Shown: piece after piece, positions 1 to 64,000 of the stretch
Position numbering within the stretch: the first letter of the stretch is position 1
Layout: each line of letters begins with the position of its first letter
Assembly (NCBI GenBank): GCA_017544105.1
Contig: JAFYEU010000099.1
Span: forward strand, 763-64,762
Direction: 5' to 3'
Length of the DNA stretch: 64,000 nt
Origin: Bacteroidales bacterium
GTDB lineage: Bacteria; Bacteroidota; Bacteroidia; Bacteroidales; WCHB1-69
The notes under the pieces: model-generated
What the model was told of the DNA's origin: nothing
The model's database searches: none
What the model saw: only the letters and a program-made list of their open reading frames with translations
Translations under genes and position numbers: made by a program

Positions 1-1
1 G

Positions 2-3000
2 ACCATCGAGCAGTTGAGTGGTGCTGGTAACTGGTCCTTCCAAGAAGGTACGGGTGTCAATCCGGCCATCGCTCCTGTCTATGGTACGGGACGTCTCTTC
101 TTCAACTCCAAGACTTTTGCCAATGCCACGCAGTCTCGCGCCATCATGCCGGTGGTGCAGCTGACCAATGCTGTGAACCCCATCTTGGAAATGTGGTTCG
201 CCCATGACAATGTCTCCAATAAGACATTGGAGGGTGTTACCGTGAAGATCTCCACCGACGGTGGCAACACCTTCACCAACCTTATTCCGCAAGGACAGAC
301 GACTGCTCTTGTGAAACGTTATCAGAATACGGCCACCACGCCTACGTGGACGCTTTACACCTATGACCTTTCCAACTATGTGTCCTCCGGATGTGTCTAT
401 ATCGCCTTCGACGCCTATTCCCAGGCTGGTAACAATATCAACATCGACCGTATTCGTTTGAGAAGTCTCTTCGACAACGACCTGGCGGTGACCAACATCT
501 ATGCCCAGGGTGAGACTCCTGCGCAGCTGGGTATGGGTAATGTGATTAGTGCGTTGGTACGTAACGAGGGTTATCAGACCCAGACCAATGCCAAGGTGTA
601 CTTGACCGTTACCGGTGCCACCGAGACCTATACCGACTCGTTGACGATTCCTTCCTTGGCTTCCGGAGCTGAAACGCTGGTGACCTTCCCGGATCATCAC
701 TACAACGTGACCGAGGTTAAGAATGTGGAGGTGCGTTCCCGCAATGACCAGCACAATGTGAACAATGCTCAGAATTGGCGTATGGTGACGACCACCAACA
801 TCGCCAACTATGCCGACACCTCTGAGGTGGGCCTGATGACGGGTGATTACAACAACGTCATTCGTCCTTGTGTCCGTTACAAACTGGCCGAGCCGTTGTG
901 TGTGACTGCCGTGAAGTACTATTATGACAACACCTATATTGCCAATCCTTCCAACGGCATGAGAGCCTTTGTCTCCAATGCAGCTGGTGAGATTGTGGCT
1001 ACTTCTGCCCTTGTCGATTTCGAGTCCTTGCAACAAGGTGCTTGGAACATCATCCCGATTGAGAACTTCGCTTTGACCAATATGAGCGGTGAGTTTTATG
1101 TGGGTATCGAGATGCTCTCCAATGGTGACTATCTCTGTTCCCAGATTGAGACCCCACTTCGTGATTCCACCTTCTTCTATCTGGCTAATGGTGTTTACAC
1201 GCCGCAGACCTTCGGTCGTTTCATGATCGGTGCGCAGGTGGATACTCCGTATGTTAAGGATATGGCACTGCTGGAAGTGTTGAATCCGACCACCCGTTGC
1301 GATTTGGGACACGAGAATATTACGATAGCCATCACCAATAACGGCTTCGAGCCTGTGCCAGCCGGTACGATCTTCCATTATTCAGTGAATGGTTTGCCTA
1401 CTGTTACAGATACGATGCAGACTGCCCTGGCCCCTCATGCAACCTCTGAGTTCGCCTTCCCGACTATTTTTGACTTCACCAACCAATTGGTGGACATTGA
1501 TAGCAACTATCACATCAGAGTTTGGATTGACCAAGTGACAGGAGACCGTCTGCAATTCAACGATACTATTGTGGTTGACATTGTCTCCATCGGCAAGTCT
1601 CACACACCGATTGTGACAAGCCCTGTGAACATTTCTTACTCTACTTCTGGTGTCTTGACGGCGCAGTTGCCTTCCACCATCCAGACGGGTGAGATTGGCT
1701 GGTATGCGAGCACAGGCTATGAGTCTTGGGAGTTGCTGACCTATACCAATAACTTCACTACACCGGTTATCTACTTTGATACCACCTTCTATGCCACCGC
1801 TAATCCAGGATTCATCTTTGACACGATTGTGGGTAATGGTACTTTGACAGGTACGCAGCCGTTCTTCTTTACCAATGGCTACTCTCGTGGTCGTATCCTC
1901 TATACCGCCGATGAGATTGGTATGCATGGACCTATCACCAGCATCGGATTGTATGTGACTTCGGCTTCCAATGCCACCGCATCTGCCGGTATCCCGATCA
2001 AATTGTACATGAAGACTACGGATCAGAATACCTTCCCGACCACGGCTAGCTTCAACTGGAACGACGACATCAATGGCGCCACGCTGGTATATGATGGTCG
2101 TATCTATTTCAACCAGACGGGTTGGTTTATGATCCCGCTCATGCACTCCTTTGATTTCGATGCTGACAACCTGATAATCTTTACCGAGACCAACTGTGCA
2201 GACTACTGTACTGGCACGGGTTCCCAGTGTAACAACTGTGGCGCCTATGTGTCTGGTGGTGCCAGCTACCCGGTCTTCCAAATGACCACGGTCTCCAATG
2301 GTCTTGTCCAATATAAGAATGCCAATACGGAGACGATGACGGGTACCTACACCAACTATGCAAGACGCTTGAACATGCGTTTCAAGATTGCCAATCTGGA
2401 GTGTGGTAGTGAAAAGATTCCAGTTCATATACATGTGCCTGACATCCCGACCTACGATGTGCAGACGATGGAATTGGTATCCCCGATGGGTGGTTGCGCC
2501 ATGGCTGCCGATGAGCATATCCAAGTCAATGTGAAGAACCTCTTGAATACTGCTATCCCGGCGAATAAGGTTGTGGTTTATGCCACGTTCAATGGTACTA
2601 CAATCAGCCATACGGTGGATGAGCCTTTCGCTCCTGAAGAGTTGAAGACGGTGACCTTTACCGCTCCGTTTAACTTTACCGCTCCTACCGCTAACGTGAC
2701 CTTCAACTACACGATTTATACGGATATGCCTACCGAAACAGTGGTGTACAGAGGCAATGACACCATCACGGGTCAGTTAGTCTCTACCTATACCGCTCCG
2801 CTGCTCAACGAGTATAACTATACAGGCAACTACACGCAGACGATTGATATCTTGAAACCTGAGCATCGTCTGAGCAATGTGACGCAATACTATTTCTATG
2901 CTAACGAGAATGATGCGACGCCGATTCATACGACTAACACGGCCACTCCGTATTATACCACGCCTGCTTTGTATGACTCTGTGACCTATTGGGTGGCTGG

Positions 3001-6000
3001 TAAGACTCAGTCGAGCAACTGTACCACCAGCAGAAAACCGATTCACATCAATGTGTTCCGTCCGCAATATGACTTGATCACCAATGAGCTGGTGGCTCCG
3101 GTTTCCTATCAGTGCGGTCTTCCGAACAGTCCGCAGTTGCAGGTGAATGTGGGTAATACGGATACTACCTCCACCTCTGTGATCCCGGCCGGAACCTTCA
3201 ACCTGACGGCCAACTTCACAGGTACCCACACGGCCACAGGCACCTCTTCTGTCAACGTGCCTATCTCCTCATTGCAAAATGCCACTGTCACCTTTGCCAA
3301 CGGTATCAACATTGGATCTACCACGCAGAACAACTCCTATACCTATCATATTTATAGTAACCCTGCAAGCTCTATGGGTGTGTATCGTTTGAACGACACC
3401 ATCTCCGGGCGCTTGTATATCCCTGCCAACCCGGTGGCTCCTCCGGCCTTGACCTACACGGCCACGTATGGTATGCCTTATACCATCACCCCGAACAGCA
3501 ATGTCTTGGATTACTATTATTTCTATCAGAACGAGAATGACAACACCCCGATTGGCCAAGGTAGTTCCTTCACGACCGATCCTGTTTACTCCTCTCCGAT
3601 GGTATTATACTACAGCGGACGTATTGAGGATGATGACTTTGACACTTTGGTTCAAGTGGGTACGGGTACTTCCGGACAGTCTTATCCGTTCACCTTCACC
3701 AATGGTCACTCCTATGCCAAGATTCTGTACTCGGCTTCTGAAGTCGGCCCTGCCGGTAGAATTGACACCTTGTTCTTCTCTGTGCAGACTGCGAATACCA
3801 GCGGTTCTTCCATTCCTGTGAAGATGTGGTTGAAGAACCATACGGCAGACATGGATCAGATTGCCAATGCTGCCACCTCCATCAACTGGAACAACGAGAC
3901 GAATGGCGCCACGTTAATCTTCGACGGCGAGTTGGATTTCGCCACCCTCAACTGGTTCGCCATCCCTGTTCCTGGCGGTTTCGACTATAATGGCAAGGCT
4001 CTCTTCCTCTATGTGGAGCACAACTGTGGCGATGCCAGCTGTGTGACGAACAACGGTATCAACCCGGTGCCGAAGTTCCACAACACCTCCATCCAGAAGA
4101 AAGTGCTCTACAAGGCTCAGAATACGGCCCTGACGGCTGCTTCTTCCTTCGCTTTGCAGAACAACCGTTGGAACACCCGCTTCAAGATGAGCTATACTTG
4201 TGAGTCTCCAAAGTCAACCATCACCATCAACACCAATGTTCCGCAACATGATGTGGGTGTGATTGCCATCAACACGCCGGTGACTCCTAGCAATACCTAC
4301 ACAGCCACCAATCCGGTACAAGTGGTGATCAAGAACTTCGGTACCCAAGCCGCTTCCAACTTCCCAGTTTCTTACCAGTTGGCCAACGGCACGCCTGTCA
4401 GCCAGAACTACACAAGCTCTTTGGCTGCCGGTGCCACCGCCACGGTGAACTTCACCACTTCTTGCGATTTGAGCACCATTTACTATGATACTCCTTTCAA
4501 AGCTTACACGGGTCTTACCAGCGATACCTATCATGGCAACGATACCACGACCATTATGGTTCGCAAAGAGGATCCTTGTATCTCCCGTCCGTTGTCGCTG
4601 GCTACTGGCGCAGACATCTCCAATGTGACCTTCGCTGGTATCAACAATGGCCCGGGTACACCGTACACCAACTACACTCCTGCCAGTGACGGACTTTATA
4701 CGGACTACACAGGCACGGTTGCTGCTGGCGAGTTGGTGCAAGGACAGACCTACCAGTTGGCTGTCACGCACTCCTTCACCGCCACGGCTACGGCTACGGT
4801 CTATAAGACGGTCTATGTGGACTACAATCGCAATGGCGTCTTCGAGACCAACGAGCAGATCTTCACTTCCGGTGCCGTGCCGGCTGGCCAAGCCAACGCC
4901 ACCACTAACGCTACCATTGTTGTGCCGACCACCACGGCTCTCGGCCTTACCCGCATGCGCGTCATCTGTGCTGCTGGCAACTATACCAGTGCTTGTGGTA
5001 CCTACAACTATGCCGGTGAAACCGAAGACTATGCTATCCTCCTGTCTCCGCCTGTGACGACCGATATGGGTATTGTGAACTTCATCCACCCGGTGGGCAA
5101 TGTTTGCCAGGACAACAATGCAACCGTACGCGTCAGAGTGAGAAACTATGGCTCACAAACACAGACCTTATCCATGGACAATCCGCTGACCCTGAACCTG
5201 ACTGTCGCAGGTGCTGCTACGGGTAACTATACTACCAGCTTGACCTCTGGTACCTTCCAGCCGTATGAGGATATCATCATGTCAATTGACAACGTTAACT
5301 TGGGTGCTGCTGGTGATTATACCTTGAATGCATCTATTACCTATAGTGGCGACCTCTATGTCTCCAATAACACTATGACAGGCAATGCTCATGTGGATGC
5401 CGGTGCCGCTACCATCCCTTATCTGGAGACCTTCGACTCCGGTACGGGTTCAGATGGTGAGTACTTCTTCACACCTGACTGGTCCGTGGATATGTCAGCT
5501 TCCAACTACAAGTGGGAAGTCTTCCAGGCTGCCAGCCCGAATGCCAACACCAATGGCGGTCCTGCTCATGATCATACGCAGGCAGGTACTGTCTTTGAGG
5601 CCTTCGGTCGCTATGCATCCGTCCAAGGTATCAGCGGTTCCAATAACGCTACCAAGTGGACCACCTTGACCTCCAAGTGTCTTAACCTGCACTATCAGAA
5701 CGGCTATCCTGCAGAGCTTTCCTTCTACAAGTATTTCACAGGACCGAACACCTCCAACTTCCAGATGATGGTGGAGGTCGGCTCCGGTGACAACTTTATC
5801 CCGTTGGATACCCTCACCAAAGCAGAAGGCGAAATCGGCATTTGGACCAGATATGTCGTGGCTTTGACCGGTTACGATGAGGTGGGTCAGATCAGATTCA
5901 GAATGACTGGCCAAACCAATAAGATCGACCCGTCCATCGATGATGTCCATGTGACACCGGGCCTTCCGGATCTTGCAGTTGAGAAGGTGGTTTATCCGTA

Positions 6001-6610
6001 TGACTTCAACGATCCTGAGCATCAGGGTGAGTGTTTGTCCTTAACCGATACCGTACATCCTATTGTCCGCTTCTACAACAATGGTGACTCTCCGATCTCC
6101 GAGTTTGATGCTATGAGCGAACTGGCCGTCGGCGTCGTGAAAGATACGATTGTTGAGCATGTGGTGGTCACTATCCTGCCGGGTGAGTATTATGACTATG
6201 AGTTCACACAGGGCTTTGTCGTTCCGGAGAATGTTTATCACTGTCAGATTGCGGCCTTCGCTATTATCGACCTGGATAAAGATCTTACGAACAACACCAA
6301 GCGTGTGATTCCTTGTACTTCCTTGGATGTTCCGAATTACGAAGCCGAAGAGGGTATCGTGTTGTATCAAAACATGCCGAACCCGGCCGAGAACCAGACT
6401 ACCATCGTCTGCTTGCTTCCGGATTATGGCAAGGCAACCCTGCAGATCTATTCCGCAATGGGTCAGCTGCTCTACACGGATGCTCAAGACGGCGTCTTTG
6501 GTCAGAACCAATTCGAAGTCAAGACTTCTGACTGGTCTGCTGGTGTGTACTACTACACGTTGACATTCAAGAACGCTACGTTAACCAAGAAGATGGTTAT
6601 CCAAAAATAA
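2..6610 (+). CDS. Giant T9SS-sorted cell-surface/adhesin-like protein, 5' end off-window
   Basis: The frame is open from nt 2 to the stop at 6608-6610 (>2198 aa). CARDB-like Ig modules are present (DLAVTNIYAQ...VRNEG, HDVGVIAINTP...IKNFG). Two paralogous modules of about 240 aa lie at nt ~1690-2440 and ~3510-4250 (GT.TG.QP/YPF.FTNG.S...ILY.A.E.G). A GEVED-type motif (AGETEDYAI) is at ~5013-5040. A MAM-like domain is at ~5410-5960 (PYLETFDSG...GPAHDHTQ...IDDVHVT). The last ~85 aa look like a T9SS C-terminal sorting domain (YQNMPNPA...GVYYYTL...KKMVIQK). Confidence 0.85.
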   Translation, partial: TIEQLSGAGNWSFQEGTGVNPAIAPVYGTGRLFFNSKTFANATQSRAIMPVVQLTNAVNPILEMWFAHDNVSNKTLEGVTVKISTDGGNTFTNLIPQGQTTALVKRYQNTATTPTWTLYTYDLSNYVSSGCVYIAFDAYSQAGNNINIDRIRLRSLFDNDLAVTNIYAQGETPAQLGMGNVISALVRNEGYQTQTNAKVYLTVTGATETYTDSLTIPSLASGAETLVTFPDHHYNVTEVKNVEVRSRNDQHNVNNAQNWRMVTTTNIANYADTSEVGLMTGDYNNVIRPCVRYKLAEPLCVTAVKYYYDNTYIANPSNGMRAFVSNAAGEIVATSALVDFESLQQGAWNIIPIENFALTNMSGEFYVGIEMLSNGDYLCSQIETPLRDSTFFYLANGVYTPQTFGRFMIGAQVDTPYVKDMALLEVLNPTTRCDLGHENITIAITNNGFEPVPAGTIFHYSVNGLPTVTDTMQTALAPHATSEFAFPTIFDFTNQLVDIDSNYHIRVWIDQVTGDRLQFNDTIVVDIVSIGKSHTPIVTSPVNISYSTSGVLTAQLPSTIQTGEIGWYASTGYESWELLTYTNNFTTPVIYFDTTFYATANPGFIFDTIVGNGTLTGTQPFFFTNGYSRGRILYTADEIGMHGPITSIGLYVTSASNATASAGIPIKLYMKTTDQNTFPTTASFNWNDDINGATLVYDGRIYFNQTGWFMIPLMHSFDFDADNLIIFTETNCADYCTGTGSQCNNCGAYVSGGASYPVFQMTTVSNGLVQYKNANTETMTGTYTNYARRLNMRFKIANLECGSEKIPVHIHVPDIPTYDVQTMELVSPMGGCAMAADEHIQVNVKNLLNTAIPANKVVVYATFNGTTISHTVDEPFAPEELKTVTFTAPFNFTAPTANVTFNYTIYTDMPTETVVYRGNDTITGQLVSTYTAPLLNEYNYTGNYTQTIDILKPEHRLSNVTQYYFYANENDATPIHTTNTATPYYTTPALYDSVTYWVAGKTQSSNCTTSRKPIHINVFRPQYDLITNELVAPVSYQCGLPNSPQLQVNVGNTDTTSTSVIPAGTFNLTANFTGTHTATGTSSVNVPISSLQNATVTFANGINIGSTTQNNSYTYHIYSNPASSMGVYRLNDTISGRLYIPANPVAPPALTYTATYGMPYTITPNSNVLDYYYFYQNENDNTPIGQGSSFTTDPVYSSPMVLYYSGRIEDDDFDTLVQVGTGTSGQSYPFTFTNGHSYAKILYSASEVGPAGRIDTLFFSVQTANTSGSSIPVKMWLKNHTADMDQIANAATSINWNNETNGATLIFDGELDFATLNWFAIPVPGGFDYNGKALFLYVEHNCGDASCVTNNGINPVPKFHNTSIQKKVLYKAQNTALTAASSFALQNNRWNTRFKMSYTCESPKSTITINTNVPQHDVGVIAINTPVTPSNTYTATNPVQVVIKNFGTQAASNFPVSYQLANGTPVSQNYTSSLAAGATATVNFTTSCDLSTIYYDTPFKAYTGLTSDTYHGNDTTTIMVRKEDPCISRPLSLATGADISNVTFAGINNGPGTPYTNYTPASDGLYTDYTGTVAAGELVQGQTYQLAVTHSFTATATATVYKTVYVDYNRNGVFETNEQIFTSGAVPAGQANATTNATIVVPTTTALGLTRMRVICAAGNYTSACGTYNYAGETEDYAILLSPPVTTDMGIVNFIHPVGNVCQDNNATVRVRVRNYGSQTQTLSMDNPLTLNLTVAGAATGNYTTSLTSGTFQPYEDIIMSIDNVNLGAAGDYTLNASITYSGDLYVSNNTMTGNAHVDAGAATIPYLETFDSGTGSDGEYFFTPDWSVDMSASNYKWEVFQAASPNANTNGGPAHDHTQAGTVFEAFGRYASVQGISGSNNATKWTTLTSKCLNLHYQNGYPAELSFYKYFTGPNTSNFQMMVEVGSGDNFIPLDTLTKAEGEIGIWTRYVVALTGYDEVGQIRFRMTGQTNKIDPSIDDVHVTPGLPDLAVEKVVYPYDFNDPEHQGECLSLTDTVHPIVRFYNNGDSPISEFDAMSELAVGVVKDTIVEHVVVTILPGEYYDYEFTQGFVVPENVYHCQIAAFAIIDLDKDLTNNTKRVIPCTSLDVPNYEAEEGIVLYQNMPNPAENQTTIVCLLPDYGKATLQIYSAMGQLLYTDAQDGVFGQNQFEVKTSDWSAGVYYYTLTFKNATLTKKMVIQK

Positions 6611-6632
6611 CCAGTCTTTTTAACATAAGTAG

Positions 6633-6665
6633 GACTACCCGATTGAGGTCGGGTAGTCTTTTTTA
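6633..6665 (+). terminator. Rho-independent terminator after the giant surface-protein gene
   Basis: Perfect 10-bp stem gactacccga/tcgggtagtc (6633-6642 and 6649-6658) with loop ttgagg, followed by a T7 run (6659-6665). Confidence 0.8.
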
Positions 6666-6681
6666 TACCATAACCTATTAG

Positions 6682-7929
6682 ATGATGAAGATACTGAGAT
6701 TGGCAATGATATGCCTGATGTTTTTCGGTGCTGCGCAGGCGCAAGTGAGACCGGGTGCGTGGCGTATAGACCGTTATTTACCCCTGCTGGAGGGCAAGCG
6801 TGTGGCAGTGTGCGGCAACCAGACCTCGTTGGTGGATACCTGCCGCTATGAAACCCTTTCTGCCGACTCCAGTGTACTCCGTATCGACTGCTCCTGTGAG
6901 ACCAACAAGTCTGCTGAAATGCCGCATCTGGTGGATGTCTTGTTGGCGAACAAGGTACAGGTGGTCAAGATCTTCTGTCCGGAGCACGGTTTCCGGGGCA
7001 ATGCCGAGGCGGGTGCCCATATCGCCTCTGGCGTGGACGAGCGCACGGGTCTCCCCATCATCTCCCTCTATGGTAACAACAAGAAGCCGCAACCTGCTCA
7101 ACTGCAAGATGTGGATGTCATTGTCTTCGATTTGCAGGATGTGGGCTGCCGTTTTTACACCTACATCTCCACGCTGCATTACGTGATGGAGGCTGCGGCC
7201 GAACATGGCGTGGAGGTCATCGTCTTGGACCGTCCCAACCCGAATGGCTACTTTGTGGACGGACCGGTGCTCCAACCCAAGTGGCGTTCGTTTGTGGGCA
7301 TGCACCCCGTACCTGTGGTCTATGGCATGACGATAGGGGAGTACGCCTTCATGATTAATGGGGAAGGATGGCTCTCCGAAGGGCGGAAGTGTGATTTGAC
7401 GGTGGTTCCCATCAGCGGATATACCCATCAGACACGTTACACGCTCCCCGTGCGGCCGTCGCCGAACTTGCCTAATGACGAGTCAATATACCTCTACCCA
7501 TCCCTCTGTTTCTTTGAGGGTACCAACGTCAGCATCGGGCGGGGCACGGACTATCCATTCCAGCTCTATGGTTCCCCCTCTTTCACGAAGGGCGACTATA
7601 CCTTCACCCCGAAGCCCATAAAGGGTGTGTCGGAGAACCCTCTCTGCAAAGGACAACTCTGCCGGGGCTATTTCCTCTATTCCTATGCCCATGATTCTCT
7701 GCAGGGATCGAACAGCCTCAATCTGGAGTACTTGCTCAATGCCTACCAGTGTACGCCCGACAAGAGTACCTTCTTTACCAATGCCGCCTTCTTTGACAAG
7801 CTGGCGGGCACCGACCAGTTGCGGAAGCAAATCATACAGGGCCTCACGGAAGAGCAGATCCGTGCCTCTTGGCAAGCCGATCTGGACCGCTTCAAGGAGG
7901 TCAGAGCCAAGTACTTACTTTATGAGTAA
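6682..7929 (+). CDS. namZ: DUF1343 family exo-beta-N-acetylmuramidase (NamZ-like)
   Basis: Has a signal peptide. Strong DUF1343 hallmarks are present: KRVAVCGNQTS, FCPEHGFRGNAEAG, ISLYGNNKKP, VFDLQDVGCRFYTYIST, VLDRPNPNG, FVGMHPVP, PSPNLPN, FFEGTNVSIGRGT. Confidence 0.9.
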   Translation: MMKILRLAMICLMFFGAAQAQVRPGAWRIDRYLPLLEGKRVAVCGNQTSLVDTCRYETLSADSSVLRIDCSCETNKSAEMPHLVDVLLANKVQVVKIFCPEHGFRGNAEAGAHIASGVDERTGLPIISLYGNNKKPQPAQLQDVDVIVFDLQDVGCRFYTYISTLHYVMEAAAEHGVEVIVLDRPNPNGYFVDGPVLQPKWRSFVGMHPVPVVYGMTIGEYAFMINGEGWLSEGRKCDLTVVPISGYTHQTRYTLPVRPSPNLPNDESIYLYPSLCFFEGTNVSIGRGTDYPFQLYGSPSFTKGDYTFTPKPIKGVSENPLCKGQLCRGYFLYSYAHDSLQGSNSLNLEYLLNAYQCTPDKSTFFTNAAFFDKLAGTDQLRKQIIQGLTEEQIRASWQADLDRFKEVRAKYLLYE

Positions 7930-7976
7930 GGGAACATGAAGTAAGGGGTCGGAGCAAATTGCGTCAATACTGAGGG

Positions 7977-8016
7977 GTAAGAAACTAAGAAATTAAGAAA
8001 CTAAGAAGTTAAGAGG
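7977..8016. repeat. Tandem degenerate octamer tract (5 x 8 nt, NTAAGAAR)
   Basis: gtaagaaa ctaagaaa ttaagaaa ctaagaag ttaagagg in the intergenic region after namZ. A GTCAAA hexamer mini-tract follows at 8083-8099. Confidence 0.85.
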
Positions 8017-8107
8017 GTTTAGCTTCTTAGCTCCTTCATGGGTCACTCCAAAAGCCTTGGAACGAGAAATTGCGAGGTGATTGTCAAAGTCAAAGTCACT
8101 TGGTTCG

Positions 8108-8338
8108 TTAATAGTCCTCCTCGTCAAAATCCTTTTTAGCCCAACACCAGAATGCTCCAAACAGTACGATGGGTACGATTAACCACCAGTCCTGAAGGAT
8201 GTCAGACCAACTTTGAGGTCCCATTCCTAGAAAGCTGAAATAGTGCGTGGGAAGGACGATGATGCAAAAACTAAGTACCAGCATTAGAAAGAAATACAAC
8301 CACTTCTTTGTCTTTTTGCTCATTTTTTTCTTTTTCAT
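8108..8338 (-). CDS. Small two-TM membrane protein, unknown function
   Basis: 76-aa ORF with a Lys-rich N-terminus and two hydrophobic helices. No recognisable family. Confidence 0.4.
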   Translation of the reverse strand: MKKKKMSKKTKKWLYFFLMLVLSFCIIVLPTHYFSFLGMGPQSWSDILQDWWLIVPIVLFGAFWCWAKKDFDEEDY

Positions 8339-8361
8339 GCTCAGTGAATTTTTATGGGTTG

Positions 8362-8383
8362 GAGACGTTCCATGGAACGTCTC
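8362..8383. other. Perfect 22-bp palindrome (gagacgttccatggaacgtctc)
   Basis: Read directly from the sequence. It lies between the C69 peptidase stop and the start of the small membrane gene. Confidence 0.9.
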
Positions 8384-8425
8384 TACAGGGGGTTCCCGTT
8401 AATCGTCTTGCCGTTTGTTTTCTTT

Positions 8426-8447
8426 CAAACTGCGAGGACGCAGTTTG
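8426..8447 (-). terminator. Possible terminator hairpin downstream of the C69 peptidase gene (no U-tract)
   Basis: Perfect 9-bp stem caaactgcg/cgcagtttg with loop agga, about 40 nt after the stop at 8489. It lacks a T-run on either strand, so the assignment is weak. Confidence 0.25.
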
Positions 8448-8488
8448 CTCCGGTTCGCAAACTCCCAACTGACAACTATCAACCTTTC

Positions 8489-10081
8489 TTACCACATTCC
8501 GTCAAACACAGTCCAGAGGTGGTCGCCGAGTTTCCAGGCGGTCTCCACAGCGGTGTTGCCGCATTCGTTGGTGAACTTGGTGAGCAGTTGGATGGCTTCC
8601 GTTCTCTGTCCGTTTCGTAACAGCCGCAGCGCCTCGGTCTCCACCGCGTAGTGCTCTTGGATGAACTCTTTCTCCAGGGGTTCCCACGTCTGGTTGATGA
8701 CCACGTGCATGTCGCCCCACCGTTGGCAGGCGATGGTGCCCACGCGGTTGAAGGCCCACCAGGCAGCCTCTTTGCTGAAGCCGGTCTCGCGGCCGTCGGT
8801 CTTGTAGGTCGAGGGCAGGTCGGTGACGTTGGCGTAGATGGGCACATGGATGGAGGAGGCCACGTTGTCGAGGGCGAACCAGCACAAGGCGCCCACCTCA
8901 TCGGGCAGGTCGGCGCGGCACTGGATGATGGTGCCATAGACGGTGAAGTGCACGGCGATGTTGCGCTCGCCTAGCTCGTTCCAGCCACCGTTGATTCTGT
9001 GGAGCTTGAGCTCGTCGCTCTTCATGAAGGGGTTGGCCATGGGCGAGATGACCTGCTTGCCATCCTTGTCGGCCACGGTCAGGGTCTTGCGCATATCGTA
9101 AGGAGTGCCTTCGTAGTAGTCTTTGAAGATGCTCATCATCTTCTCGATGGTCACCAAGGAGTCGGGCTTGACGGAGAAGGGGTAGTTCTCGGCGTTGGGG
9201 TCGAGGTGCAGGGAGGGGGCGAGGAGGTCGAATACGCGCCACTCTCTGCGGCGGCAGGCGATCATGGTACGGCTCTGCGGCGCGTAGGCGTAGGCAAAGC
9301 GGAAGGTCTCCTTGCCATCCCACCAGCCGTTCTCCTTGGCCAGCGAATAGACATTGTCGGAGGCCATGAAGTAGTCCTTGTCCTTGAGGTTGATCTCGCG
9401 GATGGTGGAGGCGTTGGCGTTGACGGCCACGTGGTCGTCGGGCACGCGTTGGGCAGCCCATACGGCACCTACCTTGCCCTTGCCGGGCCCTAAGATCTCG
9501 AGATGCCAGACCTCGTTCTTGTCGGCTATGGTGAGGCACTCGCCCGCGTCTATCCAGCCATACTCTTTCAGCAGGATGCCCGCCGTGCGGATGGCCTCGC
9601 GCGCGGTGGTGCAGCGCTGCAACAACAACATGCAGAGGCGCTGGCAGTCGATAAGGCCGCTGTCGGACTTCAGCTCTGCGCGTCCGCCGAAGGTCGATTC
9701 ACCGATGGCTAACTGATGCTCGTTGACGCACGGGTAGGCCGTGTTCAGGAACTGGTAGGTGTGGGCCGCCTGCGGGATGTCACCCACAGGGATGTCGGCG
9801 TAACGGGCCATCTTGCCAGGCTCGTTGGGCGCCCATACGCGCTTGTAGAGGGTCTGCCGCTCGCCCTGACCGTGGTCCTTGGCCGGCTCCACCATGATGT
9901 TGGTGCGCGACCGGTGACTGTCGTCGGTATGGGAGGTCATCACCGACCCGTCGGCAGAAGCCTTCTTGCCAATGGTGATGCTGGTACACTCCATGCCCTC
10001 CGTGATGGGGTCAACAATCTGTGCCGATAAAGCAAACATGCTCATTACCAACACACAAACAATTAATACAATCTGTTTCAT
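8489..10081 (-). CDS. C69 family dipeptidase
   Basis: Signal peptide followed by the C69 N-terminal nucleophile context (MECTSITIGKKASADGSVMTSHTDDS). Length is 530 aa. Confidence 0.8.
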   Translation of the reverse strand: MKQIVLIVCVLVMSMFALSAQIVDPITEGMECTSITIGKKASADGSVMTSHTDDSHRSRTNIMVEPAKDHGQGERQTLYKRVWAPNEPGKMARYADIPVGDIPQAAHTYQFLNTAYPCVNEHQLAIGESTFGGRAELKSDSGLIDCQRLCMLLLQRCTTAREAIRTAGILLKEYGWIDAGECLTIADKNEVWHLEILGPGKGKVGAVWAAQRVPDDHVAVNANASTIREINLKDKDYFMASDNVYSLAKENGWWDGKETFRFAYAYAPQSRTMIACRRREWRVFDLLAPSLHLDPNAENYPFSVKPDSLVTIEKMMSIFKDYYEGTPYDMRKTLTVADKDGKQVISPMANPFMKSDELKLHRINGGWNELGERNIAVHFTVYGTIIQCRADLPDEVGALCWFALDNVASSIHVPIYANVTDLPSTYKTDGRETGFSKEAAWWAFNRVGTIACQRWGDMHVVINQTWEPLEKEFIQEHYAVETEALRLLRNGQRTEAIQLLTKFTNECGNTAVETAWKLGDHLWTVFDGMW

Positions 10082-10132
10082 AATTATTATCTGTTATCTG
10101 TCATCTATAATCTATTAACCCTATACCCTCAT

Positions 10133-12598
10133 CTATTCCTCTCCTCCATCTTCGTTCTCTCCGCTTCGTCCTTTCGACTCCAGCTCCATCTTGCCAAAGC
10201 GGAAGGTGATGCCTGCCGAGATGAAGCGGCTGTTACGCTTGGTGGTGGAGGTGGAGATGAGGTACGGGTTGTTATTCTGGCTGGTTGTCTTGTTCCAGTT
10301 GAAGATGTCTTTCACGTCCAGATGCACGGAGATCTTGCGGTCGAGGAAGCTGGCGCGGAGGCCGGCGTCGATGGAGTAGCGAGGCTTGGTGGTGGTGAAG
10401 AGCGAGATGCTCTTGGAGCGGTAGTTGGCGGAGGCGAAGACCTCCAGTACCTTCCACAGCTTGGCCCAGTAGTTGATGCGGAAGCTATAACCCAGGTTGG
10501 AGAACTCGCGCGGGTCGCTCTCGTTGCGGAAGCGGTAGAGCGAGTGGTCGTAGTAAACGTTGCCGTAGAAACGGATGCTCATGAAGGCCTTGAGCCGGTA
10601 GGTGACGTTGACTTCGGCGCCGGTGTTGAGCGACTTGCCCGCATTGACCGGCATGGAGAAGGAGACGATGCGTCCGAAGAAGTCGCTGTAGGCCACATCG
10701 CTGAGCGAGGAGATCTGCCTGTCGCTGTTTCGGAAGTAGGCGGTGACACCCACGGAGCCGAACTTCTTGAAGAACTTGGTCCAGCCAGCCTCCACCATGT
10801 TGGTGTAGGAGGGCAGCAGAAGCGGGTTGCCCGTGGAGTAGCTCTCTTCACCGTAGTTGATGAAGGTCGAGAGTTGCGAGGCCGAGGGCGTCCGCACACG
10901 CCGCGTGTAGCTGAGCTTCAGGTTGTGCATGCTCTTGGTGCGGTAGGTCAGGTGCAGGGAAGGGTATAGGTTCCAGTAGGTCTTGCTGACGTTGTCCTTG
11001 GGCGAGTTGAGCAGGTCGTAGCGGTAGTTGTTTAGCTCCGAGCGGAGGCCCGCCTTGATGGTGAAGCCGCCGAACTTATGCTGGATGGTCACGTACTGGC
11101 CGGAGCCGAAGTTCTGGTTGCGGGAATCGACAAAGCGGATGGAGTCCAATACAAACAGATCGTCAGTCAGATAGACGAGCGTGTCTTCACGAGAGGTGTT
11201 GCCGCCTCTTCCGTAGTTGCCGCTGATACCCATCGAGATTTCGCCGTTCTTGTGATAGGGGATGGTGTAGTCCACACTCGCATTGAAACTATAGTTGAAT
11301 AACTTGACAGTGTCAAAGCAGTACTTGTCCAGATAGTCTTGTGTGAGATAGTCGCGGAAGCTGTGCGATTTGGTGCTGCCGGCGTTGAAGTTAGTGTTCA
11401 GGCTGGCGTCTATCTGGTGCCCCTCCTGGTTGAACTTGTGGCGGAACCAGATGCCGCCGTAGCCGTTGGCGCTTAACGACCTGCTTTCCCCATCATAACC
11501 ATAGTCGAAAAGCTCTTCTTCGCGATCATCTTGGGGGTACATCTCATAGCGCATCTGATGAGCCGTGCTGAAGCTCCATCGCCGGTTGGGATGGGTGCCG
11601 AGCCAGAAACTCAGCGAGTTGGAACTGTCGATGGTGTAGGAACCGTTGAAATGGATGTTGCCATTGACGTTGCGGTTCCGGTTGAAGGTGGTGTCTATCT
11701 GGATGCTGGCCGTGTCAAGATCCTTGTTCAGGCGGGTCAGGTGGCTGTGACTATTGGTGCGGTTGGCAGCATAGCTGGCGTTGACGTAGAGGCTGAGGGA
11801 CAGCTTCTTGTTGGCCCAGACGTATGAAAACCAGGGTGACACGTTGGGGCGTGAGGAGCCGTTGATGCCGAAGCTGATGAACTGGTTCTTCTGGATGGCG
11901 GCAGTGGTGACGATATTGATGATGCCGCCGTCGGTGTTGGCGCCGTACTTGGCTGAGGGGTTGGTGATGACCTCAATGCGTTCGATGCTGTTGGCGGGCA
12001 TCTGCTGGATGATCTCCTTGAGGGTCTCCGCGGTGAGGTTAGAGGGCTTGTCGTTGAGCCATATCTCCACGGACGAGACGCCGCGCAGGGTGATGTTGCC
12101 CTCGATGTCGACCTCCACGCCGGGCGCATTCTGCAGCGCATCGGCGGCGGTGCCTGTCTGTACCATCGGGTCCTCCGACACGTTGTAGAGCGTCTTCTCG
12201 CCCTCCATCATGTAGACTGGCTTTTCGGCGGTAACACTCACTTCGCCTAGCATGGTGGCAGCCTTGTGTAGCCAGATGTTCCCAAGCTGGATGTTGCGCT
12301 CACTGCCTCCGACGGTCACCGGGACAGTCTTCAGCTCGTAGCCCACCAGCATGACTTTCAGAAAATAGTTGCCCGCGGGGATGTCCTCCAGCAGAAAACG
12401 GCCGTTGGTTTCGGAGTAGGTGACGGCCACATTGCGCAGGGTGGAGTCCGTGGTGGTGAGGCCTACCGTGGCGTAAAAGATCTTCTGCCCGTTGGCGGTG
12501 TCGCAGACCACTCCTTGCAGGCGGTAGTTCTGAGCCGACAAAGTCTGAAGGAGTCCTGCCAGCAGGGCGAATATAAGGTATATCCTAAATTTCTTCAT
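10133..12598 (-). CDS. Outer-membrane beta-barrel/TonB-dependent-receptor-like protein with N-terminal carboxypeptidase-regulatory-like domain
   Basis: Has a signal peptide. The N-terminus is CarbopepD_reg-like (YRLQGVVCD...GRFLLEDIPAGNYFLKVMLVGYE), followed by a plug-like region (ITLRGVSSVEIWLNDKP) and a long Tyr/Asn-rich beta-strand region. Confidence 0.75.
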   Translation of the reverse strand: MKKFRIYLIFALLAGLLQTLSAQNYRLQGVVCDTANGQKIFYATVGLTTTDSTLRNVAVTYSETNGRFLLEDIPAGNYFLKVMLVGYELKTVPVTVGGSERNIQLGNIWLHKAATMLGEVSVTAEKPVYMMEGEKTLYNVSEDPMVQTGTAADALQNAPGVEVDIEGNITLRGVSSVEIWLNDKPSNLTAETLKEIIQQMPANSIERIEVITNPSAKYGANTDGGIINIVTTAAIQKNQFISFGINGSSRPNVSPWFSYVWANKKLSLSLYVNASYAANRTNSHSHLTRLNKDLDTASIQIDTTFNRNRNVNGNIHFNGSYTIDSSNSLSFWLGTHPNRRWSFSTAHQMRYEMYPQDDREEELFDYGYDGESRSLSANGYGGIWFRHKFNQEGHQIDASLNTNFNAGSTKSHSFRDYLTQDYLDKYCFDTVKLFNYSFNASVDYTIPYHKNGEISMGISGNYGRGGNTSREDTLVYLTDDLFVLDSIRFVDSRNQNFGSGQYVTIQHKFGGFTIKAGLRSELNNYRYDLLNSPKDNVSKTYWNLYPSLHLTYRTKSMHNLKLSYTRRVRTPSASQLSTFINYGEESYSTGNPLLLPSYTNMVEAGWTKFFKKFGSVGVTAYFRNSDRQISSLSDVAYSDFFGRIVSFSMPVNAGKSLNTGAEVNVTYRLKAFMSIRFYGNVYYDHSLYRFRNESDPREFSNLGYSFRINYWAKLWKVLEVFASANYRSKSISLFTTTKPRYSIDAGLRASFLDRKISVHLDVKDIFNWNKTTSQNNNPYLISTSTTKRNSRFISAGITFRFGKMELESKGRSGENEDGGEE

Positions 12599-12620
12599 GA
12601 AGGTAGGGAATTAAAAAGCG

Positions 12621-12628
12621 CAAATGTA
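12621..12628 (-). promoter_or_regulatory. Bacteroidota -7 box (TAnnTTTG: tacatttg) for the 10133-12598 gene
   Basis: The reverse complement of caaatgta is tacatttg, located 23 nt upstream of the ATG at 12598. Confidence 0.55.
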
Positions 12629-12639
12629 TGATTTTTTTT

Positions 12640-12647
12640 TATTTTTG
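12640..12647 (+). promoter_or_regulatory. Bacteroidota -7 box (tatttttg) for tRNA-Leu
   Basis: TAnnTTTG match 20 nt upstream of the tRNA 5' end. Confidence 0.55.
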
Positions 12648-12667
12648 CGCCCTCATTTTTGCGGCTT

Positions 12668-12748
12668 GCGGATGTGGCGTAATGGTAGCCGCGCCAGACT
12701 TAGGATCTGGTGGCGAGAGCCGTGGGGGTTCGAGTCCCCCCATCCGCA
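12668..12748 (+). tRNA. tRNA-Leu: tRNA-Leu (anticodon UAG), class II with long variable arm
   Basis: Acceptor stem gcggatg/catccgc. Anticodon stem ccaga/tctgg with loop ct-tag-ga. Variable arm tggcgagagccgtg. T arm ggggg-ttcgagt-ccccc. Discriminator is A and no CCA is encoded. Confidence 0.9.
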
Positions 12749-12773
12749 CTTCACGTTCCCATAATCCAACATA

Positions 12774-13190
12774 ATGATGAAAATCAAATTTCTAATCGCC
12801 GCTCTTTTAGTGCTCCTGATATGTCAATCCAGTTGCACGAAACATAGAAAATGTGAATGTCTTACCCAATATACCAACGTCTCGGGTGTTTTGATTGCTT
12901 ATGAAGAGCCTCTAAGATTTGGTGTCAATGGGCAATATCCTGTTTATGGATGCATATTGCCTGGAAATCCTTCGCAAGAAGAAATTGAACATGCTTTGGA
13001 AGGGGTGTTGCCTTCTGGTGGAGAAGGAGTGTTGTACCCTAGTGGAATTAGTTATTTTCTCTTGGCAGGTCCATATCACAACTATAAAAGATATCACCTG
13101 CAATTGGTGAATGTCGCATTGGGAGAGAATTTACATAATTATTTCGATCAGCCTGCGACATACAATGTTTTCTGTATAGAGAAAGAATAG
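12774..13190 (+). CDS. Hypothetical lipoprotein
   Basis: Signal peptide with a Cys lipobox region (LLICQSSC). Visibly lower GC than its neighbours. No recognisable family. Confidence 0.5.
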   Translation: MMKIKFLIAALLVLLICQSSCTKHRKCECLTQYTNVSGVLIAYEEPLRFGVNGQYPVYGCILPGNPSQEEIEHALEGVLPSGGEGVLYPSGISYFLLAGPYHNYKRYHLQLVNVALGENLHNYFDQPATYNVFCIEKE

Positions 13191-13241
13191 GCCTCAACCC
13201 TGCTGTGAAGAATCCTATTATAGGGATTCCTTGGAGGTTGC

Positions 13242-13676
13242 TTAGATGTTGCTTACACTGGCAGGCTCGTCGAACCATTCGACAATGGTGGCGTTGGCCT
13301 TGGCGATAATCTCCGGCGTGATTTTGTCTCTCACCTTGCGGATGACCAACACGATGGCAGTGGCCTCGTCCATGACGCCTAACAGCTTGAAAACCCGCTG
13401 TGGAATCAGGTTGATAGGGGAGATGACGTAAAAGATGCAGCCGTAGATGAGCATCCGGTCACGGGTGGTCAGTGACGGATCTTTCAGGACATAGTAGAAT
13501 ATCAGAAGCGGCTTGGCGGCGATGCGGCCGGCTTTCTTGCCGTAAATCAGAATCTTGTCCTTCACCAACTGGTACATGCCTTCCCAGTCGATGTTTCTTA
13601 ACCGGTCAATCAGATGCTTGGGGTCTCTTCCCGTGAGAATGTACACGAAAATCAAAATCAGGGTTGCGGTAATCAT
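13242..13676 (-). CDS. YkvA/DUF1232 family membrane protein
   Basis: DUF1232-like core (YVISPINLIPQRVFKLLGVMDEATAIVLV) with flanking hydrophobic segments. Confidence 0.65.
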   Translation of the reverse strand: MITATLILIFVYILTGRDPKHLIDRLRNIDWEGMYQLVKDKILIYGKKAGRIAAKPLLIFYYVLKDPSLTTRDRMLIYGCIFYVISPINLIPQRVFKLLGVMDEATAIVLVIRKVRDKITPEIIAKANATIVEWFDEPASVSNI

Positions 13677-13823
13677 TTGCGTTCGTTTTTGAAAAAGAAT
13701 AAAGCCTATAGAGTGGCTGGAAAGGCGATAGTTTAAAGATACGTGAAATCATACAATTACTATGCCAACACCATGCATGAGGAGGTGAGTTTTTTCATTT
13801 TTGGTGCGTATCCGTAATTTATG

Positions 13824-13831
13824 TACCTTTG
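13824..13831 (+). promoter_or_regulatory. Bacteroidota -7 box (tacctttg) for the polysaccharide module
   Basis: TAnnTTTG match about 50 nt upstream of the flippase start. Confidence 0.5.
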
Positions 13832-13880
13832 CAGCGTTTTAAGATTTTGTCAGTGACAACGGATAGAAAGGGAAAAGACA

Positions 13881-15200
13881 TTGTTCAATAAGATCATCAA
13901 CACTTTCGGTACTAAGATAGCGGCGGCCATCCTCAACTTCGCGATTGCGGTGGTCATCTCGCAGATGCTGGGCGATGTGGGTAAGGGAGTGCAGTCTCTC
14001 ATGCTGACCACCATCTCCTTCATCCTGATCTTTGCGGAGATTGTCTGTGGCGAGAGTGTAGTCTTCTTGGCATCACGCCATCCCTTCTCCAAGATTTTTG
14101 TCCCGTCGGTGCTTTGGGCTCTTCTCATCTCCGTGGTGATGGGCTTCGGGGTGGCATTGTTCTCCCCAGGCGTCTCTCCTGATATGATCGCCCATATCGC
14201 GGTGCTCTCGTTCATCGCCTCTGCCAGCGCCATCAACTTCCGATTTCTGATTGGCAAGGAGGAGATCAAGAAGGCCAACTATAACACTTTGTTGCAGCCA
14301 GTTCTGATAGCGCTAACCGTCATCATCTACTATGTGGTGCTCAAGAAGAGCGACATCTATGGCTACGTGATAGGGCTCTACTTGGCTTACGGATGCTCTT
14401 TTTTGCTGGGAGTCTGGATGTTGCGAGATGAGTATAAGGCATTGCGTCTGTTTGCGCTGAAGGAATACAAGGCGGTACTCGCGGATCTCTTCAAGTATGG
14501 TTTCCTGAACCAGACGGGCCATTTTGTGCAGTTCTTCAACCTGCGTCTGAATTACTATCTGCTCTATGCCTACATGGACGAAGGCCGCGTGGGGGTCTAT
14601 TCCAATGCGGTCTCCTTGGCCGAGGCTATCTGGATCATCAGCAACAGTATCGCCTTGGTGCAGTACGCCCGGATTTCCAATGTGGATGACAGGGCTTATT
14701 CCCAAAGACTGACCTTGCAGCTGGGTAAGATATGCCTGTTGGTCTCTTCCTGCGCGGTGCTGGCACTGGCGCTGCTTCCTTCGGCATTCTATTGCTTTGT
14801 CTTTGGACCCGAGTTTGGAGAGATGTCAGGGCTGATACGCATCTTGGCTCCGGGGGTCTTGCTCTATTGCATCTTCTTGATCTTGGGGCACTACTACTCC
14901 GGCACGGGCCGCTATCAGATGAACACCTTCGCGGCTCTCTGTGGTCTGCTGATGACCTGCGTGCTGGGCTTCACGCTCATCCCGCGCTTTGATATCCGTG
15001 GGGCTGCCCTCACTGCCTCCGTGGCCTACTCGGTCAACGCGCTCTTCCTGCTCTTCATGTTTGTCAGAGAGTCCCGCTTCCGCTGCCGGGACTTCCTGCT
15101 GACCCGTCAGGAGTTGAAGGATTATCTGACAGAAGCGAAGAGACGCTTGGGCGCAGAAAAGAAAAAGGATTACGAACTACGGCAAGATGCCGAAAAATAA
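13881..15200 (+). CDS. Polysaccharide/oligosaccharide flippase (MOP/Wzx-like)
   Basis: 439 aa and polytopic, with a typical Wzx N-terminus (INTFGTKIAAAILNFAIAVVISQMLG). The start codon is TTG. Confidence 0.7.
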   Translation: MFNKIINTFGTKIAAAILNFAIAVVISQMLGDVGKGVQSLMLTTISFILIFAEIVCGESVVFLASRHPFSKIFVPSVLWALLISVVMGFGVALFSPGVSPDMIAHIAVLSFIASASAINFRFLIGKEEIKKANYNTLLQPVLIALTVIIYYVVLKKSDIYGYVIGLYLAYGCSFLLGVWMLRDEYKALRLFALKEYKAVLADLFKYGFLNQTGHFVQFFNLRLNYYLLYAYMDEGRVGVYSNAVSLAEAIWIISNSIALVQYARISNVDDRAYSQRLTLQLGKICLLVSSCAVLALALLPSAFYCFVFGPEFGEMSGLIRILAPGVLLYCIFLILGHYYSGTGRYQMNTFAALCGLLMTCVLGFTLIPRFDIRGAALTASVAYSVNALFLLFMFVRESRFRCRDFLLTRQELKDYLTEAKRRLGAEKKKDYELRQDAEK

Positions 15201-15206
15201 TAGCGT

Positions 15207-16025
15207 ATGAAATTATCATCCATAAAGAAAGGTTTTAAGGCGTTGGGGCTGGTCTGCCGGCATCCATATCTGCTGAATGCCGTCGTCAACGATGAGGGCG
15301 TGCGCCACGATGAGGTGGTGAAGCGATATGGGCTGCAGGACGGATTGCCCGTGGTGGAGATTCAGCAGTTGTTTCCAGACTTCTCCGAGAGGGTGTCCCC
15401 GTATGCCTATCTCTCCGGAGCGACCATGCCCATTGACCTGGCACTGCTTCGGATGCTGGCGCGGCGCCAAGGGGTGCGCGACTACTTCGAGATTGGCACG
15501 TGGCGCGGGGAAAGTGCCGCCAACATGGCCGCTGTGGCCGAACACTGCACCACCTTCAATCTGCCCAAAGAGAAGATCGTGGAACTGACCCATAACGAAC
15601 GCTACGCCGACCTCCATGGCTTCTTCTCCCAGAAGCTTCCGAATGTGACCCATCTTTATGGCGACTCGCAGACCTTTGATTTCACCCCCTATCACCAGGC
15701 TTTTGACATGGTCTTCATTGATGGGGACCATCATTACGAGGCAGTGAAGAGGGACACCGAGACCGCCTTTCAGCTGTTGCGCGATGATCATTCAGTGATT
15801 GTATGGCACGACTATGCGCTGGATCCTGAAACTGTCCGCTGGAACGTGCTGCTGGCTATTCTGGACGGCGCCCCCGCCGACAAGCGCAAAAATCTGTACC
15901 ATGTCTCCAACACGCTCTGTGCCGTCTATATCCCTGAAGATCTTCCGACGGGGCCGCTGACGCCATACGAGAAGCCTCAGAAATATTTTGAGGTGACCAT
16001 CGAATCGCATCCCTGCCAATCATAA
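15207..16025 (+). CDS. Class I SAM-dependent methyltransferase (Methyltransf_24/CmcI-like)
   Basis: SAM-binding loop FEIGTWRGESAANMA and the motif FIDGDHHYEAVKRD. Confidence 0.65.
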   Translation: MKLSSIKKGFKALGLVCRHPYLLNAVVNDEGVRHDEVVKRYGLQDGLPVVEIQQLFPDFSERVSPYAYLSGATMPIDLALLRMLARRQGVRDYFEIGTWRGESAANMAAVAEHCTTFNLPKEKIVELTHNERYADLHGFFSQKLPNVTHLYGDSQTFDFTPYHQAFDMVFIDGDHHYEAVKRDTETAFQLLRDDHSVIVWHDYALDPETVRWNVLLAILDGAPADKRKNLYHVSNTLCAVYIPEDLPTGPLTPYEKPQKYFEVTIESHPCQS

Positions 16026-16065
16026 CCAACCCAAGTCAAAGTTCAAATTATAGTTTTCTCTGCTC

Positions 16066-17223
16066 ATGAACATCCTGCATCTCTTAAGCTGGTTTCCAAC
16101 CCCTGACGATCCCACGCTGGGCAACTTCTGCATCCGCCAGATTGAGTCTTTGCCCGAGGAGTGCCATTCCGTCATTTTGTCGGTCTATGCCGACCCCAAG
16201 GCGGAGGAGACAAAGGTGGTGGAGATGAAGGCGGAGCGATACACCCATGTGCAGGTGCGTTTCCCGGCGCCTCGTTTTCCGATAGAGGCCGTGCGCAAGG
16301 GATGGCGCAAATGGCGTATTTACCGACTCTACCAACGCGGTCTGGACTATGTGCGTGAACACTATTTCGTTCCTGACCTCATCCATCTTCATGTGGCATA
16401 TCCTCTGGGCCGGATTGCGCTCCGCTGGCATCAGCGTTATCAGATTCCGTATCTGTTGACAGAGCATTGGACCATCTACCAGCCGCAAAACGATGCCCTG
16501 TTGCAAGGTCGTCTCCGAAGACGGGTGGTGCGTGTTGCCAATGCTGCAGGGGCTATCCTGCCGGTGAGCGACGACCTGCGCCGTAATATGGAGCGGGTGG
16601 GGGTGCACAATCAGTTCCAGGTTATCTACAATGTGGTGGACACTAGCCGATTTGTCTCCGCTTCTCCTTCCAGAACGGATGGCAAGAAGAGACTTCTCCA
16701 TATCTCCACCCTGCGTGACGAGGCCAAGAACTTCTCTGGCTTGCTGCGCGTGATGGAACGGATGAAGGAGGTGCGCCAGGATTTTGAACTCCATGTCATC
16801 CACGACTATCCTGCCCCTGTTTTTGAAGAATTTGTGCGCCAGCATGGCCTTTCCGACTATGTCATCTTCCATGGTCGTCAGACATCCGAGGGGGTGGCCC
16901 GCTTCTTTACGCAAAGCGACCTCTTTGTGATGTTTTCCAATTTTGAAAATCTCCCCTGTGTCATTGTGGAGTCGTTTGCCTCGGGAGTGCCGGTGCTTTC
17001 CACGGATGTGGGAGGCATAGCCGAAATCGTCAGTTCCGAGCGCGGCATGCTGGTCCATGCAGGTGATGAGGATGCCCTCCTGAGCCGACTGCTATATCTG
17101 TTGGATCATCTGGATGAATACGATACCGCAGCCATCCGGCAATATGCCGTTGACACCTTCAGTAAAGAGGAAATAGGAGGCCAGATATACCGGCAGTATC
17201 AAAAACTATTGAAAGTACTCTAG
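16066..17223 (+). CDS. Glycosyltransferase family 4
   Basis: GT-B fold C-terminal E-x7-E region (ENLPCVIVESFASGVPVLSTDVGGIAEIV). Length is 385 aa. Confidence 0.85.
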   Translation: MNILHLLSWFPTPDDPTLGNFCIRQIESLPEECHSVILSVYADPKAEETKVVEMKAERYTHVQVRFPAPRFPIEAVRKGWRKWRIYRLYQRGLDYVREHYFVPDLIHLHVAYPLGRIALRWHQRYQIPYLLTEHWTIYQPQNDALLQGRLRRRVVRVANAAGAILPVSDDLRRNMERVGVHNQFQVIYNVVDTSRFVSASPSRTDGKKRLLHISTLRDEAKNFSGLLRVMERMKEVRQDFELHVIHDYPAPVFEEFVRQHGLSDYVIFHGRQTSEGVARFFTQSDLFVMFSNFENLPCVIVESFASGVPVLSTDVGGIAEIVSSERGMLVHAGDEDALLSRLLYLLDHLDEYDTAAIRQYAVDTFSKEEIGGQIYRQYQKLLKVL

Positions 17224-17676
17224 TGAGATCCCAAAGTCGCTGATGCCTTTCACTTCGTCTTCCCGCATCCCTTGGGTGATGGAGAAGGTGTAAGTGCCGT
17301 TAAAGGGGAAACGGACTTTCGGTTGGAAGAGGAATTTGTTGTCCTTGATGCGGCCTTGTCCTTTGCCAGTCCATTTGCCGTAGGGGTTACAGAGGATGAA
17401 GCCCAGCGTGTCCTGCTCGGAATGGCCGTCAGGGTAGGTGGTGCGCATGAAGACGTAGAAGTTCTGTGTCTCAAAGTCGGTGGTGTTCCGAAGGTGTATG
17501 TACATGTTATAGTACTGCATGGAGTCTTCGATGTTCACCGTGAAGGAGAGGGGCTGGTCGATGGCCCATTTCTCACCAGGGATGGACTGTATGTCACTGT
17601 AGAAGACATTGCGCTGGCAGCCGACCATGAGAAGTAGAAAGCACAGCAGGGATAATATAAGATGGTTGATTCTCAT
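17206..17676 (-). CDS. gldH: Gliding-motility-associated lipoprotein GldH
   Basis: Lipobox LLMVGC, followed by the GldH signature stretch (IPGEKW...YNMYIHLRNT..F...N.YVF..T..PDG...D.L...L..P.GKW.GKG). It lies downstream of a PSP1 gene, as is typical in Bacteroidota. Confidence 0.8.
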   Translation of the reverse strand: MRINHLILSLLCFLLLMVGCQRNVFYSDIQSIPGEKWAIDQPLSFTVNIEDSMQYYNMYIHLRNTTDFETQNFYVFMRTTYPDGHSEQDTLGFILCNPYGKWTGKGQGRIKDNKFLFQPKVRFPFNGTYTFSITQGMREDEVKGISDFGISLEYFQ

Positions 17677-17680
17677 TGTG

Positions 17681-19108
17681 TTATGCGTCTGTAAGGCGTT
17701 TAAGCTCGTCCGCGTTGTAGTTGTTGCCTTCGTCGAACTTCTTCTGGTTCACAATGGCAAAGTCTTCCAACTTTTCCGGGATATTGCCTTTTTCGTTCAT
17801 CTCGATAATCTGTTTCACCTTGTCCAAGGGGATGGCGAAGATGTTGGAGGAGTCGTTGGCGTAGGTGTACCAGACAATCTTTTTGAAGATGTCGATCTTG
17901 TTATAGATGCCTTTGCCTTTTTTGGTCTTGAGTTGGACATTCGAAGAGGGGAAGTCACTCAGCTCTTTCTTGTAGGTCTCCTGTTCGAAGTTGAGGCAGC
18001 ATTTGAGTTTGCCGCACATGCCGGCGAGTTTCTGGGGGTTGAGCGAGAGCTGCTGGGTGCGGGCGGTGTAGGTGGAGACAGACTGGAAGTTGGAAAGCCA
18101 GGAGGAGCAGCAGAGCTCGCGGCCGCAGGAGCCGAGTCCGCCCAGACGGGCAGCCTCCTGACGAACGCCGATCTGGCGCATCTCGATGCGGATGTGGAAG
18201 TGCTCTGCCAAAATCTTGATCAGCTCACGGAAGTCCACCCGTTCTTCAGCGGAGTAGTAGAAGATGGCCTTGGTGCCATCTCCTTGATATTCCACATCGT
18301 TGACCTTCATTTTCAAATCCAGATCCCAAGCGGTATATCTGGACGACAGCATGGTGTCGTGCTCTTTCTGGACGGTGGCAATCCACTCTTCAATGTCTGC
18401 GTAACGGGCCAGCCGATATAGCTTCTTCGTCACGTCGGCAGGGTTGATGTGCTTGTGTTCCAGTTGGCGCTTGACTTGCAAACCCAGCATGGAAATGATG
18501 CCGATGTCGTGGCCGGTGTTGGCCTCGACAGCTACGATGTCCCCGACTTTGAAGACATGGTCGGGAGGAAGGAGGAAGAAGTCCTTGTGGCTGTTTTTGA
18601 AGCGCACCTCAGCGATGGGGAATTCCAGATAATCCAAGGAGATGTCGAGTTTTTCTATCCAGTCGTGGGAGGGCAGCTTGCAAGCGTTGTAGTTGTATTG
18701 ACGGCAGTAAGAAGACTCCGGATCCGGCAGGTCGCTCAGACCCCGGGTGAGGAAGATGTTGCTGGAGATCTTTTGAGACTCGGTGGACATGCCCGTGCGG
18801 ACGTCCATATCCAGATATTTCTCCCAGTCCTCTTCAGGGTTCTGGTAGGTGTCTTCAGCATCGACGACCTTGCCCGGCTTTTTGCTCTTGTAGGTCCTGG
18901 CGATCTGATCTGCTTCTTCGTTGTCGATTTCTTCTTCAGTGGCTTCTTCAACTGCAGTGGGTACCTCCTCGTCTTGGAGGCGGGGCGCTTCAGATGCCGG
19001 CTCTTTTACGGGAGCGGTGTCTTGTGCGGCGTCGGGCTGTGCAGGCTTGTTTTGGCCGTTCTGATTGTTATGGTTGTGACGATATCTTTTCTTGTTGTTA
19101 TTATTCAT
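17681..19108 (-). CDS. PSP1 C-terminal domain protein (RicT/YaaT-like)
   Basis: Cys-rich PSP1 motif GSCGRELCCSSWLSNF...CGKLKCCLNFE, preceded by a low-complexity acidic N-terminal region. Confidence 0.8.
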   Translation of the reverse strand: MNNNNKKRYRHNHNNQNGQNKPAQPDAAQDTAPVKEPASEAPRLQDEEVPTAVEEATEEEIDNEEADQIARTYKSKKPGKVVDAEDTYQNPEEDWEKYLDMDVRTGMSTESQKISSNIFLTRGLSDLPDPESSYCRQYNYNACKLPSHDWIEKLDISLDYLEFPIAEVRFKNSHKDFFLLPPDHVFKVGDIVAVEANTGHDIGIISMLGLQVKRQLEHKHINPADVTKKLYRLARYADIEEWIATVQKEHDTMLSSRYTAWDLDLKMKVNDVEYQGDGTKAIFYYSAEERVDFRELIKILAEHFHIRIEMRQIGVRQEAARLGGLGSCGRELCCSSWLSNFQSVSTYTARTQQLSLNPQKLAGMCGKLKCCLNFEQETYKKELSDFPSSNVQLKTKKGKGIYNKIDIFKKIVWYTYANDSSNIFAIPLDKVKQIIEMNEKGNIPEKLEDFAIVNQKKFDEGNNYNADELKRLTDA

Positions 19109-19131
19109 TCAAAAGGTTCTTTTTCGGGCTG

Positions 19132-19139
19132 CAAAAGTA
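19132..19139 (-). promoter_or_regulatory. Bacteroidota -7 box (tacttttg) for PSP1-gldH
   Basis: The reverse complement of caaaagta is tacttttg, located 24 nt upstream of the ATG at 19108. Confidence 0.55.
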
Positions 19140-19239
19140 CAAAAATATTGTGAGATGGGGCTGCCTCGCTGCCGGGAAATTTTACCTTCATACTGTCTGG
19201 CACTAAAGAGTCCCTGTTTTGGATTCCGGGCGGGTCGTT

Positions 19240-21165
19240 TTACCATCTCCAAGAGGTCTGAACCCTCAGCTCTGTCTTGTGCGGTTTGTCGATCTGGTTA
19301 AGCCCGCTGCTGATGGTGGTGCGGTCCAGATAATAGGTCTGCCCAACCCGAATCCAGCAGGAGAAGGCTTTGTACTGCAGCCGTACGACCAGATACCCCC
19401 GTATTCCTTTGTAGTAGTAGGAGCCGATGTTGAAGGCGTAGTAGACGTCGTCCTCGTAAGCATATAGCCGTTCCTCATAGCGCTGGGTGTCGAAATAGGC
19501 GATGCGGCCGTGGAAAGCCAGGCGCTCTTTCCAGCATTTGTAGCCGAAATCCTGATAGAGTAGCAGCCCGGAAAAGTGTTCGAGGGGCTGGCTGTAGACG
19601 TTGATTTTCCAAACCAAGCCCGACTTGCAAGTGAGTCCTTGGAGGGGCTGGTATTGCCATTGAAAACGCAGCCGGTGCAGATGCTGTCCCCGGACCCGCT
19701 TGTAGGGTAGGTCTTCGATGTTGATGGGTTTGTCGCGATATTGGTATCCTAATGCCCAGTGGCTGTTCCGGGATAGGGAACAGGTGAGAGTGGCGCCGGC
19801 ATCCAGGATGCTGGCGGGCGCGTCCAGCCGGTAAGAAGGATCATGCAGCTGGTAGTAGTCGAAGTAGTTTTTGAGTTCCAGTCTTCTGGTGAGGATGTGC
19901 TGAAGGCTGATGTAGACACCGCTTTCGCTGTGGTTTTGGCTGTTGGCGCCGAGTGCATTGCCCAGGGGTGCCTCATAGTCAGGGCTGTAGTGCCGCAGGA
20001 GAACCGCCAGCTGGGTGATGGCGGAGAGGGGTGCGACGAATCCCTGCAGCAAGGCCGGTTTTCCTCGCGAGGTGATGGCCACTTCGCCGAAGAGGAGGAT
20101 CTTGCGGATGGTCGTCTGGTAGTCGATACCCGCCGTGAGACTGCGGAAGGAGAGGGGAGGGTGGCCGGGCGGCCGCGGGGTGAGGGTGTCCCGAAGGAGC
20201 AGGCAGGCCACGCGGCCGCCCAAACGGAAGTGCCGATGGGTGTAGGCCACGTTGGCCCCCGTGACATGTTGCGTTGTCCCAAAGCGATTTCCCCAGAACA
20301 ACGTTCCTTGCAGCGAGGTGCTCCCCAAGGTGGCCGCCGCTCCCCGCAGAAAGTCCCCCTCGTTGGTGGGCGCGATGGCTCGGATGCCCGTGCTGAAGCG
20401 TCGCAACTGGCTGATGTCCCCACCACGGCCCGACAGCATCGCACTGCCTAGCACCAACCCCTGTCCGTAGTTGAGCCGATAGTCGCCCACCACCGCCTGC
20501 CGGAGCAAGCCCATGTTCTTGAGGGAGAGACTGCCACTGTAGAAGTCGAAGCCATAACGTTGCGCGCCCCGGAAAAACTGCTCTCCCGCATCCTTCTCTC
20601 CGGAGATCTTGAGGGATAGCTTGTCTTGCGATTCGAAAGTGTACCGGAAGCACAGATGGTCTCGCGAGCCTGGATAGAGGGTGCTGCGCGCGGGGTCATA
20701 GCCGGCCTGTCGCTCCAGCACCCAGCTGTCGCGCAACGTCAGGGTGCTCCGATGCTTTTTCCATAGATTCCGCCAGAACTCCTGCCTCGTCGGCACGGGC
20801 TCAGCCACCACCTTGTCTCTCAACCGCTGTACGTCCCGCTCACTGAAACCGGCTATAGCCGCCAATTCGTAAATGCTGACCAGCGGCCCCGTCTCTTCCA
20901 GGTATAATTGCAGCTGATAGTATTGATAGTCTGATAACTGCAAACGCTGTGTCGCTGCCTCGTAAGATAGCGCGTTGAGATTCATCTTGCCACCCTCATC
21001 CTCCAACAGCTCCAAGATCTCCTCGCTTGCAGCAGTCTCTTCCGTAGCCTCCCCGATAGTCTCCCAGCGCTGCTCCATCTGCTCCAAGAAGTAAAGACTG
21101 TCGGTCTGCCCGATGGCGGTCCCCATCATCAGGCATATCGCTATCGAGATGCTCTGTTTCTTCAT
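19240..21165 (-). CDS. Helix-hairpin-helix domain protein with predicted outer-membrane beta-barrel C-terminal region
   Basis: I placed the start at the internal MKKQSISIAICLMMGTAIG signal peptide (ATG 21165), not the ORF-track start. A ComEA-like HhH region is present (LVSIYELAAIAGFSERDVQRLRDKV). A long region of alternating beta-strands ends in ...ELRVQTSWRW, an aromatic terminus. Confidence 0.65.
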   Translation of the reverse strand: MKKQSISIAICLMMGTAIGQTDSLYFLEQMEQRWETIGEATEETAASEEILELLEDEGGKMNLNALSYEAATQRLQLSDYQYYQLQLYLEETGPLVSIYELAAIAGFSERDVQRLRDKVVAEPVPTRQEFWRNLWKKHRSTLTLRDSWVLERQAGYDPARSTLYPGSRDHLCFRYTFESQDKLSLKISGEKDAGEQFFRGAQRYGFDFYSGSLSLKNMGLLRQAVVGDYRLNYGQGLVLGSAMLSGRGGDISQLRRFSTGIRAIAPTNEGDFLRGAAATLGSTSLQGTLFWGNRFGTTQHVTGANVAYTHRHFRLGGRVACLLLRDTLTPRPPGHPPLSFRSLTAGIDYQTTIRKILLFGEVAITSRGKPALLQGFVAPLSAITQLAVLLRHYSPDYEAPLGNALGANSQNHSESGVYISLQHILTRRLELKNYFDYYQLHDPSYRLDAPASILDAGATLTCSLSRNSHWALGYQYRDKPINIEDLPYKRVRGQHLHRLRFQWQYQPLQGLTCKSGLVWKINVYSQPLEHFSGLLLYQDFGYKCWKERLAFHGRIAYFDTQRYEERLYAYEDDVYYAFNIGSYYYKGIRGYLVVRLQYKAFSCWIRVGQTYYLDRTTISSGLNQIDKPHKTELRVQTSWRW

Positions 21166-21938
21166 GACGGCTTGCTTTGACTTTGATACAGTAATTCGAT
21201 CGATGGCGTGATTCCCGTCCGATAGTACCAGTGGCCCTGCACGCGGAGCCGCAAGGTGCGCCAGCCGACAGATAGCCCGATGCCACACTGCCTGCTGCTG
21301 CAGGTGAGAAGGAACGATACTGCACGCTTGGGCGTGTAATGCACTGTGCCCCCGCACTCAAAGCCTATGGGCAGTCCCTTCTCGATGCTCAGGTCCAACA
21401 AGACCGTCCGCCCCGCAGCATAACGCATCAACACGTTGAAGGACATAGGGATCACCTCCTGGCCCACGATGCCATATCTCATCCGTATGGGATTGTATAA
21501 GGTCACCGCCAATAGCAACTTCTGACTCATCTGATAGGCCATGGAGAGGTGGATGGTGAAGGAGTGCACACCTGGATAGTGGCGGGCATGTCGCCATAGG
21601 TAGCATCCCTGCAGGACCACGCCTACCTGCTTCCCGAACCTCCGACCGTATCCGAGTCGGCACTCCATCGTCCCAAAGCCGGTGAATCCAATATGCCGGA
21701 TGCTCCACAACAAGCCGTTGCCTTGGAAGGTATGACTTCCCACCCATTCCATGTCTGAGATCTCCTTGGTTAAGAAGTGAGGCTGATAGTGACCATATAC
21801 GACGTGCCCATCCTCCCAAAGGAGGGTGGCGGGGTGGTGGGCAAGCAGGCAGTGTCCCGCTCCGAACATGCCTTGGCCCGATACCGCCCCCGTAATGAGT
21901 AAGCAGAAAAGCCCCAGATAGTATTTTGTCCGCGTCAT
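21162..21938 (-). CDS. Hypothetical outer-membrane beta-barrel protein
   Basis: I placed the start at MTRTKYYLGLFCLLITGAVSGQG (ATG 21938). The sequence shows beta-strand periodicity. Its stop overlaps the downstream start in an ATGA overlap at 21162-21165. Confidence 0.5.
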   Translation of the reverse strand: MTRTKYYLGLFCLLITGAVSGQGMFGAGHCLLAHHPATLLWEDGHVVYGHYQPHFLTKEISDMEWVGSHTFQGNGLLWSIRHIGFTGFGTMECRLGYGRRFGKQVGVVLQGCYLWRHARHYPGVHSFTIHLSMAYQMSQKLLLAVTLYNPIRMRYGIVGQEVIPMSFNVLMRYAAGRTVLLDLSIEKGLPIGFECGGTVHYTPKRAVSFLLTCSSRQCGIGLSVGWRTLRLRVQGHWYYRTGITPSIELLYQSQSKPS

Positions 21939-22086
21939 AGTCGTTTGTTTTTTTCCAGCGGCAAAAATAGAGCTAATTTTATTTAATTGCAAATAAAAAT
22001 TAACAAAGTATTTAAATTTACAATTGATAGTGAAAAATAAGGGGGTATGCCTATTGGCACAGACTCTCCTTTCGCGGCGGGCGGGC

Positions 22087-22797
22087 CTAGTGCAAGACCG
22101 AGGCAAGGATCTCCACGGAGGTGATCTGGTGCAGCTGGTCGTTGTGGATCTGGTAATAGCGGATGAGGTAATGGAGCAGGCTCATCCGGACCTGTCTGGT
22201 CGTGGCGGGGGCCGACTCTGTGATGAGCTGGTGGAGGTACAGGCTCTCTTCCGCCGGCATGGTGTCCTGCTCGTCCCACAGATAGGGTTGGAATTGTCCG
22301 TTCTGTAGGGAGAAGTAGGGATTCTGCGCAGAGTAGTTGTCTTCGGGAACAATACCTAGAAGGATGCTCAGGCGGATCAGAAACTGGAGAGGCAGGATGT
22401 TGAGTGTCACCTCCGGGGAGGTCAGTTTCAGAATCTCTTCTTCCAGAAAATGGAAAAGGACAGGGTCTTCGCCGGCGTCGTATAGCAGTTTGTACAACAG
22501 CTCGCAGTAGAACATCCGGATGGTGGTCACCGCCGGGTCGAAGTCGTATGGGGAGGTGTCGTGCCGGAGATCGGCATCCTTGAGGTATTTGAGTTTGTTG
22601 AGGTAGTGGTCATCGAAGGTGATGTTGAGCAGAGCCAGCGGGGCGAAGAGGGATGCGCGGAGGTTTTTCTTCTTGGAGAAGGCGTTTTTGATGATAAAAG
22701 ATTGGGTCCCGTGTTTCTCGGTGAAGAGTTTGACGATGATGGAGGTGTCGGAGTATTTGGTGGAGTGAAGCACTATGCCTTGGGTGGAGACATACAT
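22087..22797 (-). CDS. recO: DNA repair protein RecO
   Basis: Typical RecO N-terminal OB-fold sequence (GIVLHSTKYSDTSIIVKLFTEKHG.QSFI). Length is 236 aa. Confidence 0.85.
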   Translation of the reverse strand: MYVSTQGIVLHSTKYSDTSIIVKLFTEKHGTQSFIIKNAFSKKKNLRASLFAPLALLNITFDDHYLNKLKYLKDADLRHDTSPYDFDPAVTTIRMFYCELLYKLLYDAGEDPVLFHFLEEEILKLTSPEVTLNILPLQFLIRLSILLGIVPEDNYSAQNPYFSLQNGQFQPYLWDEQDTMPAEESLYLHQLITESAPATTRQVRMSLLHYLIRYYQIHNDQLHQITSVEILASVLH

Positions 22798-22812
22798 GGC
22801 TGTGAGTGTTTG

Positions 22813-25176
22813 TTAGTTGATAAACAGGAACTTGCCGGCAATATGCTCTTTGCCGTTTTCATCAGATACCATGACATAGTACACGCCGGTGGCGGGGCGT
22901 CGGCCGTAGAAATCGGTGCAATTCCAGACCACCTGTCCTCCGTTGCTGTAACCTTGCCAGATCAGCTTGCCGAGGGAGTCGGTGATCTTGCAGAGGGAGT
23001 GTTCTTTCAAGCCGCGAATGGCCACCACGCCGGAATAGTCGTGGCGCACGGGATTGGGGTAGATGAACAGTTCGTCTTGGTATTGCTCGAATCCTCGGAT
23101 GGCATCGCCCCGGTAGCTGACGAGTCCTTTGTCGGTGGCAAAGAACACTTCGCCGCTGATGTCGTCAATGCAAATGTTTTTGATGCTATTGGATAACAAG
23201 GGATGGTCTTCGGCGGTGAAATGAAGGAGCTGGGTCTGCCCGTCTTCGCTCATCAGGAAGACGCCGGCTTTGCTGGTGCCGATCCATTTCCGGTTGGCAC
23301 CGTCCACGGCGATGGCGGTGACCTCCTCCCACTCGAACAAGACCGACACATAGCCATCCTGTTCGAGGAGAATGTTGCGCGGAGTGGCCGTGCCCTTGAA
23401 GACATTCTGGGGGTAATAGATGACCTTGACGCCCTTGTCCGTGCCCAGCCAGATCTCTCCGTCCAGATCCTCTGCGATGCAATAGACGGTGGAGGAGGCG
23501 ACCTCGGCGGTGGCATTCATGCTTATCCCGATGAACTGGTCGTCGCCGGGGTTGTCATAGGTGCCGTTCTCGTTGAAGGCAACCAAGTTGTATCGGTTCA
23601 GCGAGGAGTTGCGGGGGAAGGTGATCCATTTGTACCCTCGGGAGTCTACCAACACATCCTTAGCCACGACGCCGACGGGCGAGGAGATCAGCACCCCGCG
23701 GGTGATATTGTACTCATGCCAGGTTCCGTTGGGCTCCAGCATCTTCAACATGTTGTCCGTCTGGCTGTTGGTAATCCATAAGTTGCCTTTGCTGTCGAAA
23801 TCCAGACCCGACACAAAGGTGAAGCCGGTGGAGCTGGCATCCAGGGGGGAGTTGTTCTTGTTATAATGGGCGATGGGCCGGTGCTTGTCACACTTGAAGA
23901 GTCCCTCGCCCCAGGAGGCCACGTACCACTCGTCCTCGTTGTTCGGGTTGATGATGACATTGACCAAGTCGGAGACAGGCATGCTGTCGGTGAAGTTGAC
24001 AAAGTCATTGGCGTTGGAAGCCCACTGCTGGTTTTGATACCAGCTGAGAGAGGGGAACAGGAATCCTTTGGCATAGGTGGAGTTGCTGTATTGTCCGGGC
24101 ACGATGGCCGTGATGCCATTATGGCTGCACATCCCCAACACATTGTTGCTGAAAGGTCCTGAAGAAGTGTAATATTTTTTGTAGAAGTAAGTCCGATTAC
24201 ACAACACCAACCCGAGAGACTGGTCCGCTATCCAGATGTTGTCCTGATCCAACGCGGTTTCCATGGCTTGCGGGTATCCGCCCTCTTCAGGATACCAGAC
24301 AGCGGTGAAGACCTCCTGCATGTCCGTGTTGAACACCTGGACGAAGTCCCAGTTGCAGATGGCCATCTCGTTCCCGTTGCTGTAGAGGTCGCGCACGTCT
24401 TGGAAGGTCAGCGTTGTGGGTGTCCAGCTCCCTTGGCCCAAGGCGTACAGCGTGTAAAGAGTCTCTTCTGCCACGATGTCAGGCTTGCGCACGGCGAACA
24501 GGGTCTCACCGAAATAGCAAAGCTGTCGGAACTCCACTCCGGAGGTCTCGGGCGCCAGATGCCACTCCCCGAAATTGGCAGGGTTGATATAACTCCGGGA
24601 GATGCTGAAGATACCCTTGTCGGTGCTGACGACGTAGTCCTTGTCAGTGATGGCGAAGTCGTAGGCGTGGTACATGACATTGCTGGTCTTGGTGAACCAG
24701 GTGTCTTCGATCAACAACTCTTCGATGTTGATGATGACCACCCCGAAAGGATAGACCAGGTAGGCAAGACCATCGCTGCAGTGTATCTCGGAGAGCTCCT
24801 TGGAACTGGAGATCTGCCGCTCCTTGATATTGTTGATGTTGAAGAGCTTGTCGTCTTTGATGAAGTCCAAGTTTCCATTGATGTAGCTGATGATCAGGGT
24901 TTTGGTCTCAGTGTCGTAGTACACCTTGTTGATGCCCACGTCGGAGAGACCCTCCACTTTGGTCCAGGAACTTGTGGCCGGGTAGTCGTCATTCATGGTG
25001 GACTTCTGCAGGAGCATCAAGCCGTTTTCGGCGGCGGCATATACATAGTCGTCGGTGACAGCCAGAGAGTGGAAGCTGTGTAGCGGGATGTGGGTGCTGA
25101 ACTTGCCGATGGCCGACTGGCAATGCAGGGCCAGGCAGAGCATCATACAGCCTATGGTTAGCAATAGTCGATTCAT
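22813..25176 (-). CDS. porZ: T9SS-associated double beta-propeller protein with T9SS C-terminal domain (PorZ-like)
   Basis: Has a signal peptide and is 787 aa. Propeller-type repeats recur throughout (W.GT..GL...). The C-terminal T9SS CTD reads FIYPNPV...GVYYVMVSD...GKFLFIN. Size and architecture match PorZ, but the family assignment is from memory, not a search. Confidence 0.5.
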   Translation of the reverse strand: MNRLLLTIGCMMLCLALHCQSAIGKFSTHIPLHSFHSLAVTDDYVYAAAENGLMLLQKSTMNDDYPATSSWTKVEGLSDVGINKVYYDTETKTLIISYINGNLDFIKDDKLFNINNIKERQISSSKELSEIHCSDGLAYLVYPFGVVIINIEELLIEDTWFTKTSNVMYHAYDFAITDKDYVVSTDKGIFSISRSYINPANFGEWHLAPETSGVEFRQLCYFGETLFAVRKPDIVAEETLYTLYALGQGSWTPTTLTFQDVRDLYSNGNEMAICNWDFVQVFNTDMQEVFTAVWYPEEGGYPQAMETALDQDNIWIADQSLGLVLCNRTYFYKKYYTSSGPFSNNVLGMCSHNGITAIVPGQYSNSTYAKGFLFPSLSWYQNQQWASNANDFVNFTDSMPVSDLVNVIINPNNEDEWYVASWGEGLFKCDKHRPIAHYNKNNSPLDASSTGFTFVSGLDFDSKGNLWITNSQTDNMLKMLEPNGTWHEYNITRGVLISSPVGVVAKDVLVDSRGYKWITFPRNSSLNRYNLVAFNENGTYDNPGDDQFIGISMNATAEVASSTVYCIAEDLDGEIWLGTDKGVKVIYYPQNVFKGTATPRNILLEQDGYVSVLFEWEEVTAIAVDGANRKWIGTSKAGVFLMSEDGQTQLLHFTAEDHPLLSNSIKNICIDDISGEVFFATDKGLVSYRGDAIRGFEQYQDELFIYPNPVRHDYSGVVAIRGLKEHSLCKITDSLGKLIWQGYSNGGQVVWNCTDFYGRRPATGVYYVMVSDENGKEHIAGKFLFIN

Positions 25177-26417
25177 ATCATGGATGTTTTGTTGATGGAT
25201 TTCTTGAGCATGTGGGCGGGTAGGATGGCAGTGAGGACGTTGATCAGCAGGATGGTGATCAAGATGAGCAGGAGATCGGTCAGGTGCATCTCGGCCGGAT
25301 AGTAGGGGATGGCATAGTAGCCGTCGCCACCGCCCAGTTTGATGAGGTGGAAGGTCTGTTGCAGCCAGCAGACGATCACGCCGAGGAGGATGCCGAGGAA
25401 TCCTCCGATCAGGGAGACGGCCATGCCCTCGTACAGGAAGATGCGCTGGATCAGCGATGGCGAGGCCCCCAGACTGTAGAGGATGGCGTTGTCGCGCTGC
25501 TTCTCCAGCACAAGCATGCCGATGGCTCCGATGATGTTGAAAGCAGCCACAAAGAGGATGAAGGCCAGGATGATGTAGGTTACGAGCTTCTCCGACTGCA
25601 TGGTCTTGAAGAGCGTCTCCTCCTGCTGTTGCTGGTTCTTGACGACAAAAGAGGGCCCGACGACGGTCTCGATCTCTTTTTGTAGCTTTTTGACATCGGC
25701 AGACGGATCTGTGTAGATGGCCATGGAGGTTGCCTGGTCTTGGTAGTGCATCAGGTTGCGGGCGAACTCGATGGGGCAGACGAGATAGTTCTGGTCGTGG
25801 TCGGTGTTGGAGGCGAAGACGCCGGTGGGGTAGAGGTAGTCGGTGTTGAAGGCGCTGGCGGGGTCGGCGAGGTTCTTCTTGGTACGCTTGGGGTAATAGA
25901 CTTTCAGCAGATCGTAGCTCTTCAGGTTGATGAGCAGCTTGCCCGCCGCTACAGTGCCGAGGTTGGCGCAGGCTTGCTCCCCGTAGTAGGGGCGCGCGTC
26001 CCCGTCCACGAGCACGTCGGCGTACACCTGCATGGTGCGCGAGCCGGTGTCCACGCCGATCAGCTGCAGCAGTTCCTGCCGGTCTTGGTAGGTGACCAAG
26101 GCCAAGTCGCTGACCATCTCGTCCACCTCGCTGACACCCTCGAGGCGCCGGAGCTTCTCCAGGGGGAACTCCGCCGTCTCAAACGACTTGCCCTCCCGGA
26201 GCGTGATCATGAAGTCAGGGTTGTTGTCGTTGAACCATCCGCTGATGGTCTCCTCCAGCCCGTTGAAGACGGACAAAACGATGACCAATGCCGCCGTGCA
26301 CACCATAATGCCCACCATCGAGACGATGGAGATGACATTGATGATGTTGTGTTTCTTGCGGGACACAACATATCGCTTGGCGATGAAAAAGGCGGTCTGG
26401 CGGCTGGCAGATTTCAC
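25173..26417 (-). CDS. FtsX-like ABC transporter permease (LolC/E family)
   Basis: N-terminus IAKRYVVSRKKHNIINVISIVSMVGI..., a large periplasmic loop and the C-terminal FtsX 3-TM bundle. rbfA lies directly upstream, which is typical synteny. Confidence 0.8.
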   Translation of the reverse strand: MKSASRQTAFFIAKRYVVSRKKHNIINVISIVSMVGIMVCTAALVIVLSVFNGLEETISGWFNDNNPDFMITLREGKSFETAEFPLEKLRRLEGVSEVDEMVSDLALVTYQDRQELLQLIGVDTGSRTMQVYADVLVDGDARPYYGEQACANLGTVAAGKLLINLKSYDLLKVYYPKRTKKNLADPASAFNTDYLYPTGVFASNTDHDQNYLVCPIEFARNLMHYQDQATSMAIYTDPSADVKKLQKEIETVVGPSFVVKNQQQQEETLFKTMQSEKLVTYIILAFILFVAAFNIIGAIGMLVLEKQRDNAILYSLGASPSLIQRIFLYEGMAVSLIGGFLGILLGVIVCWLQQTFHLIKLGGGDGYYAIPYYPAEMHLTDLLLILITILLINVLTAILPAHMLKKSINKTSMI

Positions 26418-26419
26418 GG

Positions 26420-26755
26420 CTATTGTTTCAGCAGTTCGTCAATGTGCTCGATATAGTCCAAGGTGTCGTCCAGGAAGAACTCCAGCTGAGGCACCACACG
26501 CAACTGGTTGCGGATGCGCTGCCCCAAGCGGAAACGGATGTCCTTGGTGTTGGCACGCACCGCCGCCACGATGGCCTCTTTGTCAGGCGCCATATAGACG
26601 CTCAGGTAAGCCCTCGCAATGGAAAGGTCGGAGGTGATGGTCGTCTTCGTCACCGTGATGAGGCAGTTGTAGAGGTTGCGACCATCGGCCACAAAGATGT
26701 TGGCCAGCTCCTTTTGCAATAATGCTGCTATCTTGTTTTGTCTTGTCGTATTCAT
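26420..26755 (-). CDS. rbfA: Ribosome-binding factor A
   Basis: 111 aa with RQNKIAALLQKELANIF...ITVTKTTITSDLSIARAYLSV...LRVVPQLEFFLDD. Confidence 0.9.
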   Translation of the reverse strand: MNTTRQNKIAALLQKELANIFVADGRNLYNCLITVTKTTITSDLSIARAYLSVYMAPDKEAIVAAVRANTKDIRFRLGQRIRNQLRVVPQLEFFLDDTLDYIEHIDELLKQ

Positions 26756-26782
26756 AAAGCTATCCTAAAAATAATCAGGCGG

Positions 26783-26790
26783 CAAAGATA
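26783..26790 (-). promoter_or_regulatory. Bacteroidota -7 box (tatctttg) for rbfA operon
   Basis: The reverse complement of caaagata is tatctttg, located 28 nt upstream of the rbfA ATG. Confidence 0.6.
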
Positions 26791-26810
26791 CGCATTTTGT
26801 TGGAAATAGC

Positions 26811-26863
26811 GATTAGGAGTTGTTGGGTGGGAGGTGAGGGAGTTAGAAGTTAGGCAAAGTGAG
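26811..26863. repeat. Heptamer-periodic GTT-anchored tract
   Basis: gattagg agttgtt gggtggg aggtgag ggagtta gaagtta ggcaaag. On the minus strand this reads CTAACTT CTAACTC ... . It sits exactly at the truncated 3' end of the RT remnant. Confidence 0.7.
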
Positions 26864-27207
26864 ACTAATTGTTTTGAAGCCAACGATACTTGGCTTGTCA
26901 CGATGCCATCCCGAATTGCCCCGGAGAGGCGTGATCTCAATAACCCCAGACAAATGGTGAACGATGTGATCGCGAGAATCGGCAGCGAATACTTCTCTTT
27001 TCTTCGGGCCGGTAATGATGAAGCAAGTAGAAGATTTTGGAGAGTAGGTTCGTGTGTAGAGTTCATTACACAACGTATCAAAATTATTCCTCAAGTCGGT
27101 TTCAAACCTTTGCTGATAAAGTTTGAATCGTTTGTGGCGGCGAGCATCAAGCCAAGCCTGACTCAGGCGGCCGTTGTCCTCTTGGGTGTGTGGGGGAGGA
27201 ACAAGGG
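26843..27207 (-). pseudogene. Reverse transcriptase remnant (N-terminal ~110 aa only; DGR/retron-type)
   Basis: The minus-strand frame reads ...EDNGRLSQAWLDARRHKRFKLYQQRFETDLRNNFDTLCNELYTRTYSPKSSTCFIITGPKKREVFAADSRDHIVHHL... . Position by position this mirrors bacterial RT N-termini (A..A.rgKr...F......l..L..EL....Y.P.....F.I..PK.R.I.aa.f.DR.V.HAL). There is no start codon, similarity is lost after HHL, and the frame stops at 26843. RT domains 2-7 are absent. Confidence 0.6.
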
Positions 27208-27951
27208 TTAGTGCTGACTGGCACGCACCGCACGCACAGGATATCCCTCATAGCGGTAGCTGGCGGAGGCGTACATGCCCTCGCGACCCGAGCTGAATCC
27301 GAAGGCCCACGCGAGCCCCGGGTAGTCCAGGTACAGCGCACTCGACCAGTAGAAGCCGAACTCACCCGTGCCATCGATACTCGGGCCGAAGGGGGCGCCG
27401 GCAGCGGGCAGGAAGAGGCTCTTACCATTGGATCCGGTCAGAAGGTGGCCGTTAACCCCATTTAGAACAATCCAAATGCTGGTAGTGTAGTCTATCAACT
27501 CTTCCCACTCGTTTTTAGTCGGTGTGCGGGCTCCACCGCCAAGGTTAGCCGTGGCGGCATCGTCAGAGGCCTGAAGGATGGTCTGGTTGTCTGTAAAGCC
27601 GTTAAGACCGTATGAAGCCTTATTGCAGTATTTAGTGAGCTTACCGTCGTCATTGCCGAATGCGTAGGTGCTCCAGCTATAGACATTCTTCGGGGTGGTC
27701 TCGCCCCAAGCGTAATAATTACCATAGTCCTCAAGGGCGCTGGCACCCACATTCCGATCTGCCCACAAGAGACCGCTCGGCAACCCGAGGTCAACCCAAA
27801 CAACAGAAGACGAGTTGCCGCCATTATTGCCGCCATTATTGCCACCATTGTTGCCGCCATTGTTGTCGCCATTGTTGTCTTCTCTGTCGCAGGACTGTAG
27901 CCCCACACCTAACAGAATTGCAACCATAAAAAATAAAACTGATCTTTTCAT
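27208..27951 (-). CDS. Lipoprotein with C-terminal DUF1566/C-type-lectin-like domain (DGR-target-like)
   Basis: I placed the start at MKRSVLFFMVAILLGVGLQSC (ATG 27951). An (NNGG)n linker follows. The body reads VWVDLGLPSGLLWADRNVGA...YYAWGE...PTKNEWEELI...FLPAAG...FYWSS...AWAFGF..G......GYPVRAVR. Confidence 0.7.
   Translation of the reverse strand: MKRSVLFFMVAILLGVGLQSCDREDNNGDNNGGNNGGNNGGNNGGNSSSVVWVDLGLPSGLLWADRNVGASALEDYGNYYAWGETTPKNVYSWSTYAFGNDDGKLTKYCNKASYGLNGFTDNQTILQASDDAATANLGGGARTPTKNEWEELIDYTTSIWIVLNGVNGHLLTGSNGKSLFLPAAGAPFGPSIDGTGEFGFYWSSALYLDYPGLAWAFGFSSGREGMYASASYRYEGYPVRAVRASQH
27817..27876. repeat. In-frame 12-bp tandem repeat (5 units) encoding (NNGG)n
   Basis: gccgccattatt x2, gccaccattgtt, gccgccattgtt, gtcgccattgtt on the + strand. 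This region forms the lipoprotein linker. Confidence 0.9.
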
Positions 27952-28046
27952 CGCAAAATATGTCCGAGGACCTCGGTTTTCTTTTAATCCGTGACGTTCC
28001 CATACCCTGCGAGGTCCTTTAAACAGGATATGGGAAAACATCGCTG

Positions 28047-28054
28047 CAAATATA
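28047..28054 (-). promoter_or_regulatory. Bacteroidota -7 box (tatatttg) for the DUF1566-like lipoprotein gene
   Basis: The reverse complement of caaatata is tatatttg. A second candidate, tacatttg, lies at 28066-28073. Confidence 0.45.
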
Positions 28055-28147
28055 TAAATATTTTACAAATGTACAAATATTTTATTGATTAAATTGTTTA
28101 TTTATTAATAAAGTGAAATTTTTTGTGAGAATAACCGAAGTTTCGTT

Positions 28148-28155
28148 TATTTTTG
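28148..28155 (+). promoter_or_regulatory. Bacteroidota -7 box (tatttttg) with no ORF behind it
   Basis: TAnnTTTG match. Downstream come a ~100-nt G-rich module and ~220 nt of periodic tracts, before a second -7 box at 28488. Confidence 0.45.
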
Positions 28156-28260
28156 CAGGCATGTCGGAGGTGTGCGGGGGACGACACGATGGGCGAGCGG
28201 CCGTTTGCGGATAACGCGTGCAGATGGGCGGAATCCCCGTGAATTGAGGGGGCGATTGGG
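28156..28260. repeat. G-rich module related to the island-flanking repeat (shares ggaggtgtgcggg)
   Basis: caggcatgtcGGAGGTGTGCGGGggacgac... shares the 13-mer ggaggtgtgcggg, preceded by the same c, with 38119-38130 in the left inverted repeat. The segment aattgagggggcgattggg resembles the unit found beside heptamer tracts elsewhere. Confidence 0.5.
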
Positions 28261-28480
28261 AGTTAGATAATAGTTAATAGTTATGGGTAGTTCGGGGCTA
28301 ACAGCTAATAGCAAACGGCCAAAGTTCAAAGTTCAATGTCAAGGTTAGGAGGTTAGAAGGTTAAAAGGTTAGCGGGTTAATGGGTCAAAGTTCAATGTCA
28401 ACGTCAAGGTTATGGTTTTGACGGCCAACAGCCAACAGCTAATGGCCAACGGCCAACAGCCAACAGCCAAAGTTCAAAGT
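28261..28480. repeat. Composite 7-/8-nt periodic tract array (AGTTNNN, GGTTARNN, GCCAACN, AAAGTTC)
   Basis: agttaga taatagt taatagt tatgggt agttcgg ggctaac agctaat; ggttagga ggttagaa ggttaaaa ggttagcg ggttaatg; ccaacag ccaacag ctaatgg ccaacgg ccaacag ccaacag. The aaagttcaaagttcaatgtcaa motif occurs three times. Confidence 0.85.
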
Positions 28481-28487
28481 TTTTTTA

Positions 28488-28495
28488 TATCTTTG
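28488..28495 (+). promoter_or_regulatory. Bacteroidota -7 box (tatctttg) for SPFH-ROK-ABC genes
   Basis: TAnnTTTG match 80 nt upstream of the ATG at 28576. Confidence 0.55.
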
Positions 28496-28575
28496 CCGCT
28501 TCTTCAAATGATTCAGTGTATGAAGCTGGAGAAATACAAATCAGATAAAAATCAACAACGCAAATATTTAAAATC

Positions 28576-29373
28576 ATGGCATACGCACAACAATCTACCA
28601 GCAAATTTTTCAAATGGATGCGCTACTCCTTATTGGGCTTTGTGGTGCTCATCACCATCTTCAGCTCATTCTATACGGTGAAGTCCACCGAGCGCGGTGT
28701 GCTTTCCACCTTCGGCAAGATCCAGGACAAGGCGGTCGGCGACGGCCTGCATATCAAGATCCCCTTTATCCAGCATGTGCAGAAGGTCAATGTGCAACAG
28801 AAGAAGTTCGACGGCACGGAGAACTCCTATACGCGCGACGTGCAGACATCCGAGGTTACCTACACCATCAACTATGACCTGGTGACCGAGAATGTCAGCC
28901 TGCTGATCAAGAAGGTGGGCAACGACTACCACACGCGCATCGTGGAGCCCTACATCCGCAGCGCCGTCAAGAGCAGTTTCGGTAACTTCAACGCCACCCA
29001 GATCGTGGAGAACCGCGACAAGGTGCGGGCTCAGATAGAGACGAAACTGCGGGAGACCCTCGACCAACGCTATTTCACCAACATCCATTTCCAGCTGGTC
29101 AACATCGACTTTGACGACCAGTTCGAGACAGCCATCAAGGAGAAGCAGGTGGCCGAACAGAACGCCCTGAAAGCCAAGAATGTGACCATCCAGATTGAGG
29201 AGCAGGCCAAGCAGACCAAGATCAAGGCCGAAGCCGAGGCGGAAGCTATACGCATCAAGGCCAATGCTTTGGAGAAGAATCCCAAGCTGGTGGAATATGA
29301 GGCTGTGCAGAAGTGGGATGGCAAGCTGCCCGAATACACAGGCGGTGCCGTGCCGTTTATCAATATTAAGTAA
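28576..29373 (+). CDS. SPFH/band-7 (prohibitin-like) membrane protein
   Basis: N-terminal TM segment followed by the SPFH core (YTVKSTERGVLSTFGKI...GLHIKIPFIQ.V.KVNV) and a coiled-coil tail (EQAKQTKIKAEAEAEAIRIKA). Confidence 0.85.
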   Translation: MAYAQQSTSKFFKWMRYSLLGFVVLITIFSSFYTVKSTERGVLSTFGKIQDKAVGDGLHIKIPFIQHVQKVNVQQKKFDGTENSYTRDVQTSEVTYTINYDLVTENVSLLIKKVGNDYHTRIVEPYIRSAVKSSFGNFNATQIVENRDKVRAQIETKLRETLDQRYFTNIHFQLVNIDFDDQFETAIKEKQVAEQNALKAKNVTIQIEEQAKQTKIKAEAEAEAIRIKANALEKNPKLVEYEAVQKWDGKLPEYTGGAVPFINIK

Positions 29374-29408
29374 ATAATCTTATCAACCATAAATAATTGT
29401 AATCCATT

Positions 29409-30515
29409 ATGTACGACAACGATAAAAGAATAGTGGTGACTATGGATGCCGGCGGTACCTTCTTCCGCTTCGGTGCCATTCAAGGCAACAAACCTATGAT
29501 GGAAGAGATTACTTTCCCTTCCGAATCGCGTAATCTTGAAAAATGTCTGAACACCATCGTGAACGGCTTCGGGGCTGTCATGTCCCGCCTGCCGGAGAAG
29601 CCCGTGGCTATCAGCTTCGCCTTCCCGGGACCGGCCGACTATCCCAACGGCATCTTCCCGACCCTGCTGACCAACTTCCCCTGCTTTGCGGAGGGAGTGG
29701 CGCTGGGACCGTTCCTCGAGTCTAAGTTCAACCTGCCGGTCTTCATCAACAACGATGCCGACCTCTTCACCTATGGCGAAGCCCTGGAGGGCCTGCTGCC
29801 CCATGTGAACAGCGTGCTCAAAGAGCGGGGCAGCGCCAAGGTCTATCGCAACATGGTCGGCTTTATCCTCGGCACCGGCTTTGGCATCGGCATCACGACC
29901 AACAACCAGATGTATATCGGCGACAACTGCTGCTCCGAGATCTACTGCACCCCCAATAAGCTGGAACCCGAGCTGATCGTGGAGGAGGGCGTGTCGGCGC
30001 GTGCCGTGCTGCACAACTACCGCCTCTTTGCCAACGATCCCAAGGCGGCCGACTATACCGACTCGTACGACATCTACCAGATTGCCGACGGCACCAAACC
30101 TGGCGACCAGGCAGCGGCGCTGAAGGCCTTCGCCCGTTTCGGAGAGGTGGCCGGCAACACCATCGCCAACGCTGTCTGTATGCTCGATGGCATCATCGTC
30201 CTGGGTGGTGGCGTCTCCAAATCGCACAAGATCTATATGCCTGCCCTGCTGCGCGAACTGCGTACGAAACTGACCACCCGCACCGGCATCGCCATCCAGC
30301 GCGTGCCCTCCTACGTCTATAACCTGGAAGACGAGGCCGAACTCGACCGCTTCATCCAAGGCGAACAACGCGAGATCCCCGTCTTCGGCACCGACCGTAC
30401 CGTGAAGTGCGATGTCCAGAAACGCCTCGCCATCGGCATCTCCCGTCTGGGCACTACACAGGCCACGACCATCGGCGCCTACTGCTTCGCCCTCCATAAA
30501 CTCGACGAAAAATAG
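29409..30515 (+). CDS. ROK family sugar kinase/regulator-like protein
   Basis: DAGGT phosphate-1 motif (VTMDAGGTFFRFG), ISFAFPGPADY, INNDADLFTYGEA and GTGFGIG. Confidence 0.8.
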   Translation: MYDNDKRIVVTMDAGGTFFRFGAIQGNKPMMEEITFPSESRNLEKCLNTIVNGFGAVMSRLPEKPVAISFAFPGPADYPNGIFPTLLTNFPCFAEGVALGPFLESKFNLPVFINNDADLFTYGEALEGLLPHVNSVLKERGSAKVYRNMVGFILGTGFGIGITTNNQMYIGDNCCSEIYCTPNKLEPELIVEEGVSARAVLHNYRLFANDPKAADYTDSYDIYQIADGTKPGDQAAALKAFARFGEVAGNTIANAVCMLDGIIVLGGGVSKSHKIYMPALLRELRTKLTTRTGIAIQRVPSYVYNLEDEAELDRFIQGEQREIPVFGTDRTVKCDVQKRLAIGISRLGTTQATTIGAYCFALHKLDEK

Positions 30516-30557
30516 CCAACGGCTAATAGCCAATGGCCAATAGCCAACAGCTAACAG
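30513..30557. repeat. Heptamer tract (RGCYAAY x6) filling the ROK-ABC intergenic gap
   Basis: agccaac ggctaat agccaat ggccaat agccaac agctaac. It runs from the ROK stop codon to 2 nt before the ABC ATG. Confidence 0.85.
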
Positions 30558-30558
30558 T

Positions 30559-32412
30559 ATGAATAAACAAGAAAAACGGAAGGACAATCCCCAGAATGTC
30601 GATGGTATCGAGGGCAAGATGACCCTGGGCGAACTGCTCAAGAACATCTTCCCGTTTGTCAAACCCTACAAATGGCTGGTGACCGCCACGCTGATCTTCA
30701 CCTTCGTCAGCTCCCTGATGGCACAGGTCAATGCGGTGGTCCTTGACCGCGCCGTGGATGCCATCAACGAACTGTTGCAGCAAGGCAGCTTCCTCTGGAG
30801 CGCCGCCGCCAAGATCCTGATCACCATCAGCGTCATCCTGCTGGCCAAGGAGGTGATTGCCGCCTTGCTGACCTTCTCCCAGCGCTATTTCGGCGAGAAG
30901 ATGCGCATCATGGTCAGCCGCGACCTCTCCCTGCGCGTCATCGACAAGATCCTCTCCTTCCGCATGGCCTTCTACTCCTCGGATGTCAATGAGCCCGGCA
31001 AGCTGCAGTCGCGTATCGACCGCGGCGTGAGCAGCCTCAGCAGCACCGTCAACAACCTCTTCATCGAAATCCTGCCGCTCTTCACCAGTGCCATCCTGGC
31101 CCTGATCTTGATGTTCATGGCCAATGTGTATGTGGGCTTGGTAGCACTCTGTATTGTGCCCATCTATTTCTATATCACCTATTTGCAGGCGAAACATCTG
31201 AAAGGCTGGCGCCGCGGCATTTTCGGAAGCCACCAGGCACTGAGCCAGGGCATCCTCAACATAATCGAGAGCATCACCGTCATCAAGTCCTTCAACCGCG
31301 AGGATATTGAGGCGAAACGCCAGGCCACCTTGCAACAGCAGATCACGGACCAGCAGATGACTACCCGCCGGCTAAGCTATATCTACAATGGCGTGAAGTC
31401 GTTTGTGGAACAAATCGGCACGGTGCTCATCATCATCCTGACCGCCTACTTGGTGCTGATCCATTACCCGGGCATGAGCATCGGTAAGATCATGTACCAC
31501 GTGCTGCTCTTCAACAATGTAAGCGCCCCCATCCGTCAACTGCACCGTATCTATGACGATATGAACGACGCGCTCATCTATGCCGAGGGCTTCTTTGGCA
31601 TCCTTCATGATGAAAAGGAGATAGAGGATCGAGGCCACTATCGTCCTGAAAAGGTGGTGGGCAATTTCGAGATCAGCGGGGTGGACTTCACCTACGGCAA
31701 CGGCACCCAGGCGCTGTTTGATGTCAGCATGAACATTGAACCGGGCAAGATCACCGCGTTGGTCGGGCTGAGCGGCGCGGGCAAGAGCACCGTCGTCAAC
31801 CTGCTCGACAAGTTCTATGAGCCCGACTGCGGCAGCATCAAGCTGGACGGGGTTGATTTGCGGGATTGGGATACGCAGTGGCTGCGCGACAACGTGGGAC
31901 TGGTGTTGCAGAAGAATCACATCTTCAGCGGCACGATTGAGGAGAACATCCGATATGGCTGTCCGAATGCTACCTTCGAGGAGGTGGAGGAGGCAGCCAA
32001 GAAAGCCTATATCTACGACCAGATTGTCCAGCTGCCCAATGGATTCCAGTCGCAAGCCCTGCAGCTGAGTGGCGGCCAACAGCAACGTATCGCCATCGCC
32101 CGTATGTTCATCAAGAACCCGCCCATCATCTTCCTCGACGAGCCGACGGCCAGTCTGGATGCCATCGCCACGGAACAGATCAAGGCCAGCATCGACGCCA
32201 TCAAGGCGGGCCGCACGGTCATCATCATCTCCCACAACATCGGGCAGATTATCGATGCCGACAAGATTTTTGTCTTGCAGAAAGGCCATCTGGAGCAGTC
32301 TGGCACGCCCGATGAGGTCTATCGCCAGGGCGGCATCTACAAGGAGATTCTCGACTCCAGCGCCCGCAGCATGAATGTGGACAAAATCGCGCACACGATA
32401 GAAGGAGAGTAA
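30559..32412 (+). CDS. ABC transporter, fused permease/ATPase (type I exporter, MsbA-like)
   Basis: Six-TM N-terminal half. Walker A is GLSGAGKST, the signature is LSGGQQQR, and Walker B is IIFLDEPT. Confidence 0.9.
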   Translation: MNKQEKRKDNPQNVDGIEGKMTLGELLKNIFPFVKPYKWLVTATLIFTFVSSLMAQVNAVVLDRAVDAINELLQQGSFLWSAAAKILITISVILLAKEVIAALLTFSQRYFGEKMRIMVSRDLSLRVIDKILSFRMAFYSSDVNEPGKLQSRIDRGVSSLSSTVNNLFIEILPLFTSAILALILMFMANVYVGLVALCIVPIYFYITYLQAKHLKGWRRGIFGSHQALSQGILNIIESITVIKSFNREDIEAKRQATLQQQITDQQMTTRRLSYIYNGVKSFVEQIGTVLIIILTAYLVLIHYPGMSIGKIMYHVLLFNNVSAPIRQLHRIYDDMNDALIYAEGFFGILHDEKEIEDRGHYRPEKVVGNFEISGVDFTYGNGTQALFDVSMNIEPGKITALVGLSGAGKSTVVNLLDKFYEPDCGSIKLDGVDLRDWDTQWLRDNVGLVLQKNHIFSGTIEENIRYGCPNATFEEVEEAAKKAYIYDQIVQLPNGFQSQALQLSGGQQQRIAIARMFIKNPPIIFLDEPTASLDAIATEQIKASIDAIKAGRTVIIISHNIGQIIDADKIFVLQKGHLEQSGTPDEVYRQGGIYKEILDSSARSMNVDKIAHTIEGE

Positions 32413-32609
32413 GGATAGGTACAATACGGCCGACCAAAGATGACATCAACACGCGAGTCCTGTCAAGTAGGTAAGTATCTCCTGTTGTCGTTGTTTTTTC
32501 AGACGGAGAGTTATGGTGGAATTCGATACTTATAAGAACCGTTTATGGATGAACAATAAGTGTCTGTTTTAAAATTAAATTTCTTCTTTCTTCGTGTCAT
32601 AGAATTGAT

Positions 32610-32617
32610 TATTTTTG
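32610..32617 (+). promoter_or_regulatory. Bacteroidota -7 box (tatttttg) for CNNM gene
   Basis: TAnnTTTG match 36 nt upstream of the ATG at 32653. Confidence 0.55.
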
Positions 32618-32652
32618 CCGCCGATTTATAAAGATTTTTTTTCTATTCATAA

Positions 32653-33696
32653 ATGATCGTTCTGCTGGCTTTTCTCCTTGGCACTTTGATTGTGTCGTTC
32701 TGCTGCTCCCTGTTGGAGTCGGTGCTGCTTTCCACGCCGATTTCCTATATTTCCATGCGGGAAGAGGAGGGGGATCCTAATGCGGTGCTGATGATGAAAA
32801 TGAAGGAGGAGTCGGACAGACCGCTGGCCGCTATCCTGTCGCTCAACACCATTGCCAATACGATTGGTGCCGCAGGTGTGGGCCATCAGACAACACTCCT
32901 TTTGGGCAACCACTGGTTTGGCATCATCTCGGCCGCCATGACCCTTCTCATCCTGATTTTTTCAGAGATCATCCCCAAAACGATAGGTACGATCTATTAC
33001 CGTAAGTTCCTGTGGCTTGCCAAGCCGATGAACGCCCTGATATATATTCTGTTCCCTATTGTGAAGTTGATGGAACTCTTCAGCTATCTGATTTCCAGAA
33101 ATGAGGACGACCAGGCGGTGGTCAGCCGTGATGAGGTGTCCGCCATGGCTAATATCGGCGAGGAGGAGGGTGTGATCGACGAGTCGGAGAACAAGGTGAT
33201 CCAGAATATCATCCAACTCGATAATATCAAGGCTTACGATGTGATGACCCCACGTGTGGTGGCGGCCATCGCCAGTGAGAACCTCTCTCTGCAAGACTTT
33301 TACAAGGATGAGGAATTGTCGCCCTATTCCCGTATTCCCGTCTATGCCGAGTCGCCGGATTATATCACCGGATATGTGCTCCGTAACGATGTGCTGGAAC
33401 TCTTGGCGGAGGATAAGTTCGACACGCCGCTGAGCGAGGTGAGACGCGAGATCGTCTCGTTCAATGAGGAGACCACGATCGGCGATATCTGGGACTCCTT
33501 CCAGAGTACGAACGACCATATCGCCGTGGTTATTGACGATTACGGCAGCTTCCAGGGTATCATCACGTTGGAGGATGTCATTGAGACCATCCTGGGCCTG
33601 GAGATCGTGGATGAGAACGACGAGATTGCCGATATGCAGCAATACGCCAAGGAGCGCTGGGAGAAGTTGAAAAGCCAGCGGACGGAGCATCCATAA
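32653..33696 (+). CDS. CNNM/DUF21 transmembrane domain protein with CBS pair (hemolysin-family/CorB-like)
   Basis: DUF21 N-terminus (CCSLLESVLLS...LNTIANTIGAAG...EIIPKT) followed by a CBS pair (AYDVMTPRV...VVIDDYGSFQGIITLEDV). Confidence 0.8.
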   Translation: MIVLLAFLLGTLIVSFCCSLLESVLLSTPISYISMREEEGDPNAVLMMKMKEESDRPLAAILSLNTIANTIGAAGVGHQTTLLLGNHWFGIISAAMTLLILIFSEIIPKTIGTIYYRKFLWLAKPMNALIYILFPIVKLMELFSYLISRNEDDQAVVSRDEVSAMANIGEEEGVIDESENKVIQNIIQLDNIKAYDVMTPRVVAAIASENLSLQDFYKDEELSPYSRIPVYAESPDYITGYVLRNDVLELLAEDKFDTPLSEVRREIVSFNEETTIGDIWDSFQSTNDHIAVVIDDYGSFQGIITLEDVIETILGLEIVDENDEIADMQQYAKERWEKLKSQRTEHP

Positions 33697-33734
33697 TTTT
33701 TTGGCCCTTTCTTGCATAGTTAAAATTTTTTTAT

Positions 33735-33742
33735 TATTTTTG
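33735..33742 (+). promoter_or_regulatory. Bacteroidota -7 box (tatttttg)
   Basis: TAnnTTTG match 29 nt upstream of the ATG at 33771. Confidence 0.5.
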
Positions 33743-33770
33743 CATTTTGAAACAAATAATTAAAAATGCA

Positions 33771-34433
33771 ATGAAAACTACTGTCACTAATCAAAACTAC
33801 GCAAGGCCACAGGATGAAATTTGGGCTTTGCAGAAACAATTCCGGGAGGACATGGAGAAACTTAGGGAGAGCATGCAAGAAACGGATCGACGTATGCAGG
33901 AAACGGATCGGATGATCAAAGCACTCCACGAAGAGAACTTGAGAACAGAAGCGTATATCAAGGACACAGATCGGCAATTGCGGGAGAACATGAACCTGCT
34001 CACGACACGGTTTACCTCTCAGGCTGGTCATATCATTGAAGGACTGATGGAGCCCTCCACTGTTAAGATGTTTCAGGACAGGGGTTATGCGATTAACCGT
34101 TGTTGGAAGAATTTCAAAAAGTACAACAAGGGGATGGGCAAAAAACTGGAAGTGGATCTTCTGCTCTTGGACGACGATGTCGCAATCATTACAGAAGTGA
34201 AAATAAACTGTACCAAAAAGGAGATCGATCATTTCATTGATCAGATGAAACTTTTTAAAGAGATATGTCCCGAATATGCCGACAAGAAGATCTTTTTGGC
34301 TGTGGCAGGGGTCAATTTTGAGCGTGATTCTGATCTGTATGCACACCAAAGAGGATTGTTTGTCATCCGTGTCTCCAACGATGACATCTTCACCCTCGAT
34401 CCCTCCGAAGGTGATGTGCTGACCACTCTATAG
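33771..34433 (+). CDS. Coiled-coil + PD-(D/E)xK-like nuclease-fold protein (DUF3782-like)
   Basis: I placed the start at ATG 33771, because the ORF-track TTG at 33747 lies just 5 nt past the -7 box, within or before the likely transcription start. The N-terminal coiled coil contains a 21-bp tandem duplication (33873-33914; QETDRRM/QETDRMI). The C-terminal core EVDLLLLDDDVAIITEVK fits a D...E.K nuclease fold. The region is visibly AT-rich. Confidence 0.5.
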   Translation: MKTTVTNQNYARPQDEIWALQKQFREDMEKLRESMQETDRRMQETDRMIKALHEENLRTEAYIKDTDRQLRENMNLLTTRFTSQAGHIIEGLMEPSTVKMFQDRGYAINRCWKNFKKYNKGMGKKLEVDLLLLDDDVAIITEVKINCTKKEIDHFIDQMKLFKEICPEYADKKIFLAVAGVNFERDSDLYAHQRGLFVIRVSNDDIFTLDPSEGDVLTTL

Positions 34434-34445
34434 AATGAAAAGAGC

Positions 34446-35309
34446 CTATTTGGTGGCTATGCTTCTGGTGTGAAGCAGTTCTTTGCCCGCCAAGGTGAGC
34501 ATTGGTTCGATGGTGGAGTAGGGGAGTTTGCAGGAGGGCATGCCGACAACGTAGGGCGCAATCTCATATAGTTGATAAACGAAGAAAACGCCATCTTTCG
34601 TAAAATAGGGCGGGTACTCCGGCAACGGCAGGGTTGTATAGTAGTCATACATCGAGTTCCGGAATTCGGCGGTGTCATTCTCGAAAAAGTCTTTGAGCAG
34701 TTCCTTCTTCAAGATCGAAGCCAGGTTGTCCAGCTCTTCGTTCTGAAAGAAGTCAAGTCCTACACGCCGTCCATCCGATTTGCGGAAGGTCTGCCCGTGG
34801 GCGACACGCCAGCCGTGGGCTCCACCGGAATAGCCCTGCTCATAATAATTGTAGGTCACATATTGGTCAGTCTCGTGAATCTTCTCGATCTGGATGTCGG
34901 TGTCAAAGACCATCCCCTCTATGAAGGCTGAATCTTCTGCGCCGAAGTCTTTGGCGCAGTCATTCAGGTCTTGGAGGGCCTGTTGTGCATAATGGGTCAG
35001 CATGGCCTTTCCATTGTCAGGTGTGCCAGTGAAGGAGCCGCCCAGCTGCTCCGATATCCATTCGCGAATGCTGTTGACGACCAGGAAGTTCCCGTCTGTT
35101 GGAAAATCAGCCTTGACGCTTACTTTGGCGGGAATGCTATATTGTCGCATGGAGTCGATGATAGCGATGGAGTCTGTGGTCACCTCGCCGCCGGCAAGCT
35201 GTGCCAACGAGGTGATGCCGTTCAGCGCGTTGGTCTCCACGCGGTGTTTGCAACCGCTGCACCAGATCAGACTGGTAAAGGCCAACAATAGCAGGAAATA
35301 GTTTCTCAT
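34446..35309 (-). CDS. DUF3298/DUF4163 domain lipoprotein
   Basis: Lipobox LIWCSGC and the DUF3298 hallmark YSGGAHGW. Confidence 0.7.
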   Translation of the reverse strand: MRNYFLLLLAFTSLIWCSGCKHRVETNALNGITSLAQLAGGEVTTDSIAIIDSMRQYSIPAKVSVKADFPTDGNFLVVNSIREWISEQLGGSFTGTPDNGKAMLTHYAQQALQDLNDCAKDFGAEDSAFIEGMVFDTDIQIEKIHETDQYVTYNYYEQGYSGGAHGWRVAHGQTFRKSDGRRVGLDFFQNEELDNLASILKKELLKDFFENDTAEFRNSMYDYYTTLPLPEYPPYFTKDGVFFVYQLYEIAPYVVGMPSCKLPYSTIEPMLTLAGKELLHTRSIATK

Positions 35310-35319
35310 AGGGCAGGTG

Positions 35320-35922
35320 TTATTCTGTGAATACCGCTTCTCTTCCGCATTGGGCCAGAAAAGTGGTGATGGTTTCTTTGGCGATTTGTTTGGATTTCTT
35401 GCGGTTTTCCGCGGTGTTGTATTTCTTGGCCACCTTGCGCTCCACCTCCTTGATCAGAGGCTTGGCGTCAAAGCTGACCGCATGCTCCTCGTTTTCGCTG
35501 TCGGAGGTGAACCAGCTGCTCAAGGTCGATTGATGAAACTCTATGGCGGGAAGGGTCACAAAGACCTTGTTGGAGCCCTCTTCGGGATCTTCCGTGTAGG
35601 TGACCTTGTCCAAGTCCAGAGTGAAGTTTACCTGTTGGCGCAGCACCTGTACACAGTCGTGCTCTTTCTTCAAGATACCCTTGTCTTTGCCCAAGATGCT
35701 GCTCCCGAGGCCACTGCCCATGAAGGAGCCCTTGGCATACTCCTCGGTGATGGTGGAGTAAAGGTAGAGGATGCCGGTGGGACGCACGGATTCCACAGAG
35801 GCTATGGTGGGCTTCAGGGTGATCTCCTCGGTGTGGGAACGCCGGCTAATCATCCAAATCAACAGGATAAACGACACGACAAAGAGTGCGATGATGCCGA
35901 TTTTAAGACCTTTTCGTTTCAT
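35320..35922 (-). CDS. DUF4230-like membrane-anchored protein
   Basis: Single N-terminal TM and about 200 aa. A paralogous architecture sits directly upstream, with a 4-nt overlap. Confidence 0.5.
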   Translation of the reverse strand: MKRKGLKIGIIALFVVSFILLIWMISRRSHTEEITLKPTIASVESVRPTGILYLYSTITEEYAKGSFMGSGLGSSILGKDKGILKKEHDCVQVLRQQVNFTLDLDKVTYTEDPEEGSNKVFVTLPAIEFHQSTLSSWFTSDSENEEHAVSFDAKPLIKEVERKVAKKYNTAENRKKSKQIAKETITTFLAQCGREAVFTE

Positions 35923-36578
35923 GGCTGACTGTTTTGGGTGACAAACTTAGGCGTGAGTCCCATAGGACGCAGCATGGAGGTGAAGACTATCTCTATGTTT
36001 TGCACAATCTCATCGGAGAAGCTGTTCTTGAGTTGCTTTTCGTCGGCAATCACATCCTGGAAGGCCATGGTCTTGACCTGCTGCATGGTGGATTCCCCCA
36101 CCTTCTTGCGTTTTCCGGTGGTGAGGGCGACCACCTCCTGGTGGTTGCTGACGGGCTCAAAAGAACGATCGATGATCTTTGGCTGGGGAAGACGAATCAG
36201 GACGGTGTCATGAGGAAGTAACTGCACATCGTTGGGCTTCATGTCGTTCAAGTCGATGCCATACAGGATCTTGATGTCCACCGGGATGACGCAGAGGCGC
36301 GTGCCCAACTTCCAGGTCGCGGGGTTGATGGAGACGAACTCGGTGCCAGACTCATAGATGCCGATCTTGCGGATGGTGATCTCGGTGGAGGCAATCTTGT
36401 TCTGTCGCTGCAGCATCGTCAGCAACTCTTTGGAAGAGGGGGCGGCAGAGGCGAGCGACTTGAGGTTCTTCTTCGGCGGCAAGCGGAAAGCGACAAACAG
36501 CATGATCCCGCTGACCAGAAGGAGGAGCAGGTAGGGGAGAATGCTTTTGAAAGTTCCTTTGGAGCCGTTGGCGTTCAT
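35919..36578 (-). CDS. DUF4230-like membrane-anchored protein
   Basis: I placed the start at MNANGSKG (ATG 36578), which avoids overlap with the upstream stop at 36583. The sequence has an N-terminal TM followed by an alpha/beta region. Confidence 0.5.
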   Translation of the reverse strand: MNANGSKGTFKSILPYLLLLLVSGIMLFVAFRLPPKKNLKSLASAAPSSKELLTMLQRQNKIASTEITIRKIGIYESGTEFVSINPATWKLGTRLCVIPVDIKILYGIDLNDMKPNDVQLLPHDTVLIRLPQPKIIDRSFEPVSNHQEVVALTTGKRKKVGESTMQQVKTMAFQDVIADEKQLKNSFSDEIVQNIEIVFTSMLRPMGLTPKFVTQNSQP

Positions 36579-36582
36579 CCTG

Positions 36583-37116
36583 TTAGTTTTTGATTTTGAG
36601 ACGGCGTACCAGATACTGCCCAAGGCACAACAAGAGAGCGATTCCCAGTACGGTGATCAGAATCGGATAGAAAGAAGAGGTGCTGACTCCCAGGCGCTTG
36701 GCATTCTTCTGGGCGTAGCTCAATCCGGCCTGCACGTTCTGGATGAGGGCGTTGGATGAGTAGGTGGCCCCGCTGACGGCATCTACCTTCAGCTTGACTG
36801 CCTCGGAAATCTTCTTGCCTTCCCAGGACTTCAGGATGACGGCTGCGCGCTGGAAGAAACTCGGCGTCTCCTCGTTAGGCAGGGCGACCACCTTCTGTAC
36901 CTTGCCGCTCTTGATGTATATCTCGACTGGCGTGGTGCCGTTAAAACCAAAGACATTCTTGCACAAGGGGGTCGTGTTGATGATTAGGGTGCCGTTGTTG
37001 TCATACCGTACCGTGTCGTTCTTCAGCAGGGAATGGTGGGCTGCATGGCCCATGACAGGTCCTGCTAACAGTAGAACGAACAGAGGGAGCAAGATGCGTT
37101 TAAATAGCTGTTTCAT
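36583..37116 (-). CDS. FMN-binding domain protein with C-terminal TM anchor
   Basis: Has a signal peptide. The FMN_bind flavinylation-type motif is VDAVSGATYSS. A C-terminal hydrophobic helix reads FYPILITVLGIALLLCLGQYL. Confidence 0.7.
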   Translation of the reverse strand: MKQLFKRILLPLFVLLLAGPVMGHAAHHSLLKNDTVRYDNNGTLIINTTPLCKNVFGFNGTTPVEIYIKSGKVQKVVALPNEETPSFFQRAAVILKSWEGKKISEAVKLKVDAVSGATYSSNALIQNVQAGLSYAQKNAKRLGVSTSSFYPILITVLGIALLLCLGQYLVRRLKIKN

Positions 37117-37121
37117 AATGA

Positions 37122-37685
37122 TTAGTGGCTTAAGATGGTTTTATAGCGCATGTCGCCGGTGAGGACTGCGTTGATGGGGATGCCTAGGACGGTGGTGGAG
37201 GCACTGCCGCTTGCGATGCTGGTCCATTCCATAATGCCGTCTACCGGTGGTTGGATGGTGGGATGGGACATGCTGACGCTGACACCGAAGTTGATGGGAT
37301 AGTTCCCGATGGTGGTGTCAATGACCATATTGACCGTGTCGTTTTCAAGATGGAGACCGTCAATGTCAACAATACCGTGCAGATAAAGAGCGTCGTTGTT
37401 GCTGATGATCACGCCGTTTTCGACAGCAGGGTCGGATTTCACGGTGACCATTTCAACATCAAGGTCTTTGTCGAGCGGGAAGGAAAACATGCCGAGCACA
37501 TTGATGGAGAGCTCGGTGTGGCGGCTCATCAGGTATTTGCCCAGATAGGGTGTGATGTCAATGGAGGTTTCGTCGGGGTTGTTGTTACCGTTGCCGCCGT
37601 TGCCGCCAGGATTGTCGGGGCCTTGTTCGCAGCCGCACATCAAAAGGGCTACAAGAGTCATGAGGGTGAAGATAGTCTTTTTCAT
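37122..37685 (-). CDS. Hypothetical lipoprotein with Gly/Asn linker
   Basis: Lipobox LLMCGC followed by NPGGNGGNGNNNP. No recognisable family. Confidence 0.55.
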   Translation of the reverse strand: MKKTIFTLMTLVALLMCGCEQGPDNPGGNGGNGNNNPDETSIDITPYLGKYLMSRHTELSINVLGMFSFPLDKDLDVEMVTVKSDPAVENGVIISNNDALYLHGIVDIDGLHLENDTVNMVIDTTIGNYPINFGVSVSMSHPTIQPPVDGIMEWTSIASGSASTTVLGIPINAVLTGDMRYKTILSH

Positions 37686-37787
37686 AATAGATTGAATGAT
37701 TGAGTGATGCTATTTTTATAAGTTCTTTCACGCCATATCTTCAGCCTCTGCGAGATCCATCAAACAGAATCTGAAAATATGACGTGG

Positions 37788-37795
37788 CAAAATTA
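37788..37795 (-). promoter_or_regulatory. Bacteroidota -7 box (taattttg) for the envelope operon
   Basis: The reverse complement of caaaatta is taattttg, about 100 nt upstream of the ATG at 37685. Confidence 0.45.
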
Positions 37796-37974
37796 GAAAC
37801 TTTATCGGAAAGTGTAACATAAAAAAAGACAAAAAATGCACTTTTTCTGGAATCTTTTTCAATCTCTTGCGACATGCTCATAACTAGCTGGTTCGCATGT
37901 GATTGTCTTGGCTTATTCGGAATTGCAGGGCAGAACCTGTTCGGGATGGTTCAGGTATTAAACGAGGTTGTTCG

Positions 37975-38171
37975 GGGAGTAAGTGCAGTTAGGAGTTGTC
38001 AGTTTTCAGTTTGGAGTTAGCAGTTAATGGGGATGGCGGGGGCGTAGTGTGTATGGCGCAGGCCGTAGGTCTGCAGGTTTTGGTAGCCAAGGAGCCGCAC
38101 GGGCCCAATCGCACGCCGGAGGTGTGCGGGCGGTATGTCGGGGCGGGGTGTGCATTGCGGGGGCAAATGTA
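37975..38171. repeat. Left inverted-repeat element (IR-L): heptamer tract + unit + 78-bp GC core + unit + outward-facing -7 box
   Basis: The heptamers agttagg agttgtc agttttc agtttgg agttagc agttaat occupy ~37988-38029. The core at 38061-38138 is the reverse complement of 42858-42935 (74/78 by eye). Nt 38008-38061 are the reverse complement of 41093-41146 (53/54). caaatgta at 38164-38171 gives tacatttg on the minus strand. Confidence 0.85.
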
Positions 38172-38376
38172 GGAATTTTCAGAGACAATAGATTGCTTTA
38201 GATATTATTTTTAGAATTTTCCACGTTGAACTTATAGTTTTAATAAATAAGATGAAAAAATGATGGAAGAATCTTGAATGTACTTGTGTTGATTTTTCCT
38301 TTTAAAAAGGTAATGATATAGATGTTGACCAAAAAAAGACAAATAAGACCGGCATGATGCTCTCTACAATCATACG

Positions 38377-38429
38377 GTGGCACTTCCGTGCCACGAGGCG
38401 CCAATTCCCCTTCTGATTCTCAGAAGGGG
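38377..38429. other. Two adjacent perfect hairpins in a small GC-rich islet
   Basis: Hairpin 1: gtggcac-ttcc-gtgccac (38377-38394). Hairpin 2: ccccttctga-ttc-tcagaagggg (38407-38429). Confidence 0.8.
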
Positions 38430-38582
38430 TGCCCAAAGGGCGGGGTAGTTAATATGGATTATAATTTCTTAATTTTCATGAAAGCTGCGGAGGATATTTC
38501 CTTGTTTCCGCTAGTGTGGGTAATGGCCATATTTCTCTGCTAAGGTATTCATATTTTTTATGTTACTGAACCGACTTTTTTC

Positions 38583-38590
38583 TATCTTTG
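38583..38590 (+). promoter_or_regulatory. Bacteroidota -7 box (tatctttg) inside the island
   Basis: TAnnTTTG match about 160 nt upstream of the lipoprotein gene at 38751. Confidence 0.45.
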
Positions 38591-38750
38591 CACCCGATAA
38601 AAGTGCTACACTTTTTAGTGACCAAATTAGTAAAGTTTTTAATGATTATATACAGCATATAGAGCAATGGAATTACACGGTATCTCAACGACAGCAACGC
38701 CTAGGGGATCTCTACACAGATAAACGTGTCAAACACAAAATGCATCACGA

Positions 38751-39299
38751 ATGAATAAGAGACTATCAATATTGCTGTTTTTAATCTGTCTTTGTGGCTG
38801 CAACCGGATTCCGGACAATCAAAGCATGCTTCTCACACTAACGCATGGGGAATACACTGTAGTGTTAAAGTCTGTGATTGAAAAAAACAATTATGATATT
38901 ATATGGAAAGAGTATGGTTTTTCGTATCCATATATTCTTTCTCAAGAATTGATTTTTTATCATAACGGGAAGCCTCTTAAGAGGCATGTCATACCTGTCC
39001 CTAAACGCCAATTTGTGATTAATAGCAGAAAAGTTCATTTTCTAAAAACACCAATATTTGACATCGAACTGTTGCAGGGAGCAGATAATCTGTATGTGCA
39101 TTTATATGGTGCAAATTATTGTTGTGGTATTTCTTGTCCAGAATTCAATGGCCTATATCTGCTTGACGGAACGATTATTTCAGAATGCATATCCGTTATG
39201 GGTCAACCACTTAATGGGAAGAATATTGACGAAATAGGGGTTGATATCAATAACCCCATAAAACGAAAATCTATGTACACAATATTTAAGCCGCTATAA
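38751..39299 (+). CDS. Hypothetical lipoprotein (candidate orphan immunity protein)
   Basis: Lipobox LICLCGC, AT-rich, and the first gene of the toxin/immunity island. No cognate toxin lies upstream. Confidence 0.5.
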   Translation: MNKRLSILLFLICLCGCNRIPDNQSMLLTLTHGEYTVVLKSVIEKNNYDIIWKEYGFSYPYILSQELIFYHNGKPLKRHVIPVPKRQFVINSRKVHFLKTPIFDIELLQGADNLYVHLYGANYCCGISCPEFNGLYLLDGTIISECISVMGQPLNGKNIDEIGVDINNPIKRKSMYTIFKPL

Positions 39300-39382
39300 A
39301 AACATCTTTGTCTAAGTTAGTTCTTTTTTCGTACTTTCGCTCCATTTAAGATATTTTTCGTACTTGTCACTCCGACAAATAA

Positions 39383-39635
39383 TAATGGCCACTTACCAGT
39401 CATATTATCCTCCTCTCTTCCCCGCGCGAAGCCTTCTCTCCTGCGCCAAACACGCCACATCCGCTCCACCACCCTCAACTGCTCACTGTTCACTGCTCAC
39501 TGTTCACTGGATTTACACCTTCTCCGCCCAAGAACGCGACTCCGAGACGGGATTAAGCTACTTCGGCTCACGGTATTATAGCAGCGACTTGAGCATCTGG
39601 CTCAGCGTGGACCCGATGAGTGACAAATATGCAAG
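39383..39635 (+). repeat. Cassette-head direct repeat, copy 1
   Basis: Homologous to 41031-41297. It carries a conserved ATG, a Pro/Ser-rich GC segment (cccgcgcgaagcc..ctcctgcgccaaacac...), a heptamer tract (actgctc actgttc actgctc actgttc) and then the rhs core coding sequence up to gacaaatatgcaag. Confidence 0.8.
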
Positions 39636-40254
39636 CACTTCTTCATACGCATATTGTAGGAATCAACCCATAATTTTGGTAGATCCTAATGGCAAATTTG
39701 ACACGCGTGCTGAAGCAAGGCAATATCGAAAAGAGCATCATACTGGAGGAAAAATCCACAAGCGATCTGAGAAAGATACTTTTTCGGGTAATTATTTAAT
39801 AGATAACAAAAGAACACGAACGAGTTATACAAAACCGAAAAATCACGATGAATCCGATAGTCCAACTATAGGACTAGACAACGTAGGGGTGGTTTCTTCG
39901 CCAATGATTCTTTACAAACAATCAAATTCCAAAGCAAATAATATACTGTCTTCAGACGCCACTACTTGTCTGCTAATTACATCTGACGATTGGACTGGTT
40001 TTGGAATTGCAGATGATGTTGCAATACCGATAATATTATCAACAGCAATAATCACGGCAGGTGTGATAAAGTTACAGGATTTCATATTAATGTCACAACA
40101 TGGTGTGAACAATGATAAACTCACTACTGATGAAAGAAAGATCCTTGAAGAAAAGGAACGTAATAATACTATCTCGCCTACTGAAAAACAAAAACTGAAA
40201 AAAGACAGAAAAAACAGAGGATTAATACATTCTAGACAAAGTAAGGACAAATAA
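39385..40254 (+). CDS. Orphan RHS-core C-terminal fragment fused to an unclassified toxin-like C-terminal domain
   Basis: The RHS repeat-associated core tail reads YTFSAQERDSETGLSYFGSRYYSSDLSIWLSVDPMSDKYASTSSYAYCRNQPIILVDPNG. A unique ~190-aa tail follows, with one hydrophobic helix (VAIPIILSTAIITAGVI) and a Lys-rich end. I placed the start at ATG 39385, which is conserved with cassette 2. No YD-repeat shell is present. Confidence 0.6.
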   Translation: MATYQSYYPPLFPARSLLSCAKHATSAPPPSTAHCSLLTVHWIYTFSAQERDSETGLSYFGSRYYSSDLSIWLSVDPMSDKYASTSSYAYCRNQPIILVDPNGKFDTRAEARQYRKEHHTGGKIHKRSEKDTFSGNYLIDNKRTRTSYTKPKNHDESDSPTIGLDNVGVVSSPMILYKQSNSKANNILSSDATTCLLITSDDWTGFGIADDVAIPIILSTAIITAGVIKLQDFILMSQHGVNNDKLTTDERKILEEKERNNTISPTEKQKLKKDRKNRGLIHSRQSKDK

Positions 40255-40271
40255 AACAATATATCGATCTC

Positions 40272-40913
40272 ATGAAAAAAAAACAAGAGTCAAATCTTCT
40301 AACTTCTAAAGAACGTATAGCAAACAATAAAGGTGTTTCAAATAAGAAACTAGTGTCCCTTTTGCATAAGATGTCTTATGCTGACTTGGGTGATTATTTA
40401 TTGACAAATAAACAATTTTCAAAGGATAACATTGTTATAATAAAACAATTTATTATAGAACATTTGGACAATCCAAATAGGCTTTTTGTTTCAGATTTAA
40501 TAGATTTTTCTATTATTTACAACATTGAATTGCCTTATAAAAAATGTATTGATTTCCTAAATAAATATGGTGGTGACGATGATTATGTTCAAATGTCATC
40601 CATAGATTACCTTTTTTACAACCTAAAGTGTTCCTTTTTTCCAATAATTATTGAAAGAATGATTCAAATTACAAGCAATCCCAAATCCCATGTAGCTTCT
40701 AGAATACGTTCCGCATTCTTTTTGTATCGACATACTCATCGTGAAAGATTTTTATTGGATTTAGTATCCTTTGTTAAAAGAGATTCCTATTATGAGGATC
40801 TTCTAATGAATTTATTGTCAGTTGAGTATAATTCTATCGAATTTTTCCCTGATTCAAAACGTATTCTTGAACTTATTGGTAGAAAATACCAAATTCAATA
40901 TCATCAACAATGA
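40272..40913 (+). CDS. Candidate cognate immunity protein (cytoplasmic, alpha-helical)
   Basis: Lies 17 nt after the toxin ORF, is AT-rich and has no signal peptide. The call rests on position only. Confidence 0.45.
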   Translation: MKKKQESNLLTSKERIANNKGVSNKKLVSLLHKMSYADLGDYLLTNKQFSKDNIVIIKQFIIEHLDNPNRLFVSDLIDFSIIYNIELPYKKCIDFLNKYGGDDDYVQMSSIDYLFYNLKCSFFPIIIERMIQITSNPKSHVASRIRSAFFLYRHTHRERFLLDLVSFVKRDSYYEDLLMNLLSVEYNSIEFFPDSKRILELIGRKYQIQYHQQ

Positions 40914-40940
40914 ACAACTAGCGCTCTCAGAGTATAATAG

Positions 40941-41917
40941 CCTAGACGTAATAATTATTTTAATACCTTTCTCTTCGACACCCAATCCTATATCTTCAAG
41001 ATGGAGTACGAATACGACTCATACAACCGCATAACAATGAACCCTCACCCACCATATCCCTCCTCTCCCTCCCCCGCGCGAAGCCTCCCTTCCTGCGCCA
41101 AACACACTACGCCCCCGCCATCCCCATTAACTGCTAACTCCAAACTTCTAACTCCTAACTGGTTTTACACCTTCTCCGCCAAAGAAAAGGACGTTGAAAC
41201 CGGCCTAAGCTACTTTGGCTCACGCTATTACAGCTCCGATCTGAGCATCTGGCTGAGCGTGGACCCGATGAGTGACAAATATGCAAGTTTATCGCCCTAT
41301 AATTATTGCGCCAATAACCCGGTGAAGTTGGTGGACCCGAATGGGGAAGAGTGGGAAACTCCTGAAGATGCTAACTATGCACAACATCCATTTCCATAGC
41401 TCAAACGCGACAAAAACAGTATGACCCATCGAGCAGGGAGTATAAACTTTTGCAAGAAGGAATTGATGGATTGATTTCTATGGGTAAGGAAAAGGGGCAG
41501 AAATATACTTTTAACAAGTCATTGCTGGCAACTGGCAATGTGTCCAGACAAGAAAGCGGGACAATAAGTATTAACTACATTGAAGATAATAGTAATGAGT
41601 ATTTGAAAGATGGATCTGCATGGCATGAAGCGTTTCATCTATCTCGTAGAAATGCTTGGAAGACACTGTCCTGCAACGAAAGACGCAATGCCGCTACACA
41701 ATACTGGGGGTTTGATGAGAATGGTTTCTTGTTTAGCGACAACAATTGTGATGAAGAGTATATGGCATATCGGTCCCAGATGGCATTTTCTCCACAAAGT
41801 ATGCCACACCTCCCACTAGGGCAAGTTGACAACAATGAAAGTATTCAATTGTATGTCGCTTCTAAATACAAGAAAGAATGCTGTGACCACAAGTTTCGAC
41901 TTCCATCTATAAAATGA
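40941..41917 (+). pseudogene. Orphan RHS-core fragment + HExxH metallopeptidase-like toxin domain, interrupted by a frameshift
   Basis: YD-repeat end EYEYDSYNRIT, then the core tail FYTFSAKEKDVETGLSYFGSRYYSSDLSIWLSVDPMSDKYASLSPYNYCANNPVKLVDPNGEEW. The frame stops at 41397-41399. Another frame is open from 41375 and continues as ...ISIAQTRQKQYDPSSREYKLLQEGIDGL...SAWHEAFHLSRRNAW... to 41917. Confidence 0.65.
41031..41297 (+). repeat. Cassette-head direct repeat, copy 2
   Basis: Homologous to 39383-39635. Its heptamer tract is ttaactg ctaactc caaactt ctaactc ctaactg. Nt 41093-41146 are the reverse complement of 38008-38061 (53/54). Confidence 0.8.
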
Positions 41918-41927
41918 AGAATAAAAA

Positions 41928-42746
41928 ATGATAAAGAGATTTCTACTGTTTGGGCTATTGACATTCCTATGCATAAATACATTCTCCCAACAAGATAGCG
42001 TGATATTCAAAAGTTTGGGGTCATACTATGTATTCTATGCAGATGGAACATATAAATTGTTTAATATTCCGTGTGACATATGCCCTCCGTATGCTGACAA
42101 CAACAATTTGATCAGTTTTGGGACATATATACCTTTTAAGAAGAAGGCATATTATCTTTATTCTGACAGTACGCTATCCAATGAGGTTAATGTAGTTGTG
42201 TCTGAAAGAACTGATAATAGCCCTAATCTGACTGTTAATATTTCCATGCCGGCTCAAAAAGACAGTTCGAACATGCTTCGGCCCCACTATTTTTACGCTC
42301 TGAGTGTAGATTACAAAAAGATTGACCAAGCTACTGCTGTTGACACGATGACATGGTTTGTTAAAGATTATTATCAGAGCAGTCCTCAGTTTGTACTTCC
42401 AAAAGATTCAAATCTCGCCCCATTGGGTTTTACCATAAGAATCTATCCTAAATCAAAGGTCTCTAGAAGGGCATATGCAGAAGCCAATTATGCTATAAAG
42501 GACAATACAGCCAATGTTTTTGACCTCTCTATTCCACAATTTGTCACAGGCTATCTTGATTATGAACTAATGTATAATTATAGGTTAGACCTATATGGCA
42601 AGAAAATAATAGGTGATCCTTCAACACAGACAGTATATGTGAGAGAGGACATATATAACAAACGAAATTATAGTGATTGGTATTTTCCTGTTCGTCCATC
42701 GTGGGAATACTGGACATTTCCCATATTACAATTGAATCATAAATAG
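41928..42746 (+). CDS. Secreted hypothetical protein (candidate immunity to the metallopeptidase-like toxin)
   Basis: Signal peptide MIKRFLLFGLLTFLCINTFSQQ. It starts 10 nt after the toxin ORF end and is AT-rich. Confidence 0.45.
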   Translation: MIKRFLLFGLLTFLCINTFSQQDSVIFKSLGSYYVFYADGTYKLFNIPCDICPPYADNNNLISFGTYIPFKKKAYYLYSDSTLSNEVNVVVSERTDNSPNLTVNISMPAQKDSSNMLRPHYFYALSVDYKKIDQATAVDTMTWFVKDYYQSSPQFVLPKDSNLAPLGFTIRIYPKSKVSRRAYAEANYAIKDNTANVFDLSIPQFVTGYLDYELMYNYRLDLYGKKIIGDPSTQTVYVREDIYNKRNYSDWYFPVRPSWEYWTFPILQLNHK

Positions 42747-42799
42747 TAAAATATGATAACAATATCCTATTCGACATCCTCTTCGAGACAAAAACATCT

Positions 42800-42962
42800 T
42801 TCCGCGCGAAGACTTACCTTTTGCGCCAACCGCGCTACACCCCTGCCATACGTAGATACATCCCGCCCGCACACCTACGGCGTGCGATTGGGCCCGTGCG
42901 GCTCCTTGGCTACCAATACCTGCAGACCCACGGCCTGCAATATGCGCGCCACACCATCACCC
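42800..42962. repeat. Right inverted-repeat element (IR-R): cassette-head-like segment + unit + 78-bp GC core + unit
   Basis: tccgcgcgaagacttaccttttgcgccaacc... resembles the heads of cassettes 1 and 2. The core at 42858-42935 is the reverse complement of 38061-38138. The element abuts the HMA gene stop at 42965. Confidence 0.85.
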
Positions 42963-42964
42963 TT

Positions 42965-43318
42965 TCAGTGCCTTTCTTCCATCCTGCAACAGGCGGGGAG
43001 CTTGGCACGCACCTTGGGGTCCGCGGGCACTTCGTCGGCGTTGTATCCTAACTTGCTGATCTGCTTGCGCAACTTGTCGGGGTTGGTCTTTCTCCATTGA
43101 TAGCTGATGAAGAGCTTGGAGGTCTGCATGTCGTATTGGCAGTCGGTCACCCCCTTAAAGTAAGGTACATTGGCCATGAATCGGTCGGCGCACTGCTTGC
43201 ATACTCCGTTGGTCTGGATAGTGATGGTGTCAATACCCATTTCGTGTAAACCGCAACTTTGAGCATGGACCATGCAGGTTGCCAGGATGATAAGGCAGGT
43301 GATGAAGATTTTTCTCAT
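42965..43318 (-). CDS. Heavy-metal-associated (HMA)-like domain protein, secreted
   Basis: Signal peptide plus a CxxC metal-binding context (TIQTNGVCKQCADRF). It sits downstream of a TonB-dependent receptor. Confidence 0.65.
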   Translation of the reverse strand: MRKIFITCLIILATCMVHAQSCGLHEMGIDTITIQTNGVCKQCADRFMANVPYFKGVTDCQYDMQTSKLFISYQWRKTNPDKLRKQISKLGYNADEVPADPKVRAKLPACCRMEERH

Positions 43319-43360
43319 GATATGTTCTTTTTGGATAGTGATAACGAGGTGATACTTGTT

Positions 43361-45664
43361 TTATTGTAAGGATAATCGGATGCCGGCATATCCCATGATG
43401 CCCGTGATGGGAGCATAGATCATGGTGGCGTCAAAATAATTCCCGAATGGGTCATCAGCGGCCACGATGGGGTCTTTCTGCTTGTAGTTGAGCATGTTCT
43501 CCGCGCCGACATAGATCTCCCATCGTCTAAATTTCTTGGTGATCTGCGCATTGAGCATGACGTAGGTCTTGGAGTAGTCGGGGCGCTGATAGGGCTCGGG
43601 ATTGTTGTGCGTGTCGGGAAGACGCGCGGGTCCGTTCACATGGGCCGTCACGTTGAACTTCCACTTGTCGTATTTCGTATTATAGCTGATACTTACAATG
43701 CTTTTGTGGGGACTCATCAGGTCTTTCTCCCGCATGATGCCGTGCACGCTGTAGCGCACATCGTTGTAGCGGTAGGCGAAGAGCAACTCAAAGCGAGGCA
43801 GGGGTTTGAGGATCAACTCCGCTTGCGCGGCGTGCGACCGCGACCGGTTGCCCGTGCCGTTGAATTGGCCGTTCAGGTTGTAGAAGATGATCTTGTGCGG
43901 GCTTTCGTCTAAGTCGATGATTACTTGATTGATGAAGTGTGTGTAGAAGTAGTCGATGGAGAACGAGGCAGTGCCACCCCGCATACGCCATTGTTTCACG
44001 ATGCTGACACCTGTGTTGTAAGCCTCCTCGGGTTGCTCTTCATCGCGTTGATAAACCCTTCTGTTAGAACTTAGCAAGGCTACGTTCTCAGCCATGGTGG
44101 ACGAAGTGCGGTAGCCTTTGCCCGCCGACATGCGGACGGATAAAGTGGGTGTTGCCTGCCATTTGATGTGCAACCTCGGTGTCCAGAACAAACGATTATA
44201 CATGATATTATAATCTAACCGGATGCCTGGCATCACCACTAGTTTATCTTTTATAATATAGGCGTATTCGGCAAATACTCCGGGAACCATTTCGAACTTT
44301 TCATCACCCCAACGCAAAAGCTGGAAGGGTGATCCGCTGGGCAGTTGGTCATCATCGTTATACAGCCAATCGTGCAGATAGTCGCATTGAAAACTGCCAC
44401 CAGCGGTGAGCTTGTGCCGTAGTGTTTCTCCAAACTTTCTGCTGTAAAGGATGTTTAAGTAGGCAGACTGTTGTTTTCCTGTATAATGGTTCCTGCCAAA
44501 CTGTCCGATCATATTGTGGCCGGTGTAGTGCAGGATGGTGCCGATGCTCTCTTCGGGACCTTTGAGCAAGAATCCGTTTTTGGTGATGATGTCCCATTTC
44601 TTATGATCAATGGCTATGCCATAGACGTCGGGTTGCGTGGCGCTGATGGAGGGCTTGAAGGCCATCTGCCCGCCGAAGCGGTTGTCCCATACGAAGTTCA
44701 GAAGCGTACGATGGTCATATTTGTCGGGGATGTCAAAATCCCAGCGGTTCATCACGCTGACCTGCCGGTCGCGGGGCACATCCATGAAGCCGTCCTTGTT
44801 CATGTCCATCTTGGCGAACTGGTCGCTGGCCGAGAGGAACAGCATGGTGCTGGCGCGCTCTTTTTTGTCCACCCTGAAGCGGGTGTTGAGGTTGAGTTCC
44901 CCGCGGCCCATGCTGTTGCCGTACAGGTTAAGGAACAGCTGCTCGCGGTTGGTCACGGGCTTCTTGTACTCCACGTCGATCTGGCCGCTGATAGCCTCGT
45001 AGCCGTTGGTGACAGAGGTGATTCCTTTGGAAACGTGTATCGACTCCATCCAGCTGCCGGGTATAAATCCAAGGCCGAACTGCTGGGTGAGCAGCCGGAT
45101 GTAGGGCACGTTTTCGATCATGATCTGGCTGTAGGTGCCTGCCAGGCCTAACATGGAGATCTGCTTGACCCCGGTCACGGCGTCCGTGAAGTCCATGTCC
45201 ACCGCGATGGTGCCCTCAAAGCTTTCCGCCAGGTTGCAGCAGGCTGCCCGTCGCAGGCCTTCCTGAGTGATGACGGTTGTCAGGATGGGTTGGGCCGACA
45301 CGTAAGAACCGTCGCCCGAGGTGATACGGACCTCCGGCAACTGCTTGGAACGGTCGAGCTGTATGAGGATGTCATGGGTGGATGATGGCACGATGACCGT
45401 GTCGGTTGCCAACAAGGGGAAATTGACGATCAGGGTGTCGCTCTTGGTGCGGCGTATGGTAAAGCGGCCGTCACCATCGGTGAAGGTGCCCACGTCTGTG
45501 TGGAGCCACTGGATGGTGGCCATGGGAATAGCGGTCGTGTCTTCCGATGAAATCTCGACGACTCGTCCCCGCAACTCTTGAGCTGAAATAGTTTGGGATA
45601 GTGAGAGCAGCGTCAGGAAGGCTACAAGAGACAGGAATCCAAACCTGGGAGATGTGGTGCACAT
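43361..45664 (-). CDS. TonB-dependent receptor with N-terminal carboxypeptidase-regulatory-like domain
   Basis: Has a signal peptide. CarbopepD_reg region (ELRGRVVE...GRFTI), plug, and a 22-strand-type barrel ending ...GYAGIRLSLQ. Confidence 0.8.
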   Translation of the reverse strand: MCTTSPRFGFLSLVAFLTLLSLSQTISAQELRGRVVEISSEDTTAIPMATIQWLHTDVGTFTDGDGRFTIRRTKSDTLIVNFPLLATDTVIVPSSTHDILIQLDRSKQLPEVRITSGDGSYVSAQPILTTVITQEGLRRAACCNLAESFEGTIAVDMDFTDAVTGVKQISMLGLAGTYSQIMIENVPYIRLLTQQFGLGFIPGSWMESIHVSKGITSVTNGYEAISGQIDVEYKKPVTNREQLFLNLYGNSMGRGELNLNTRFRVDKKERASTMLFLSASDQFAKMDMNKDGFMDVPRDRQVSVMNRWDFDIPDKYDHRTLLNFVWDNRFGGQMAFKPSISATQPDVYGIAIDHKKWDIITKNGFLLKGPEESIGTILHYTGHNMIGQFGRNHYTGKQQSAYLNILYSRKFGETLRHKLTAGGSFQCDYLHDWLYNDDDQLPSGSPFQLLRWGDEKFEMVPGVFAEYAYIIKDKLVVMPGIRLDYNIMYNRLFWTPRLHIKWQATPTLSVRMSAGKGYRTSSTMAENVALLSSNRRVYQRDEEQPEEAYNTGVSIVKQWRMRGGTASFSIDYFYTHFINQVIIDLDESPHKIIFYNLNGQFNGTGNRSRSHAAQAELILKPLPRFELLFAYRYNDVRYSVHGIMREKDLMSPHKSIVSISYNTKYDKWKFNVTAHVNGPARLPDTHNNPEPYQRPDYSKTYVMLNAQITKKFRRWEIYVGAENMLNYKQKDPIVAADDPFGNYFDATMIYAPITGIMGYAGIRLSLQ

Positions 45665-45676
45665 TATGGAAAGTCT

Positions 45677-46864
45677 TTATTCGGAAAGTTGGATTTTGAT
45701 GTCGTTCAGTACATTCATGTAGTTGATGAATGCCTGGTAAGGAGATGAATAGACTTCGAAGTTGCGTTTCACAAACCGGTGTTCCAGCCATTTGTTACTC
45801 ATGAAGTTGAAATGATCGGCACCTTGCAGTCTTAGCCAGGCCAGTTTGGCCTCTTTGTTTTTGGACTTTTTATATAAGTCTTCCAGTTTGAAGAGTTGGT
45901 TGAAAGCTTCTTGCTGTAGGGAGTTGCCAATCCACTCGTTGGTGTCTTTTTCTTCGCCGGAGCAGGAAATGGGCCACGGGGCGTGGAGTGTGGAGACCGG
46001 GGTGTCCATGGTCAGTACATCGGTTGGGGAGATGAATTGGAAGGAGCCGCTCTGTACCAGCTTGTCAATGAGGCTTCTGAAGAAGTCAAAGATGCCGGTT
46101 TCGGCGGGATAATGCTCGCCCATCGTCTCATAGTCCCAGAAAAAGTTGAAGAGCGGTCCATCGCTTTCGCCCATGGTGTTATGCAGGAACTGCATATACT
46201 TGTCGGCCGTCAGCGGATACTGGTCCCAAGAGCGGTCTTGGAAACGCAGGGTGATGTCATCGCATAAGCGATAGCTGCGGAGCAGCAGGCGTAAGTCGGT
46301 CTGATAAGGGTTGCAGTAGAGGAAGGAGGTGTTCTTCCAGCCGAGGATATGGCGGGCGCCTTCTGTGAGGACCACCTGATAGCCGGCTTCGCTTAGCCAT
46401 TCGCCAATCTCATCGGAGTAGATGATCTCCGTGTTGCAGAAACTCTTGGGTTTCACGCCAAAGGTCTCCTTCAGCAGTTTCTCCTGTAATTTCACTTGTT
46501 CCAGGAAGGTGGTCTTGTTGTTCAAGGAGGCGATGCTGTGGGTGTAGGTGTTGCCCGTGATCTCCACGCAGCCGGTGGCAATCAGCTCCTTGAAACTGTC
46601 AATGACTTCCGGACAGTATTGTTTGAAGAGGTTGATGGAGCTTCCGGAGATGCTGAAGCTGAGCTTGAACTGTTTCTCGTATTTCTTGATGAGGTCCAAC
46701 ATCATCTTGTTGGCAGGCAGGTAGCAGCGTTCGGCTAGACGTTGGGTGAGGTAATGGTTCTGATAGTCGTCATAATAGTCATGTCGTTCGTTGATGTCGA
46801 AGAACCGATAGGTGCGCAGCCGGAAGGGCTGGCTAATCTGAAAGTGAAAACATATCTTTTTCAT
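45677..46864 (-). CDS. Glycoside hydrolase family 57 (alpha-amylase-like)
   Basis: I placed the start at MKKICFHFQISQPFRLR (ATG 46864). GH57 N-terminal pattern (HQP.R...Y.....YLPAN..L..L......K.SFSISG) within a glycogen-cluster context. Confidence 0.8.
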   Translation of the reverse strand: MKKICFHFQISQPFRLRTYRFFDINERHDYYDDYQNHYLTQRLAERCYLPANKMMLDLIKKYEKQFKLSFSISGSSINLFKQYCPEVIDSFKELIATGCVEITGNTYTHSIASLNNKTTFLEQVKLQEKLLKETFGVKPKSFCNTEIIYSDEIGEWLSEAGYQVVLTEGARHILGWKNTSFLYCNPYQTDLRLLLRSYRLCDDITLRFQDRSWDQYPLTADKYMQFLHNTMGESDGPLFNFFWDYETMGEHYPAETGIFDFFRSLIDKLVQSGSFQFISPTDVLTMDTPVSTLHAPWPISCSGEEKDTNEWIGNSLQQEAFNQLFKLEDLYKKSKNKEAKLAWLRLQGADHFNFMSNKWLEHRFVKRNFEVYSSPYQAFINYMNVLNDIKIQLSE

Positions 46865-46865
46865 A

Positions 46866-48142
46866 TCATACGTATTTTTCATAAATGATTTTGAGTCTTT
46901 TGGCCACATCCTCCCATTTCAGGTTGTTGGCCTCCTCTTGTCCTTTCACAGACAGGATGTTGTACAGGGAGGGGTAGTGGAGTATGCCGTAGATGGCGTC
47001 GGCCATGGCGTTGATATCCCAGAAGTCAACCTTGATGGCATAGTTCAGCACTTCTGACACACCCGATTGTTTGGAGATGATGACGGGCACTTTGGACTGC
47101 ATGGCTTCCAGAGGGGAGATGCCGAAGGGCTCGGAGATGGAGGGCATCACATAGACGTCGCTCATGCCGAACATCTTGTCGATGTCGGTGCCGCGCAGGA
47201 AGCCGGTGAAGTGGAAGCGGTCGGAGATGCCGAGTTCCGCCACACGGTCGATGACCACCTGCATCATGTCGCCGTCGCCGGCCAGCACGAAGCGCACGTT
47301 GGGGTCGCGGTCCAGTACCATCTTGGCCGTCTCCACGAAGTAGATCGGTCCTTTTTGGAAGGTGACACGTCCCAAGAAGGTGACGATCTTCTCGTTCACA
47401 TTCCGGGCGAAGGCGTGCTTCTGAGGGTTGGGGACCACGGCATTGTGAAGGGTGTACCCTTGTCGGCCGGGATGCCATATTTCTCAATGACAATCTGGCG
47501 AGTCAGGTTGCTGACGGCGCACACGGCGTCGGCAGCCATCATGCCCTCGCGTTCCATGTTATAGACGATGTCGTTGCGGTTGTTCTCACCCGAGCGGTCA
47601 TATTCGGTGGCATGGATGTGGACTACCAGGGGCTTGCCACTCACACGTTTGGCGGCTATGCCGGCACGGTAGGTCAGCCAGTCGTGCGCGTGGATGATGT
47701 CGAACTCCTCATTCTTCGCAATCTCCGCGGCCACTTCCGCATAACGGGCCACTTCCTGCATCAGGTTGGGGCCGTAGCCCGGCGTGAAGATGTAGCGCCG
47801 ACGAGTCCCGACGGTGTGCTCGTCTATCAGTCCGCTGTCCAGTTGGTTGACTACATTGTAATAGTCGTCCAGCCCGACGTAGGGGATCAGGTTGGTGTTG
47901 ACTTGCAGGTAGGAGACCTGCTGATCTCGTGTGTAAAAACTGGCCATACGAGTGTCCACCTCCACATCACTGGCGTTGACAACCCGTACGTAGGTCGGGT
48001 CCTCATCGCCCGAGGCTTTCGGCATGACGAAGGTGACATCCACGCCGTTGATGGACAGGCCTTTGGTAAGTCCATAGCAGGCTGTGCCCAAACCTCCGGA
48101 GATGTGTGGCGGAAATTCCCATCCAAACATTAAAACTCTCAT
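46866..48142 (-). pseudogene. GT4 glycosyltransferase (glycogen-synthase-like), split by a single-base frameshift
   Basis: The N-terminal half (47396-48142) reads MRVLMFGWEFPPHISGGLGTACYGL... . The C-terminal half (46866-47438) reads ...VPNPQKHAF...VTFLGRVTFQKG...EPFGISPLEAM. At ~47447-47452 one frame reads GIPADKGTPFTMP, while the adjacent frame reads YTLHNAVVPNPQ. The expected ...ADKvYTLHNAVVP is restored by adding 1 nt at the ggg run. Confidence 0.75.
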
Positions 48143-48171
48143 ATCGTTTGTGTTTATTCTTTACGTTTAAA

Positions 48172-50118
48172 TCATTTATTTGAATGCTGATCCAGGCGCC
48201 ATTTGATGTAGAGCAGTGCTGCCACGCTCCACGCCTGTGAGATGCAGCCATTGGGCTTGAAAGGAGGGTCGCCGTCTGTGATCTCTGCCACCGTGGAGAT
48301 GCCGTAGTGGGTCATACAGCTGTCGAAACGGTAGAGTACCTTCTCCAAGAAGGGGACGCAGGAGTCCTGATATACCGCGAACATGCCATCGGTGAACGGG
48401 AAGAGCAGCCATATCCAGCAGGTGCCCTGATGGTAGGCGGCATCGCGTTCGGCTTGGTTGCCCAGATAGTGTCCCTTGTATTCCGAGTCGTTCGGAGAGA
48501 GGCTGCGGATACCCTTCTCGGTAAGCAGCTCCTCGCAGGTGCGCTTCAGGATCAGCTGGCGGATCTTCTCACTGACCGGACAATAGGGTAGGGAGGCTGC
48601 AATCATCATGTTGGGACGTACTTGGAAATTCTTGTAGGCGCCATTGGTGTAGTCGGCGAGATAGCCGATCTCCTTGGACCAGAAGTTGTCCTTAAAGACT
48701 GTCGGGAAGTCCTTGATGAGTTCTTCCCATTCGTTGACGAACTCTTTGTCCTTGGCACTCTGTGCCACCTCGATGCTGAATTTGACGGCATTGTACCAAA
48801 GCGCGTTGATCTCCACCTGGCAGCCAGTGCGTGGGGTGACTGGCTTGCCGTCCACGATGGCGTCCATCCAGGTCAGGGCCAACCCCTCGCCGCCGGCATA
48901 GATCAACCCGTTGTCCAGACGATGGATATGGTTGAGGGTGCCATGGCGGTAGGCGTTGAGGATCTTCTTCATGGTGTCTCCGTACTCCTCCCATATCTTA
49001 CGTTTGGTGCGGGTCTTCTCTGCGTACAGTTGAAGGGTGCGGAAGAACCATAACGGGGCATCCACGGAGTTGTAGGCGGCCGAGGAGCCATTGCCGATGT
49101 TCGGGAAGAGCCCTTCGTTCATCTCGGCAATCATATCGTCCATGATCTCCTTGCATAACTCAGTCTTGTTCAGGGCCAGCGTCAGTCCAGGCAGGGCGAT
49201 GAAGGTGTCGCGACCCCAGCGGCCGAACCAGGGATAACCAGCGATGATCTCCGTATGGCCGTTGCGCTTGACGATGAACTGCTCCGCGGCATTCTTCAAG
49301 CAATTGAAGAAGGAGGAACGGTTGGTGTGATGTGCGCTCTCCTGTTGGTAGAGGTCGGCAAGCTCCTTGGGGTCGATGGGCTCTGTGCCAATGGTGATAT
49401 AAAACTCTTTGGCCGATACTTGGGCAGTCAGCCGCCCCGGCATGAAGAGATCTTCAAGCCCGTCATAGCCACGCTTCAGCTCCTCTTCGTACTCCACATC
49501 GCGGTACCATTGCGGGTTGTGCTCGTAAAGGACAGGCTCCGAGCATTGGATGTACACGGGCGAGAAGTTGTCGTACAGACAGAATCCCACGCCCTGATCC
49601 ACGGTCTCAAAACCGGTCTTCACCGCATTGTTGCAATGGGTGAGGCTGTGGATGGAACGGAAGGCCAACAGGGGGTTGAAGATGAAAGAGGCGCTGTCGA
49701 AGTCGTCCAGAATGGTGTATTTGATGACCAGCCGGTCGGCGTTGTTGAGGAATAGCAACTCTTTGGTGAAGTTGAACTTGCCCACCCGGTACAGGTAGGA
49801 AGGGATGTTGTCGGCGGTGAAGTGTTGGAGGTACTTGTTGCCTTTCGGCTCAATGATGCCTCCTTTATACTGCACCACACCGATATGGAAATCCATATTG
49901 TTGATCACGACGGTTTCGTTCAGGCTGGAAACCAGCAGATGCCGTTCGCCGTTCATCTTGTCTTGGGGCACGATGAAGAGGCCGTGGTATTTGCGGGTGT
50001 TGAGCCCCACCAAGGTGGTGGTGGCGAAAGAGCCCGTCCTGCTGCAGCGCAGAATCTCTCGGGATGTGGAGAAGTGCAGGTTGACGAGGTCGTTTTTGTC
50101 GAATTCAATATAGCTCAT
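48172..50118 (-). CDS. Amylo-alpha-1,6-glucosidase/glycogen debranching enzyme family protein
   Basis: 648 aa. GDE N-terminal region (LVGLNTRKYHGLF) and C-terminal (alpha/alpha)6 region (YPWFGRWGRDTFIALPGL...ALTWMDA...QAWSVAALL). Confidence 0.8.
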   Translation of the reverse strand: MSYIEFDKNDLVNLHFSTSREILRCSRTGSFATTTLVGLNTRKYHGLFIVPQDKMNGERHLLVSSLNETVVINNMDFHIGVVQYKGGIIEPKGNKYLQHFTADNIPSYLYRVGKFNFTKELLFLNNADRLVIKYTILDDFDSASFIFNPLLAFRSIHSLTHCNNAVKTGFETVDQGVGFCLYDNFSPVYIQCSEPVLYEHNPQWYRDVEYEEELKRGYDGLEDLFMPGRLTAQVSAKEFYITIGTEPIDPKELADLYQQESAHHTNRSSFFNCLKNAAEQFIVKRNGHTEIIAGYPWFGRWGRDTFIALPGLTLALNKTELCKEIMDDMIAEMNEGLFPNIGNGSSAAYNSVDAPLWFFRTLQLYAEKTRTKRKIWEEYGDTMKKILNAYRHGTLNHIHRLDNGLIYAGGEGLALTWMDAIVDGKPVTPRTGCQVEINALWYNAVKFSIEVAQSAKDKEFVNEWEELIKDFPTVFKDNFWSKEIGYLADYTNGAYKNFQVRPNMMIAASLPYCPVSEKIRQLILKRTCEELLTEKGIRSLSPNDSEYKGHYLGNQAERDAAYHQGTCWIWLLFPFTDGMFAVYQDSCVPFLEKVLYRFDSCMTHYGISTVAEITDGDPPFKPNGCISQAWSVAALLYIKWRLDQHSNK

Positions 50119-50139
50119 ATTACAATGGTAGTTATATGG

Positions 50140-51147
50140 TTATGAAATCTGTTCAAGGATGGTGACGGCGGCGGCACGGGCGTCCTGGATGGTGTCCTGG
50201 ATGGACATGGGGCGCTTGCAGGCCCCGGCCAGGAAGAGCCCTTCCTGCTTCGTCAGGTTGTCTTGTAAATGTTCTGACACGCTCTGGGCGAAGTGGTAGT
50301 CGCCAGCGATGCCCGTGGCCTGAGCCAGTCGGGCCGTGCCTTCAGAGGCGCACATGCCTACCATCAGCACCAGAAGGTCGGTGTTCATGTTGAGCGGCAG
50401 CCCCATCAGCGTGTCTTCTGCCTTCAGCTGCACCCGCTGGTCATAGGTGGAGGCAGCCTCCGAGATGCGGCCTCTCACAAAGTTGACGCCGTACTGCTCT
50501 TGCGCGGTGCGGTACATCTCCTCAAATCCCTGCCCCCACATGCGGAGGTCCATGTAGAAGACATAAGCAGTGGTGTTCGGGAGCATCTTGCGCACCTCGA
50601 TGGCCTGCTTGACTGCCGTCACACAGCAGACCTTGGAGCAGTAGTGGTTGCCCGACTTCTCGTCGCGGGAGCCCACGCACTGCAGGAAGGTGACGCTCTT
50701 GGGCGCCTCCCCGATGGCGTTGGTAATCTTCCCCTCTCGGATCATCTTTTCCAAATCAATGGAAGTTATGATACCGGGGTAGATGCCGTAGCCCAGCTCC
50801 TCTTTCTTGTGGGCATCGAAGACCTCGTAGCCAGTGGCGAGCACCACGTAGTCGGAGTCATAGCGGTTGCCGGCAGCATCGGTGAGTTGCCAGCCGGACT
50901 GCACTTTCTGCAGGTCGGTGATGTTGGAACCGCAATACAGGGAGATCCGTGGATGCTCCAACTTCTGTATCATCTTGTCGGCCAGCTCGTCTGCGGAGGT
51001 GAAGTCGGGAAACAAAAGAGCTTTGTTGCGTATGTTGCATAATGGAGCGGTCTCCTTTTCGAAGAGCATTACGTCGTGTTGTTTGGCTAAGACAGCGGCT
51101 GTTTCGATGCCGGCTGCGCCCGCTCCTATAATGGCGATTTTTGACAT
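50140..51147 (-). CDS. FAD-dependent oxidoreductase, HdrA-like
   Basis: Rossmann loop IAIIGAGAAGIETA and HdrA-like stretches (CSKVCCVTAVKQAIEVRK, LFLAGACKRP). Confidence 0.6.
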   Translation of the reverse strand: MSKIAIIGAGAAGIETAAVLAKQHDVMLFEKETAPLCNIRNKALLFPDFTSADELADKMIQKLEHPRISLYCGSNITDLQKVQSGWQLTDAAGNRYDSDYVVLATGYEVFDAHKKEELGYGIYPGIITSIDLEKMIREGKITNAIGEAPKSVTFLQCVGSRDEKSGNHYCSKVCCVTAVKQAIEVRKMLPNTTAYVFYMDLRMWGQGFEEMYRTAQEQYGVNFVRGRISEAASTYDQRVQLKAEDTLMGLPLNMNTDLLVLMVGMCASEGTARLAQATGIAGDYHFAQSVSEHLQDNLTKQEGLFLAGACKRPMSIQDTIQDARAAAVTILEQIS

Positions 51148-51171
51148 GTCGTTAGTTTTTAGAGTTTTGTT

Positions 51172-52227
51172 TTATACTTTGAGTACGGAAGGTTTGCCCG
51201 GCAACGGGAGAATCTTGCCGTCATAGCCTCTGTATTTCTCGTTGGGATTATATTCTATGCCGATCTTGTTCAGCAGACTTTCGCATTGCACTTGGTGGAG
51301 CTGCAGGCCGAGGACCCAGGGGTCGTAGCCCAGAAGCAGTCCTGCCATCTCCTCGTAGGTGAGGACGGGGATGCCATATCCCTCCTTGTCGTAAGTCTTG
51401 TGTTCCATCTCGGCGATGGTGTATTGCCACTTGTCGAGGAACATGCTGCAACCCGGGCAGTTGCATACGATGAAGTCGGGCTCGTAGGGCTCCATGGATT
51501 CGAATTTCTTGCGGGAGTTGGAGACGGAATAGCCGCGGTTTTCCTGTACCAGATACTGGCGGAAGCCGAAGCCGCAACAGTGTCTTCTCTCGGGATAGTC
51601 CACCACCTCGCCGCCCCAGGCCTCTATCATGCCTGCCAGTACGTAGGGGAACTCTGCATTGCCGACCCCGTGCTTCGGGAAGATCTTGGCATAATGGCAT
51701 CCGATGTGCTCCACCACTCGCAGAGGTTTGCCGGTGAACCGGTTGACCAGCTGGTATTTCATCTTCTCCTTCAGCTCGTTGCGGTAGGAGAAGATGATGT
51801 CTGAAGGGTGGGCGATGTTCTTGGGTATCTCGAAGGTGCGGCCCGTGGCCTTATATAGCAGCTCGCGTGCCTGCTCCAGCAATGCCGGGTCCTCCTCCCA
51901 TTTCTCCAAGATCTCCGTGAAGACCCCGAAAGAGGTGACGCAGGAGGGCACATAGTTTTCGTAACCATTCTCTTTCATCAGCGAGAACAGACGGGCCACG
52001 ATGGTCATGGTCGTTTCGAAGGGCACCACATCGGAGTGGTAGCCGATGCCGGTGCAGGTGTGCTGGTGCGAGGAGTCGTAGATGTCCAAGCCCAAATCGT
52101 TCCGGAGTATGTTGATAAAGGCTGCCTCCGACCCAGGAAAGAAGGTTTGGCGGATGCAACTGCGCTCATAGAAAAAATGGTCTCTCGCGATAGCTTTCTG
52201 ATAATCGTTCCAATAGCGTTTTCCCAT
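51172..52227 (-). CDS. HdrB-like CCG-domain iron-sulfur protein
   Basis: Cys-rich CCG-type motifs (RRHCCGFGFRQ, CNCPGCSMFLDKW). Pairs with the HdrA-like gene downstream. Confidence 0.55.
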   Translation of the reverse strand: MGKRYWNDYQKAIARDHFFYERSCIRQTFFPGSEAAFINILRNDLGLDIYDSSHQHTCTGIGYHSDVVPFETTMTIVARLFSLMKENGYENYVPSCVTSFGVFTEILEKWEEDPALLEQARELLYKATGRTFEIPKNIAHPSDIIFSYRNELKEKMKYQLVNRFTGKPLRVVEHIGCHYAKIFPKHGVGNAEFPYVLAGMIEAWGGEVVDYPERRHCCGFGFRQYLVQENRGYSVSNSRKKFESMEPYEPDFIVCNCPGCSMFLDKWQYTIAEMEHKTYDKEGYGIPVLTYEEMAGLLLGYDPWVLGLQLHQVQCESLLNKIGIEYNPNEKYRGYDGKILPLPGKPSVLKV

Positions 52228-52257
52228 AGTATGTCAATTCCTAAAAAAGATAGGCTG

Positions 52258-52265
52258 CAAACATA
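52258..52265 (-). promoter_or_regulatory. Bacteroidota -7 box (tatgtttg) heading the hdr-like/glycogen/TBDR minus-strand gene string
   Basis: The reverse complement of caaacata is tatgtttg, 31 nt upstream of the ATG at 52227. Confidence 0.55.
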
Positions 52266-52278
52266 CGAAAATATTTGT

Positions 52279-52286
52279 TATTTTTG
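52279..52286 (+). promoter_or_regulatory. Bacteroidota -7 box (tatttttg) for Na/Pi cotransporter gene
   Basis: TAnnTTTG match 23 nt upstream of the ATG at 52309. It is divergent from the previous box. Confidence 0.55.
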
Positions 52287-52308
52287 CACGATTTTTTTTG
52301 TATAGAAA

Positions 52309-53988
52309 ATGGCACTTGTTTTATCGGCGCTACTCACCTTGACAGCTGGCATCGGCATCTTCTTGGTCGCTTGCCAGATGATGAGCGCAAACCTTGAATC
52401 TGCGTCTTCCAACAAGCTGAAGACGCTTTTCTCCAAAGCTTCTAAAAACAACCTTATCGGGGTGGGTATCGGTACCGTCGGTACGGCTGCCATCCAGAGT
52501 TCCGGTGCTATCACGGTGATGACTATCGGTCTCGTGAATGCCGGCATCATCACCCTGACCCAGGCGGCGACCATCATCTACGGTGCCAATGTGGGTACCA
52601 CCGTCACGGCGCAGATCGTGGCCTTGGGTATGTTCGGTGGCACCAGCACCTTGACCATGGCCGTCATCTTCTCTTCTCTGGCTGGTGTCGGCGCCTTCAT
52701 CTCCCTCTTCGCCAAACGCGATATTTGGAAAAAGATGGGCGGCATCCTTACCGGCTTCGGCATGCTCTTTGTGGGCTTGGAGATGATGAGCGGCTCTATG
52801 GCTGACTTTGCTGCCATGGACTCCGTGAAACTCTTCCTGGCCAGCATCCAAAACCCCATCCTCGTGGTCCTCATCGGTGTCCTGCTGACTGCCATCATCC
52901 AGAGCTCTTCTGTCATGACCTCCATCGCCCTCGCCATGGTCGTCTCCGGGCTTATCTCCATTGACCAAGGTATCTTCCTGACCATGGGTTCCAACATCGG
53001 CTCCTGTGTGGTTGCCTTGGTGGCAGGCCTCACCAGTGGGCAGAATGCCAAACGGACTGCTTTGATCCACTTGATATTCAACGTCACAGGCGTGGTCGTC
53101 TTCCTATGCGTGGAGGGGATCATATGGGCTCTGACCGATGCTACCTACGGATCTATCATCACCTGGATGTTTCCCCGCGCTCCACAAACTCAGCTGGCTA
53201 TGTTCCACACCTTCTTTAACGTGCTGACCGTGGCCATGTTCCTGCCCCTGACCCCCTTGGTGGTGAAGATTGTTTGCAAGATCATCCCCGACAGCACCGA
53301 CCCCGTGGATCCCAACGCCCCTCATCTCTACTTTATCGACCCCAACATGCTCAAGACGCCGCCCGTGGCCTTGCAGCAGACGAAAGCCGAAATCGTCAAT
53401 ATGGCCGATATCGCCATGGAGAACTTTAACCGTTCCCTTCAGATTATCAGCACAATGGATTTCTCCGAAGAGGAGGAATTCCATCATCAGGAGGAGGAGC
53501 TTAACTATCTGAATGTGGAAATCGTCGATTTTGTGGTCCATCTCGATGAAACCCGACAGCTGAGCCGCAAGGACCATGTCTACCTCTCCACCACTTTCCG
53601 CTCAGTCCGCGACCTGGAACGTATCGGTGACTATGCCGAGAATATTGTGGAATATGCCGTCAGCCTCCGCGATACGAACCAGAACTTCTCCGCGGCTGCC
53701 CTGAGCGAGATCTCCAATCTCCGCGACTATATCAACAACCTCTATGTGAAAGTGAAAAAAGCGTACACAGAGGAGGATACCGAGGCGTTGGATCAAGCCA
53801 ATGCCATCGAGGAGGAGATTGACGACCTCACCAAACAGATGGAGGACAACCATATAGAACGACTGGCTCAAGGCATCTGCACGCCCGATGTGGGAGCCCA
53901 ATATCTCTCCCTTACCTCCAATGCGGAACGTGTGGCCGACCACCTGATCAATGTGGCCAAGACTATCCGGACCTATAAAGAGTTGTAA
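52309..53988 (+). CDS. Na/Pi cotransporter family protein with C-terminal PhoU-like domains
   Basis: The Na_Pi_cotrans repeats are GTAAIQSSGAITVMTIGLVNAG and TAIIQSSSVMTSIALAMV. PhoU-like helices occupy the last ~200 aa. Confidence 0.85.
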   Translation: MALVLSALLTLTAGIGIFLVACQMMSANLESASSNKLKTLFSKASKNNLIGVGIGTVGTAAIQSSGAITVMTIGLVNAGIITLTQAATIIYGANVGTTVTAQIVALGMFGGTSTLTMAVIFSSLAGVGAFISLFAKRDIWKKMGGILTGFGMLFVGLEMMSGSMADFAAMDSVKLFLASIQNPILVVLIGVLLTAIIQSSSVMTSIALAMVVSGLISIDQGIFLTMGSNIGSCVVALVAGLTSGQNAKRTALIHLIFNVTGVVVFLCVEGIIWALTDATYGSIITWMFPRAPQTQLAMFHTFFNVLTVAMFLPLTPLVVKIVCKIIPDSTDPVDPNAPHLYFIDPNMLKTPPVALQQTKAEIVNMADIAMENFNRSLQIISTMDFSEEEEFHHQEEELNYLNVEIVDFVVHLDETRQLSRKDHVYLSTTFRSVRDLERIGDYAENIVEYAVSLRDTNQNFSAAALSEISNLRDYINNLYVKVKKAYTEEDTEALDQANAIEEEIDDLTKQMEDNHIERLAQGICTPDVGAQYLSLTSNAERVADHLINVAKTIRTYKEL

Positions 53989-54007
53989 TGACATCCTGCT
54001 TTTTTAT

Positions 54008-54015
54008 TATCTTTG
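54008..54015 (+). promoter_or_regulatory. Bacteroidota -7 box (tatctttg) for S41 peptidase gene
   Basis: TAnnTTTG match 22 nt upstream of ATG 54037. This supports the internal start. Confidence 0.55.
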
Positions 54016-54036
54016 CCGCCCTTAAATGATTGCTAT

Positions 54037-55677
54037 ATGATAAAGCGTAAACTGCTTGTTTTCACCATTGTGGCATTCTTCGCCATGCCAGCGTTCGCGC
54101 AGAATGACTTTGACATAGCCAAGAATGTCGATATTTTTGTCTCCATCCTCAAGGAGTTGAATGACAAATATGCCGATGAGATCTCTCCGGGCAAGCTGAC
54201 CGAGACGGCGATCGACGCCATGTTGGCCAGCCTGGACCCGTACACGGTCTACTTCAAAGAGTCGGAGATTGAGGATGTCCGGATGATGACGACCGGCCAA
54301 TATGGCGGGGTGGGCGCGCTCATCCAGCAGAAAGGCGATGACGTGGTCATCTCCGAGCCATACGAGAATACCCCCTCCCAGAAGGCTGGTCTCCGGGCAG
54401 GCGACATCGTCAAGAAGGTGAACGGACAATCCCTCGTCGGGAAGAACTCCGAGGACGTGAGCGCCGCCATGAAAGGCCAGCCCGGCTCCACCATGACCAT
54501 CGAGGTGTTCCGCCCTACGGAGAACAAAACCTTGACATTCAGTATCGTCCGTGAAGAGATCAAGATGCCCAACATCCCCTATTCCGGCATGGTCGGCGAT
54601 GGGGTCGGCTATATCAAGCTGGACCAGTTTACCGACAAGGCCGGTGAGGAGGTGCGTAACGCTTTCCTCCAGCTGAAGAAAGAAGGGATGCGCTATCTCA
54701 TCCTGGACCTGCGCAATAATGGCGGCGGCCTGCTCCACGAAGCCGTCAACATCATGAACATCTTCGTGGACCCGGGCGTGCAGATCGTGGAGACCAAGGG
54801 CAAAATACCTGAGATGCAACGGGTGCACAAGACCTCCATGCCTGCCACCGACCGCGACATCCCCGTGGTGGTGCTCGTCAATGAGCACAGCGCTTCCGCC
54901 TCCGAGATTGTGGCCGGCGCCTTCCAAGACCTCGACCGAGGCGTCATCGTCGGCAAGAAGTCCTTTGGCAAAGGCCTGGTGCAGAATGTGCTCCCCCTCG
55001 ACTTCAACACCTCGATGAAGATCACCGTGGCCAAGTATTACATCCCCTCCGGACGCTGTGTCCAGAATATCGAATACTTTGAGAAGGATACCACCAAAGG
55101 CGCTTACAAGATCCCCGACTCCCTGGCTGTGGCCTTCAAGACCAAGCACGGGCGTACCGTTTATGACAAGGGAGGTGTGGAGCCCGACGTGATCACGCCC
55201 GACACCGTGGCCAGCGACGTGCTCTATGCCCTGGTGCTCCATAATCTGATCTTCGACTACGCTAACCAATATCACGCGACGCATGCCTCCATCCCGCCCG
55301 CCGACCAGTTCAAGGTGGATGATGCTATCTATGCCGACTTCCTGAATTTTCTGAAAGGCAAGGACTTCTCCTATGATACCGAAATGGAAAAAGCCTTGGA
55401 GCAGTTCAAAAAAGATGCGGAAGAGCTGAAGGGCTTCTCCCGCATTGAGAAGGAATATGACCTCCTGAAGAAAAAACTGGAGGAGGATAAGTCCAAAGAC
55501 TTGGAGACCTACAAAGAGGAAATCAAGGAGTATCTGAGCACAGAGATCGTGGTCCGCTATTACTATCAGCGGGGCCGCTATATGAACATGTTGGGCTTCG
55601 ATCCTGACGTGAAGATCGCCAAAGAACTGCTGCTCGACACAGAGCGTTATCATAAAATACTCTCCCCCAAAAACTGA
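54037..55677 (+). CDS. S41 family C-terminal processing peptidase
   Basis: I placed the start at MIKRKLLVFTIVAFFAMPAFAQ. PDZ region (GLRAGDIVKKVNG), S41 core (LILDLRNNGGGLLHEAV, NEHSASASEIVAGA, GKKSFGKGLVQ). Confidence 0.85.
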   Translation: MIKRKLLVFTIVAFFAMPAFAQNDFDIAKNVDIFVSILKELNDKYADEISPGKLTETAIDAMLASLDPYTVYFKESEIEDVRMMTTGQYGGVGALIQQKGDDVVISEPYENTPSQKAGLRAGDIVKKVNGQSLVGKNSEDVSAAMKGQPGSTMTIEVFRPTENKTLTFSIVREEIKMPNIPYSGMVGDGVGYIKLDQFTDKAGEEVRNAFLQLKKEGMRYLILDLRNNGGGLLHEAVNIMNIFVDPGVQIVETKGKIPEMQRVHKTSMPATDRDIPVVVLVNEHSASASEIVAGAFQDLDRGVIVGKKSFGKGLVQNVLPLDFNTSMKITVAKYYIPSGRCVQNIEYFEKDTTKGAYKIPDSLAVAFKTKHGRTVYDKGGVEPDVITPDTVASDVLYALVLHNLIFDYANQYHATHASIPPADQFKVDDAIYADFLNFLKGKDFSYDTEMEKALEQFKKDAEELKGFSRIEKEYDLLKKKLEEDKSKDLETYKEEIKEYLSTEIVVRYYYQRGRYMNMLGFDPDVKIAKELLLDTERYHKILSPKN

Positions 55678-55681
55678 TACC

Positions 55682-57214
55682 TTGAAACGCAGCGACATAC
55701 ATTATAGTATATACTTACTGGGCTTGCTGGTGCTGGTGATTTCACTGCCCTTGTCGCATTTCGTGATGGGCCTGGCCACCTTTGTGCTCTTCCTGAACTG
55801 GGTTGCCGAGTGGAACTGGAAGGAGAAATGGCAACGTATCAAGAACCAAAAGGTGGGCCTCGTCTTCGCTGCGCTCTATCTCTTCCTATTCATCGGCCTG
55901 ATCCATACCGACAACTGGGCCGCGGCTCGACATGAACTGCTCGCCCAGCTGCCACTCGTCTTCATGCCCGTGCTGCTGACCACCTCCCGCCCGGTCACAC
56001 CCAAAGCCATGAAAATCATCACCCATGGCTTTGTCCTGAGCACACTCTTCTGCTGCCTCTGCTCTTGGATTTACTGGATTAGCCGGAGTGTCACCGAGAT
56101 GCGCGACATTTCCCTGTTTGTTGACCATATCCGCTTCAGCTTGTGCGTCGTCCTCTCCTTCATCTTCACGGTCTCCTTGATGGTGCACTGCGAGGTGACC
56201 AGCATGTCGAGGATGCTCTATGGGCTGATGGCGGTGATGCTCTTTGCGTATGCAATCTTTTCCCATACCCTGACGGGCATTGTCTGCCTTTTTGTCATCA
56301 TCACGATCTATGCCCTTTGGCAACTGGTCACCGCTCCTAAGAACCAAAAGAAGCAGAGCGTGGCTATCCTGCTCTTGCTGTTGCTCTTTAGTACCTATCT
56401 CGTGTGGATCTCCGTCCAGTTTTTCACCAACAAGGATCGTTATATCACCCAGATGGAGACGAGCGCTGGCAACCCATACACCTTTGATGCCAATACCCCG
56501 ATAGAAAACGGTCATCGCGTGGGCTACTATATCTGTCACGAGGAGCTCCAAAAGGCTTGGGCCCTTCGCTCTGACTCTGCCATGACGGAGGGGAGAGAGA
56601 ATGTGATCATCCGTTATCTGAACTCCAAGGGCCTGCATAAAGACTACGATGCGCTGATGTCCCTCGATCATAAAGATATCCGGAATATCGAGAAAGGGAT
56701 TCCCAACTATCTGTATCCCAGGAATATTGATTTCCGGAGTCTCCTGTATCCCACGTATTTCTCCATCTCGCTATATCAATGTTGCAACTATATTGAGAAC
56801 TCCTCCCTGCTGGAGCGTTTGGAACTCTGGAAGGCTTCGTGGGCCCAGTTCAAACAACACCCACTGCTGGGTGTTGGACTGGGTGACCATAAAGATATGG
56901 TGGATGCGCAGTTGGAAGCCCAGCATTCATCCATCGCGCACAAGAAACAACGTGGCAGCCATAACCAGTTGCTTACTTTTGGTCTGATGAGTGGTGTGCT
57001 GATGGTGCTTTACTTCCTCTTCATGATTTTGTATCCCTTTGTCAGGATGCGCCAGCAGATCAGCTTCGTGTATTTCGCTTTTGTCCTGTTGATGCTGATG
57101 TCAATGGTGATCGAGGATACGTTGGAGAGCCAGACGGGTCGTTTGCTGTTTTCCGTCATGATGCCCCTGCTGTTGCTCTATTGGCCTTCGATGACCAAGC
57201 CTACAGAAGGCTGA
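55682..57214 (+). CDS. O-antigen ligase/Wzy_C domain membrane protein
   Basis: Polytopic, with a large loop and the Wzy_C region (WKASWAQFKQHPLLGVGLGD...SHNQLLTFGLMSG). The start is TTG and uncertain. Confidence 0.65.
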   Translation: MKRSDIHYSIYLLGLLVLVISLPLSHFVMGLATFVLFLNWVAEWNWKEKWQRIKNQKVGLVFAALYLFLFIGLIHTDNWAAARHELLAQLPLVFMPVLLTTSRPVTPKAMKIITHGFVLSTLFCCLCSWIYWISRSVTEMRDISLFVDHIRFSLCVVLSFIFTVSLMVHCEVTSMSRMLYGLMAVMLFAYAIFSHTLTGIVCLFVIITIYALWQLVTAPKNQKKQSVAILLLLLLFSTYLVWISVQFFTNKDRYITQMETSAGNPYTFDANTPIENGHRVGYYICHEELQKAWALRSDSAMTEGRENVIIRYLNSKGLHKDYDALMSLDHKDIRNIEKGIPNYLYPRNIDFRSLLYPTYFSISLYQCCNYIENSSLLERLELWKASWAQFKQHPLLGVGLGDHKDMVDAQLEAQHSSIAHKKQRGSHNQLLTFGLMSGVLMVLYFLFMILYPFVRMRQQISFVYFAFVLLMLMSMVIEDTLESQTGRLLFSVMMPLLLLYWPSMTKPTEG

Positions 57215-57818
57215 TGTCCCCTTTTCCTTCACGAATCACTTCGATGTCCCCGCTGGTGCAGTCCAGCACGGTGGAGGGCGTGTTGTCCCCATAGCCGCCG
57301 TCAATCACGATGTCTACCATGTCTTCAAAGCGTTCATAGATGAGCTCTGGGTCAGTGGTGTATTCGATGATTTCGTCTTCATCCTTGACGGAGGTGGAGA
57401 GGATGGGGTGGCCGAGCTGCCGCACAATCTCCAGGATGATGGGGTTGTCGGGGATGCGGATGCCGATGGTCTTCTTTTTACTCTGTAACAACTTGGGAAC
57501 GTTGTTGTTTGCCTCCAAGATGAAGGTGAAAGGGCCAGGCAGTACCTTCTTCATGGTCTTGAAGATATGGTTGGGGATGGGCTTGGTGTAGTTGGAGATG
57601 TCGCCGAGGTCGGCGCAGATGAAGGTCATGGAGTCTTTCTTCTTGCGATCGCCCAGAATCTCCGTGATACGCTCAATGCTCTTCTGCTTGAAAATGTCAC
57701 ACCCCATCCCGTAGATGGTGTCGGTAGGGTAGATGACGATGCCGCCGTCCTGAAGACAGTTGATGACCTTGTCAAGGTGGCGCTGGTTGGGATTTTCAGG
57801 GTATATCTTTAAGATCAT
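57201..57818 (-). CDS. tsaC: L-threonylcarbamoyladenylate synthase (TsaC/YrdC family)
   Basis: YrdC domain: GGIVIYPTDTIYGMGCD, RKKKDSMTFIC, PGPFTFIL, IGIRIPDNP. Length is 205 aa. Confidence 0.85.
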   Translation of the reverse strand: MILKIYPENPNQRHLDKVINCLQDGGIVIYPTDTIYGMGCDIFKQKSIERITEILGDRKKKDSMTFICADLGDISNYTKPIPNHIFKTMKKVLPGPFTFILEANNNVPKLLQSKKKTIGIRIPDNPIILEIVRQLGHPILSTSVKDEDEIIEYTTDPELIYERFEDMVDIVIDGGYGDNTPSTVLDCTSGDIEVIREGKGDISLL

Positions 57819-57967
57819 AAGGCTACATAAAAAAAGGGCAAGCTACTTATATCGCATCGCTACAACCAATGTACCCTTGCTACATTCCTGTCCTGGGGGA
57901 GTTAAAAGGGAGCAGATCGTACAAGACTTACCCGACCGCAAAAATATAAAAAATATCGAATGGTTGA

Positions 57968-59383
57968 CTAGTATCCTAAAATTTTAAGCATCGACTTGTA
58001 ACTCTGCTCTTTAGCGAAGAGTTTGGTGGTTACTTCCCCCTCTTCGTTGACGTCGATGATGATGTGTTTCGGCGCGGGAGTGAGACAATGCTGTATGCCG
58101 CCGTAGCCACCGAGGGCCTCTTGGTAGGCTCCCGTGTTGAAGAGGCCGATGTACTGGATGTCGTCGCTGTCCTCTCCCCGATAGTTGCAGGAGTCAATCT
58201 GGGGCAGGAAGACGGCGTTGAGGTTGGCCTCGGCATTGTAGTAATCCATGCTGTCGCAGGTGAGCCCGCCCAGGAAGACCCGCTCATATTCGCGGTCCCA
58301 ATGGTTGATGGCCAAAATGATAAACTGCTGGTTCAAAGCCCAAGAGTCGGGGAGGGTGGTCATGAAGGAACTGTCAATCATATTCCATAACTCCCGGTCA
58401 TTCTGCCGTTTCTGTTGCAGGATGGAGTATAGCACAGCACTGGACTCTCCCACCGTGTAGGATCCGAATTCGGTGAAGATCTCCGGCTCCATCACACCCT
58501 CGCGCGTGCATATCTGCTTGATTTGCGACACGATCTCTTCCGCCATATATTCATAGTCATACTCAAAGGAGAGGGAGGTCTTGATGGGGAACCCACCTCC
58601 GATGTTCAGAGAATCCAACTCCGGAGCTATCTTCTTGAGATCACAATACAGGTTGACACACTTCGTCAACTCATTCCAATAGTAGGCAGTGTCGTGAATG
58701 CCTGTGTTGATGAAGAAGTGCAACATCTTCAACTTGAAATTCGGGTTTTTCTTGATCCGCTCCTGATAGAAGGGGATGATGTCATTGTATCGGATCCCTA
58801 AACGGGAGGTGTAAAATTCAAAACGAGGCTCCTCCTCAGAGGCGATGCGGATGCCAACTTTGCACGGTGTCTTCACATACTTCTCTATTAAGTCGAATTC
58901 ACGCTTGCTGTCCAGGACAGGGATGGTGTTTTCATAACCTTTTTCCAACATCATGGCAATATTGTCAATATAAGCCTGTTTTTTACATCCATTGCAGATG
59001 ATATAGTTGGATTTTTCGAACTGCCCCAATTCATTTAAAGTCTCAATCAAATTCAAATCGAAGGCGGATGAAGTCTCCAGATGCACGTCGTTCTTCAAAA
59101 CCTCGGATAGAACGAATTCGAAATGAGAACTTTTGGTACAATAGCAATAATGATACGAACTCTGGTAATCCGCTTTGGCAATTGCAACGTTGAAGTATCT
59201 TTTCGCCTTGTGGATGTTTTCGGAGATCTTGGGCAGGTAGGTTATCTTGAGCGGAGTGCCATACTGCTTGATGATGTCCATTAAGTGTACATTGTTGAAT
59301 AGCAATTCGTTATCTTCTACGCTAAAGCCTTCTTGAGGGAATTCGTAGGTCTGTTGGATGAGGTCGATGTACTTGGTCTTCAT
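57968..59383 (-). CDS. Type III PLP-dependent (Orn/DAP/Arg) decarboxylase, arginine-decarboxylase-like
   Basis: TIM-barrel N-terminus with the Lys context YCYCTKSSHF. GGGFPI motif (LNIGGGFPIK). 471 aa. Substrate is not determinable from the sequence alone. Confidence 0.6.
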   Translation of the reverse strand: MKTKYIDLIQQTYEFPQEGFSVEDNELLFNNVHLMDIIKQYGTPLKITYLPKISENIHKAKRYFNVAIAKADYQSSYHYCYCTKSSHFEFVLSEVLKNDVHLETSSAFDLNLIETLNELGQFEKSNYIICNGCKKQAYIDNIAMMLEKGYENTIPVLDSKREFDLIEKYVKTPCKVGIRIASEEEPRFEFYTSRLGIRYNDIIPFYQERIKKNPNFKLKMLHFFINTGIHDTAYYWNELTKCVNLYCDLKKIAPELDSLNIGGGFPIKTSLSFEYDYEYMAEEIVSQIKQICTREGVMEPEIFTEFGSYTVGESSAVLYSILQQKRQNDRELWNMIDSSFMTTLPDSWALNQQFIILAINHWDREYERVFLGGLTCDSMDYYNAEANLNAVFLPQIDSCNYRGEDSDDIQYIGLFNTGAYQEALGGYGGIQHCLTPAPKHIIIDVNEEGEVTTKLFAKEQSYKSMLKILGY

Positions 59384-59409
59384 CTTTTTGCCGTTTTAAT
59401 ATGAGGCCG

Positions 59410-59417
59410 CAAAGATA
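59410..59417 (-). promoter_or_regulatory. Bacteroidota -7 box (tatctttg) for the decarboxylase gene
   Basis: The reverse complement of caaagata is tatctttg, 27 nt upstream of the ATG at 59383. Confidence 0.55.
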
Positions 59418-59492
59418 AATAATTATTGATACGGATGAATAAAAAAATGATCATCCGATTCATTTGGATTGATTTTTTTTGCTCAATCCGCA

Positions 59493-60116
59493 TTAGTTAT
59501 GTTCTCTCCGATTTTCGCATTCGCAGATATTGGTGAAGAGAATCTCGGTGTTCGGAAGAAGTTTTTCCATCTCTTCATATTCCGATTTTGTGAGCGGAAT
59601 TTGTCGCAAATCAATAGTTTTCAGGGTGTTTTGTATTTTGACGATGCTTTCGGGCAGAACGTACATCGGGTTGTCCCAAGCATCAATGGTGTGCAGATTT
59701 CTTAGTTTTGCAATCGAATCCGGAAGGATTTCGATGATGTTGCGACTGATGATGAGCATTTCCAACTCTTGTAATTCTCCGATGCTGTTGGGCAGGCGCA
59801 GCAGTTTGTTGTGGTCGAGATTCAAGACACGCAGATGTGTCAGCTTGGCAATGTCTTGATTGACGATGTTGAGGCGACAACCTTTCACCGTCAACTCCCG
59901 CAATTCGGTCAGGGTGAAGAGTTCTGCGGGCAAGGAGTCACGCTGCGGCAGTTTTGTCAGCTTGAGGCGATAAACCGGTCCCGCTGCATGTAAGGCTTCT
60001 TCCAGACTTGTATAGGTGATTCCTGTGTCGTCGGTTCCATATAAAATACGAGGCTGCTTCTGTGCTTGAGCGGCATATCCTACTATGATAAGAATCAGCA
60101 GTACTATTTTTCTCAT
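59493..60116 (-). CDS. Secreted leucine-rich repeat protein
   Basis: I placed the start at MRKIVLLILIIVGYAAQAQ (ATG 60116). There are about six LRRs (L..L..L.L..N.L..LP.SI..L). Confidence 0.75.
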   Translation of the reverse strand: MRKIVLLILIIVGYAAQAQKQPRILYGTDDTGITYTSLEEALHAAGPVYRLKLTKLPQRDSLPAELFTLTELRELTVKGCRLNIVNQDIAKLTHLRVLNLDHNKLLRLPNSIGELQELEMLIISRNIIEILPDSIAKLRNLHTIDAWDNPMYVLPESIVKIQNTLKTIDLRQIPLTKSEYEEMEKLLPNTEILFTNICECENRREHN

Positions 60117-60148
60117 CTTCTTTTGAGTTGTCTTTATTGGTTTGTCTT

Positions 60149-61090
60149 TTATCGGGGAATCCATTGTAGAGAATCTAGGTCGTGGGCCAGTTGTCGGGTG
60201 AAGAGCGTGGCCCCGGTACGGTTGAGGTGTGATGCATTGTAAAAGTAGGCCGTGTCGTAGGAGAGGGGATGATAGGTGTAGTCGAGGATGGGCACTCCAT
60301 AAGGATCGGCGATCTCGTGGAAGAGTCTGTACATGCCAGGCAGGTCGTCAATTTTTTGCGTGGCCCCGATGTAGAATGGGGCGATGACGAATACTACCGG
60401 GATGCCTTCCTCGCGACATTCCTCGAGAAACTGCTTCATTTCGGCGATGGCTAGCGGATGATGGGCGTGATGGATGGTGTCCAAGCTTGCGAATTTTTGC
60501 CCGTCCCACGGTTTGTCATAATCCACAAAGCCCTTATACACTTTTTGGTCGGCCCGTTCATAAAAAGAGGTACCTCTGAGGATTTCTCCTATGTCGCGTT
60601 TGTATTTCCGGTATCGCCAGCAGGGCAGGAAGGCATCGGCCCACGTGAAATGGTCCACCTTGCGAATCTGCTTCCAGAGGAAGGGATCGTGCAGGTAGGG
60701 TGCAAACTGTATGCGGTCATAGCCGTTGCTGGTGTCCAGGGAGCTTTGGTAGAGTTCGTATAGGATGAGTTTGGGCTTGGCGTTGCCCTCATGGCGATAG
60801 ACGTGATACTTGGCAATCTGGGACTCCACAGCCCGTCCGTTCATCCCCAGATTATAGCTGTCGATATGCAGCATGCTGTCCAGGATGCGTGGGTTGAACT
60901 GCACGTATGCGCGAGAACTGCCCATGATGAGCACGTCGCTTTGGATGTCGCCTCGGTAGATGTCGTTCCAGTTGGCGAAGGGCGACGATTCCAGCTTCTT
61001 GAACTGCCGCGTGATCAGCAGGTCGGCAGCCATCGCCAGCGCCCAGAGGATGAGCAGGAATATCGATAGTCGGAGGAGGAACTTTTTCAT
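60149..61090 (-). CDS. Membrane-anchored accessory protein of the MBOAT acyltransferase (DltD/DUF1574-like, SGNH-fold candidate)
   Basis: N-terminal TM, VLIMGSSRAY early in the sequence, and ...ASHLNRTGATLFT near the C-terminus. It starts 2 nt after the MBOAT gene. The family assignment is tentative. Confidence 0.4.
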   Translation of the reverse strand: MKKFLLRLSIFLLILWALAMAADLLITRQFKKLESSPFANWNDIYRGDIQSDVLIMGSSRAYVQFNPRILDSMLHIDSYNLGMNGRAVESQIAKYHVYRHEGNAKPKLILYELYQSSLDTSNGYDRIQFAPYLHDPFLWKQIRKVDHFTWADAFLPCWRYRKYKRDIGEILRGTSFYERADQKVYKGFVDYDKPWDGQKFASLDTIHHAHHPLAIAEMKQFLEECREEGIPVVFVIAPFYIGATQKIDDLPGMYRLFHEIADPYGVPILDYTYHPLSYDTAYFYNASHLNRTGATLFTRQLAHDLDSLQWIPR

Positions 61091-61092
61091 GA

Positions 61093-62514
61093 TCAGAACT
61101 GGAAATAGATGAAGGATTCGGTGCCGTTATAGGAGAGGAAAAGCAGGAGGATGAGGCCATAATAGATGGTGAACTTCAGGGCATGGGAGCGTATGGCCTG
61201 CAGGTCGAGGCCATGTTCGCGGGAGCGGTTGGCCCATTCCACCGTCAGCATGATGAGGATGAATAGGCAGATAGGCAGAAGCCCTGTGGTGTCGGCAGTC
61301 CCCAGGTGAGGGATTCGGGCTAGATAGTGCCAGGCGTCAGAGATCGTGTCAGCGCGGAAGATGACCCATCCGATGACCGCCAGGACGAAGGTCAGCAGCA
61401 TCTGCCCAGCCTCTTTCCAGGAGGGCAGAAGTCGGTTCTCGGCCACCTCGTCGGTGTGTTTGCGGTTGCGACCGAGCAGGATGAGGGGCAGGAAGAGCAG
61501 CGCATGATAGGCTCCCCAAGCGAGGAAGGTCCAGTTGGCCCCATGCCAGAAGCCGCTGAGGAGAAAGATGACGAAGGTGTTGCGCACGATCTTGCCCTTG
61601 GAGACACGACTGCCTCCGAGGGGGATATAGACATAGTCGCGAAACCAGGTGGTGAGGGAGATATGCCAGCGCCGCCAGAACTCGGCGATGTCGCGACTGA
61701 AGTAAGGGTTGCGGAAGTTGCGCATCAGACGGATGCCGAACAGTTTGGCGGTGCCGATGGCGATGTCGGAGTAGCCGGAGAAGTCGCCATAGATCTGGAA
61801 GGCGAACAGGACGGCTGCGATGGCCAGGGTGGTGCCGCTTTGCTCCTGGTAGCTTCCGAAGATGCGGTCCACGAAGAGTCCGCAGCTGTCTGCCACTGCG
61901 ATTTTCTTGAAGAGTCCCCAGAGGATCTGCCGCAGTCCGTCCACCGCCGTGTCGTAGTCGAAGTGGCGCGCCCTGCCGAACTGGGGTAGCAGGTTGGTGG
62001 CCCGCTCAATGGGGCCTGCCACCAGCTGGGGAAAGAAGCTTACGAAGGCGAAGAACTGGATGATGTCGGTGGTGGGCTCCAGCTTGCCGCGATAGACGTC
62101 GATACTGTAGCTCAGCGCCTGGAACGTGTAGAAGCTGATGCCTACGGGCAGGACGAGATGCAAGAGCAGGCCATCGCTGTTCCCATGGAGAAAGGCTTTG
62201 GCAAACGAGGCGGCAAAGAAGTCGTAGTACTTGAAGAGGGCGAGGATGCCGAGGTTCAGCACGATATTGCCGATGTGGACGAGCCGTGCCCAGGGGGTGG
62301 CCCGGTGCCGCCGGATGAGCAAGCCACTGCCCCAACTGCAGAAGGAGGTTAGGGCGATGAGCAGTAGGAAATGCCAGTCCCAGCAGCCATAGAAGAAGTA
62401 GGAGGCGGCCACGATGAAGAGGTTCTGCGCTTTCAGGTTGCGATGGAAGACGAACCAGTAGAGCAGGAACACGATGGGGAGAAATATGGCGAATTCCAGT
62501 GAGTTGAAGAGCAT
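61093..62514 (-). CDS. MBOAT family O-acyltransferase (AlgI/DltB-like)
   Basis: I placed the start at MLFNSLEFAIFLPIVFLLYWF (ATG 62514), since the -7 box overlaps the longer ORF start. The MBOAT His motif region is RRWHISLTTWFRDYVYIPLGG...SGFWHGA. Confidence 0.85.
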   Translation of the reverse strand: MLFNSLEFAIFLPIVFLLYWFVFHRNLKAQNLFIVAASYFFYGCWDWHFLLLIALTSFCSWGSGLLIRRHRATPWARLVHIGNIVLNLGILALFKYYDFFAASFAKAFLHGNSDGLLLHLVLPVGISFYTFQALSYSIDVYRGKLEPTTDIIQFFAFVSFFPQLVAGPIERATNLLPQFGRARHFDYDTAVDGLRQILWGLFKKIAVADSCGLFVDRIFGSYQEQSGTTLAIAAVLFAFQIYGDFSGYSDIAIGTAKLFGIRLMRNFRNPYFSRDIAEFWRRWHISLTTWFRDYVYIPLGGSRVSKGKIVRNTFVIFLLSGFWHGANWTFLAWGAYHALLFLPLILLGRNRKHTDEVAENRLLPSWKEAGQMLLTFVLAVIGWVIFRADTISDAWHYLARIPHLGTADTTGLLPICLFILIMLTVEWANRSREHGLDLQAIRSHALKFTIYYGLILLLFLSYNGTESFIYFQF

Positions 62515-62538
62515 CTGCCTCTGTTTTTTGACGGGCAG

Positions 62539-62546
62539 CAAAGATA
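62539..62546 (-). promoter_or_regulatory. Bacteroidota -7 box (tatctttg) for the MBOAT operon
   Basis: The reverse complement of caaagata is tatctttg, 25 nt upstream of the ATG at 62514. Confidence 0.6.
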
Positions 62547-62571
62547 GAAAATATCTGCTAAGTGATGGTGT

Positions 62572-62601
62572 AAAAAAAATCCCTTCCGAGGAGGAAGGGA
62601 T
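62572..62601 (-). terminator. Rho-independent terminator immediately after rpsS
   Basis: The minus-strand transcript has stem tcccttcc/ggaaggga with loop tcctc, followed by a U8 run (+ strand a8 at 62572-62579). Confidence 0.8.
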
Positions 62602-62661
62602 TTTGATATGTAGTGTAATAGTGTATTTCTGAGGAAGAAAGCGATGAAAAGGTTGCCTTGA

Positions 62662-62940
62662 TTATTTGGAACCTTTGTCTTTTTGTCCTGCGTGTCCTCT
62701 GAATATACGGGTAGGAGCGAACTCGCCCAGCTTGTGGCCGACCATGTTTTCGGTAACATAGACCGGGATGAACTTGTTGCCGTTGTGCACTGCAATGGTG
62801 AGGCCTACGAAATCCGGAGAGATCATAGAGGCGCGGGACCAAGTCTTGATGGTCGATTTTTTGCCAGATGCTTGGGCGTCAAGTACGCGTTGTTCCAGTT
62901 TGTAGTGTATATAGGGACCTTTTTTTAATGAACGACTCAT
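62662..62940 (-). CDS. rpsS: 30S ribosomal protein S19
   Basis: [15 protein letters not shown]...[50 protein letters not shown]. Confidence 0.95.
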
Positions 62941-62958
62941 AGTATTAGGATTTTAAGA

Positions 62959-63783
62959 TTATTTCTTTCTTCTTTCAATGATATACTGGCTAGAGTTCTT
63001 CTTCGGATGTCTGGTCTTGTAACCCTTAGAAGGCATACCGTTGCGGGAGCGAGGATGTCCACCGGAGGCGCGACCTTCACCACCGCCCATCGGGTGATCA
63101 ACAGGGTTCATGACGACGCCACGGTTGCGCGGACGTCTGCCTAACCAGCGGCTTCTACCGGCCTTACCGGAAACCTCCAGGCTGTGGTCCACGTTGGATA
63201 CGATACCCACCGTAGCTTTGCAGGCGCAGAGGATCATACGGGTTTCGCCAGAGGGCAGCTTGATGACGGCATAACGGCCATCGCGGGACATCAGTTGGGC
63301 GTAAGAACCGGCACTGCGGGCGATCTTGGCACCCTGGCCAGGTCTCATCTCAATATTGTGGATGATGGAGCCGAGCGGAATCTCTCCGATAGGAAGGCAG
63401 TTGCCCAAATCGGGGGCGACACCGGTGCCGCTGGAGATCACCTGACCGACTTTGATGCCGTGAGGAGCCACGATGTAGCGTTTCTCACCATCGGCATAGA
63501 ACAGCAAGGCGATGCGAGCGGAACGGTTCGGATCGTATTCGATCGTCTTGACCGTTGCGGGAACTCCGTCTTTGTCACGTTTGAAATCGATAATACGGTA
63601 CATCTTCTTGTGACCGCCACCGCGGTACCGTACCGTCATTTTACCACTGTTGTTTCTTCCGCCTGTTTCATGTCTGGGACACAACAAACTCTTTTCCGGT
63701 TTGTTGGTGGTAATGTCATCAAATGCGCTGATTACTTTGAAGCGCTGACCCGGCGTTACTGGTTTGTACTTTTTTAATGCCAT
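62959..63783 (-). CDS. rplB: 50S ribosomal protein L2
   Basis: [15 protein letters not shown]...[13 protein letters not shown]...[12 protein letters not shown]. Length is 274 aa. Confidence 0.95.
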
Positions 63784-63788
63784 CTCTC

Positions 63789-64000
63789 TTAAATGTTACT
63801 GTAAAAATCAATTTTTTGTTCTTTGTCCACGAACACGTAGGCCTTCTTGAAGTTGTTCTTTTGGCCTGTGATGACGCCAGCCTTAGTGTTTCTGCTCGTG
63901 GCTTTTCCGCGCTGGATGAGCGTGTTCACGCGGACTACTTTCACTCCATAAACGGCTTCGATCTCTTGTTTGATTTCCGGCTTGGTGGCAGTGCGGGTCA
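63789..64000 (-). CDS. rplW: 50S ribosomal protein L23 (N-terminus off-window)
   Basis: The minus-strand frame reads ...[65 protein letters not shown] with the stop at 63789-63791. Confidence 0.85.

What the first reader, a model, noticed from the sequence alone, without database searches (positions are those of the whole stretch)
28261..28480. Dispersed family of GTT-anchored tracts with strict 7- or 8-nt periodicity, often at junctions of truncated genes
At least nine places in the window contain runs of 4-7 degenerate heptamers or octamers built on the same anchor (AGTTNNN/GGTTARNN, or the complement CTAACTN/RGCYAAY). The sites are 7977-8016 (8-mers), 26811-26863, 28261-28320, 28343-28382 (8-mers), 28423-28468, 30513-30557, ~37988-38029, ~39474-39510 and ~41124-41161. 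They are not simple microsatellites: the anchor is fixed while 3-4 positions vary from unit to unit. Three of them sit exactly at a junction between a gene remnant and unrelated sequence (the RT remnant's 3' end and both rhs cassette heads). One fills an entire intergenic gap from stop codon to start codon (30513-30557). I do not recognise this as a described repeat class. Candidate explanations are a protein-binding array, a recombination or repair scar, or part of a MITE-like element.
Basis: seen in the sequence. Interest (0 to 1): 0.6.

Follow-up and report, generated by a model that had tools for sequence, protein, structure and literature searches.

The report
Heptamer tandem-repeat tracts in spacer DNA
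The tracts are real short tandem repeats of 7 (sometimes 8) bases that pile up in the non-coding DNA of an uncultured rumen Bacteroidales bacterium. This repeat class is already described in cyanobacteria, giant sulfur bacteria and a few Bacteroidetes, so the finding is a new example with some interesting positional rules, not a new kind of element.

Summary
Period-7 and period-8 tracts occur about ten times more often than local shuffles give. They are almost entirely non-coding, and they differ between close strains by whole repeat units.

The window comes from an uncultured rumen Bacteroidales MAG. Across 80 related loci (1.23 Mb), period 7 dominates: 119 tracts, against 1-7 for periods 4, 5, 10 and 11. 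Density is patchy between lineages, from 0 to 26 tracts per 100 kb.

The class is already described. It matches heptanucleotide long simple-sequence repeats (Mrazek 2007), cyanobacterial STRR, and the TAACTGA-type repeats of MacGregor 2015, which included Bacteroidetes. It is not a MITE or IS fragment. The "GTT anchor" is only a statistical tendency.

What appeared new here:
- **Strand polarity.** Tracts next to start codons are G-poor on the mRNA strand and give unusually unstructured leaders. Tracts next to stop codons are C-poor and rich in stop codons.
- **Rhs orphan cassettes.** Hundreds of these in rumen Bacteroidales carry a heptamer tract exactly at the 5' limit of homology to full-length Rhs genes, and the tract keeps the reading frame open.
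- **DGR-fragment insertion.** This 1.7-kb insertion is bordered by tracts on both sides.

Best explanation: these are slippage-born repeats that fill unconstrained DNA and are filtered by position. Sequence-specific function is unproven.

The parts
7970..8023 (+). Octamer array (TAAGAAAC/TAAGAAAT, about 5 units), 41 nt after the stop of gene 6682-7929. The last unit pairs with an inverted copy to form a 13-bp hairpin at 8001-8030.
   Evidence: TRF period 8/16. Period scan. Fold.
10072..10131 (-). On the sense (-) strand it reads GGGTATA GGGTTAA TAGATTA TAGATGA CAGATAA CAGATAA. It fills the 51-nt spacer between the stop of gene 10133-12598 and the ATG of gene 8489-10081.
   Evidence: TRF 10085-10117. 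Scan. Sequence. Gene calls.
26811..26863 (+). Degenerate G-rich tract (GATTAGG AGTTGTT GGGTGGG AGGTGAG GGAGTTAG AAGTTAGG). It forms the left border of a 1.7-kb insertion, next to the truncated end of an RT fragment. This is the weakest member.
   Evidence: Not called by TRF or my scan. Sequence. Identical in L001. Homology to L002-L004 ends at about 26810.
28261..28297 (+). Block A of the composite array: AGTTAGA, AGTTAAT, AGTTATG, AGTTCGG units.
   Evidence: Sequence. TRF 28264-28283.
28296..28320 (+). Block B: GGCTAAC AGCTAAT AGCAAAC. This is the same unit family as 28423-28468 and 30513-30557.
   Evidence: the repeat finder family D2. Sequence.
28320..28342 (+). Block C: CAAAGTT CAAAGTT CAATGT. 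It recurs at 28385-28410 and 28466-28482.
   Evidence: TRF. The repeat finder D7 and D15.
28341..28390 (+). Block D: octamer array GGTTAGGA GGTTAGAA GGTTAAAA GGTTAGCG GGTTAATG. The window has 5 units; strain L001 has about 10.
   Evidence: TRF period 8. Alignment A1 shows +16 and +15 nt in L001.
28423..28482 (+). Block B' (GGCCAAC/AGCCAAC/AGCTAAT, 6.7 units) followed by CAAAGTT x2. L001 has one unit fewer. The block ends 5 nt before the promoter -7 box.
   Evidence: TRF score 66. Alignment A1, -7 nt.
28488..28495 (+). TATCTTTG, a match to the Bacteroidetes -7 promoter motif TAnnTTTG, upstream of the SPFH/Band-7 gene (ATG at 28576). The orthologous promoter is present in L002 and L004 without any array.
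   Evidence: Motif scan. L002/L004 sequence. The motif identity comes from general knowledge of Bacteroides promoters.
30513..30557 (+). Heptamer array (AGCCAAC GGCTAAT AGCCAAT GGCCAAT AGCCAAC AGCTAAC) filling the ROK-to-ABC-transporter spacer from stop to start. It is G-poor on the mRNA strand.
   Evidence: TRF. One unit in L001, none in L002-L004. Identical in L086, which is 97% identical overall.
37985..38029 (+). AGTTNNN array belonging to an inverted, truncated copy of an Rhs orphan-cassette head (37976-38138).
   Evidence: TRF. Inverted repeats I1-I3. Variant form in L001.
39474..39510 (+). CTCACTG/TTCACTG array, in frame (STAHCSLLTVHW), immediately 5' of the Rhs core-end coding sequence of orphan cassette 1 (ORF 39364-40254).
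   Evidence: TRF period 14, 100%. Sequence. Motif scan. Alignment A2.
41124..41161 (+). TAACTGC TAACTCC AAACTTC TAACTCC TAACTGG array, in frame (LTANSKLLTPNW), immediately 5' of the Rhs core-end of orphan cassette 2 (ORF 41001-41399). The in-frame unit reads AAA where TAA would be a stop.
   Evidence: TRF. Sequence..
39511..39690 (+). Rhs core-end homology (YTFSAQERDSETGLSYFGSRYYSSDLSIWLSVDPMSDKY...) that starts exactly where the tract ends. The second copy is at 41162-41345.
   Evidence: Translation and motif scan. 613 database homologues.

Best explanation
The tracts are arrays of short tandem heptanucleotide repeats, with a minority of octanucleotide repeats. They belong to the bacterial class known as long simple-sequence repeats, STRR or TAACTGA-type repeats. 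Here they sit in the non-coding DNA of an uncultured rumen Bacteroidales bacterium.

**How they form.** They arise and change by gain or loss of whole units, or blocks of two to three units, through replication slippage or unequal recombination. Point mutation then follows, mostly transitions in this window. That is why an 'anchor' stays fixed while a few positions vary.

**Where they accumulate.** A few preferred unit families, containing TAAC/GTTA, TTAA or GTT, recur at unrelated sites in a genome. The arrays build up wherever DNA is free of coding constraint:
- spacers inside operons;
- 3' trailers;
- DNA upstream of promoters;
- dead DNA at rearrangement junctions, such as the borders of the DGR-fragment insertion and the heads of Rhs orphan cassettes.

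Periods of 7 and 8 shift the reading frame and usually carry stop codons, so the arrays are purged from genes.

**Why the strand matters.** Position decides which strand is tolerated. Next to a start codon the G-poor strand is the mRNA strand. This gives an unusually unstructured leader, which suits Bacteroidota because they initiate translation without Shine-Dalgarno pairing. Next to a stop codon the C-poor strand is the mRNA strand, and it carries stops in all three frames.

**What they do.** On this view they act at most as generic spacer or leader sequence, not as sequence-specific sites. In Rhs orphan heads one such tract has been frozen into an open reading frame.

**Shown here:** periodicity and excess over chance; exclusion from genes; whole-unit differences between strains; presence or absence among relatives; strand polarity; leader folding energies; frame preservation.

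**Inferred:** the slippage mechanism, transcription of the tracts, and selection as the cause of the polarity.
For: **Excess and periodicity**
- In the window, 7 period-7 tracts against 0.57 expected, and 3 period-8 tracts against 0.63 expected.
- In 80 related loci (1.23 Mb), 119 period-7 and 26 period-8 tracts, against 3, 1, 6 and 7 for periods 4, 5, 10 and 11.

**Non-coding location**
- Only 7 of 184 tracts lie inside called genes, although 86.5% of the DNA is coding.

**Whole-unit dynamics**
- The window and L001 (94% nucleotide identity) differ in the 28261-28482 array by +16, +15 and -7 nt.
- The ROK-ABC tract has 6 units in the window and in L086, 1 unit in L001, and none in L002-L004.
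- TRF finds higher-order periods of 14, 16 and 21.
- Differences between neighbouring units are transition-biased in the window, 54 transitions to 35 transversions.

**Not essential, and lineage-specific**
- Density per 100 kb is 10.9 in the window, 15.4 in L001, 0 in L002-L004, 4.7 in L005-L022, 26.1 in L023-L042 and 3.0 in Alistipes and others.
- At the same spacer, different genomes carry unrelated units.

**Polarity**
- Within 20 nt upstream of a start codon: G 6.6%, C 24%; G<C in 38 tracts against 5.
- Within 15 nt after a stop codon: G 19.7%, C 10.4%; G>C in 48 tracts against 19.
- Tract-free background: 12.8/16.6% for leaders and 19.9/19.9% for trailers.
- The result holds when each unit type is counted once: 21 against 3, and 23 against 11.

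**Leader structure**
- Minimum free energy of -45..+30 is -3.99 kcal/mol for tract leaders (n=41) and -7.49 for tract-free non-coding leaders (n=413), p=6.6e-8.
- Reverse-complementing the same leaders gives -12.1, p=1.6e-7.

**Stop-proximal tracts**
- Stops occur in all three sense frames in 54 of 69 tracts, against 39 of 69 on the antisense strand.

**Literature**
- Heptamers are the commonest long SSR, and a polymerase-slippage rationale has been proposed (PMC4679880 citing Mrazek 2007; PMC4692102).
- Bacteroidetes lack Shine-Dalgarno sequences, and structure in the initiation region tunes translation (PMC6847099; PMC3155529).
Against: - Slippage alone does not explain why the same unit families recur at unrelated spacers of one genome. 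Near-stop units are similar in 24.6% of within-genome pairs against 10.5% of between-genome pairs, permutation p about 0.005.
- It does not explain why GTT/AAC, TTAA and TAAC motifs are over-represented in units.
- It does not explain why density differs so sharply between sister species.
- The 45-nt ROK-ABC tract is identical in a strain that is 3% divergent elsewhere, so it is not hypermutable on that timescale.
- Tracts mark both ends of the 1.7-kb insertion and the exact homology limit of Rhs orphans. A break-associated origin would predict this too.
- No expression data were available, so transcription of the tracts and any effect on translation are inferred from sequence alone.
- My gene calls come from a home-made codon model.
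Confidence: 0.6

Rival explanations
1. The arrays are sequence-specific cis-regulatory sites on single-stranded RNA or DNA. A protein with one binding module per roughly 7 nt (ribosomal protein S1, a cold-shock-domain protein or an RRM protein) would coat them and tune translation initiation or mRNA stability of the neighbouring cistron.
For: - Tracts run right up to start codons: 35 of 85 end within -6..+6 nt of the ATG.
- They have a consistent orientation.
- Particular unit families recur within a genome, and motif biases exist.
- MacGregor 2015 proposed exactly this for TAACTGA repeats and noted that CspB binds heptamer repeats one protein per unit (PMC4679880).
- Deleting heptamer repeats altered recO and recF reporter output in Nostoc and E. 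coli (bioRxiv 10.1101/2022.06.06.494920).
Against: - More than 40 different units are used.
- The unit at a given spacer differs completely between related genomes, and sister species lack tracts at the same genes.
- Tracts also occur upstream of promoters and in convergent regions.
- No candidate binding protein was identified or tested here.
Confidence: 0.2
2. The tracts are contingency (phase-variation) switches. Gain or loss of one 7-nt unit shifts the reading frame of Rhs orphan toxin ORFs, or alters promoter geometry, turning genes on and off in a population.
For: - Tracts lie inside ORFs at the head of Rhs orphan cassettes.
- One unit equals a +1 frameshift.
- Unit number differs between strains in the array next to the Band-7 promoter.
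- One database orphan has exactly +21 nt, or 3 units, which preserves the frame (P0018).
Against: - Every orphan examined at the DNA level was in frame, including 8 that were not the search query. No out-of-frame allele was seen.
- The arrays are short and imperfect (4-6 diverged units), which slips poorly.
- The ROK-ABC tract is unchanged in a strain 3% divergent elsewhere.
- Most tracts lie outside ORFs and outside the promoter core.
Confidence: 0.1
3. The tracts are repair scars or filler DNA. A polymerase or reverse transcriptase would add reiterated heptamers at double-strand breaks or illegitimate-recombination junctions, so tracts mark breakpoints.
For: - The 1.7-kb DGR-fragment insertion (26811-28482) is bordered by tracts exactly where homology to L002-L004 stops and resumes.
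- A tract follows the truncated RT fragment.
- Tracts sit at the exact 5' homology limit of Rhs orphans, whereas the full-length Rhs gene has normal coding sequence there.
Against: - In relatives most tracts lie in syntenic spacers between intact, co-directional genes with no rearrangement: 140 of 184.
- Arrays change by whole units between strains with no new breakpoint.
- Non-functional junction DNA is also simply where neutral repeats can grow.
- No candidate enzyme was identified.
Confidence: 0.07
4. Paired G-rich and C-rich arrays form long imperfect RNA or DNA hairpins that act as terminators, processing sites or cruciforms between genes.
For: - A few clear inverted arrays exist: L027 2348-2430, L028 12475-12983 and L007 3733-3819.
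- The window has a 13-bp hairpin at 8001-8030.
- Cognate G-rich/C-rich pairs are slightly more complementary than shuffled controls: -12.7 against -9.7 kcal/mol, p=0.03-0.07.
Against: - Cognate pairs are no more complementary than non-cognate pairs, p=0.39.
- Folding 28240-28500 gives z-scores of +0.58 and -0.61 on the two strands.
- Many spacers have only one array.
Confidence: 0.05
5. The tracts are fragments of a MITE, IS or other mobile element consensus.
For: They are dispersed, and the same unit families appear at several sites.
Against: - There are no terminal inverted repeats, target duplications or shared non-repeat flanks.
- Unit sequence and number differ at every site.
- Orthologous sites differ by whole units rather than by element presence or absence.
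- There is no Rfam hit on the tracts.
Confidence: 0.02

Closest known systems
TAACTGA heptamer direct repeats of marine Beggiatoaceae, cyanobacteria and five Bacteroidetes (MacGregor 2015, PMC4679880)
   Same: - Tandem 7-nt units, almost all intergenic.
- Often directly upstream of start codons in a fixed orientation.
- Mixed with other heptamers, strain-specific, and patchy across phylogeny.
- Translatable in one orientation when inside ORFs.
- TAACTNN arrays of three or more units occur 18 times in the related loci, and the window has TAACTGC/TAACTCC units.
   Different: - No exact (TAACTGA)n of two or more units in the window or any locus.
- Many unrelated units are used, and octamers occur.
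- The host is an uncultured rumen Bacteroidales lineage.
- I did not see the following reported in what I read of that paper (outline, abstract, introduction and term-search passages): the opposite G/C polarity of stop-proximal and start-proximal arrays, or the link to Rhs orphan heads.
Heptanucleotide long simple-sequence repeats (LSSR; Mrazek et al. 2007, as summarised in PMC4679880 and PMC4692102)
   Same: - Units of 5-11 nt, with 7 the most abundant.
- Longer than chance allows.
- Units that are not multiples of 3 are excluded from genes.
- Phylogenetically scattered.
- A polymerase-slippage origin has been proposed.
   Different: That is a statistical class without positional rules. The ten genomes named there as richest in 5-11 nt repeats were Burkholderia, cyanobacteria, actinobacteria and Xanthomonas.
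Cyanobacterial STRR (short tandemly repeated repetitive) heptamers (Mazel et al. 1990; unit sequences recalled from memory)
   Same: Tandem heptamers dispersed in non-coding DNA, with a few preferred units per genome. The window unit CAACAGC is one base from STRR3 (CAACAGT, as I recall it).
   Different: - The STRR1 and STRR2 units are absent.
- The phylum differs.
- STRR arrays are typically more uniform.
G-rich GGGAATC / GGGGAYT heptamer repeats of Xanthomonas and Nostoc (Rehm et al. 2015, PMC4692102)
   Same: - Intergenic heptamer arrays with conserved and variable positions within the unit.
- Extensive length and sequence variation between close relatives at the same intergenic sites.
- Occasional inverted arrays.
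   Different: Those are G-quadruplex-forming G-runs. The present units are A/T-rich with no G-runs.
Simple-sequence contingency loci of Haemophilus, Neisseria and Moraxella
   Same: Tandem short units whose number changes by slippage. A tract inside an ORF, with a unit length that is not a multiple of 3, could switch the reading frame.
   Different: Those tracts are long and perfect, sit in host-interaction genes and are demonstrably hypervariable. Here the arrays are short and diverged, mostly outside ORFs, and no off-frame allele was seen.
Rhs orphan (displaced) C-terminal toxin cassettes
   Same: - A fragment of the conserved core end, then a variable toxin, then a small downstream gene.
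- Arranged in tandem, and variable in number between strains through recombination at the conserved heads.
   Different: Here each head carries a heptamer tract exactly at the 5' homology limit, within a long open frame. I know of no description of that feature, and my literature searches were not aimed at it.

Membership tests
Heptanucleotide long simple-sequence repeats (LSSR) | Head-to-tail tandem copies of a 5-11 nt unit | tested here: met
   TRF periods 7, 8, 14 and 16 with 73-100% matches. Sequences.
Heptanucleotide long simple-sequence repeats (LSSR) | Arrays longer or more frequent than composition predicts | tested here: met
   7 against 0.57 (period 7) and 3 against 0.63 (period 8) in local shuffles. 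0 in dinucleotide shuffles at the strict threshold.
Heptanucleotide long simple-sequence repeats (LSSR) | Units that are not multiples of 3 are concentrated in non-coding DNA | tested here: met
   7 of 184 tracts lie inside called genes, against 86.5% coding DNA. The gene calls are my own.
Heptanucleotide long simple-sequence repeats (LSSR) | Copy-number differences between related strains in whole units | tested here: met
   +16, +15 and -7 nt between the window and L001. 6 units against 1 against 0 at the ROK-ABC spacer.
TAACTGA direct repeats (MacGregor 2015) | Exact TAACTGA unit repeated two or more times | tested here: not met
   0 matches in the window and all loci. Related TAACTNN arrays are present.
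TAACTGA direct repeats (MacGregor 2015) | Intergenic, within a few nt upstream of start codons, in forward orientation | tested here: met
   35 of 85 start-proximal tracts end within -6..+6 nt of the ATG. Orientation bias of 38 against 5. Window example: 30513-30557.
Cyanobacterial STRR | Units STRR1 (CCCCAGT), STRR2 (TTGGTCA) and STRR3 (CAACAGT), as recalled from memory | tested here: not met
   No STRR1 or STRR2 arrays. Only CAACAGC arrays, one base from STRR3.
Cyanobacterial STRR | Host is a (heterocystous) cyanobacterium | tested here: not met
   The window matches rumen Bacteroidales MAGs and carries a PorZ T9SS gene and a Bacteroidales small SRP RNA.
MITE / IS fragment | Terminal inverted repeats, target-site duplication, and a shared consensus beyond the repeat | tested here: not met
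   No such flanks in the repeat finder on 26700-28600. Flanks differ at every site.
Structured RNA family / terminator hairpin | Stable, conserved secondary structure or an Rfam match | tested here: not met
   z-scores of +0.58 and -0.61. No Rfam hit on any tract. Only a local hairpin at 8001-8030.
Contingency-locus SSR (phase variation) | Unit-number heterogeneity that toggles the frame or promoter spacing within populations | tested here: inconclusive
   The tract is in frame in all DNA-level orphans. One +21-nt allele exists. No population-level reads were available.
Protein-binding iteron-like array | A cognate protein that binds the repeated unit | not testable with these tools
   No binding data. 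Unit diversity argues against one specific binder.
Rhs orphan toxin cassette (context of 39474-39510 and 41124-41161) | Conserved Rhs core-end motif followed by a variable C-terminal domain, without the upstream YD-repeat shell | tested here: met
   YTFSA(K/Q)E(K/R)DxETGLSYFGSRYYSSDLSIWLSVDPM is invariant in 19 aligned sequences, with divergent tails. Sources name the homologues 'RHS repeat-associated core'. The genuine 704-aa Rhs gene in L089 carries the same motif after normal coding sequence.

The most novel reading that the evidence does not exclude
In this group of rumen Bacteroidales, heptamer arrays are not neutral filler but a selected building material for intergenic DNA.
- C/A/U-only arrays would serve as structure-free ribosome landing pads for Shine-Dalgarno-less initiation.
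- G/A/U arrays would serve as all-frame stop barriers after genes.
- A frame-preserving array would form part of a conserved 'head' module (X element, then tract, then core end) that lets Rhs toxin cassettes be exchanged, inverted or switched.

A lineage-specific factor, either a polymerase or repair property or a unit-binding protein, would explain why unit families are shared within a genome and why sister species differ from 0 to 26 tracts per 100 kb.
Probability: 0.25. Interest if true: 0.65.

Novelty: new member of a known kind. Interest (0 to 1): 0.4.

Why it matters
Heptamer tandem repeats have been recorded in scattered bacterial lineages since 1990, and nobody has established what generates them or whether they do anything. 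This uncultured rumen Bacteroidales group offers an unusually dense natural data set. Up to nine arrays occur in 4.6 kb, sister species have none, and the positional rules are clear.

- **Translation.** Because Bacteroidota translate without Shine-Dalgarno pairing, the orientation rule turns the question "do heptamer leaders promote initiation?" into a direct reporter experiment. The rule is that leaders are G-poor and 3.5 kcal/mol less structured than ordinary leaders.
- **Rhs toxins.** The conserved, frame-preserving tract at the head of hundreds of Rhs orphan toxin cassettes is a new handle on how these toxin repertoires are rearranged in gut Bacteroidales.
- **Annotation.** Such tracts inflate or break ORF calls. 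Many database "proteins" begin with translated repeat and junk sequence. The tracts can also be mistaken for novel elements.

Tried and rejected
- **Exact-sequence lookup of the ROK protein** found no record. The organism was identified instead by the genome-contig scan.
- **The metagenome scan** with a conserved 29-mer returned only one same-species contig, L086. It was meant to sample many strains for unit-number polymorphism and gave a single extra data point.
- **General hairpin model rejected.** Cognate G-rich/C-rich arrays are no more complementary than non-cognate ones, p=0.39. The excess over shuffled controls is marginal. Fold z-scores are near 0.
- **No meaningful relation found** between the GC-rich 28140-28260 segment and the Rhs head 'X element'. 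Only a 20-nt motif is shared. No DGR template/variable repeat pair was found near the RT remnant.
- **'All-frame stop barrier' rejected for start-proximal tracts**, which show 25 against 25 for sense and antisense strands. It is supported only for stop-proximal tracts.
- **A Pfam scan of a mis-framed RT region** errored. The RT fragment was recognised from the ORF translation instead, so its identification rests on motif recognition and not on a profile score.
- **Frame-preserving units in database proteins** might have been pure ascertainment bias. I checked DNA of neighbouring, non-query orphans, and all were open. Several of these are near-duplicates, so independence is limited.
- **Literature searches** for heptamer repeats in Bacteroidales or rumen bacteria found nothing beyond MacGregor 2015. 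The library does not cover subscription journals.
Full report

Yes. The sequence at 28261-28482 is visibly a mosaic of short tandem units:
- AGTTAnn x4
- GCTAACA x3
- CAAAGTT x2-3
- the octamer GGTTAGnn x5
- CAAAGTT/CAATGT again
- GCCAACA x6.7
- CAAAGTT x2

A self-identity scan over periods 4-16 gave 7 period-7 tracts where local shuffles give 0.57 (maximum 2). It gave 3 period-8 tracts against 0.63. Other periods that are not multiples of 3 were at background. At a stricter threshold no dinucleotide shuffle produced any tract.

The site at 26811-26863 is degenerate and below threshold.

The positional statements are correct:
- 30513-30557 spans from the TAG of the ROK gene to the ATG of the ABC-transporter gene.
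- 39474-39510 and 41124-41161 abut the Rhs core-end sequence.
- 26811-26863 follows a truncated reverse-transcriptase fragment.

**2. Where does the window come from?**

A PorZ type-IX-secretion gene and a Bacteroidales small SRP RNA point to Bacteroidales. A genome scan with the ROK protein places the window in an uncultured rumen Bacteroidales lineage. The best match is a yak-omasum MAG at 99% amino-acid and 94% nucleotide identity.

The scan also supplied 80 related loci. In those 1.23 Mb, period 7 stands out: 119 tracts, with 26 at period 8, against 3, 1, 6 and 7 at periods 4, 5, 10 and 11.

Density is very uneven:

| Group | Period-7 tracts per 100 kb |
|---|---|
| Window | 10.9 |
| L001 | 15.4 |
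| L002-L004 (three sister species, 90% ROK amino-acid identity) | 0 |
| L005-L022 | 4.7 |
| L023-L042 (clade at 59-64% ROK amino-acid identity) | 26.1 |
| Alistipes and other Bacteroidales | 3.0 |

Locus L025 has nine arrays in 4.6 kb.

**3. Anatomy and dynamics**

Using my own codon-model gene calls, only 7 of 184 tracts lie in genes, although 86.5% of the DNA is coding. Of the rest, 140 lie between co-directional genes, 17 between divergent genes and 7 between convergent genes.

The tracts fill spacers completely. Many overlap the stop codon of the upstream gene, and 35 of 85 end within 6 nt of the downstream ATG.

They change by whole units:
- Against strain L001, the 28261-28482 array differs by +16, +15 and -7 nt while the flanks align base for base.
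- The ROK-ABC tract has six units in the window and in a 97%-identical metagenome contig. It has one unit in L001 and none in L002-L004, where the spacer is only 2-14 nt.
- At that same spacer, more distant genomes carry entirely different units: AGTTAGT, CTGTTAA, GGATAAT, CAATTGATAAT.

TRF's periods of 14, 16 and 21 show duplication of multi-unit blocks. Differences between neighbouring units in the window are mostly transitions, 54 against 35.

All this is the signature of slippage or unequal exchange followed by point mutation. It also shows that a given tract is dispensable.

**4. Positional rules**

*Strand polarity.* Oriented to the mRNA strand, tracts within 20 nt upstream of a start codon are G-poor (G 6.6%, C 24%; 38 against 5). 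Tracts within 15 nt after a stop are C-poor (G 19.7%, C 10.4%; 48 against 19). Tract-free leaders and trailers show 12.8/16.6% and 19.9/19.9%. The skew flips along the spacer. It survives counting each unit type once: 21 against 3, and 23 against 11.

*Start-proximal tracts.* Initiation regions (-45..+30) with a tract leader fold to -3.99 kcal/mol on average. Tract-free non-coding leaders fold to -7.49 (p=6.6e-8). The same leaders fold to -12.1 if reverse-complemented (p=1.6e-7). Bacteroidetes lack Shine-Dalgarno sequences, and structure around the start codon tunes initiation (PMC6847099; PMC3155529). The orientation rule is therefore what selection for open leaders would produce.

*Stop-proximal tracts.* These carry stops in all three sense frames more often than on the antisense strand, 54 of 69 against 39 of 69. 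This fits arrays that grow into gene ends and must supply a stop. Stop codons contain no C.

*Hairpins.* Pairing between the two array types is not a general feature, though a few true inverted arrays exist, as does a 13-bp hairpin at 8001-8030.

**5. The 'junction' cases**

*DGR-fragment insertion.* Relative to L002-L004, the window carries a 1.7-kb insertion between the rbfA promoter and the Band-7 promoter. It contains an RT N-terminal fragment and an Lcl_C/DUF1566-type gene, which looks like a dead diversity-generating retroelement. Homology stops at about 26810 and resumes at about 28478, exactly at the two arrays.

*Rhs orphan heads.* These are the more striking case. A search with ORF 41001-41399 returned 613 short 'RHS repeat-associated core' proteins, the 120 listed coming largely from ENA and JGI metagenome assemblies and Bacteroidales MAGs. 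In 73 of the 103 that have a long N-terminal extension, the residues just before the invariant (Y/H/F)TFSAKE(K/R)D show a 7-residue period. That is a translated heptamer tract:
- PTANYSLLTANSS
- TVNCQLSTVNW
- ILNSSFLILNW
- TAHCSLLTVHW

A genuine long Rhs gene (L089) has ordinary coding sequence at that position...DYVNQRLNDFDGVRYTFSAKEKD. The tract therefore marks the exact 5' limit of homology between orphan and main gene.

In every orphan checked at the DNA level, the frame stays open for 60-133 codons through the tract. This includes eight that were neighbours of the query and so were not selected through the protein database. The unit that would place TAA in frame carries a substitution: AAACTTC, CTCACTG, ATTCTTC.

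Same-species contigs L091 and L092 have a single cassette whose head is a mosaic of the window's heads 1 and 2. The heads therefore recombine.

A break-associated origin cannot be excluded for these cases. Non-functional junction DNA is also simply where repeats are free to grow.

**6. Comparison with what is known**

The class is described:
- Heptanucleotides are the most abundant long simple-sequence repeats in many bacterial genomes, and polymerase slippage has been proposed as the cause (Mrazek 2007, as summarised in PMC4679880, and PMC4692102).
- Cyanobacteria have STRR heptamers.
- Xanthomonas and Nostoc have GGGAATC-type arrays that vary between close relatives at the same sites.
- MacGregor 2015 described TAACTGA repeats directly upstream of start codons in Beggiatoaceae, cyanobacteria and five Bacteroidetes, including the Bacteroidales member Paludibacter. 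That paper noted other heptamers mixed in and no evident transfer mechanism.

The window has no exact (TAACTGA)n but does have TAACTGC/TAACTCC units. TAACTNN arrays are common in the relatives. Membership in the general heptamer-SSR class is met on all four features tested. Membership in STRR, or in TAACTGA in the strict sense, is not met.

TTAA and TAAC/GTTA are also enriched.

**7. What remains unexplained**

- Near-stop unit families are shared between different spacers of one genome more than between genomes: 24.6% against 10.5%, permutation p about 0.005.
- Sister species differ from none to many tracts.

Simple slippage predicts neither. Both leave room for a lineage-specific generating or binding factor. 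No expression, binding or population data were available.

**8. Verdict**

The finding is real and statistically solid, but it belongs to a known kind: a new member in a rumen Bacteroidales lineage.

The claim of an undescribed class and the MITE idea are not supported.

The orientation rules and the frame-preserving tract at Rhs orphan heads are the parts worth following up.

Noticed in passing
window 26843-28041 (- strand): This looks like a dead diversity-generating retroelement. It has an RT N-terminal fragment (26843-27094, ...PKKREVFAADSRDHIVHHL...) truncated after about 55 residues. Next to it is an Lcl_C/DUF1566-type gene (27208-28041), the kind of C-type-lectin-fold protein DGRs usually diversify. 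That gene contains a 12-nt coding repeat (27814-27877, NGGN x5). The whole 26811-28482 block is absent from sister species L002-L004. No template/variable repeat pair was found.
   Followed up: partly
window 37118-42960: This is a low-GC (30-44%) island of Rhs orphan toxin cassettes, absent from L003 and L004. It has three direct 'heads' (from 39379, 41031 and 42802) and an inverted truncated head (37976-38138). Strain L001 carries a core-end in the opposite orientation (L001 19378-19520). Same-species contigs L091 and L092 carry one recombinant cassette. Together these suggest recombination or inversion between heads. No full-length Rhs gene or recombinase is in the window.
   Followed up: partly
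window 42858-42955 and 38041-38138 (inverted); database proteins P0005, P0015, P0037, P0074, P0101, P0112, P0118: A GC-rich 'X element' lies upstream of the tract in orphan heads. It is conserved across many metagenomic orphans and appears in predicted proteins as ...PHTYGVRVCSCAAIATEPCRPTAC.... It may be a conserved nucleotide element rather than real protein sequence.
   Followed up: no
window 28158-28178, 38110-38130, about 42858-42880 (inverted): A shared 20-nt motif, GCAYGYCGGAGGTGTGCGGG (18 of 20 identical, z about 4 against shuffles), occurs each time about 100 nt from a heptamer array. At 28148 it directly follows a TAnnTTTG promoter-like box. Its significance is unknown and it may be chance.
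   Followed up: partly
window 8362-8383; L004 about 16985-17020; L029 about 11105-11155: There is a perfect palindrome, GAGACGTTCCATGGAACGTCTC. Related GTAGAGACG...CGTCTCTAC hairpins recur in intergenic DNA of several of these genomes. They look like a REP-like or terminator-like dispersed hairpin family.
   Followed up: no
L093 1-600 (IMG/VR contig) and proteins P0069, P0071, P0086, P0091, P0093, P0105, P0111, P0119: This is a tract-less class of mini Rhs-core-end genes. They have their own TAnnTTTG promoter-like box and an ATG 21 codons before TFSAKEKD (MNQHFTHTVSPIPMLFADYYTFSAKEKD). This suggests some of the short cassettes are independently expressed genes.
   Followed up: no
L025 91-1270, 2387-2510, 4231-4380: Intergenic DNA here is built almost entirely from successive heptamer arrays in a stereotyped order. 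The order is: stop, (GAATTAA)n, a GC hairpin with a T-run, (GGCTGTT)n, (TAGACTT)n, (CCCTATT/CACTACT)n, a TAnnTTTG box, then the ATG. A 900-bp segment (about 1-960 against 870-1830) is also duplicated.
   Followed up: partly
window 57832-57940 (-), 12668-12748 (+), 2-6610 (+): Ordinary features were also seen: a Bacteroidales small SRP RNA, a tRNA, and a >2198-aa open reading frame that runs off the left edge of the window (not scanned against any family library).
   Followed up: no
window 28576 upstream; L002 8690-9125; L004 8690-9130: Sister species have a small gene of about 130 aa with a predicted lipoprotein-like signal peptide between the shared promoter and the Band-7 gene. The window lacks this gene, which is a further local rearrangement at this spacer.
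   Followed up: no

Follow-up and report, generated by a model that had tools for sequence, protein, structure and literature searches.

An AT-rich cassette island enclosed by inverted repeats lies in a rumen Bacteroidales genome, within a 64,000-nt stretch of DNA (GCA_017544105.1 JAFYEU010000099.1:763-64762; hereafter the window), and raises the question of how such an island is built and rearranged at a site that has neither a recombinase nor a full-length rhs gene. The explanation considered probable is that the island, a satellite array with no recombinase of its own, consists of Rhs C-terminal toxin/immunity cassettes, rearranged via their repeated leaders and heads, presumably by general recombination. 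In this family, which appears to be used by rumen and gut Bacteroidales, a cassette would begin with a Bacteroidota -7-like box followed by an ATG; next would come a leader that is GC-rich and of low complexity yet apparently translated, a head corresponding to the final ~60 rhs core codons (self-cleavage plug included), an AT-rich domain for the toxin and, lastly, the immunity gene. Head-to-tail stacks of such cassettes follow full-length rhs genes and also lie beside a divergent tyrosine recombinase. In the window, two of them read toward the HMA gene after an orphan immunity lipoprotein gene, with the array closed at each side by a putative truncated leader that points outward (Table 1).

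Table 1. Features of the island and its flanks, in window positions
Feature	Position	Strand	Remark
187-aa lipoprotein gene, left flank	37122-37685	-	First gene of FMN_bind/DUF4230 operon
TAATTTTG box of this gene	37788-37795		
Left arm: predicted decayed, truncated cassette leader	37976-38171	-	Reads toward the 187-aa lipoprotein gene
Left-arm low-complexity tail	37976-38032		
Left-arm A'	38033-38061		
Left-arm hairpin motif t	38058-38074		
Left-arm hairpin motif H1	38111-38127		
Left-arm ATG	38153-38155		Now out of frame
Left-arm -7 box	38164-38171	-	TACATTTG, read from 38171 to 38164
First unit, without toxin	38172-39378	+	AT-rich spacer, box, 64-aa ORF, lipoprotein gene
Cassette-type promoter box, first unit	38583-38590		TATCTTTG
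Lipoprotein (immunity-type) gene, first unit	38751-39299		
Cassette 1	39379-41030	+	TIGR03696, E=2.3e-16; PDB Rhs/Tc plug match
Cassette 1 leader ATG	39385		
Cassette 1 module A	39422-39469		
Cassette 1 Rhs head start	39514		
Cassette 1 toxin ORF end	40254		
Cassette 1 candidate immunity gene	40272-40913		
Cassette 2	41031-42752	+	YD-repeat remnant, leader, Rhs head, frameshifted toxin, immunity gene
Cassette 2 leader ATG	41001		
Cassette 2 module A	41074-41121		
Cassette 2 Rhs head start	41166		
Cassette 2 immunity gene	41928-42746		With signal peptide
Right arm: predicted leader of truncated third cassette	42753-42964	+	Adjacent to the HMA gene at its 3' end
Right-arm ATG	42753		
Right-arm module A	42802-42849		
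Right-arm H1	42869-42885		
Right-arm t	42922-42938		
Right-arm A', degenerate	42935-42962		
Segment missing from empty alleles	38062-42920		
HMA-domain gene, right flank	42965-43318	-	

Orphan Rhs cassettes of the island

The GC content is 0.26-0.40 within the island versus 0.50-0.58 in the flanks, which bears out the AT-rich interior described in an earlier note on this DNA. That the island consists of orphan Rhs toxin/immunity cassettes, as was also proposed there, is supported by profile and structure matches: both cassettes match the Rhs-associated core domain TIGR03696 above the cut-off (the second with E=1.8e-16) as well as the C-terminal plug of YenC2 (623-689) and TccC3 in PDB, and both heads carry DPNG, which conforms to the DPxG cleavage motif. 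At the start of each cassette, then, stands the Rhs core C-terminus (RHS repeat-associated core domain plus DPxG). The toxin and immunity ORFs of the window match no family; their architecture fits a toxin followed by an immunity gene, and toxin 2 contains HExxH. Sister cassettes encode Toxin-JAB1 and Peptidase_M91 domains, with MORN_2 or lipoprotein signals in the neighboring genes. Of 196 cassettes, 183 have an intact orphan toxin ORF.

A frameshift has made cassette 2 a pseudogene in two pieces, 41001-41399 (stop at 41399) and 41450-41917 (the HExxH remainder); the same cassette in L021 has an intact 292-aa HExxH toxin ORF, and cassette 2 is 89% identical to the second cassette of a recombinase-associated array in L241. 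Both of the orphan cassettes counted originally are present, one of them frameshifted, and are joined by a truncated third in the right arm and by another truncated one, on the opposite strand, in the left arm. The gene described as a lipoprotein is present too, but is amended to an immunity-type gene; a gene 93% identical to it sits inside an eight-cassette array (L031). The statement that the window contains no recombinase and no full-length rhs gene holds: tblastn of the window with the array recombinase described below gave nothing below E=1, the genes up to 10 kb from the island belong to housekeeping Pfam families only, with no recombinase among them, and the 2198-aa ORF at 14-6610 encodes a surface protein of the T9SS type.

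Arrays of orphan rhs-CT/rhsI (toxin-immunity) cassettes were reportedly described by Jackson in 2009, Poole in 2011 and Koskiniemi in 2014. Such arrays belong to polymorphic toxin loci (Zhang et al. 2012, PMC3482391). The island has in common with them the stacking of toxin-immunity pairs that include the rhs core 3' end, the variability of the toxin, a homologous head through which exchange with a full gene is possible, AT-richness relative to the core, and variability between strains. Unlike them, it is downstream of no rhs gene and is closed by leader remnants that apparently face outward. A promoter-like box, a start codon and a putatively translated GC-rich leader with parts conserved at the nucleotide level belong to each cassette, arrays can be divergent, and in related genomes they adjoin a tyrosine recombinase. 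A location downstream of a full-length rhs gene that shares the head, which the 64-kb window lacks, is found in related loci (L062, L071 and L090); the full-length genes (at least 3000 aa) that precede orphan cassettes have no leader themselves.

Arms and the leader module

A repeat search of the window recovered two inverted pairs, I1 (38041-38138 / 42858-42955; 98 nt, 88% complementary) and I2 (37994-38062 / 41092-41160; 69 nt, 90%), which correspond to the pairs claimed previously at 38061-38138 / 42858-42935, now wider, and at 38008-38061 / 41093-41146. The two arms have in common an identical core of 36 nt, which has no other copy in the 64 kb and was matched in 0 of 100 shuffles. The pair is real, but what had been taken for a two-copy repeat is a modular one (A, H1...t, A' and a low-complexity tail) with four related copies. 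Each arm is the predicted 5' leader of a truncated cassette reading outward, and the arms look like a 98-nt inverted repeat because two such leaders share the 74-nt H1...t module; in L007 the left-arm leader is found intact and in frame.

This sharply bounded module, the core of the arms, is made of two 17-nt hairpin motifs, H1 and t, and ~60 copies of it in genomes and metagenomes lie on the sense strand shortly upstream of Rhs C-terminal cassettes. In ~25 GTDB loci it is always on the strand of the Rhs head, 60-240 nt upstream of it. In metagenomes, H1 is upstream of t in 29 copies and, given enough sequence, a Rhs head nearly always follows 80-170 nt downstream of t, the exception being the L210 copy at 12740, which has no Rhs head despite ample downstream sequence. 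The leader is evidently translated: it keeps the frame of the Rhs head in all 21 copies, over 12 different spacer lengths and with no in-frame stop (off-frame readings contain stops in 23 of 42), and 20 of the 21 have an in-frame Met upstream. Identity between copies is 99% for t and 94% for H1, third codon positions included, versus 70% for the 38 nt between them and 31-38% for the flanks; both motifs are conserved at synonymous sites and are read in different frames. This hints at a constraint beyond plain coding or homologous recombination, and may point to a dedicated nucleic-acid site.

One possible, if doubtful, reading, which is compatible with the satellite array, is that H1...t is a REP-like or regulatory hairpin (RNA stabiliser, attenuator or LytTR regulator site) and that the inverted layout is incidental. 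The two small invariant hairpins with a variable spacer would fit it, as would a related 'GGGCTACCnnnCCC+t' element that accompanies other REP-like hairpins at five intergenic, non-Rhs sites, and a different conserved hairpin in other leaders, seen in that of L062. However, nearly all informative copies of the full module belong to Rhs leaders, where it keeps the reading frame and is translated, and it matches no Rfam family.

Allelic variation at the site

Comparison of assembled contigs from different samples and strains marks the site, which has the HMA gene on one side and the 187-aa lipoprotein gene on the other, as a hot spot with empty, one-cassette, two-cassette and divergent-array alleles. 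The empty allele (L005, L006, L233, L234 and L235) keeps a single t between two outward-facing leader remnants, and its junction is a 7-8-nt microhomology, TGCAG(A/G)CC. A MORN gene with an intact cassette 2 is found in L021, L223 and L228; cassette 1 is missing from L022-24 and L230, with the junction inside a 300-nt head repeat; and the arrays of L224 and L203 read toward the left flank. The eight-cassette array of L031, on a contig of 64,873 nt, is probably at this locus, because the longest contig recorded for the HMA variant P0017 has the same length. In L033 a cassette denoted b extends to the right flank; in L203 and L224 it is inverted and extends to the left flank (90-94% identity). 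The island is therefore not fixed across related strains, and the proposal of a recombining array gains support from empty, short, long and divergent alleles at one site.

The junctions are scattered over the 3' edge of t, a point 17 nt beyond t (the L203/L224 inversion) and the interior of heads, which favors general recombination between repeats. The breakpoints 38061/62, 41092/93 and 42920/21 coincide with the 3' edge of t, and 13 of ~38 contigs end inside an arm.

The presence/absence polymorphism with a sharp junction, the inverted arms and a TGCA microhomology readable as a target duplication could also be expected of a non-autonomous mobile element, a 4.9-kb unit with long terminal inverted repeats and a transposase elsewhere, as suggested in the earlier note. 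This is highly improbable: the 74-nt arm module stands in direct orientation ahead of array cassettes in dozens of genomes, the outer arm parts (A', A'w) are kept in the empty allele and in a species only 80% identical, the interior varies between strains while the arms stay put, and the island was seen at no other genomic site. A transposon or MITE was rejected on the first two of these grounds.

Equally remote is a phase-variable inverton, in which a flip between 38008-38061 and 41093-41146, or between the arms, would move the left-arm -7 box and turn on cassette 2. The inverted pairs are real, the box is where it had been placed and is of the Bacteroidota type, and inversion across arms exists between strains. 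Nevertheless, a comparable box precedes many leader start codons, so that cassettes need no inversion to acquire a promoter: TAnnTTTG is found upstream of the leader start in exact form in 21 of 92 and in relaxed form in 47 of 92, and the background, counted for the exact form only, is 73 of 1950 windows. Moreover, the left-arm box belongs to a decayed leader with an out-of-frame ATG, cassette 2 is a pseudogene in the window, and neither the predicted 38062-41092 inversion nor an inverted copy of any of the window's own segments was found among ~20 contigs crossing an arm, the inversion of another cassette being seen between different samples only.

A tyrosine recombinase at related loci

A conserved 374-aa tyrosine recombinase (PF00589, E=1e-22) lies beside the main rhs operon in related genomes, ~300 nt from the first cassette and divergent from it, with a conserved intergenic region between the two. 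A targeted search located it at 13 loci, a count that takes in two metagenome fragments as well as copies that are truncated. Complete copies are those of L089, L097, L099 and L155; those of L063 and L083 extend past the end of the locus, and L048, L056, L072, L101 and L046 have truncated ones. In L240-243 it is flanked by the array on one side and by the main rhs operon (3060 aa) on the other. A family-count scan of 291 neighboring ORFs gave no recurrent recombinase family.

Since homologous cassettes occur in arrays beside this enzyme, its action in trans is conceivable. In an integron- or shufflon-like scheme, the recombinase at the main rhs locus would act on H1/t or a nearby sequence, and would insert, excise and invert cassettes, also at a recombinase-less site. 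Beyond the position of the recombinase and the recurrence of cassette 2 in an array associated with it, this scheme draws on the ultraconserved, sharp-edged hairpins, which have a compensatory C:G/G:C swap between H1 and t and fold better on the antisense strand (z = -2.0 to -2.3), on the empty allele, which equals excision between two quasi-palindromic t copies, and on the contigs that end inside an arm. It is nonetheless unlikely, as only ~11% of cassette leaders carry H1...t, the junctions include those beyond t and in heads, the invariant stems provide no covariation, no t-like site was found in the recombinase-proximal region, relatives at 41% identity are ordinary prophage-type integrases, and in many arrays the enzyme is truncated or absent.

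Integrons combine an intI gene divergent from attI with cassettes that have folded attC sites. The related loci are similar in the divergent tyrosine recombinase adjoining the first cassette, in arrays with promoter-proximal cassettes and in the imperfect hairpin motifs at the boundaries of part of the cassettes. The cassettes considered here differ in having their own promoters and start codons, their hairpins form part of a translated leader, and junctions fall at more than one site; the likeness lies in architecture and hairpin conservation. Shufflons and Bacteroidales multiple-inversion systems are represented by Rci/sfx and by the hsdS and susC/D shufflons. Inverted repeats within the coding 5' regions of alternative C-terminal segments, inversion between strains and a tyrosine recombinase nearby in related loci recall these systems; in contrast to them, the window has no constant N-terminal gene, inversion is documented between strains only, and the repeats are 100-300 nt long and divergent rather than short identical sites.

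The rAID-1 loci (recombinase-associated acquired interbacterial defence, or polyimmunity loci) consist of a 5' XerD-like recombinase followed by at least two co-directional genes with GC of at most 41%, the immunity genes being uninterrupted by toxin cassettes (Ross et al. 2019, 10.1101/471110; PMC12247911; Zhang 2012). Common features are the occurrence in Bacteroidales, low-GC arrays of short genes, conserved inter-gene motifs, strain variability, a tyrosine recombinase associated with related loci and, as a probable role, immunity to the toxins of neighbors. However, rAID-1 membership fails on the defining 5' co-directional recombinase, which is missing from the window and, in related loci, is transcribed away from the array, next to the main rhs operon. 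The genes are co-directional and low in GC, but immunity genes and toxin ORFs with Rhs heads follow one another in turn.

Mode of rearrangement and biological role

General recombination, homology-driven or by slippage, with an enzymology that we infer, is the favored mode, and help from a trans-acting recombinase is possible. The substrates would be the repeated leaders and the 180-300-nt heads. Strain comparison shows events of three kinds: cassettes lost or gained through recombination between direct heads, cassettes flipped through exchange between inverted leaders, and, in some strains, absence of the whole interior, the junction being a short microhomology in the quasi-palindromic t.

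Several observations count against general recombination. Deletion between inverted repeats is impossible by simple homologous exchange; furthermore, breakpoints fall at the 3' edge of t, H1/t is ultraconserved, and a recombinase is linked to related arrays.

The presence of the same cassettes beside a dedicated-looking tyrosine recombinase in relatives makes cassette exchange testable, and an inversion involving the head of an array and that of the main rhs gene would exchange their toxin tips. According to one report (PMC7043789), a Salmonella orphan Rhs toxin without the conserved delivery part forms with its antidote a type II toxin-antitoxin module inside the producer. The cassettes described here resemble it in their self-contained expression signals, predicted from the sequence, and because they carry these signals they could also act as toxin-antitoxin-like modules. 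Most likely, the island would provide immunity to the Rhs toxins of neighbors together with a reserve of toxin tips.

Structure of the island and its surroundings

The window comes from a ruminant-gut MAG (a 65.8-kb contig, proteins MBR63340xx), and housekeeping genes lie in the 10 kb on either side of the island, the AT-rich stretch between an HMA gene and the gene of a 187-aa lipoprotein. The features that the earlier note had read from the sequence were recovered computationally. A repeat finder returned both inverted pairs, one joining the two arms (I1) and the other joining the left arm to the head of cassette 2 (I2), and the identical 36-nt core of the arms has no other copy in the 64 kb and was matched by none of the shuffles. 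The GC content is 0.26-0.40 between the arms vs 0.50-0.58 outside, and the -7-type box in the left arm lies on the minus strand, as had been claimed. The ORFs are as described, and the heads of both orphan rhs C-terminal cassettes match TIGR03696 (RHS repeat-associated core domain) over the cut-off (E ~2e-16) and align with the YenC2/TccC3 cocoon over its final ~60 residues, directly before the cleavage site. Among the island ORFs of the window, NCBIfam recognised the Rhs head alone; Pfam gave no match for the toxin, immunity or lipoprotein ORFs, Rfam no family within the island at gathering thresholds or at E<=1, and an exact-sequence look-up no record of the lipoprotein. The 64 kb were also confirmed to contain neither a recombinase nor an rhs gene. 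The giant ORF at the window start is a T9SS-sorted surface protein and not an Rhs protein.

On alignment, the repeat proved to be modular, with four related copies. Module A occurs in direct orientation in both cassette heads and the right arm, and the further core beyond it is confined, among the four copies, to the two arms. On the cassette sense strand each arm runs from a start region through module A, or a weak copy of it, to the core, which module A' and then a low-complexity tail follow. The ATG of the right arm directly follows the stop codon of the 272-aa immunity gene of cassette 2; the right arm is thus the beginning of another, third cassette, which the HMA gene truncates with its 3' end. 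The left arm carries the same leader type on the opposite strand, ends after the low-complexity tail and has its ATG out of frame; in one related locus (L007) the left-arm leader is intact and in frame. The toxin of cassette 2 is frameshifted in the window and forms a single 292-aa HExxH ORF in L021, other alleles carry a different lesion in it, and its immunity gene is intact in every allele.

Features of the window, of the hairpin module and of related loci (L-numbers)
Feature	Locus	Position	Strand	Remark
Giant surface-protein ORF	window	14-6610	+	at least 2198 aa; continues past window start; T9SS-type C-terminal sorting tail
tRNA-Leu	window	12668-12749	+	
187-aa lipoprotein gene	window	37122-37685	-	
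Left arm	window	37976-38171	-	truncated leader
Inverted pair I1	window	38041-38138 / 42858-42955		98 nt, 88% complementary
Inverted pair I2	window	37994-38062 / 41092-41160		69 nt, 90%
-7-type box TACATTTG	window	38171->38164	-	in left arm
Cassette-type promoter box TATCTTTGCACC	window	38583-38590	+	upstream of 64-aa ORF (38560-38754) and lipoprotein gene
Promoter-like stretch, tandemly duplicated	window	39318-39384		ttttcgtactttcgctcc / ttttcgtacttgtcactcc; just 5' of cassette 1 start codon
Module A	window	39422; 41074; 42802		cassette 1 head; cassette 2 head; right arm
Toxin 2 frameshift	window	41399-41450		
Toxin 2 deletion	L022-24, L026, L230	41457-41769 (window numbering)		313 nt
Right arm	window	42753-42964	+	truncated leader
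HMA gene	window	42965-43318	-	
Small SRP RNA, Bacteroidales	window	57832-57940	-	Rfam RF04183, 94.8 bits
H1				mean pairwise identity 0.94
Spacer between H1 and t				mean pairwise identity 0.70
t				mean pairwise identity 0.99
Flanks of H1...t				mean pairwise identity 0.31-0.38
Empty allele	L005, L006, L233-235			HMA gene adjoins 187-aa gene; single t between outward-facing remnants
One-cassette allele	L021/L223, L228-229			left arm, MORN-repeat gene (opposite strand), full leader and intact cassette 2, right arm
Window minus cassette 1	L022-24, L230			junction within 300-nt head repeat; toxin 2 deletion
Arrays reading toward left flank	L224, L203			
Eight-cassette array	L031			probably this locus, its contig being as long as one that bears the HMA gene
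Recombinase, full length	L089	7570-8691		
Recombinase, full length	L097	6924-8045		
Recombinase, full length	L099	2327-3442		
Recombinase, full length	L155	7194-8315		
Recombinase	L240	10001-11125		
Recombinase, running off locus edge	L063, L083			
Recombinase, truncated	L048, L056, L072, L101, L046			
Recombinase, fragments only	L132, L197			short metagenome contigs

The arms as copies of a cassette leader

When GTDB species-representative genomes were scanned with the head alignment, 72 loci were recovered, which belong to many Bacteroidales MAGs from the gut of ruminants and horses. The arm core is present in ~25 of these, always on the strand of the Rhs head and 60-240 nt upstream of it. 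Where the upstream flanks are long, rhs ORFs of at least 3000 aa have an immunity gene downstream, with orphan cassettes that bear the leader coming next; the full-length genes themselves lack the leader, and the homology starts at xYTFSAKEKD. Because the core in these loci always stands upstream of Rhs heads on the same strand and is missing from full-length genes, the arms are copies of the orphan-cassette leader and not as the ends of a mobile unit with long terminal inverted repeats, a suggestion of the earlier note that is therewith abandoned.

The leader is read as coding and a non-coding nature was rejected, since the frame is strictly kept: in all 21 leaders containing the core it is in frame with the head, over 12 distances (63-183 nt) and with no in-frame stop, the off-frame readings having stops in 23 of 42 cases. 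An upstream in-frame Met is found in 20 of the 21, usually as MxxxxTYxP. A -7-type box of the Bacteroidota kind, TAyyTTyGC, precedes leader start codons. Among 92 unique leader upstreams, 21 have the exact form TAnnTTTG, as do 73 of 1950 background windows, and 47 have a relaxed form (the background was counted for the exact form only). With these frequencies, the left-arm box is a recurrent, not universal, feature of leaders. The C-terminal ORF (at least 80 aa) is intact in 183 of 196 orphan cassettes (93%).

At the N-terminus of some full-length Rhs proteins (L089, L097, L072) a transmembrane helix comes first and then an RSYRTYS-like motif; that of L041 (223-) has the helix without the motif. 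This motif resembles the start of orphan leaders, MxxRTYRP, and the leaders might be derived from the 5' end of full rhs genes.

A hairpin module within the leader

The leaders of the cassettes look like mosaics assembled from GC-rich hairpin modules. The core shared by the arms is a sharp-edged 74-nt module, in which the 17-nt hairpin motifs H1 (GCACACCTACGGCGTGC) and t (GCAGACCTACGGCCTGC) enclose ~38 variable nt. Third codon positions within H1 and t are 93-100% conserved, and the two motifs represent one imperfect dyad, read in a different frame in each; a C:G pair in one is replaced by G:C in the other, a compensatory swap. Purely protein-level conservation was rejected, because synonymous sites are fixed and one DNA motif is read in different frames. 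RNAalifold predicted two 7-bp hairpins (H1 and t) and nothing else from 27 module copies, with invariant stems and hence no covariation in them; the antisense strand of the module folds better, and the module has no match in Rfam. A protein or recombinase site and an RNA element are both candidates for what the sequence conservation may reflect. Many leaders, such as that at L062 10015-10075, carry a second conserved module with an 11-bp perfect hairpin (TTCCGCCACAC...GTGTGGCGGAA), translated as PFRHTP...TAVWRN.

Metagenomes contain 29 copies with H1 upstream of t, and in nearly every copy with enough downstream sequence an Rhs head follows 80-170 nt downstream of t, the exception being the copy at 12740 in L210. 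Five copies consist of the 3' part only ('GGGCTACCnnnCCC' and the t hairpin; L114 ~8400-8470, L131, L122, L127, L158) and lie in non-Rhs intergenic regions, adjoining other REP-like hairpins (GGACGCGATGAATCGCGTCCCTACA). About 90 of the 126 metagenome matches of the 18-mer are chance occurrences in unrelated organisms, and a scan of viral contigs for t gave one match, also unrelated.

Alleles at the site and the mode of rearrangement

The flanking genes, looked up by exact protein sequence, led to ~40 contigs of this locus from metagenomes and MAGs, and the island varies from an empty site through one-, two- and inverted-cassette forms to, probably, an array of eight. A leader remnant already stands beside the HMA gene in a species only ~80% identical (L014), so the site is old. 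One cassette, b, comprising a head, a toxin, an immunity gene and a downstream core, adjoins the right flank in L033 and, inverted, the left flank in L203 and L224 (90-94% identity), which amounts to inversion across the arms between strains. Of ~38 public metagenome contigs of the locus, 13 end inside an arm (window 38091-37985 and 42867-42923), which suggests that several alleles coexist within single samples. The allele series and the inversion of cassette b thus uphold the claim of a recombining cassette array; its description as an inverton was not sustained, and none of the locus contigs compared carries an inverted copy of the window's own segments. Divergent arrays (<- <- / -> ->) with 180-390-nt inverted repeats between the heads are common in related MAGs (L048, L056, L078, L088), and a truncated recombinase gene lies at the centre of two of them (L048, L056).

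Breakpoints at the 3' edge of t (38061/62, 41092/93 and 42920/21), together with an empty allele that equals excision between two quasi-palindromic copies of t, suggest a specific site. However, the inversion junction of L203 and L224 lies 17 nt past t, where the homology of the arms ends, the loss of cassettes maps to their heads, and at the empty-allele junction stands a microhomology of 7-8 nt, TGCAG(A/G)CC, such as inverted-repeat-stimulated slippage would make, by analogy with the host-mediated precise excision of composite transposons. For these reasons general recombination among the repeats is favoured as the probable source of the junctions, with site-specific recombination as the less likely rival. 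An ultraconserved crossover site was also sought in the 180-nt head, which displays ordinary coding conservation only, with a peak of 0.93 at YTFSAKE.

A tyrosine recombinase linked to related arrays

Pfam family counts over 291 ORFs near arrays revealed no recurrent recombinase. Starting from a weak SAM-like match in L048, however, a tyrosine recombinase of 374 aa was found that is conserved (PF00589, E=1e-22; motif ...LAGHHSLAMTERYTH) and is encoded divergently ~300 nt from the first Rhs-CT cassette, with a conserved intergenic region between them. The family has 873 members at E<=1e-20; relatives at 41% identity, the genomic context of one of which was examined for kinship with the rAID arrays (for interbacterial defence that is acquired and associated with a recombinase), are ordinary prophage-type integrases. 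The recombinase-proximal intergenic region contains repeated TGGCGCA motifs, and the first cassette has a short leader, 'MNQRxT...AExxTFSAKEKD', and a box in other loci that the window's TATCTTTGCACC resembles. TGGCGCA as a recombinase site common to this region and the window junctions was dropped, since it occurs in 11 of 195 leaders only. A search of the island found no remnant of the recombinase or its upstream region.

The gene order in L240-243 (in L240 at 4541-21125) is EPSP synthase, cassette array, recombinase, LytTR/HTH regulator, two small genes (a 149-aa gene and a 519-aa DUF8202 gene) and a main rhs gene, the product of which, a SpvB/TcdB_midN/RHS protein of 3060 aa, ends in a Toxin-JAB1 tip; in L241 the array's second cassette shares 89% identity with cassette 2 of the window. 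Since array and main rhs gene stand in inverted orientation, head exchange would flip the core operon and at once swap the toxin tips. A rumen Bacteroidales 'Rhs integron/shufflon', in which an rhs-linked recombinase acting on the leader hairpins would capture, excise and invert cassettes in its own array and, in trans, at satellite sites like the island, with head inversions swapping the tip of the main Rhs protein, seems to us an unlikely account.

Discussion

By its architecture the island belongs with the orphan cassettes for Rhs toxins and immunity proteins (Zhang et al. 2012, PMC3482391), from which it differs in standing away from any rhs gene, in being bidirectional and in that its cassettes seem to have their own expression signals and a partly ultraconserved, putatively translated leader. 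A Salmonella orphan rhs element without the delivery part is reported to work as a toxin-antitoxin module (PMC7043789), and by analogy an in-cell role for self-contained cassettes is plausible. The likeness to rAID-1 (Ross et al. 2019) lies in habitat, low GC and array form. The definition of rAID-1, however, includes a 5' co-directional XerD-like recombinase and immunity genes free of toxin cassettes, whereas the island lacks such a recombinase and has toxin cassettes among its immunity genes, and the assignment to this kind of array was not retained. In gene layout the related loci come nearer to an integron.

Polymorphic toxins are generally held to diversify by homologous recombination with orphan cassettes that lie silent downstream. 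The organisation of this locus and its relatives is different: the cassettes have their own promoter box, start codon and apparently translated leader, 93% of the toxin ORFs are intact, and the cassettes form uni- or bidirectional arrays, which can lie far from any rhs gene and in many genomes are linked to the conserved tyrosine recombinase. Should this enzyme or the hairpin module be functional, it would explain how toxin and immunity genes are exchanged in the rumen microbiome and provide a handle for spotting such exchange in metagenomes. On the conservative reading too, the locus offers a clean natural allele series (empty, one, two, inverted and eight cassettes) for studies of arsenal turnover.

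Follow-up and report, generated by a model that had tools for sequence, protein, structure and literature searches.

The diversity of polymorphic toxin loci is generally ascribed to a slow process in which toxin tips are displaced through homology. In the 64-kb stretch of Bacteroidales DNA analyzed here (the window), two short open reading frames (ORFs) each join the end of an Rhs core to toxin-specific sequence, and both begin with a similar head in which a GC-rich segment and a heptamer tract lie inside the reading frame. What is such a head? The initial annotation proposed that a dispersed intergenic repeat had become the 5′ end of independently startable toxin ORFs or, alternatively, that it was a recombination handle used to swap toxin tips onto an rhs gene elsewhere. 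Comparison with related loci, represented by metagenome or MAG contigs throughout, confirmed part of the observation and supported part of its interpretation.

Organization of the island in the window

Alignment of nucleotides 39379-39678 with 41031-41330 bore out the view that the two heads are direct repeats (73% identity, ungapped, over 300 nt). The parts claimed for them, namely an ATG, a GC-rich segment, a heptamer tract, the Rhs core tail and divergence at the start of the toxin-specific part, were found in both copies, as was a promoter-like motif. The features of the island are as follows.

37976-38171, minus strand: inverted tail-less head at the left island edge, pointing away from the array; contains TACATTTG (38164-38171), ATGCACACC (38147-38155), module A (38041-38138), and a B segment and heptamer tract (37985-38026)
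38046-42920, no strand: segment present in the window and absent from sister-strain contigs L084/L085
38560-38754, plus strand: cassette 0, C-terminal remnant of the toxin paired with the next gene
38751-39299, plus strand: cassette 0, putative immunity gene (182 aa)
39300-39513, plus strand: head 1, assigned as the 3′ end of cassette 0; promoter-like TACTTTCG (39332-39339), in-frame ATG (39385), 48-nt GC module (39422-39469), heptamer tract (39478-39509)
39514-39636, plus strand: Rhs core tail 1 (YTFSAQERD...DPMSDKYAS), with the proposed crossover core TACACCTTCTCCGC at 39514-39527
39637-40254, plus strand: cassette 1, toxin-specific C-terminal domain
40272-40913, plus strand: cassette 1, putative immunity gene (213 aa, 28% GC)
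40914-41165, plus strand: head 2, assigned as the 3′ end of cassette 1; TACCTTTC (40964-40971), in-frame ATG (41001) followed by YD-repeat-like MEYEYDSYNRIT, second in-frame ATG (41037), 48-nt GC module (41074-41121), heptamer tract (41128-41161)
41166-41288, plus strand: Rhs core tail 2, with TACACCTTCTCCGC at 41166-41179
41289-41917, plus strand: cassette 2, toxin domain, pseudogene
41928-42746, plus strand: cassette 2, putative immunity gene (272 aa)
42753-42958, plus strand: terminal tail-less head; ATG (42753), third copy of the 48-nt module (42802-42849), module A (42858-42955)

Both cassette ORFs (289 and 132 aa) match TIGR03696 at model positions 16/17-75 (E = 2e-16 and 7e-18), and they keep the conserved end of the RHS-associated core (...DPxG...) and have neither the YD-repeat shell nor the N-terminal delivery region. 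ORF 39385-40254 is identical to protein P0001. An ATG and an open frame agree with the proposal that the toxin ORFs are independently startable, but the second cassette does not, its toxin being frameshifted by a 1-nt deletion at about 41388 relative to a 96%-identical intact homologue (P0073 / L001). The putative immunity ORFs of cassettes 1 and 2, for which profile searches returned no family match, lie 18 and 11 nt 3′ of their toxins, and they are found with the same toxins in L001 and L004-L007, where the cassette 2 immunity gene also follows P0073 and P0107. For the cassette 0 immunity gene, a syntenic array in L011 holds a counterpart with 94% identity (9204-9752), and the L001 counterpart of the terminal head runs on into a third cassette. 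Cassette genes are 28-41% GC and heads 55-62% GC.

The same modules had been reported from three other places in the window. One of them proved to be a true head copy in inverted orientation (95-98% identity to the heads in BLAST cores), with 37994-38062 being 90% complementary to 41092-41160 and 38041-38138 being 88% complementary to 42858-42955. The other two, 26811-26863 and 28156-28300, were not significant and were rejected as head homologues: they share only exact matches of 13-14 nt (E = 0.05-0.2) or, with nhmmer, a 20-mer (E = 1), and their likeness is one of generic heptamer periodicity. The 12-mer aaaaacatcttt, noted earlier at both 39297 and 42788, was rejected as a signal, being at chance level (E = 0.62).

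In the sister-strain contigs, an HMA gene and a lipoprotein gene lie 416 nt apart with the array absent. An array syntenic with the window island carries seven different cassettes. We rejected simple insertion of the island, since its flanks are inverted rather than direct repeats and the empty allele retains head remnants and one hairpin. A tRNA-derived att site was likewise discarded, the single tRNA detected by ARAGORN being far from the island; Rfam at the gathering threshold found only a small SRP RNA and one tRNA in the window. Neither a full-length rhs gene nor, by tblastn, an integrase was found anywhere in the 64 kb. As read from its sequence, the island is an array of two cassettes and some remnants that lacks both a recombinase and an rhs gene, and it most likely acts as a reservoir of immunity and toxin genes.

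Heads and cassettes in related Bacteroidales

The same head layout precedes about 115 non-redundant Rhs CT cassettes at 76 related Bacteroidales loci. Homologues of the cassette proteins (n = 1964) are nearly all 170-400 aa long, and at their N-termini the same GC modules appear in translation. A tblastn survey recovered 211 tails in 84 sequences, 28 of them behind a true Rhs core and about 163 behind heads, and all heads and cores in the survey end at the same joint. The GC/heptamer part always stops one base before TACACCTTCTCCGC. It is foreign to rhs, as had been claimed: the 25-28 tails of full-length rhs genes all read ...LPWGED(F/Y)VNQ...|YTFSAKE, with no Pro/Ser segment at this position. 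The idea of a generally dispersed intergenic repeat did not survive, given that in the 64-kb window and about 1 Mb of related loci GC modules occur only inside cassette arrays or at their ends.

Nor did the head prove to be the 5′ end of the toxin ORF that follows it. It travels with the upstream immunity gene and, by these sequence comparisons, acts like the 3′ end of the cassette before it.

A full-length rhs gene with the same core, sought by the initial annotation, was found in related genomes, where it lacks the GC/heptamer head and is accompanied by a tyrosine recombinase. At these loci the rhs gene is giant, the tyrosine recombinase is divergently oriented, and cassette arrays on either side face outward. 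In two genomes the locus is complete and reads: orphans <-, recombinase-proximal head, integrase -> LytTR <- 149-163 aa -> DUF8202 -> rhs (3056-3060 aa) -> immunity -> head-separated orphans -> terminal head. It is this context, a full-length rhs gene with a dedicated recombinase, that the window lacks.

Breakpoints cluster at the joint between head and tail

Numbering positions from the joint, we found an identical recombinase-proximal (INTprox) head, with no mismatches in 300 nt, joined to different cassettes, with divergence from +14; in a further comparison, three different cassettes stood behind an identical recombinase-proximal head. The same GC head was also joined to different cassettes, diverging from +27, and the same cassettes (0-1 mismatch in 600 nt) stood behind unrelated upstream sequence, diverging from -2. 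In an all-pairs scan, seven of the ten same-upstream pairs parted at -4 to +27. Block B, a 3.4-kb segment with 0-2 mismatches in four near-clonal contigs, nevertheless lies in different arms; the block has its breakpoints no further than 14-27 nt from the joint, and the contigs that carry it share an identical 11.3-kb center. The near-identical contigs that show such alternative arrangements come from different samples. In no instance among the contigs compared was a single rhs body seen with alternative tails at the joint.

Clear homologous crossovers inside the tail, at +71 to +182, also exist, and L006 is a chimera. The head/tail region stood up as the place of toxin-tip exchange, but the GC segment did not stand up as the handle: judging from the breakpoints, the handle consists of the ~14-27 nt with which the conserved tail opens at the joint, together with ordinary homologous recombination further inside it.

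A conserved palindrome, CTTTGCGGAGA-N7-9-TCTCCGCAAAG, through which the recombinase-proximal cassette is joined, overlaps the tail start in all 21 recombinase-proximal heads. Joint entropy is about 1.5-2.0 upstream of -1 and low from -1, itself conserved, into the tail, and GC heads have no recognizable left arm at the joint. An integrase or its remnant lies about 290 nt upstream, in divergent orientation, at 12 of the 21 genome loci with a recombinase-proximal head, and the corresponding figure from an independent metagenome pattern scan was 11 of 17. At related loci only (L094+L004, L099+L001, L014 and L057), the sites are inverted around a segment holding the rhs body and the recombinase. 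At L063 two different tails lie head-to-head, which legitimate inversion would not be expected to produce. As proof of a DNA site, conservation of synonymous positions where the tail begins was considered and set aside as a weak effect.

Could ordinary homologous recombination account for all of this? The cassettes would then be classical orphan rhs-CT/immunity units diversified by C-terminal displacement only, with heads as inert filler from one founder and a fixed joint reflecting common descent. The conserved tail, 125 nt long, offers an obvious arm of homology, chimeric tails and breakpoints at +71 to +182 fit such exchange, in L001 and L004 (not so in the window) a full-length rhs gene is followed by orphans with its own orientation, as in enterobacteria, and some orphans retain extra core sequence (L017 12903, L046 8455). 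Against it stand crossovers that keep to 14-27 nt at the joint although the tails are only ~82% identical and the contigs otherwise clonal, a joint to the recombinase-proximal head without any upstream homology, the conserved palindrome, the syntenic recombinase, and the conservation of a frame in the heads, which inert filler would not explain. We regard homologous recombination alone as an unlikely explanation, though not a remote one.

Heads maintain an open frame and carry putative expression signals

The head does lie inside an ORF, as first noted, and its frame is kept open behind its own ATG and promoter-like motif. The median stop-free stretch in the tail's frame is 198 nt, compared with 49 and 44 nt in the other frames. 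Of 115 heads, 83 have their longest stretch in this frame and 101 contain an in-frame ATG, although the heads share ancestry and these statistics therefore overstate independence. Nine different distances separate the joint from the end of module A, all of them 1 mod 3. Upstream of the ATG, 58 of 101 heads have a TAnnTTTG-like motif, the background being 6.5%.

Constraint on the head acts on DNA rather than on peptide. At the three codon positions of module A, entropy is 0.47 / 0.22 / 0.47, and the terminal blocks are invariant at all three, so that the peptide itself is not constrained; codon-level purifying selection on the module A peptide was looked for and not found. Fold z-scores of heads (-1.8 to +1.4) were no better than those of shuffled controls, the sense strand being notably unstructured, and Alifold found only one short hairpin of 4-6 bp conserved in heads.

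These data bear on the possibility that the short ORFs are stand-alone toxins whose head encodes an N-terminal peptide with a function of its own, for instance in secretion or loading, or, in a variant, that heptamer slippage renders these ORFs phase-variable. The conserved ATG and open frame, and the thousands of 170-400-aa proteins of this type, are what a stand-alone toxin would predict. The head peptide, however, is mosaic, low-complexity and unconstrained, with no excess of third-position variation and no family match in profile searches; length differences are never single 7-nt steps, module A heads include no out-of-frame alleles, and the frameshift in one of the two window copies hits the toxin and not the head. 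We consider this explanation improbable. More improbable still is a genome-wide REP- or MITE-like non-coding repeat that landed upstream of truncated toxins and gave an ORF as a by-product of GC richness, for although the GC-rich blocks are conserved at the nucleotide level and hold two hairpins with the common loop ACCTACGGC, inverted copies flank the island and heptamer tracts also occur in ordinary intergenic regions, the modules are not scattered in many copies but, across the 64-kb window and ~1 Mb of related loci, restricted to the arrays and their edges, the in-frame open stretch is four-fold longer than in other frames, and all length variants stay in frame even though TAA-containing heptamer units would close two frames.

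Discussion

Taken together, our findings make it fairly probable that heads are the inter-cassette elements of a shufflon- or integron-like modular Rhs toxin/immunity system of uncultured rumen and hindgut Bacteroidales. Each cassette would begin at the first tail base (TACACCTTCTCCGC...), take in the toxin domain and the immunity gene, and finish where the next GC-rich/heptamer head ends. The head would serve expression, as suggested by its Bacteroidetes-type -7 promoter-like motif, its ATG and the lack of stops in the tail's frame; with these, each displaced cassette would be transcribed and translated on its own, and all immunity genes would be kept on. To judge from breakpoints and site anatomy, it would also serve recombination, its 3′ end abutting a joint composed of a conserved core and a right arm from the tail's first codons, with a non-conserved left arm. 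At complete loci a dedicated tyrosine recombinase adjoins what appears to be a symmetric version of this site, and arrays face outward on both sides of the ~3060-aa rhs gene, so cassettes could be movable between the arrays and presumably onto rhs. Ordinary homologous recombination within the tail is an additional route. Several observations weigh against this reading: the window holds neither a recombinase nor a full-length rhs gene, GC heads have no recognizable left arm, head folding is no better than in shuffled controls, no rhs body was seen with alternative tails, crossovers in the opening 14-27 nt of a conserved tail may instead reflect infrequent homologous exchange or mark where gene-conversion tracts end, no integrase was detected for about 40% of recombinase-proximal heads, and two recombinase-proximal heads (L013, L017) lie mid-array.

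A stronger version, to which we give about an even chance, is programmed toxin switching, in which the tyrosine recombinase acts on a ~20-bp site at the tail start and moves cassettes between arrays and onto the 3060-aa Rhs protein. The site copy beside the recombinase would be symmetric and those at the cassettes and in the rhs gene asymmetric, and the enzyme would invert or transpose toxin/immunity cassettes between the outward-facing arrays; with heads keeping stored cassettes expressed, switched siblings would not kill each other. It would then count as the first shufflon/integron hybrid that serves polymorphic toxins.

If a site-specific cassette system linked to a recombinase operates, some gut bacteria could reshuffle contact-dependent weapons and their antidotes fast and reversibly, and a single mechanism would bring together Rhs orphan arrays, rAID-type immunity arrays, shufflons and integrons. 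It would also explain why Bacteroidales MAG annotations list, in the thousands, short "RHS repeat-associated core domain" proteins whose N-termini are oddly rich in Pro/Ser/Cys, and why assemblies of such genomes tend to break at these loci. With a defined 20-bp joint and a recombinase, the idea is directly testable.

The literature searched contained nothing relevant on an Rhs-linked recombinase or shufflon, and four known systems invite comparison. In Enterobacteriaceae such as Salmonella, orphan rhs-CT/rhsI arrays and C-terminal displacement are known (PMC3967940). There, as here, a truncated rhs keeps the core end, followed by a toxin domain and an immunity gene, orphans are stacked downstream of full-length rhs, and the conserved core end is the exchange point. 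By contrast, the fragments described here are all cut at the same base and preceded by a frame-keeping GC/heptamer head, arrays lie on both sides of rhs in opposite orientation, and the locus includes a tyrosine recombinase and a palindromic joint site at which breakpoints cluster.

Recombinase-associated acquired interbacterial defence (rAID-1) clusters, also of Bacteroidales, likewise place a tyrosine recombinase beside arrays of co-oriented short low-GC genes, with repetitive intergenic sequences and stockpiled orphan immunity genes; at least two co-oriented short low-GC (<41%) genes with repetitive intergenic motifs are present in the window. Published descriptions, however, are of immunity-only arrays downstream of and co-oriented with the recombinase, and Rhs tails go unmentioned in them (bioRxiv 10.1101/471110; PMC12247911). 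By description, our loci are set apart by a toxin tip and Rhs tail per unit, a divergent recombinase and a giant rhs gene; the XerD-family recombinase directly upstream is absent from the window and divergent in related loci. Relatives of the recombinase at ~40% identity, followed as a possible route to rAID-1, turned out to be ordinary prophage or mobile-element integrases.

The R64-type shufflon, with its Rci recombinase and sfx sites (PMC11852207), resembles the proposed system in its tyrosine recombinase, its multiple sites, in which core and right arm are conserved while the left arm varies, its inverted segments and its alternative C-terminal segments joinable to a constant gene body. 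It differs in cargo, which here consists of 1.5-2 kb toxin/immunity cassettes instead of pilin tips, and in that we find a symmetric master site by the recombinase and a putative expression head on each segment, with inversion inferred from contig comparisons. As for integrons (IntI, attI, Pc, attC), the recombinase is not IntI (TIGR02249, 30 bits against a cutoff of 265), heads show no attC-type R″-L″/L′-R′ symmetry and no significant folding, and the crossover lies inside coding sequence. Nevertheless, the two systems share a recombinase divergent from a proximal site that supplies the first cassette's promoter and start codon, and co-oriented cassettes that each terminate in a repeat element, and integrase-less integron arrays (CALINs) are comparable to the array in the window.

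Organization of the cassette island

The island, whose segment 38046-42920 is missing from sister strains, is AT-rich and carries Rhs toxin/putative immunity cassettes separated by GC-rich, heptamer-bearing spacers (heads). Each cassette opens with a tail, the conserved end of the Rhs core (YTFSAKE-type), and positions are counted from the head|tail border, or joint. The array comprises, in order:

inverted terminal head
AT-rich stretch of ~460 nt
cassette 0, toxin remnant and putative immunity gene
cassette 1, intact (toxin domain 39637-40254, putative immunity gene 40272-40913)
cassette 2, toxin frameshifted
terminal head

The heads are modular, with the following recurrent parts:

39422-39469, 41074-41121 and, as a third copy, 42802-42849: 48-nt GC-rich module
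39478-39509 and 41128-41161: period-7 tract
38041-38138(-) and 42858-42955: module A

As the initial annotation had claimed, the tails of cassettes 1 and 2, together with the heads that precede them, form direct repeats (39379-39678 and 41031-41330; 73% identity, ungapped over 300 nt). Both copies have an in-frame ATG and encode the final ~60 residues of the RHS-associated core (matches to TIGR03696 from model position 16-17, E 2e-16 and 7e-18). A further copy had been placed in non-coding sequence at 37975-38061; a true relative does lie there, at 37976-38171, but it is inverted, being 88-90% complementary over 69-98 nt, with 95-98% identity in its BLAST cores. Two other proposed copies, at 26811-26863 and 28156-28300, dissolve into 13-14-nt exact matches (E 0.05-0.2; nhmmer E = 1), and the 12-mer aaaaacatcttt, noted before both cassette 1 and the right repeat element, recurs at chance level (E 0.62). 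Within the window, the GC modules are confined to the island.

GC content is 28-41% in the toxin and putative immunity genes of the island and 55-62% in the heads, against ~53% for the genome. The small SRP RNA shows that the genome is Bacteroidales. Cassette 2 is a pseudogene: compared with an intact homologue of 96% identity (protein P0073 at locus L001), it has lost 1 nt at ~41388 and is frameshifted from there. Neither a recombinase nor an rhs gene accompanies the array in the 64-kb window; it is a satellite array or else a main locus that has decayed.

Several minor features were recorded in the window. Head 2 opens (41001-41036) with MEYEYDSYNRIT, which resembles a YD-repeat remnant and also opens heads at L013 1838, at L014 13124 and in the homologues P0006 and P0010. 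The AT-rich stretch that separates cassette 0 from the inverted head (38189-38650) contains strong hairpins at 38380-38397 and 38410-38432, and its segment 38403-38470 is 87% identical to 4397-4463 of the related contig L063. Period-7 tandem tracts (10085-10117, 26811-26863, 28264-28470 and 30511-30557; GCCAACA, TAGTTAA, AATAGCC and CTAACTN types) are a general intergenic feature of the window, often directly 5′ of TAnnTTTG-like motifs or gene starts; the tract at 30511-30557 abuts an ATG at 30559. The 2198-aa ORF at 14-6610 has no relation to the island; its product combines GEVED and CARDB domains with a T9SS sorting tail.

Heads belong to Rhs cassette arrays

Searching with the cassette 1 protein returned 1964 matches, nearly all of 170-400 aa. 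The N-termini of these homologues are translated head DNA modules (for example PARSL.SCAKH, RPHTYGVR..C....ATEPCRPTAC and the heptamer-derived LTANSKLLTPNW or HCSLLTVHW), which stand directly before (Y/H/F)TFSAKE. A tail-peptide scan of the genome collection found 76 loci, all in uncultured rumen/hindgut Bacteroidales. The joint is fixed: among 211 tails detected by tblastn, authentic Rhs core (...DHLGSS...HLHYLPWGEDFVNQ...) precedes 28, and ~163 follow non-core sequence that always stops at the same base. Because core-type tails follow authentic core and non-core sequence ends at the joint, full-length Rhs proteins are without the Pro/Ser-rich segment, which the initial annotation had rightly described as not rhs-like. 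It had named the presence of this segment in full-length Rhs proteins as grounds for refutation, and the annotation therefore withstands that check. Its further idea of a generally dispersed repeat did not survive: a module A HMM found 46 copies in ~1 Mb of related loci, all in arrays or at array ends. Of the copies inside arrays, 25 have a tail within the next 400 nt, and those at array ends are tail-less terminal heads. One homologue, P0004 (295 aa), has a GC head typical of Bacteroidales and the nr label Frisingicoccus sp. (Firmicutes), likely through MAG contamination or horizontal transfer.

The head frame is kept open and conserved at the nucleotide level

Frame statistics were compiled from 115 non-redundant GC heads. 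The median stop-free stretch 5′ of the joint is 198 nt in the tail frame, compared with 49 and 44 nt in the two alternatives; the tail frame is the longest in 83 heads (38 expected), and in 101 heads it contains an ATG, whose median distance to the joint is 183 nt. Nine distinct distances (46-157 nt) separate the end of module A from the joint, every one equal to 1 mod 3, although the interval holds 7-nt repeats with a TAA that would put stops in the other frames. Head length variants include none that differ by a single heptamer, and slippage-based phase variation therefore finds no support. At most 60 nt 5′ of the ATG, 58 of the 101 heads carry a TAnnTTTG-like motif (background 6.5%), which we take to be the Bacteroidetes -7 element.

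Codon positions were compared in 34 distinct ungapped copies of module A, which showed no excess of third-position variation (entropy 0.47, 0.22 and 0.47; permutation p = 0.14). The two blocks at the ends of the module do not vary at any codon position, and they fold into a pair of small hairpins, 52 nt apart, that share the 9-nt loop ACCTACGGC and differ in their stems (CGCAC/GTGCG versus GCAG/CTGC; window 42858-42955 and 38041-38138(-)); this could be a protein-binding element. The frame is thus kept open, and the lack of third-position excess and the invariant blocks place the constraint on DNA or RNA, not on the peptide.

Complete loci and an empty allele

Homologues of cassette 2 occupy classical positions in L001 and L004, where a 3056-3060-aa Rhs protein (SpvB, TcdB_midN, FG-GAP, DUF6443 and RHS repeats) is followed by its putative immunity gene and then by three head-separated orphans. 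Extension of these contigs revealed a locus conserved in two species, ordered as follows:

upstream orphan array, opposite orientation
tyrosine recombinase, divergent from the array
LytTR regulator
149-163-aa gene
DUF8202 protein with T9SS sorting domain
rhs
downstream array

Both arrays finish in tail-less heads pointing outward, which gives the complete locus an inverted repeat at its two ends, like the window island. At L094 12703-14761 and L099 3977-6076, the 149-163-aa gene and the DUF8202 protein, with its T9SS C-terminal sorting domain, precede the giant rhs, and the LytTR regulator adjoins the recombinase; this gene content hints at T9SS-linked delivery and regulated switching.

In the sister-strain contigs (L084 and L085), the flanking lipoprotein is identical and the HMA gene lies 416 nt from the lipoprotein gene, the sequence corresponding to window ..38045, 11 nt and 42921... 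This 'empty' allele has the second module-A hairpin once, with remnants of the heptamers and of the B segment, another head part, on either side, and its appearance is closer to a scar than to a virgin site. It is exactly at that hairpin that the occupied allele departs from the empty one. At the same chromosomal position, the related MAG L011 has seven cassettes, whose sole part in common with the window array is the putative immunity gene 38751-39299.

Natural breakpoints cluster at the joint

The recombinase-adjacent cassette has a distinct AT-rich head (INTprox). Contigs that are 100% identical over the 11.3-kb recombinase-rhs centre carry different cassettes behind one and the same INTprox head: the 300 nt upstream of the joint match without a mismatch, and the first difference comes at +14. 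A Logan unitig terminates exactly at +14; three different cassettes were found behind one identical INTprox head. For one GC head joined to different cassettes, the first difference falls at +27. Identical or nearly identical cassettes (0-1 mismatch in 600 nt) also occur behind unrelated upstream sequence, with divergence from -2. A 3.4-kb block (tail-M91 toxin-185 aa-head-P0107-272 aa-head), with 0-2 mismatches in four samples, lies in the downstream arm in L004 and L006 and in the upstream arm beside the recombinase in L095/L007 and L005. Since the head always travels with the upstream putative immunity gene, the cassette is tail-toxin-immunity-head.

An all-pairs scan placed the divergence of 7 of 10 same-upstream/different-cassette pairs between -4 and +27, and that of the other three at +71 to +182. 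The suggestion of a handle for swapping toxin tips agrees with this clustering, with the exchange point at the head|tail joint and not in the GC segment of the head. Homologous recombination within the tail clearly takes place too, as seen in the L006 chimera and in breakpoints at +117 and +141. The initial observation largely stands, and its interpretation in part.

Anatomy of the candidate recombination site

Within the INTprox head lie a promoter-like motif of its own and, 57 nt 5′ of the joint, an in-frame ATG. The head ends in CTTTGCGGAGA in 21/21 copies, the inverted complement of the tail's TCTCCGCAAAG, and a palindrome with a 7-9-nt spacer therefore spans the joint. The recombinase (L007 7125-8249 in one contig), or a remnant of it, lies ~290 nt away in 12 of 21 genome loci; an independent metagenome palindrome scan found one for 11 of 17 true tails and for 9 of 13 with enough upstream sequence. 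In all head types, conservation starts at -1 and runs into the tail, with nothing upstream conserved, and GC-head joints thus consist of a conserved core and right arm with a variable left arm. The R64 sfx sites are described as built in this way, and there symmetric sites additionally permit excision (PMC11852207).

At L063 9887-10119, two different Rhs tails stand head-to-head, 78% complementary, with the centre TTTGCGGAGAA-T-TACACG-TTCTCCGCCAAA. Normal inversion would not yield this pair, which may have arisen by aberrant recombination or may show how the recombinase-adjacent symmetric site originated.

Proposed mechanism and comparison with known systems

The system leads to the hypothesis of site-specific recombination. 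The recombinase would act at the joint, with a predicted switch point of TACACC/TTCTCCGC at head|tail joints, and the two layouts of the 3.4-kb block would interconvert through two successive inversions between oppositely oriented joints or through excision with later insertion into the symmetric site. The rhs junction carries the same core as the cassette joints, and the rhs gene itself may take part in switching; no switched rhs allele was found among the related loci compared. Heads would act as promoters and translation restarts through which every stored putative immunity gene is expressed, a need that would arise if siblings can switch toxins.

Such a system would work like orphan-Rhs C-terminal displacement, with shufflon and integron features added. 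It has asymmetric sites and inverted segments in common with shufflons, and a divergent recombinase, a promoter-bearing proximal site and recombinase-less arrays in common with integrons. It is not an integron: its recombinase falls outside the IntI type, and attC-like folding is absent from the heads. We found no earlier description of such an Rhs cassette/recombinase system in the literature searched. The recombinase-associated acquired interbacterial defence clusters of Bacteroidales (rAID-1; bioRxiv 10.1101/471110; PMC12247911) are alike in host order, GC skew, tyrosine recombinase and repetitive spacers; their description sets them apart from the present loci in orientation, in the toxin tips carried here and in the link to a giant rhs.
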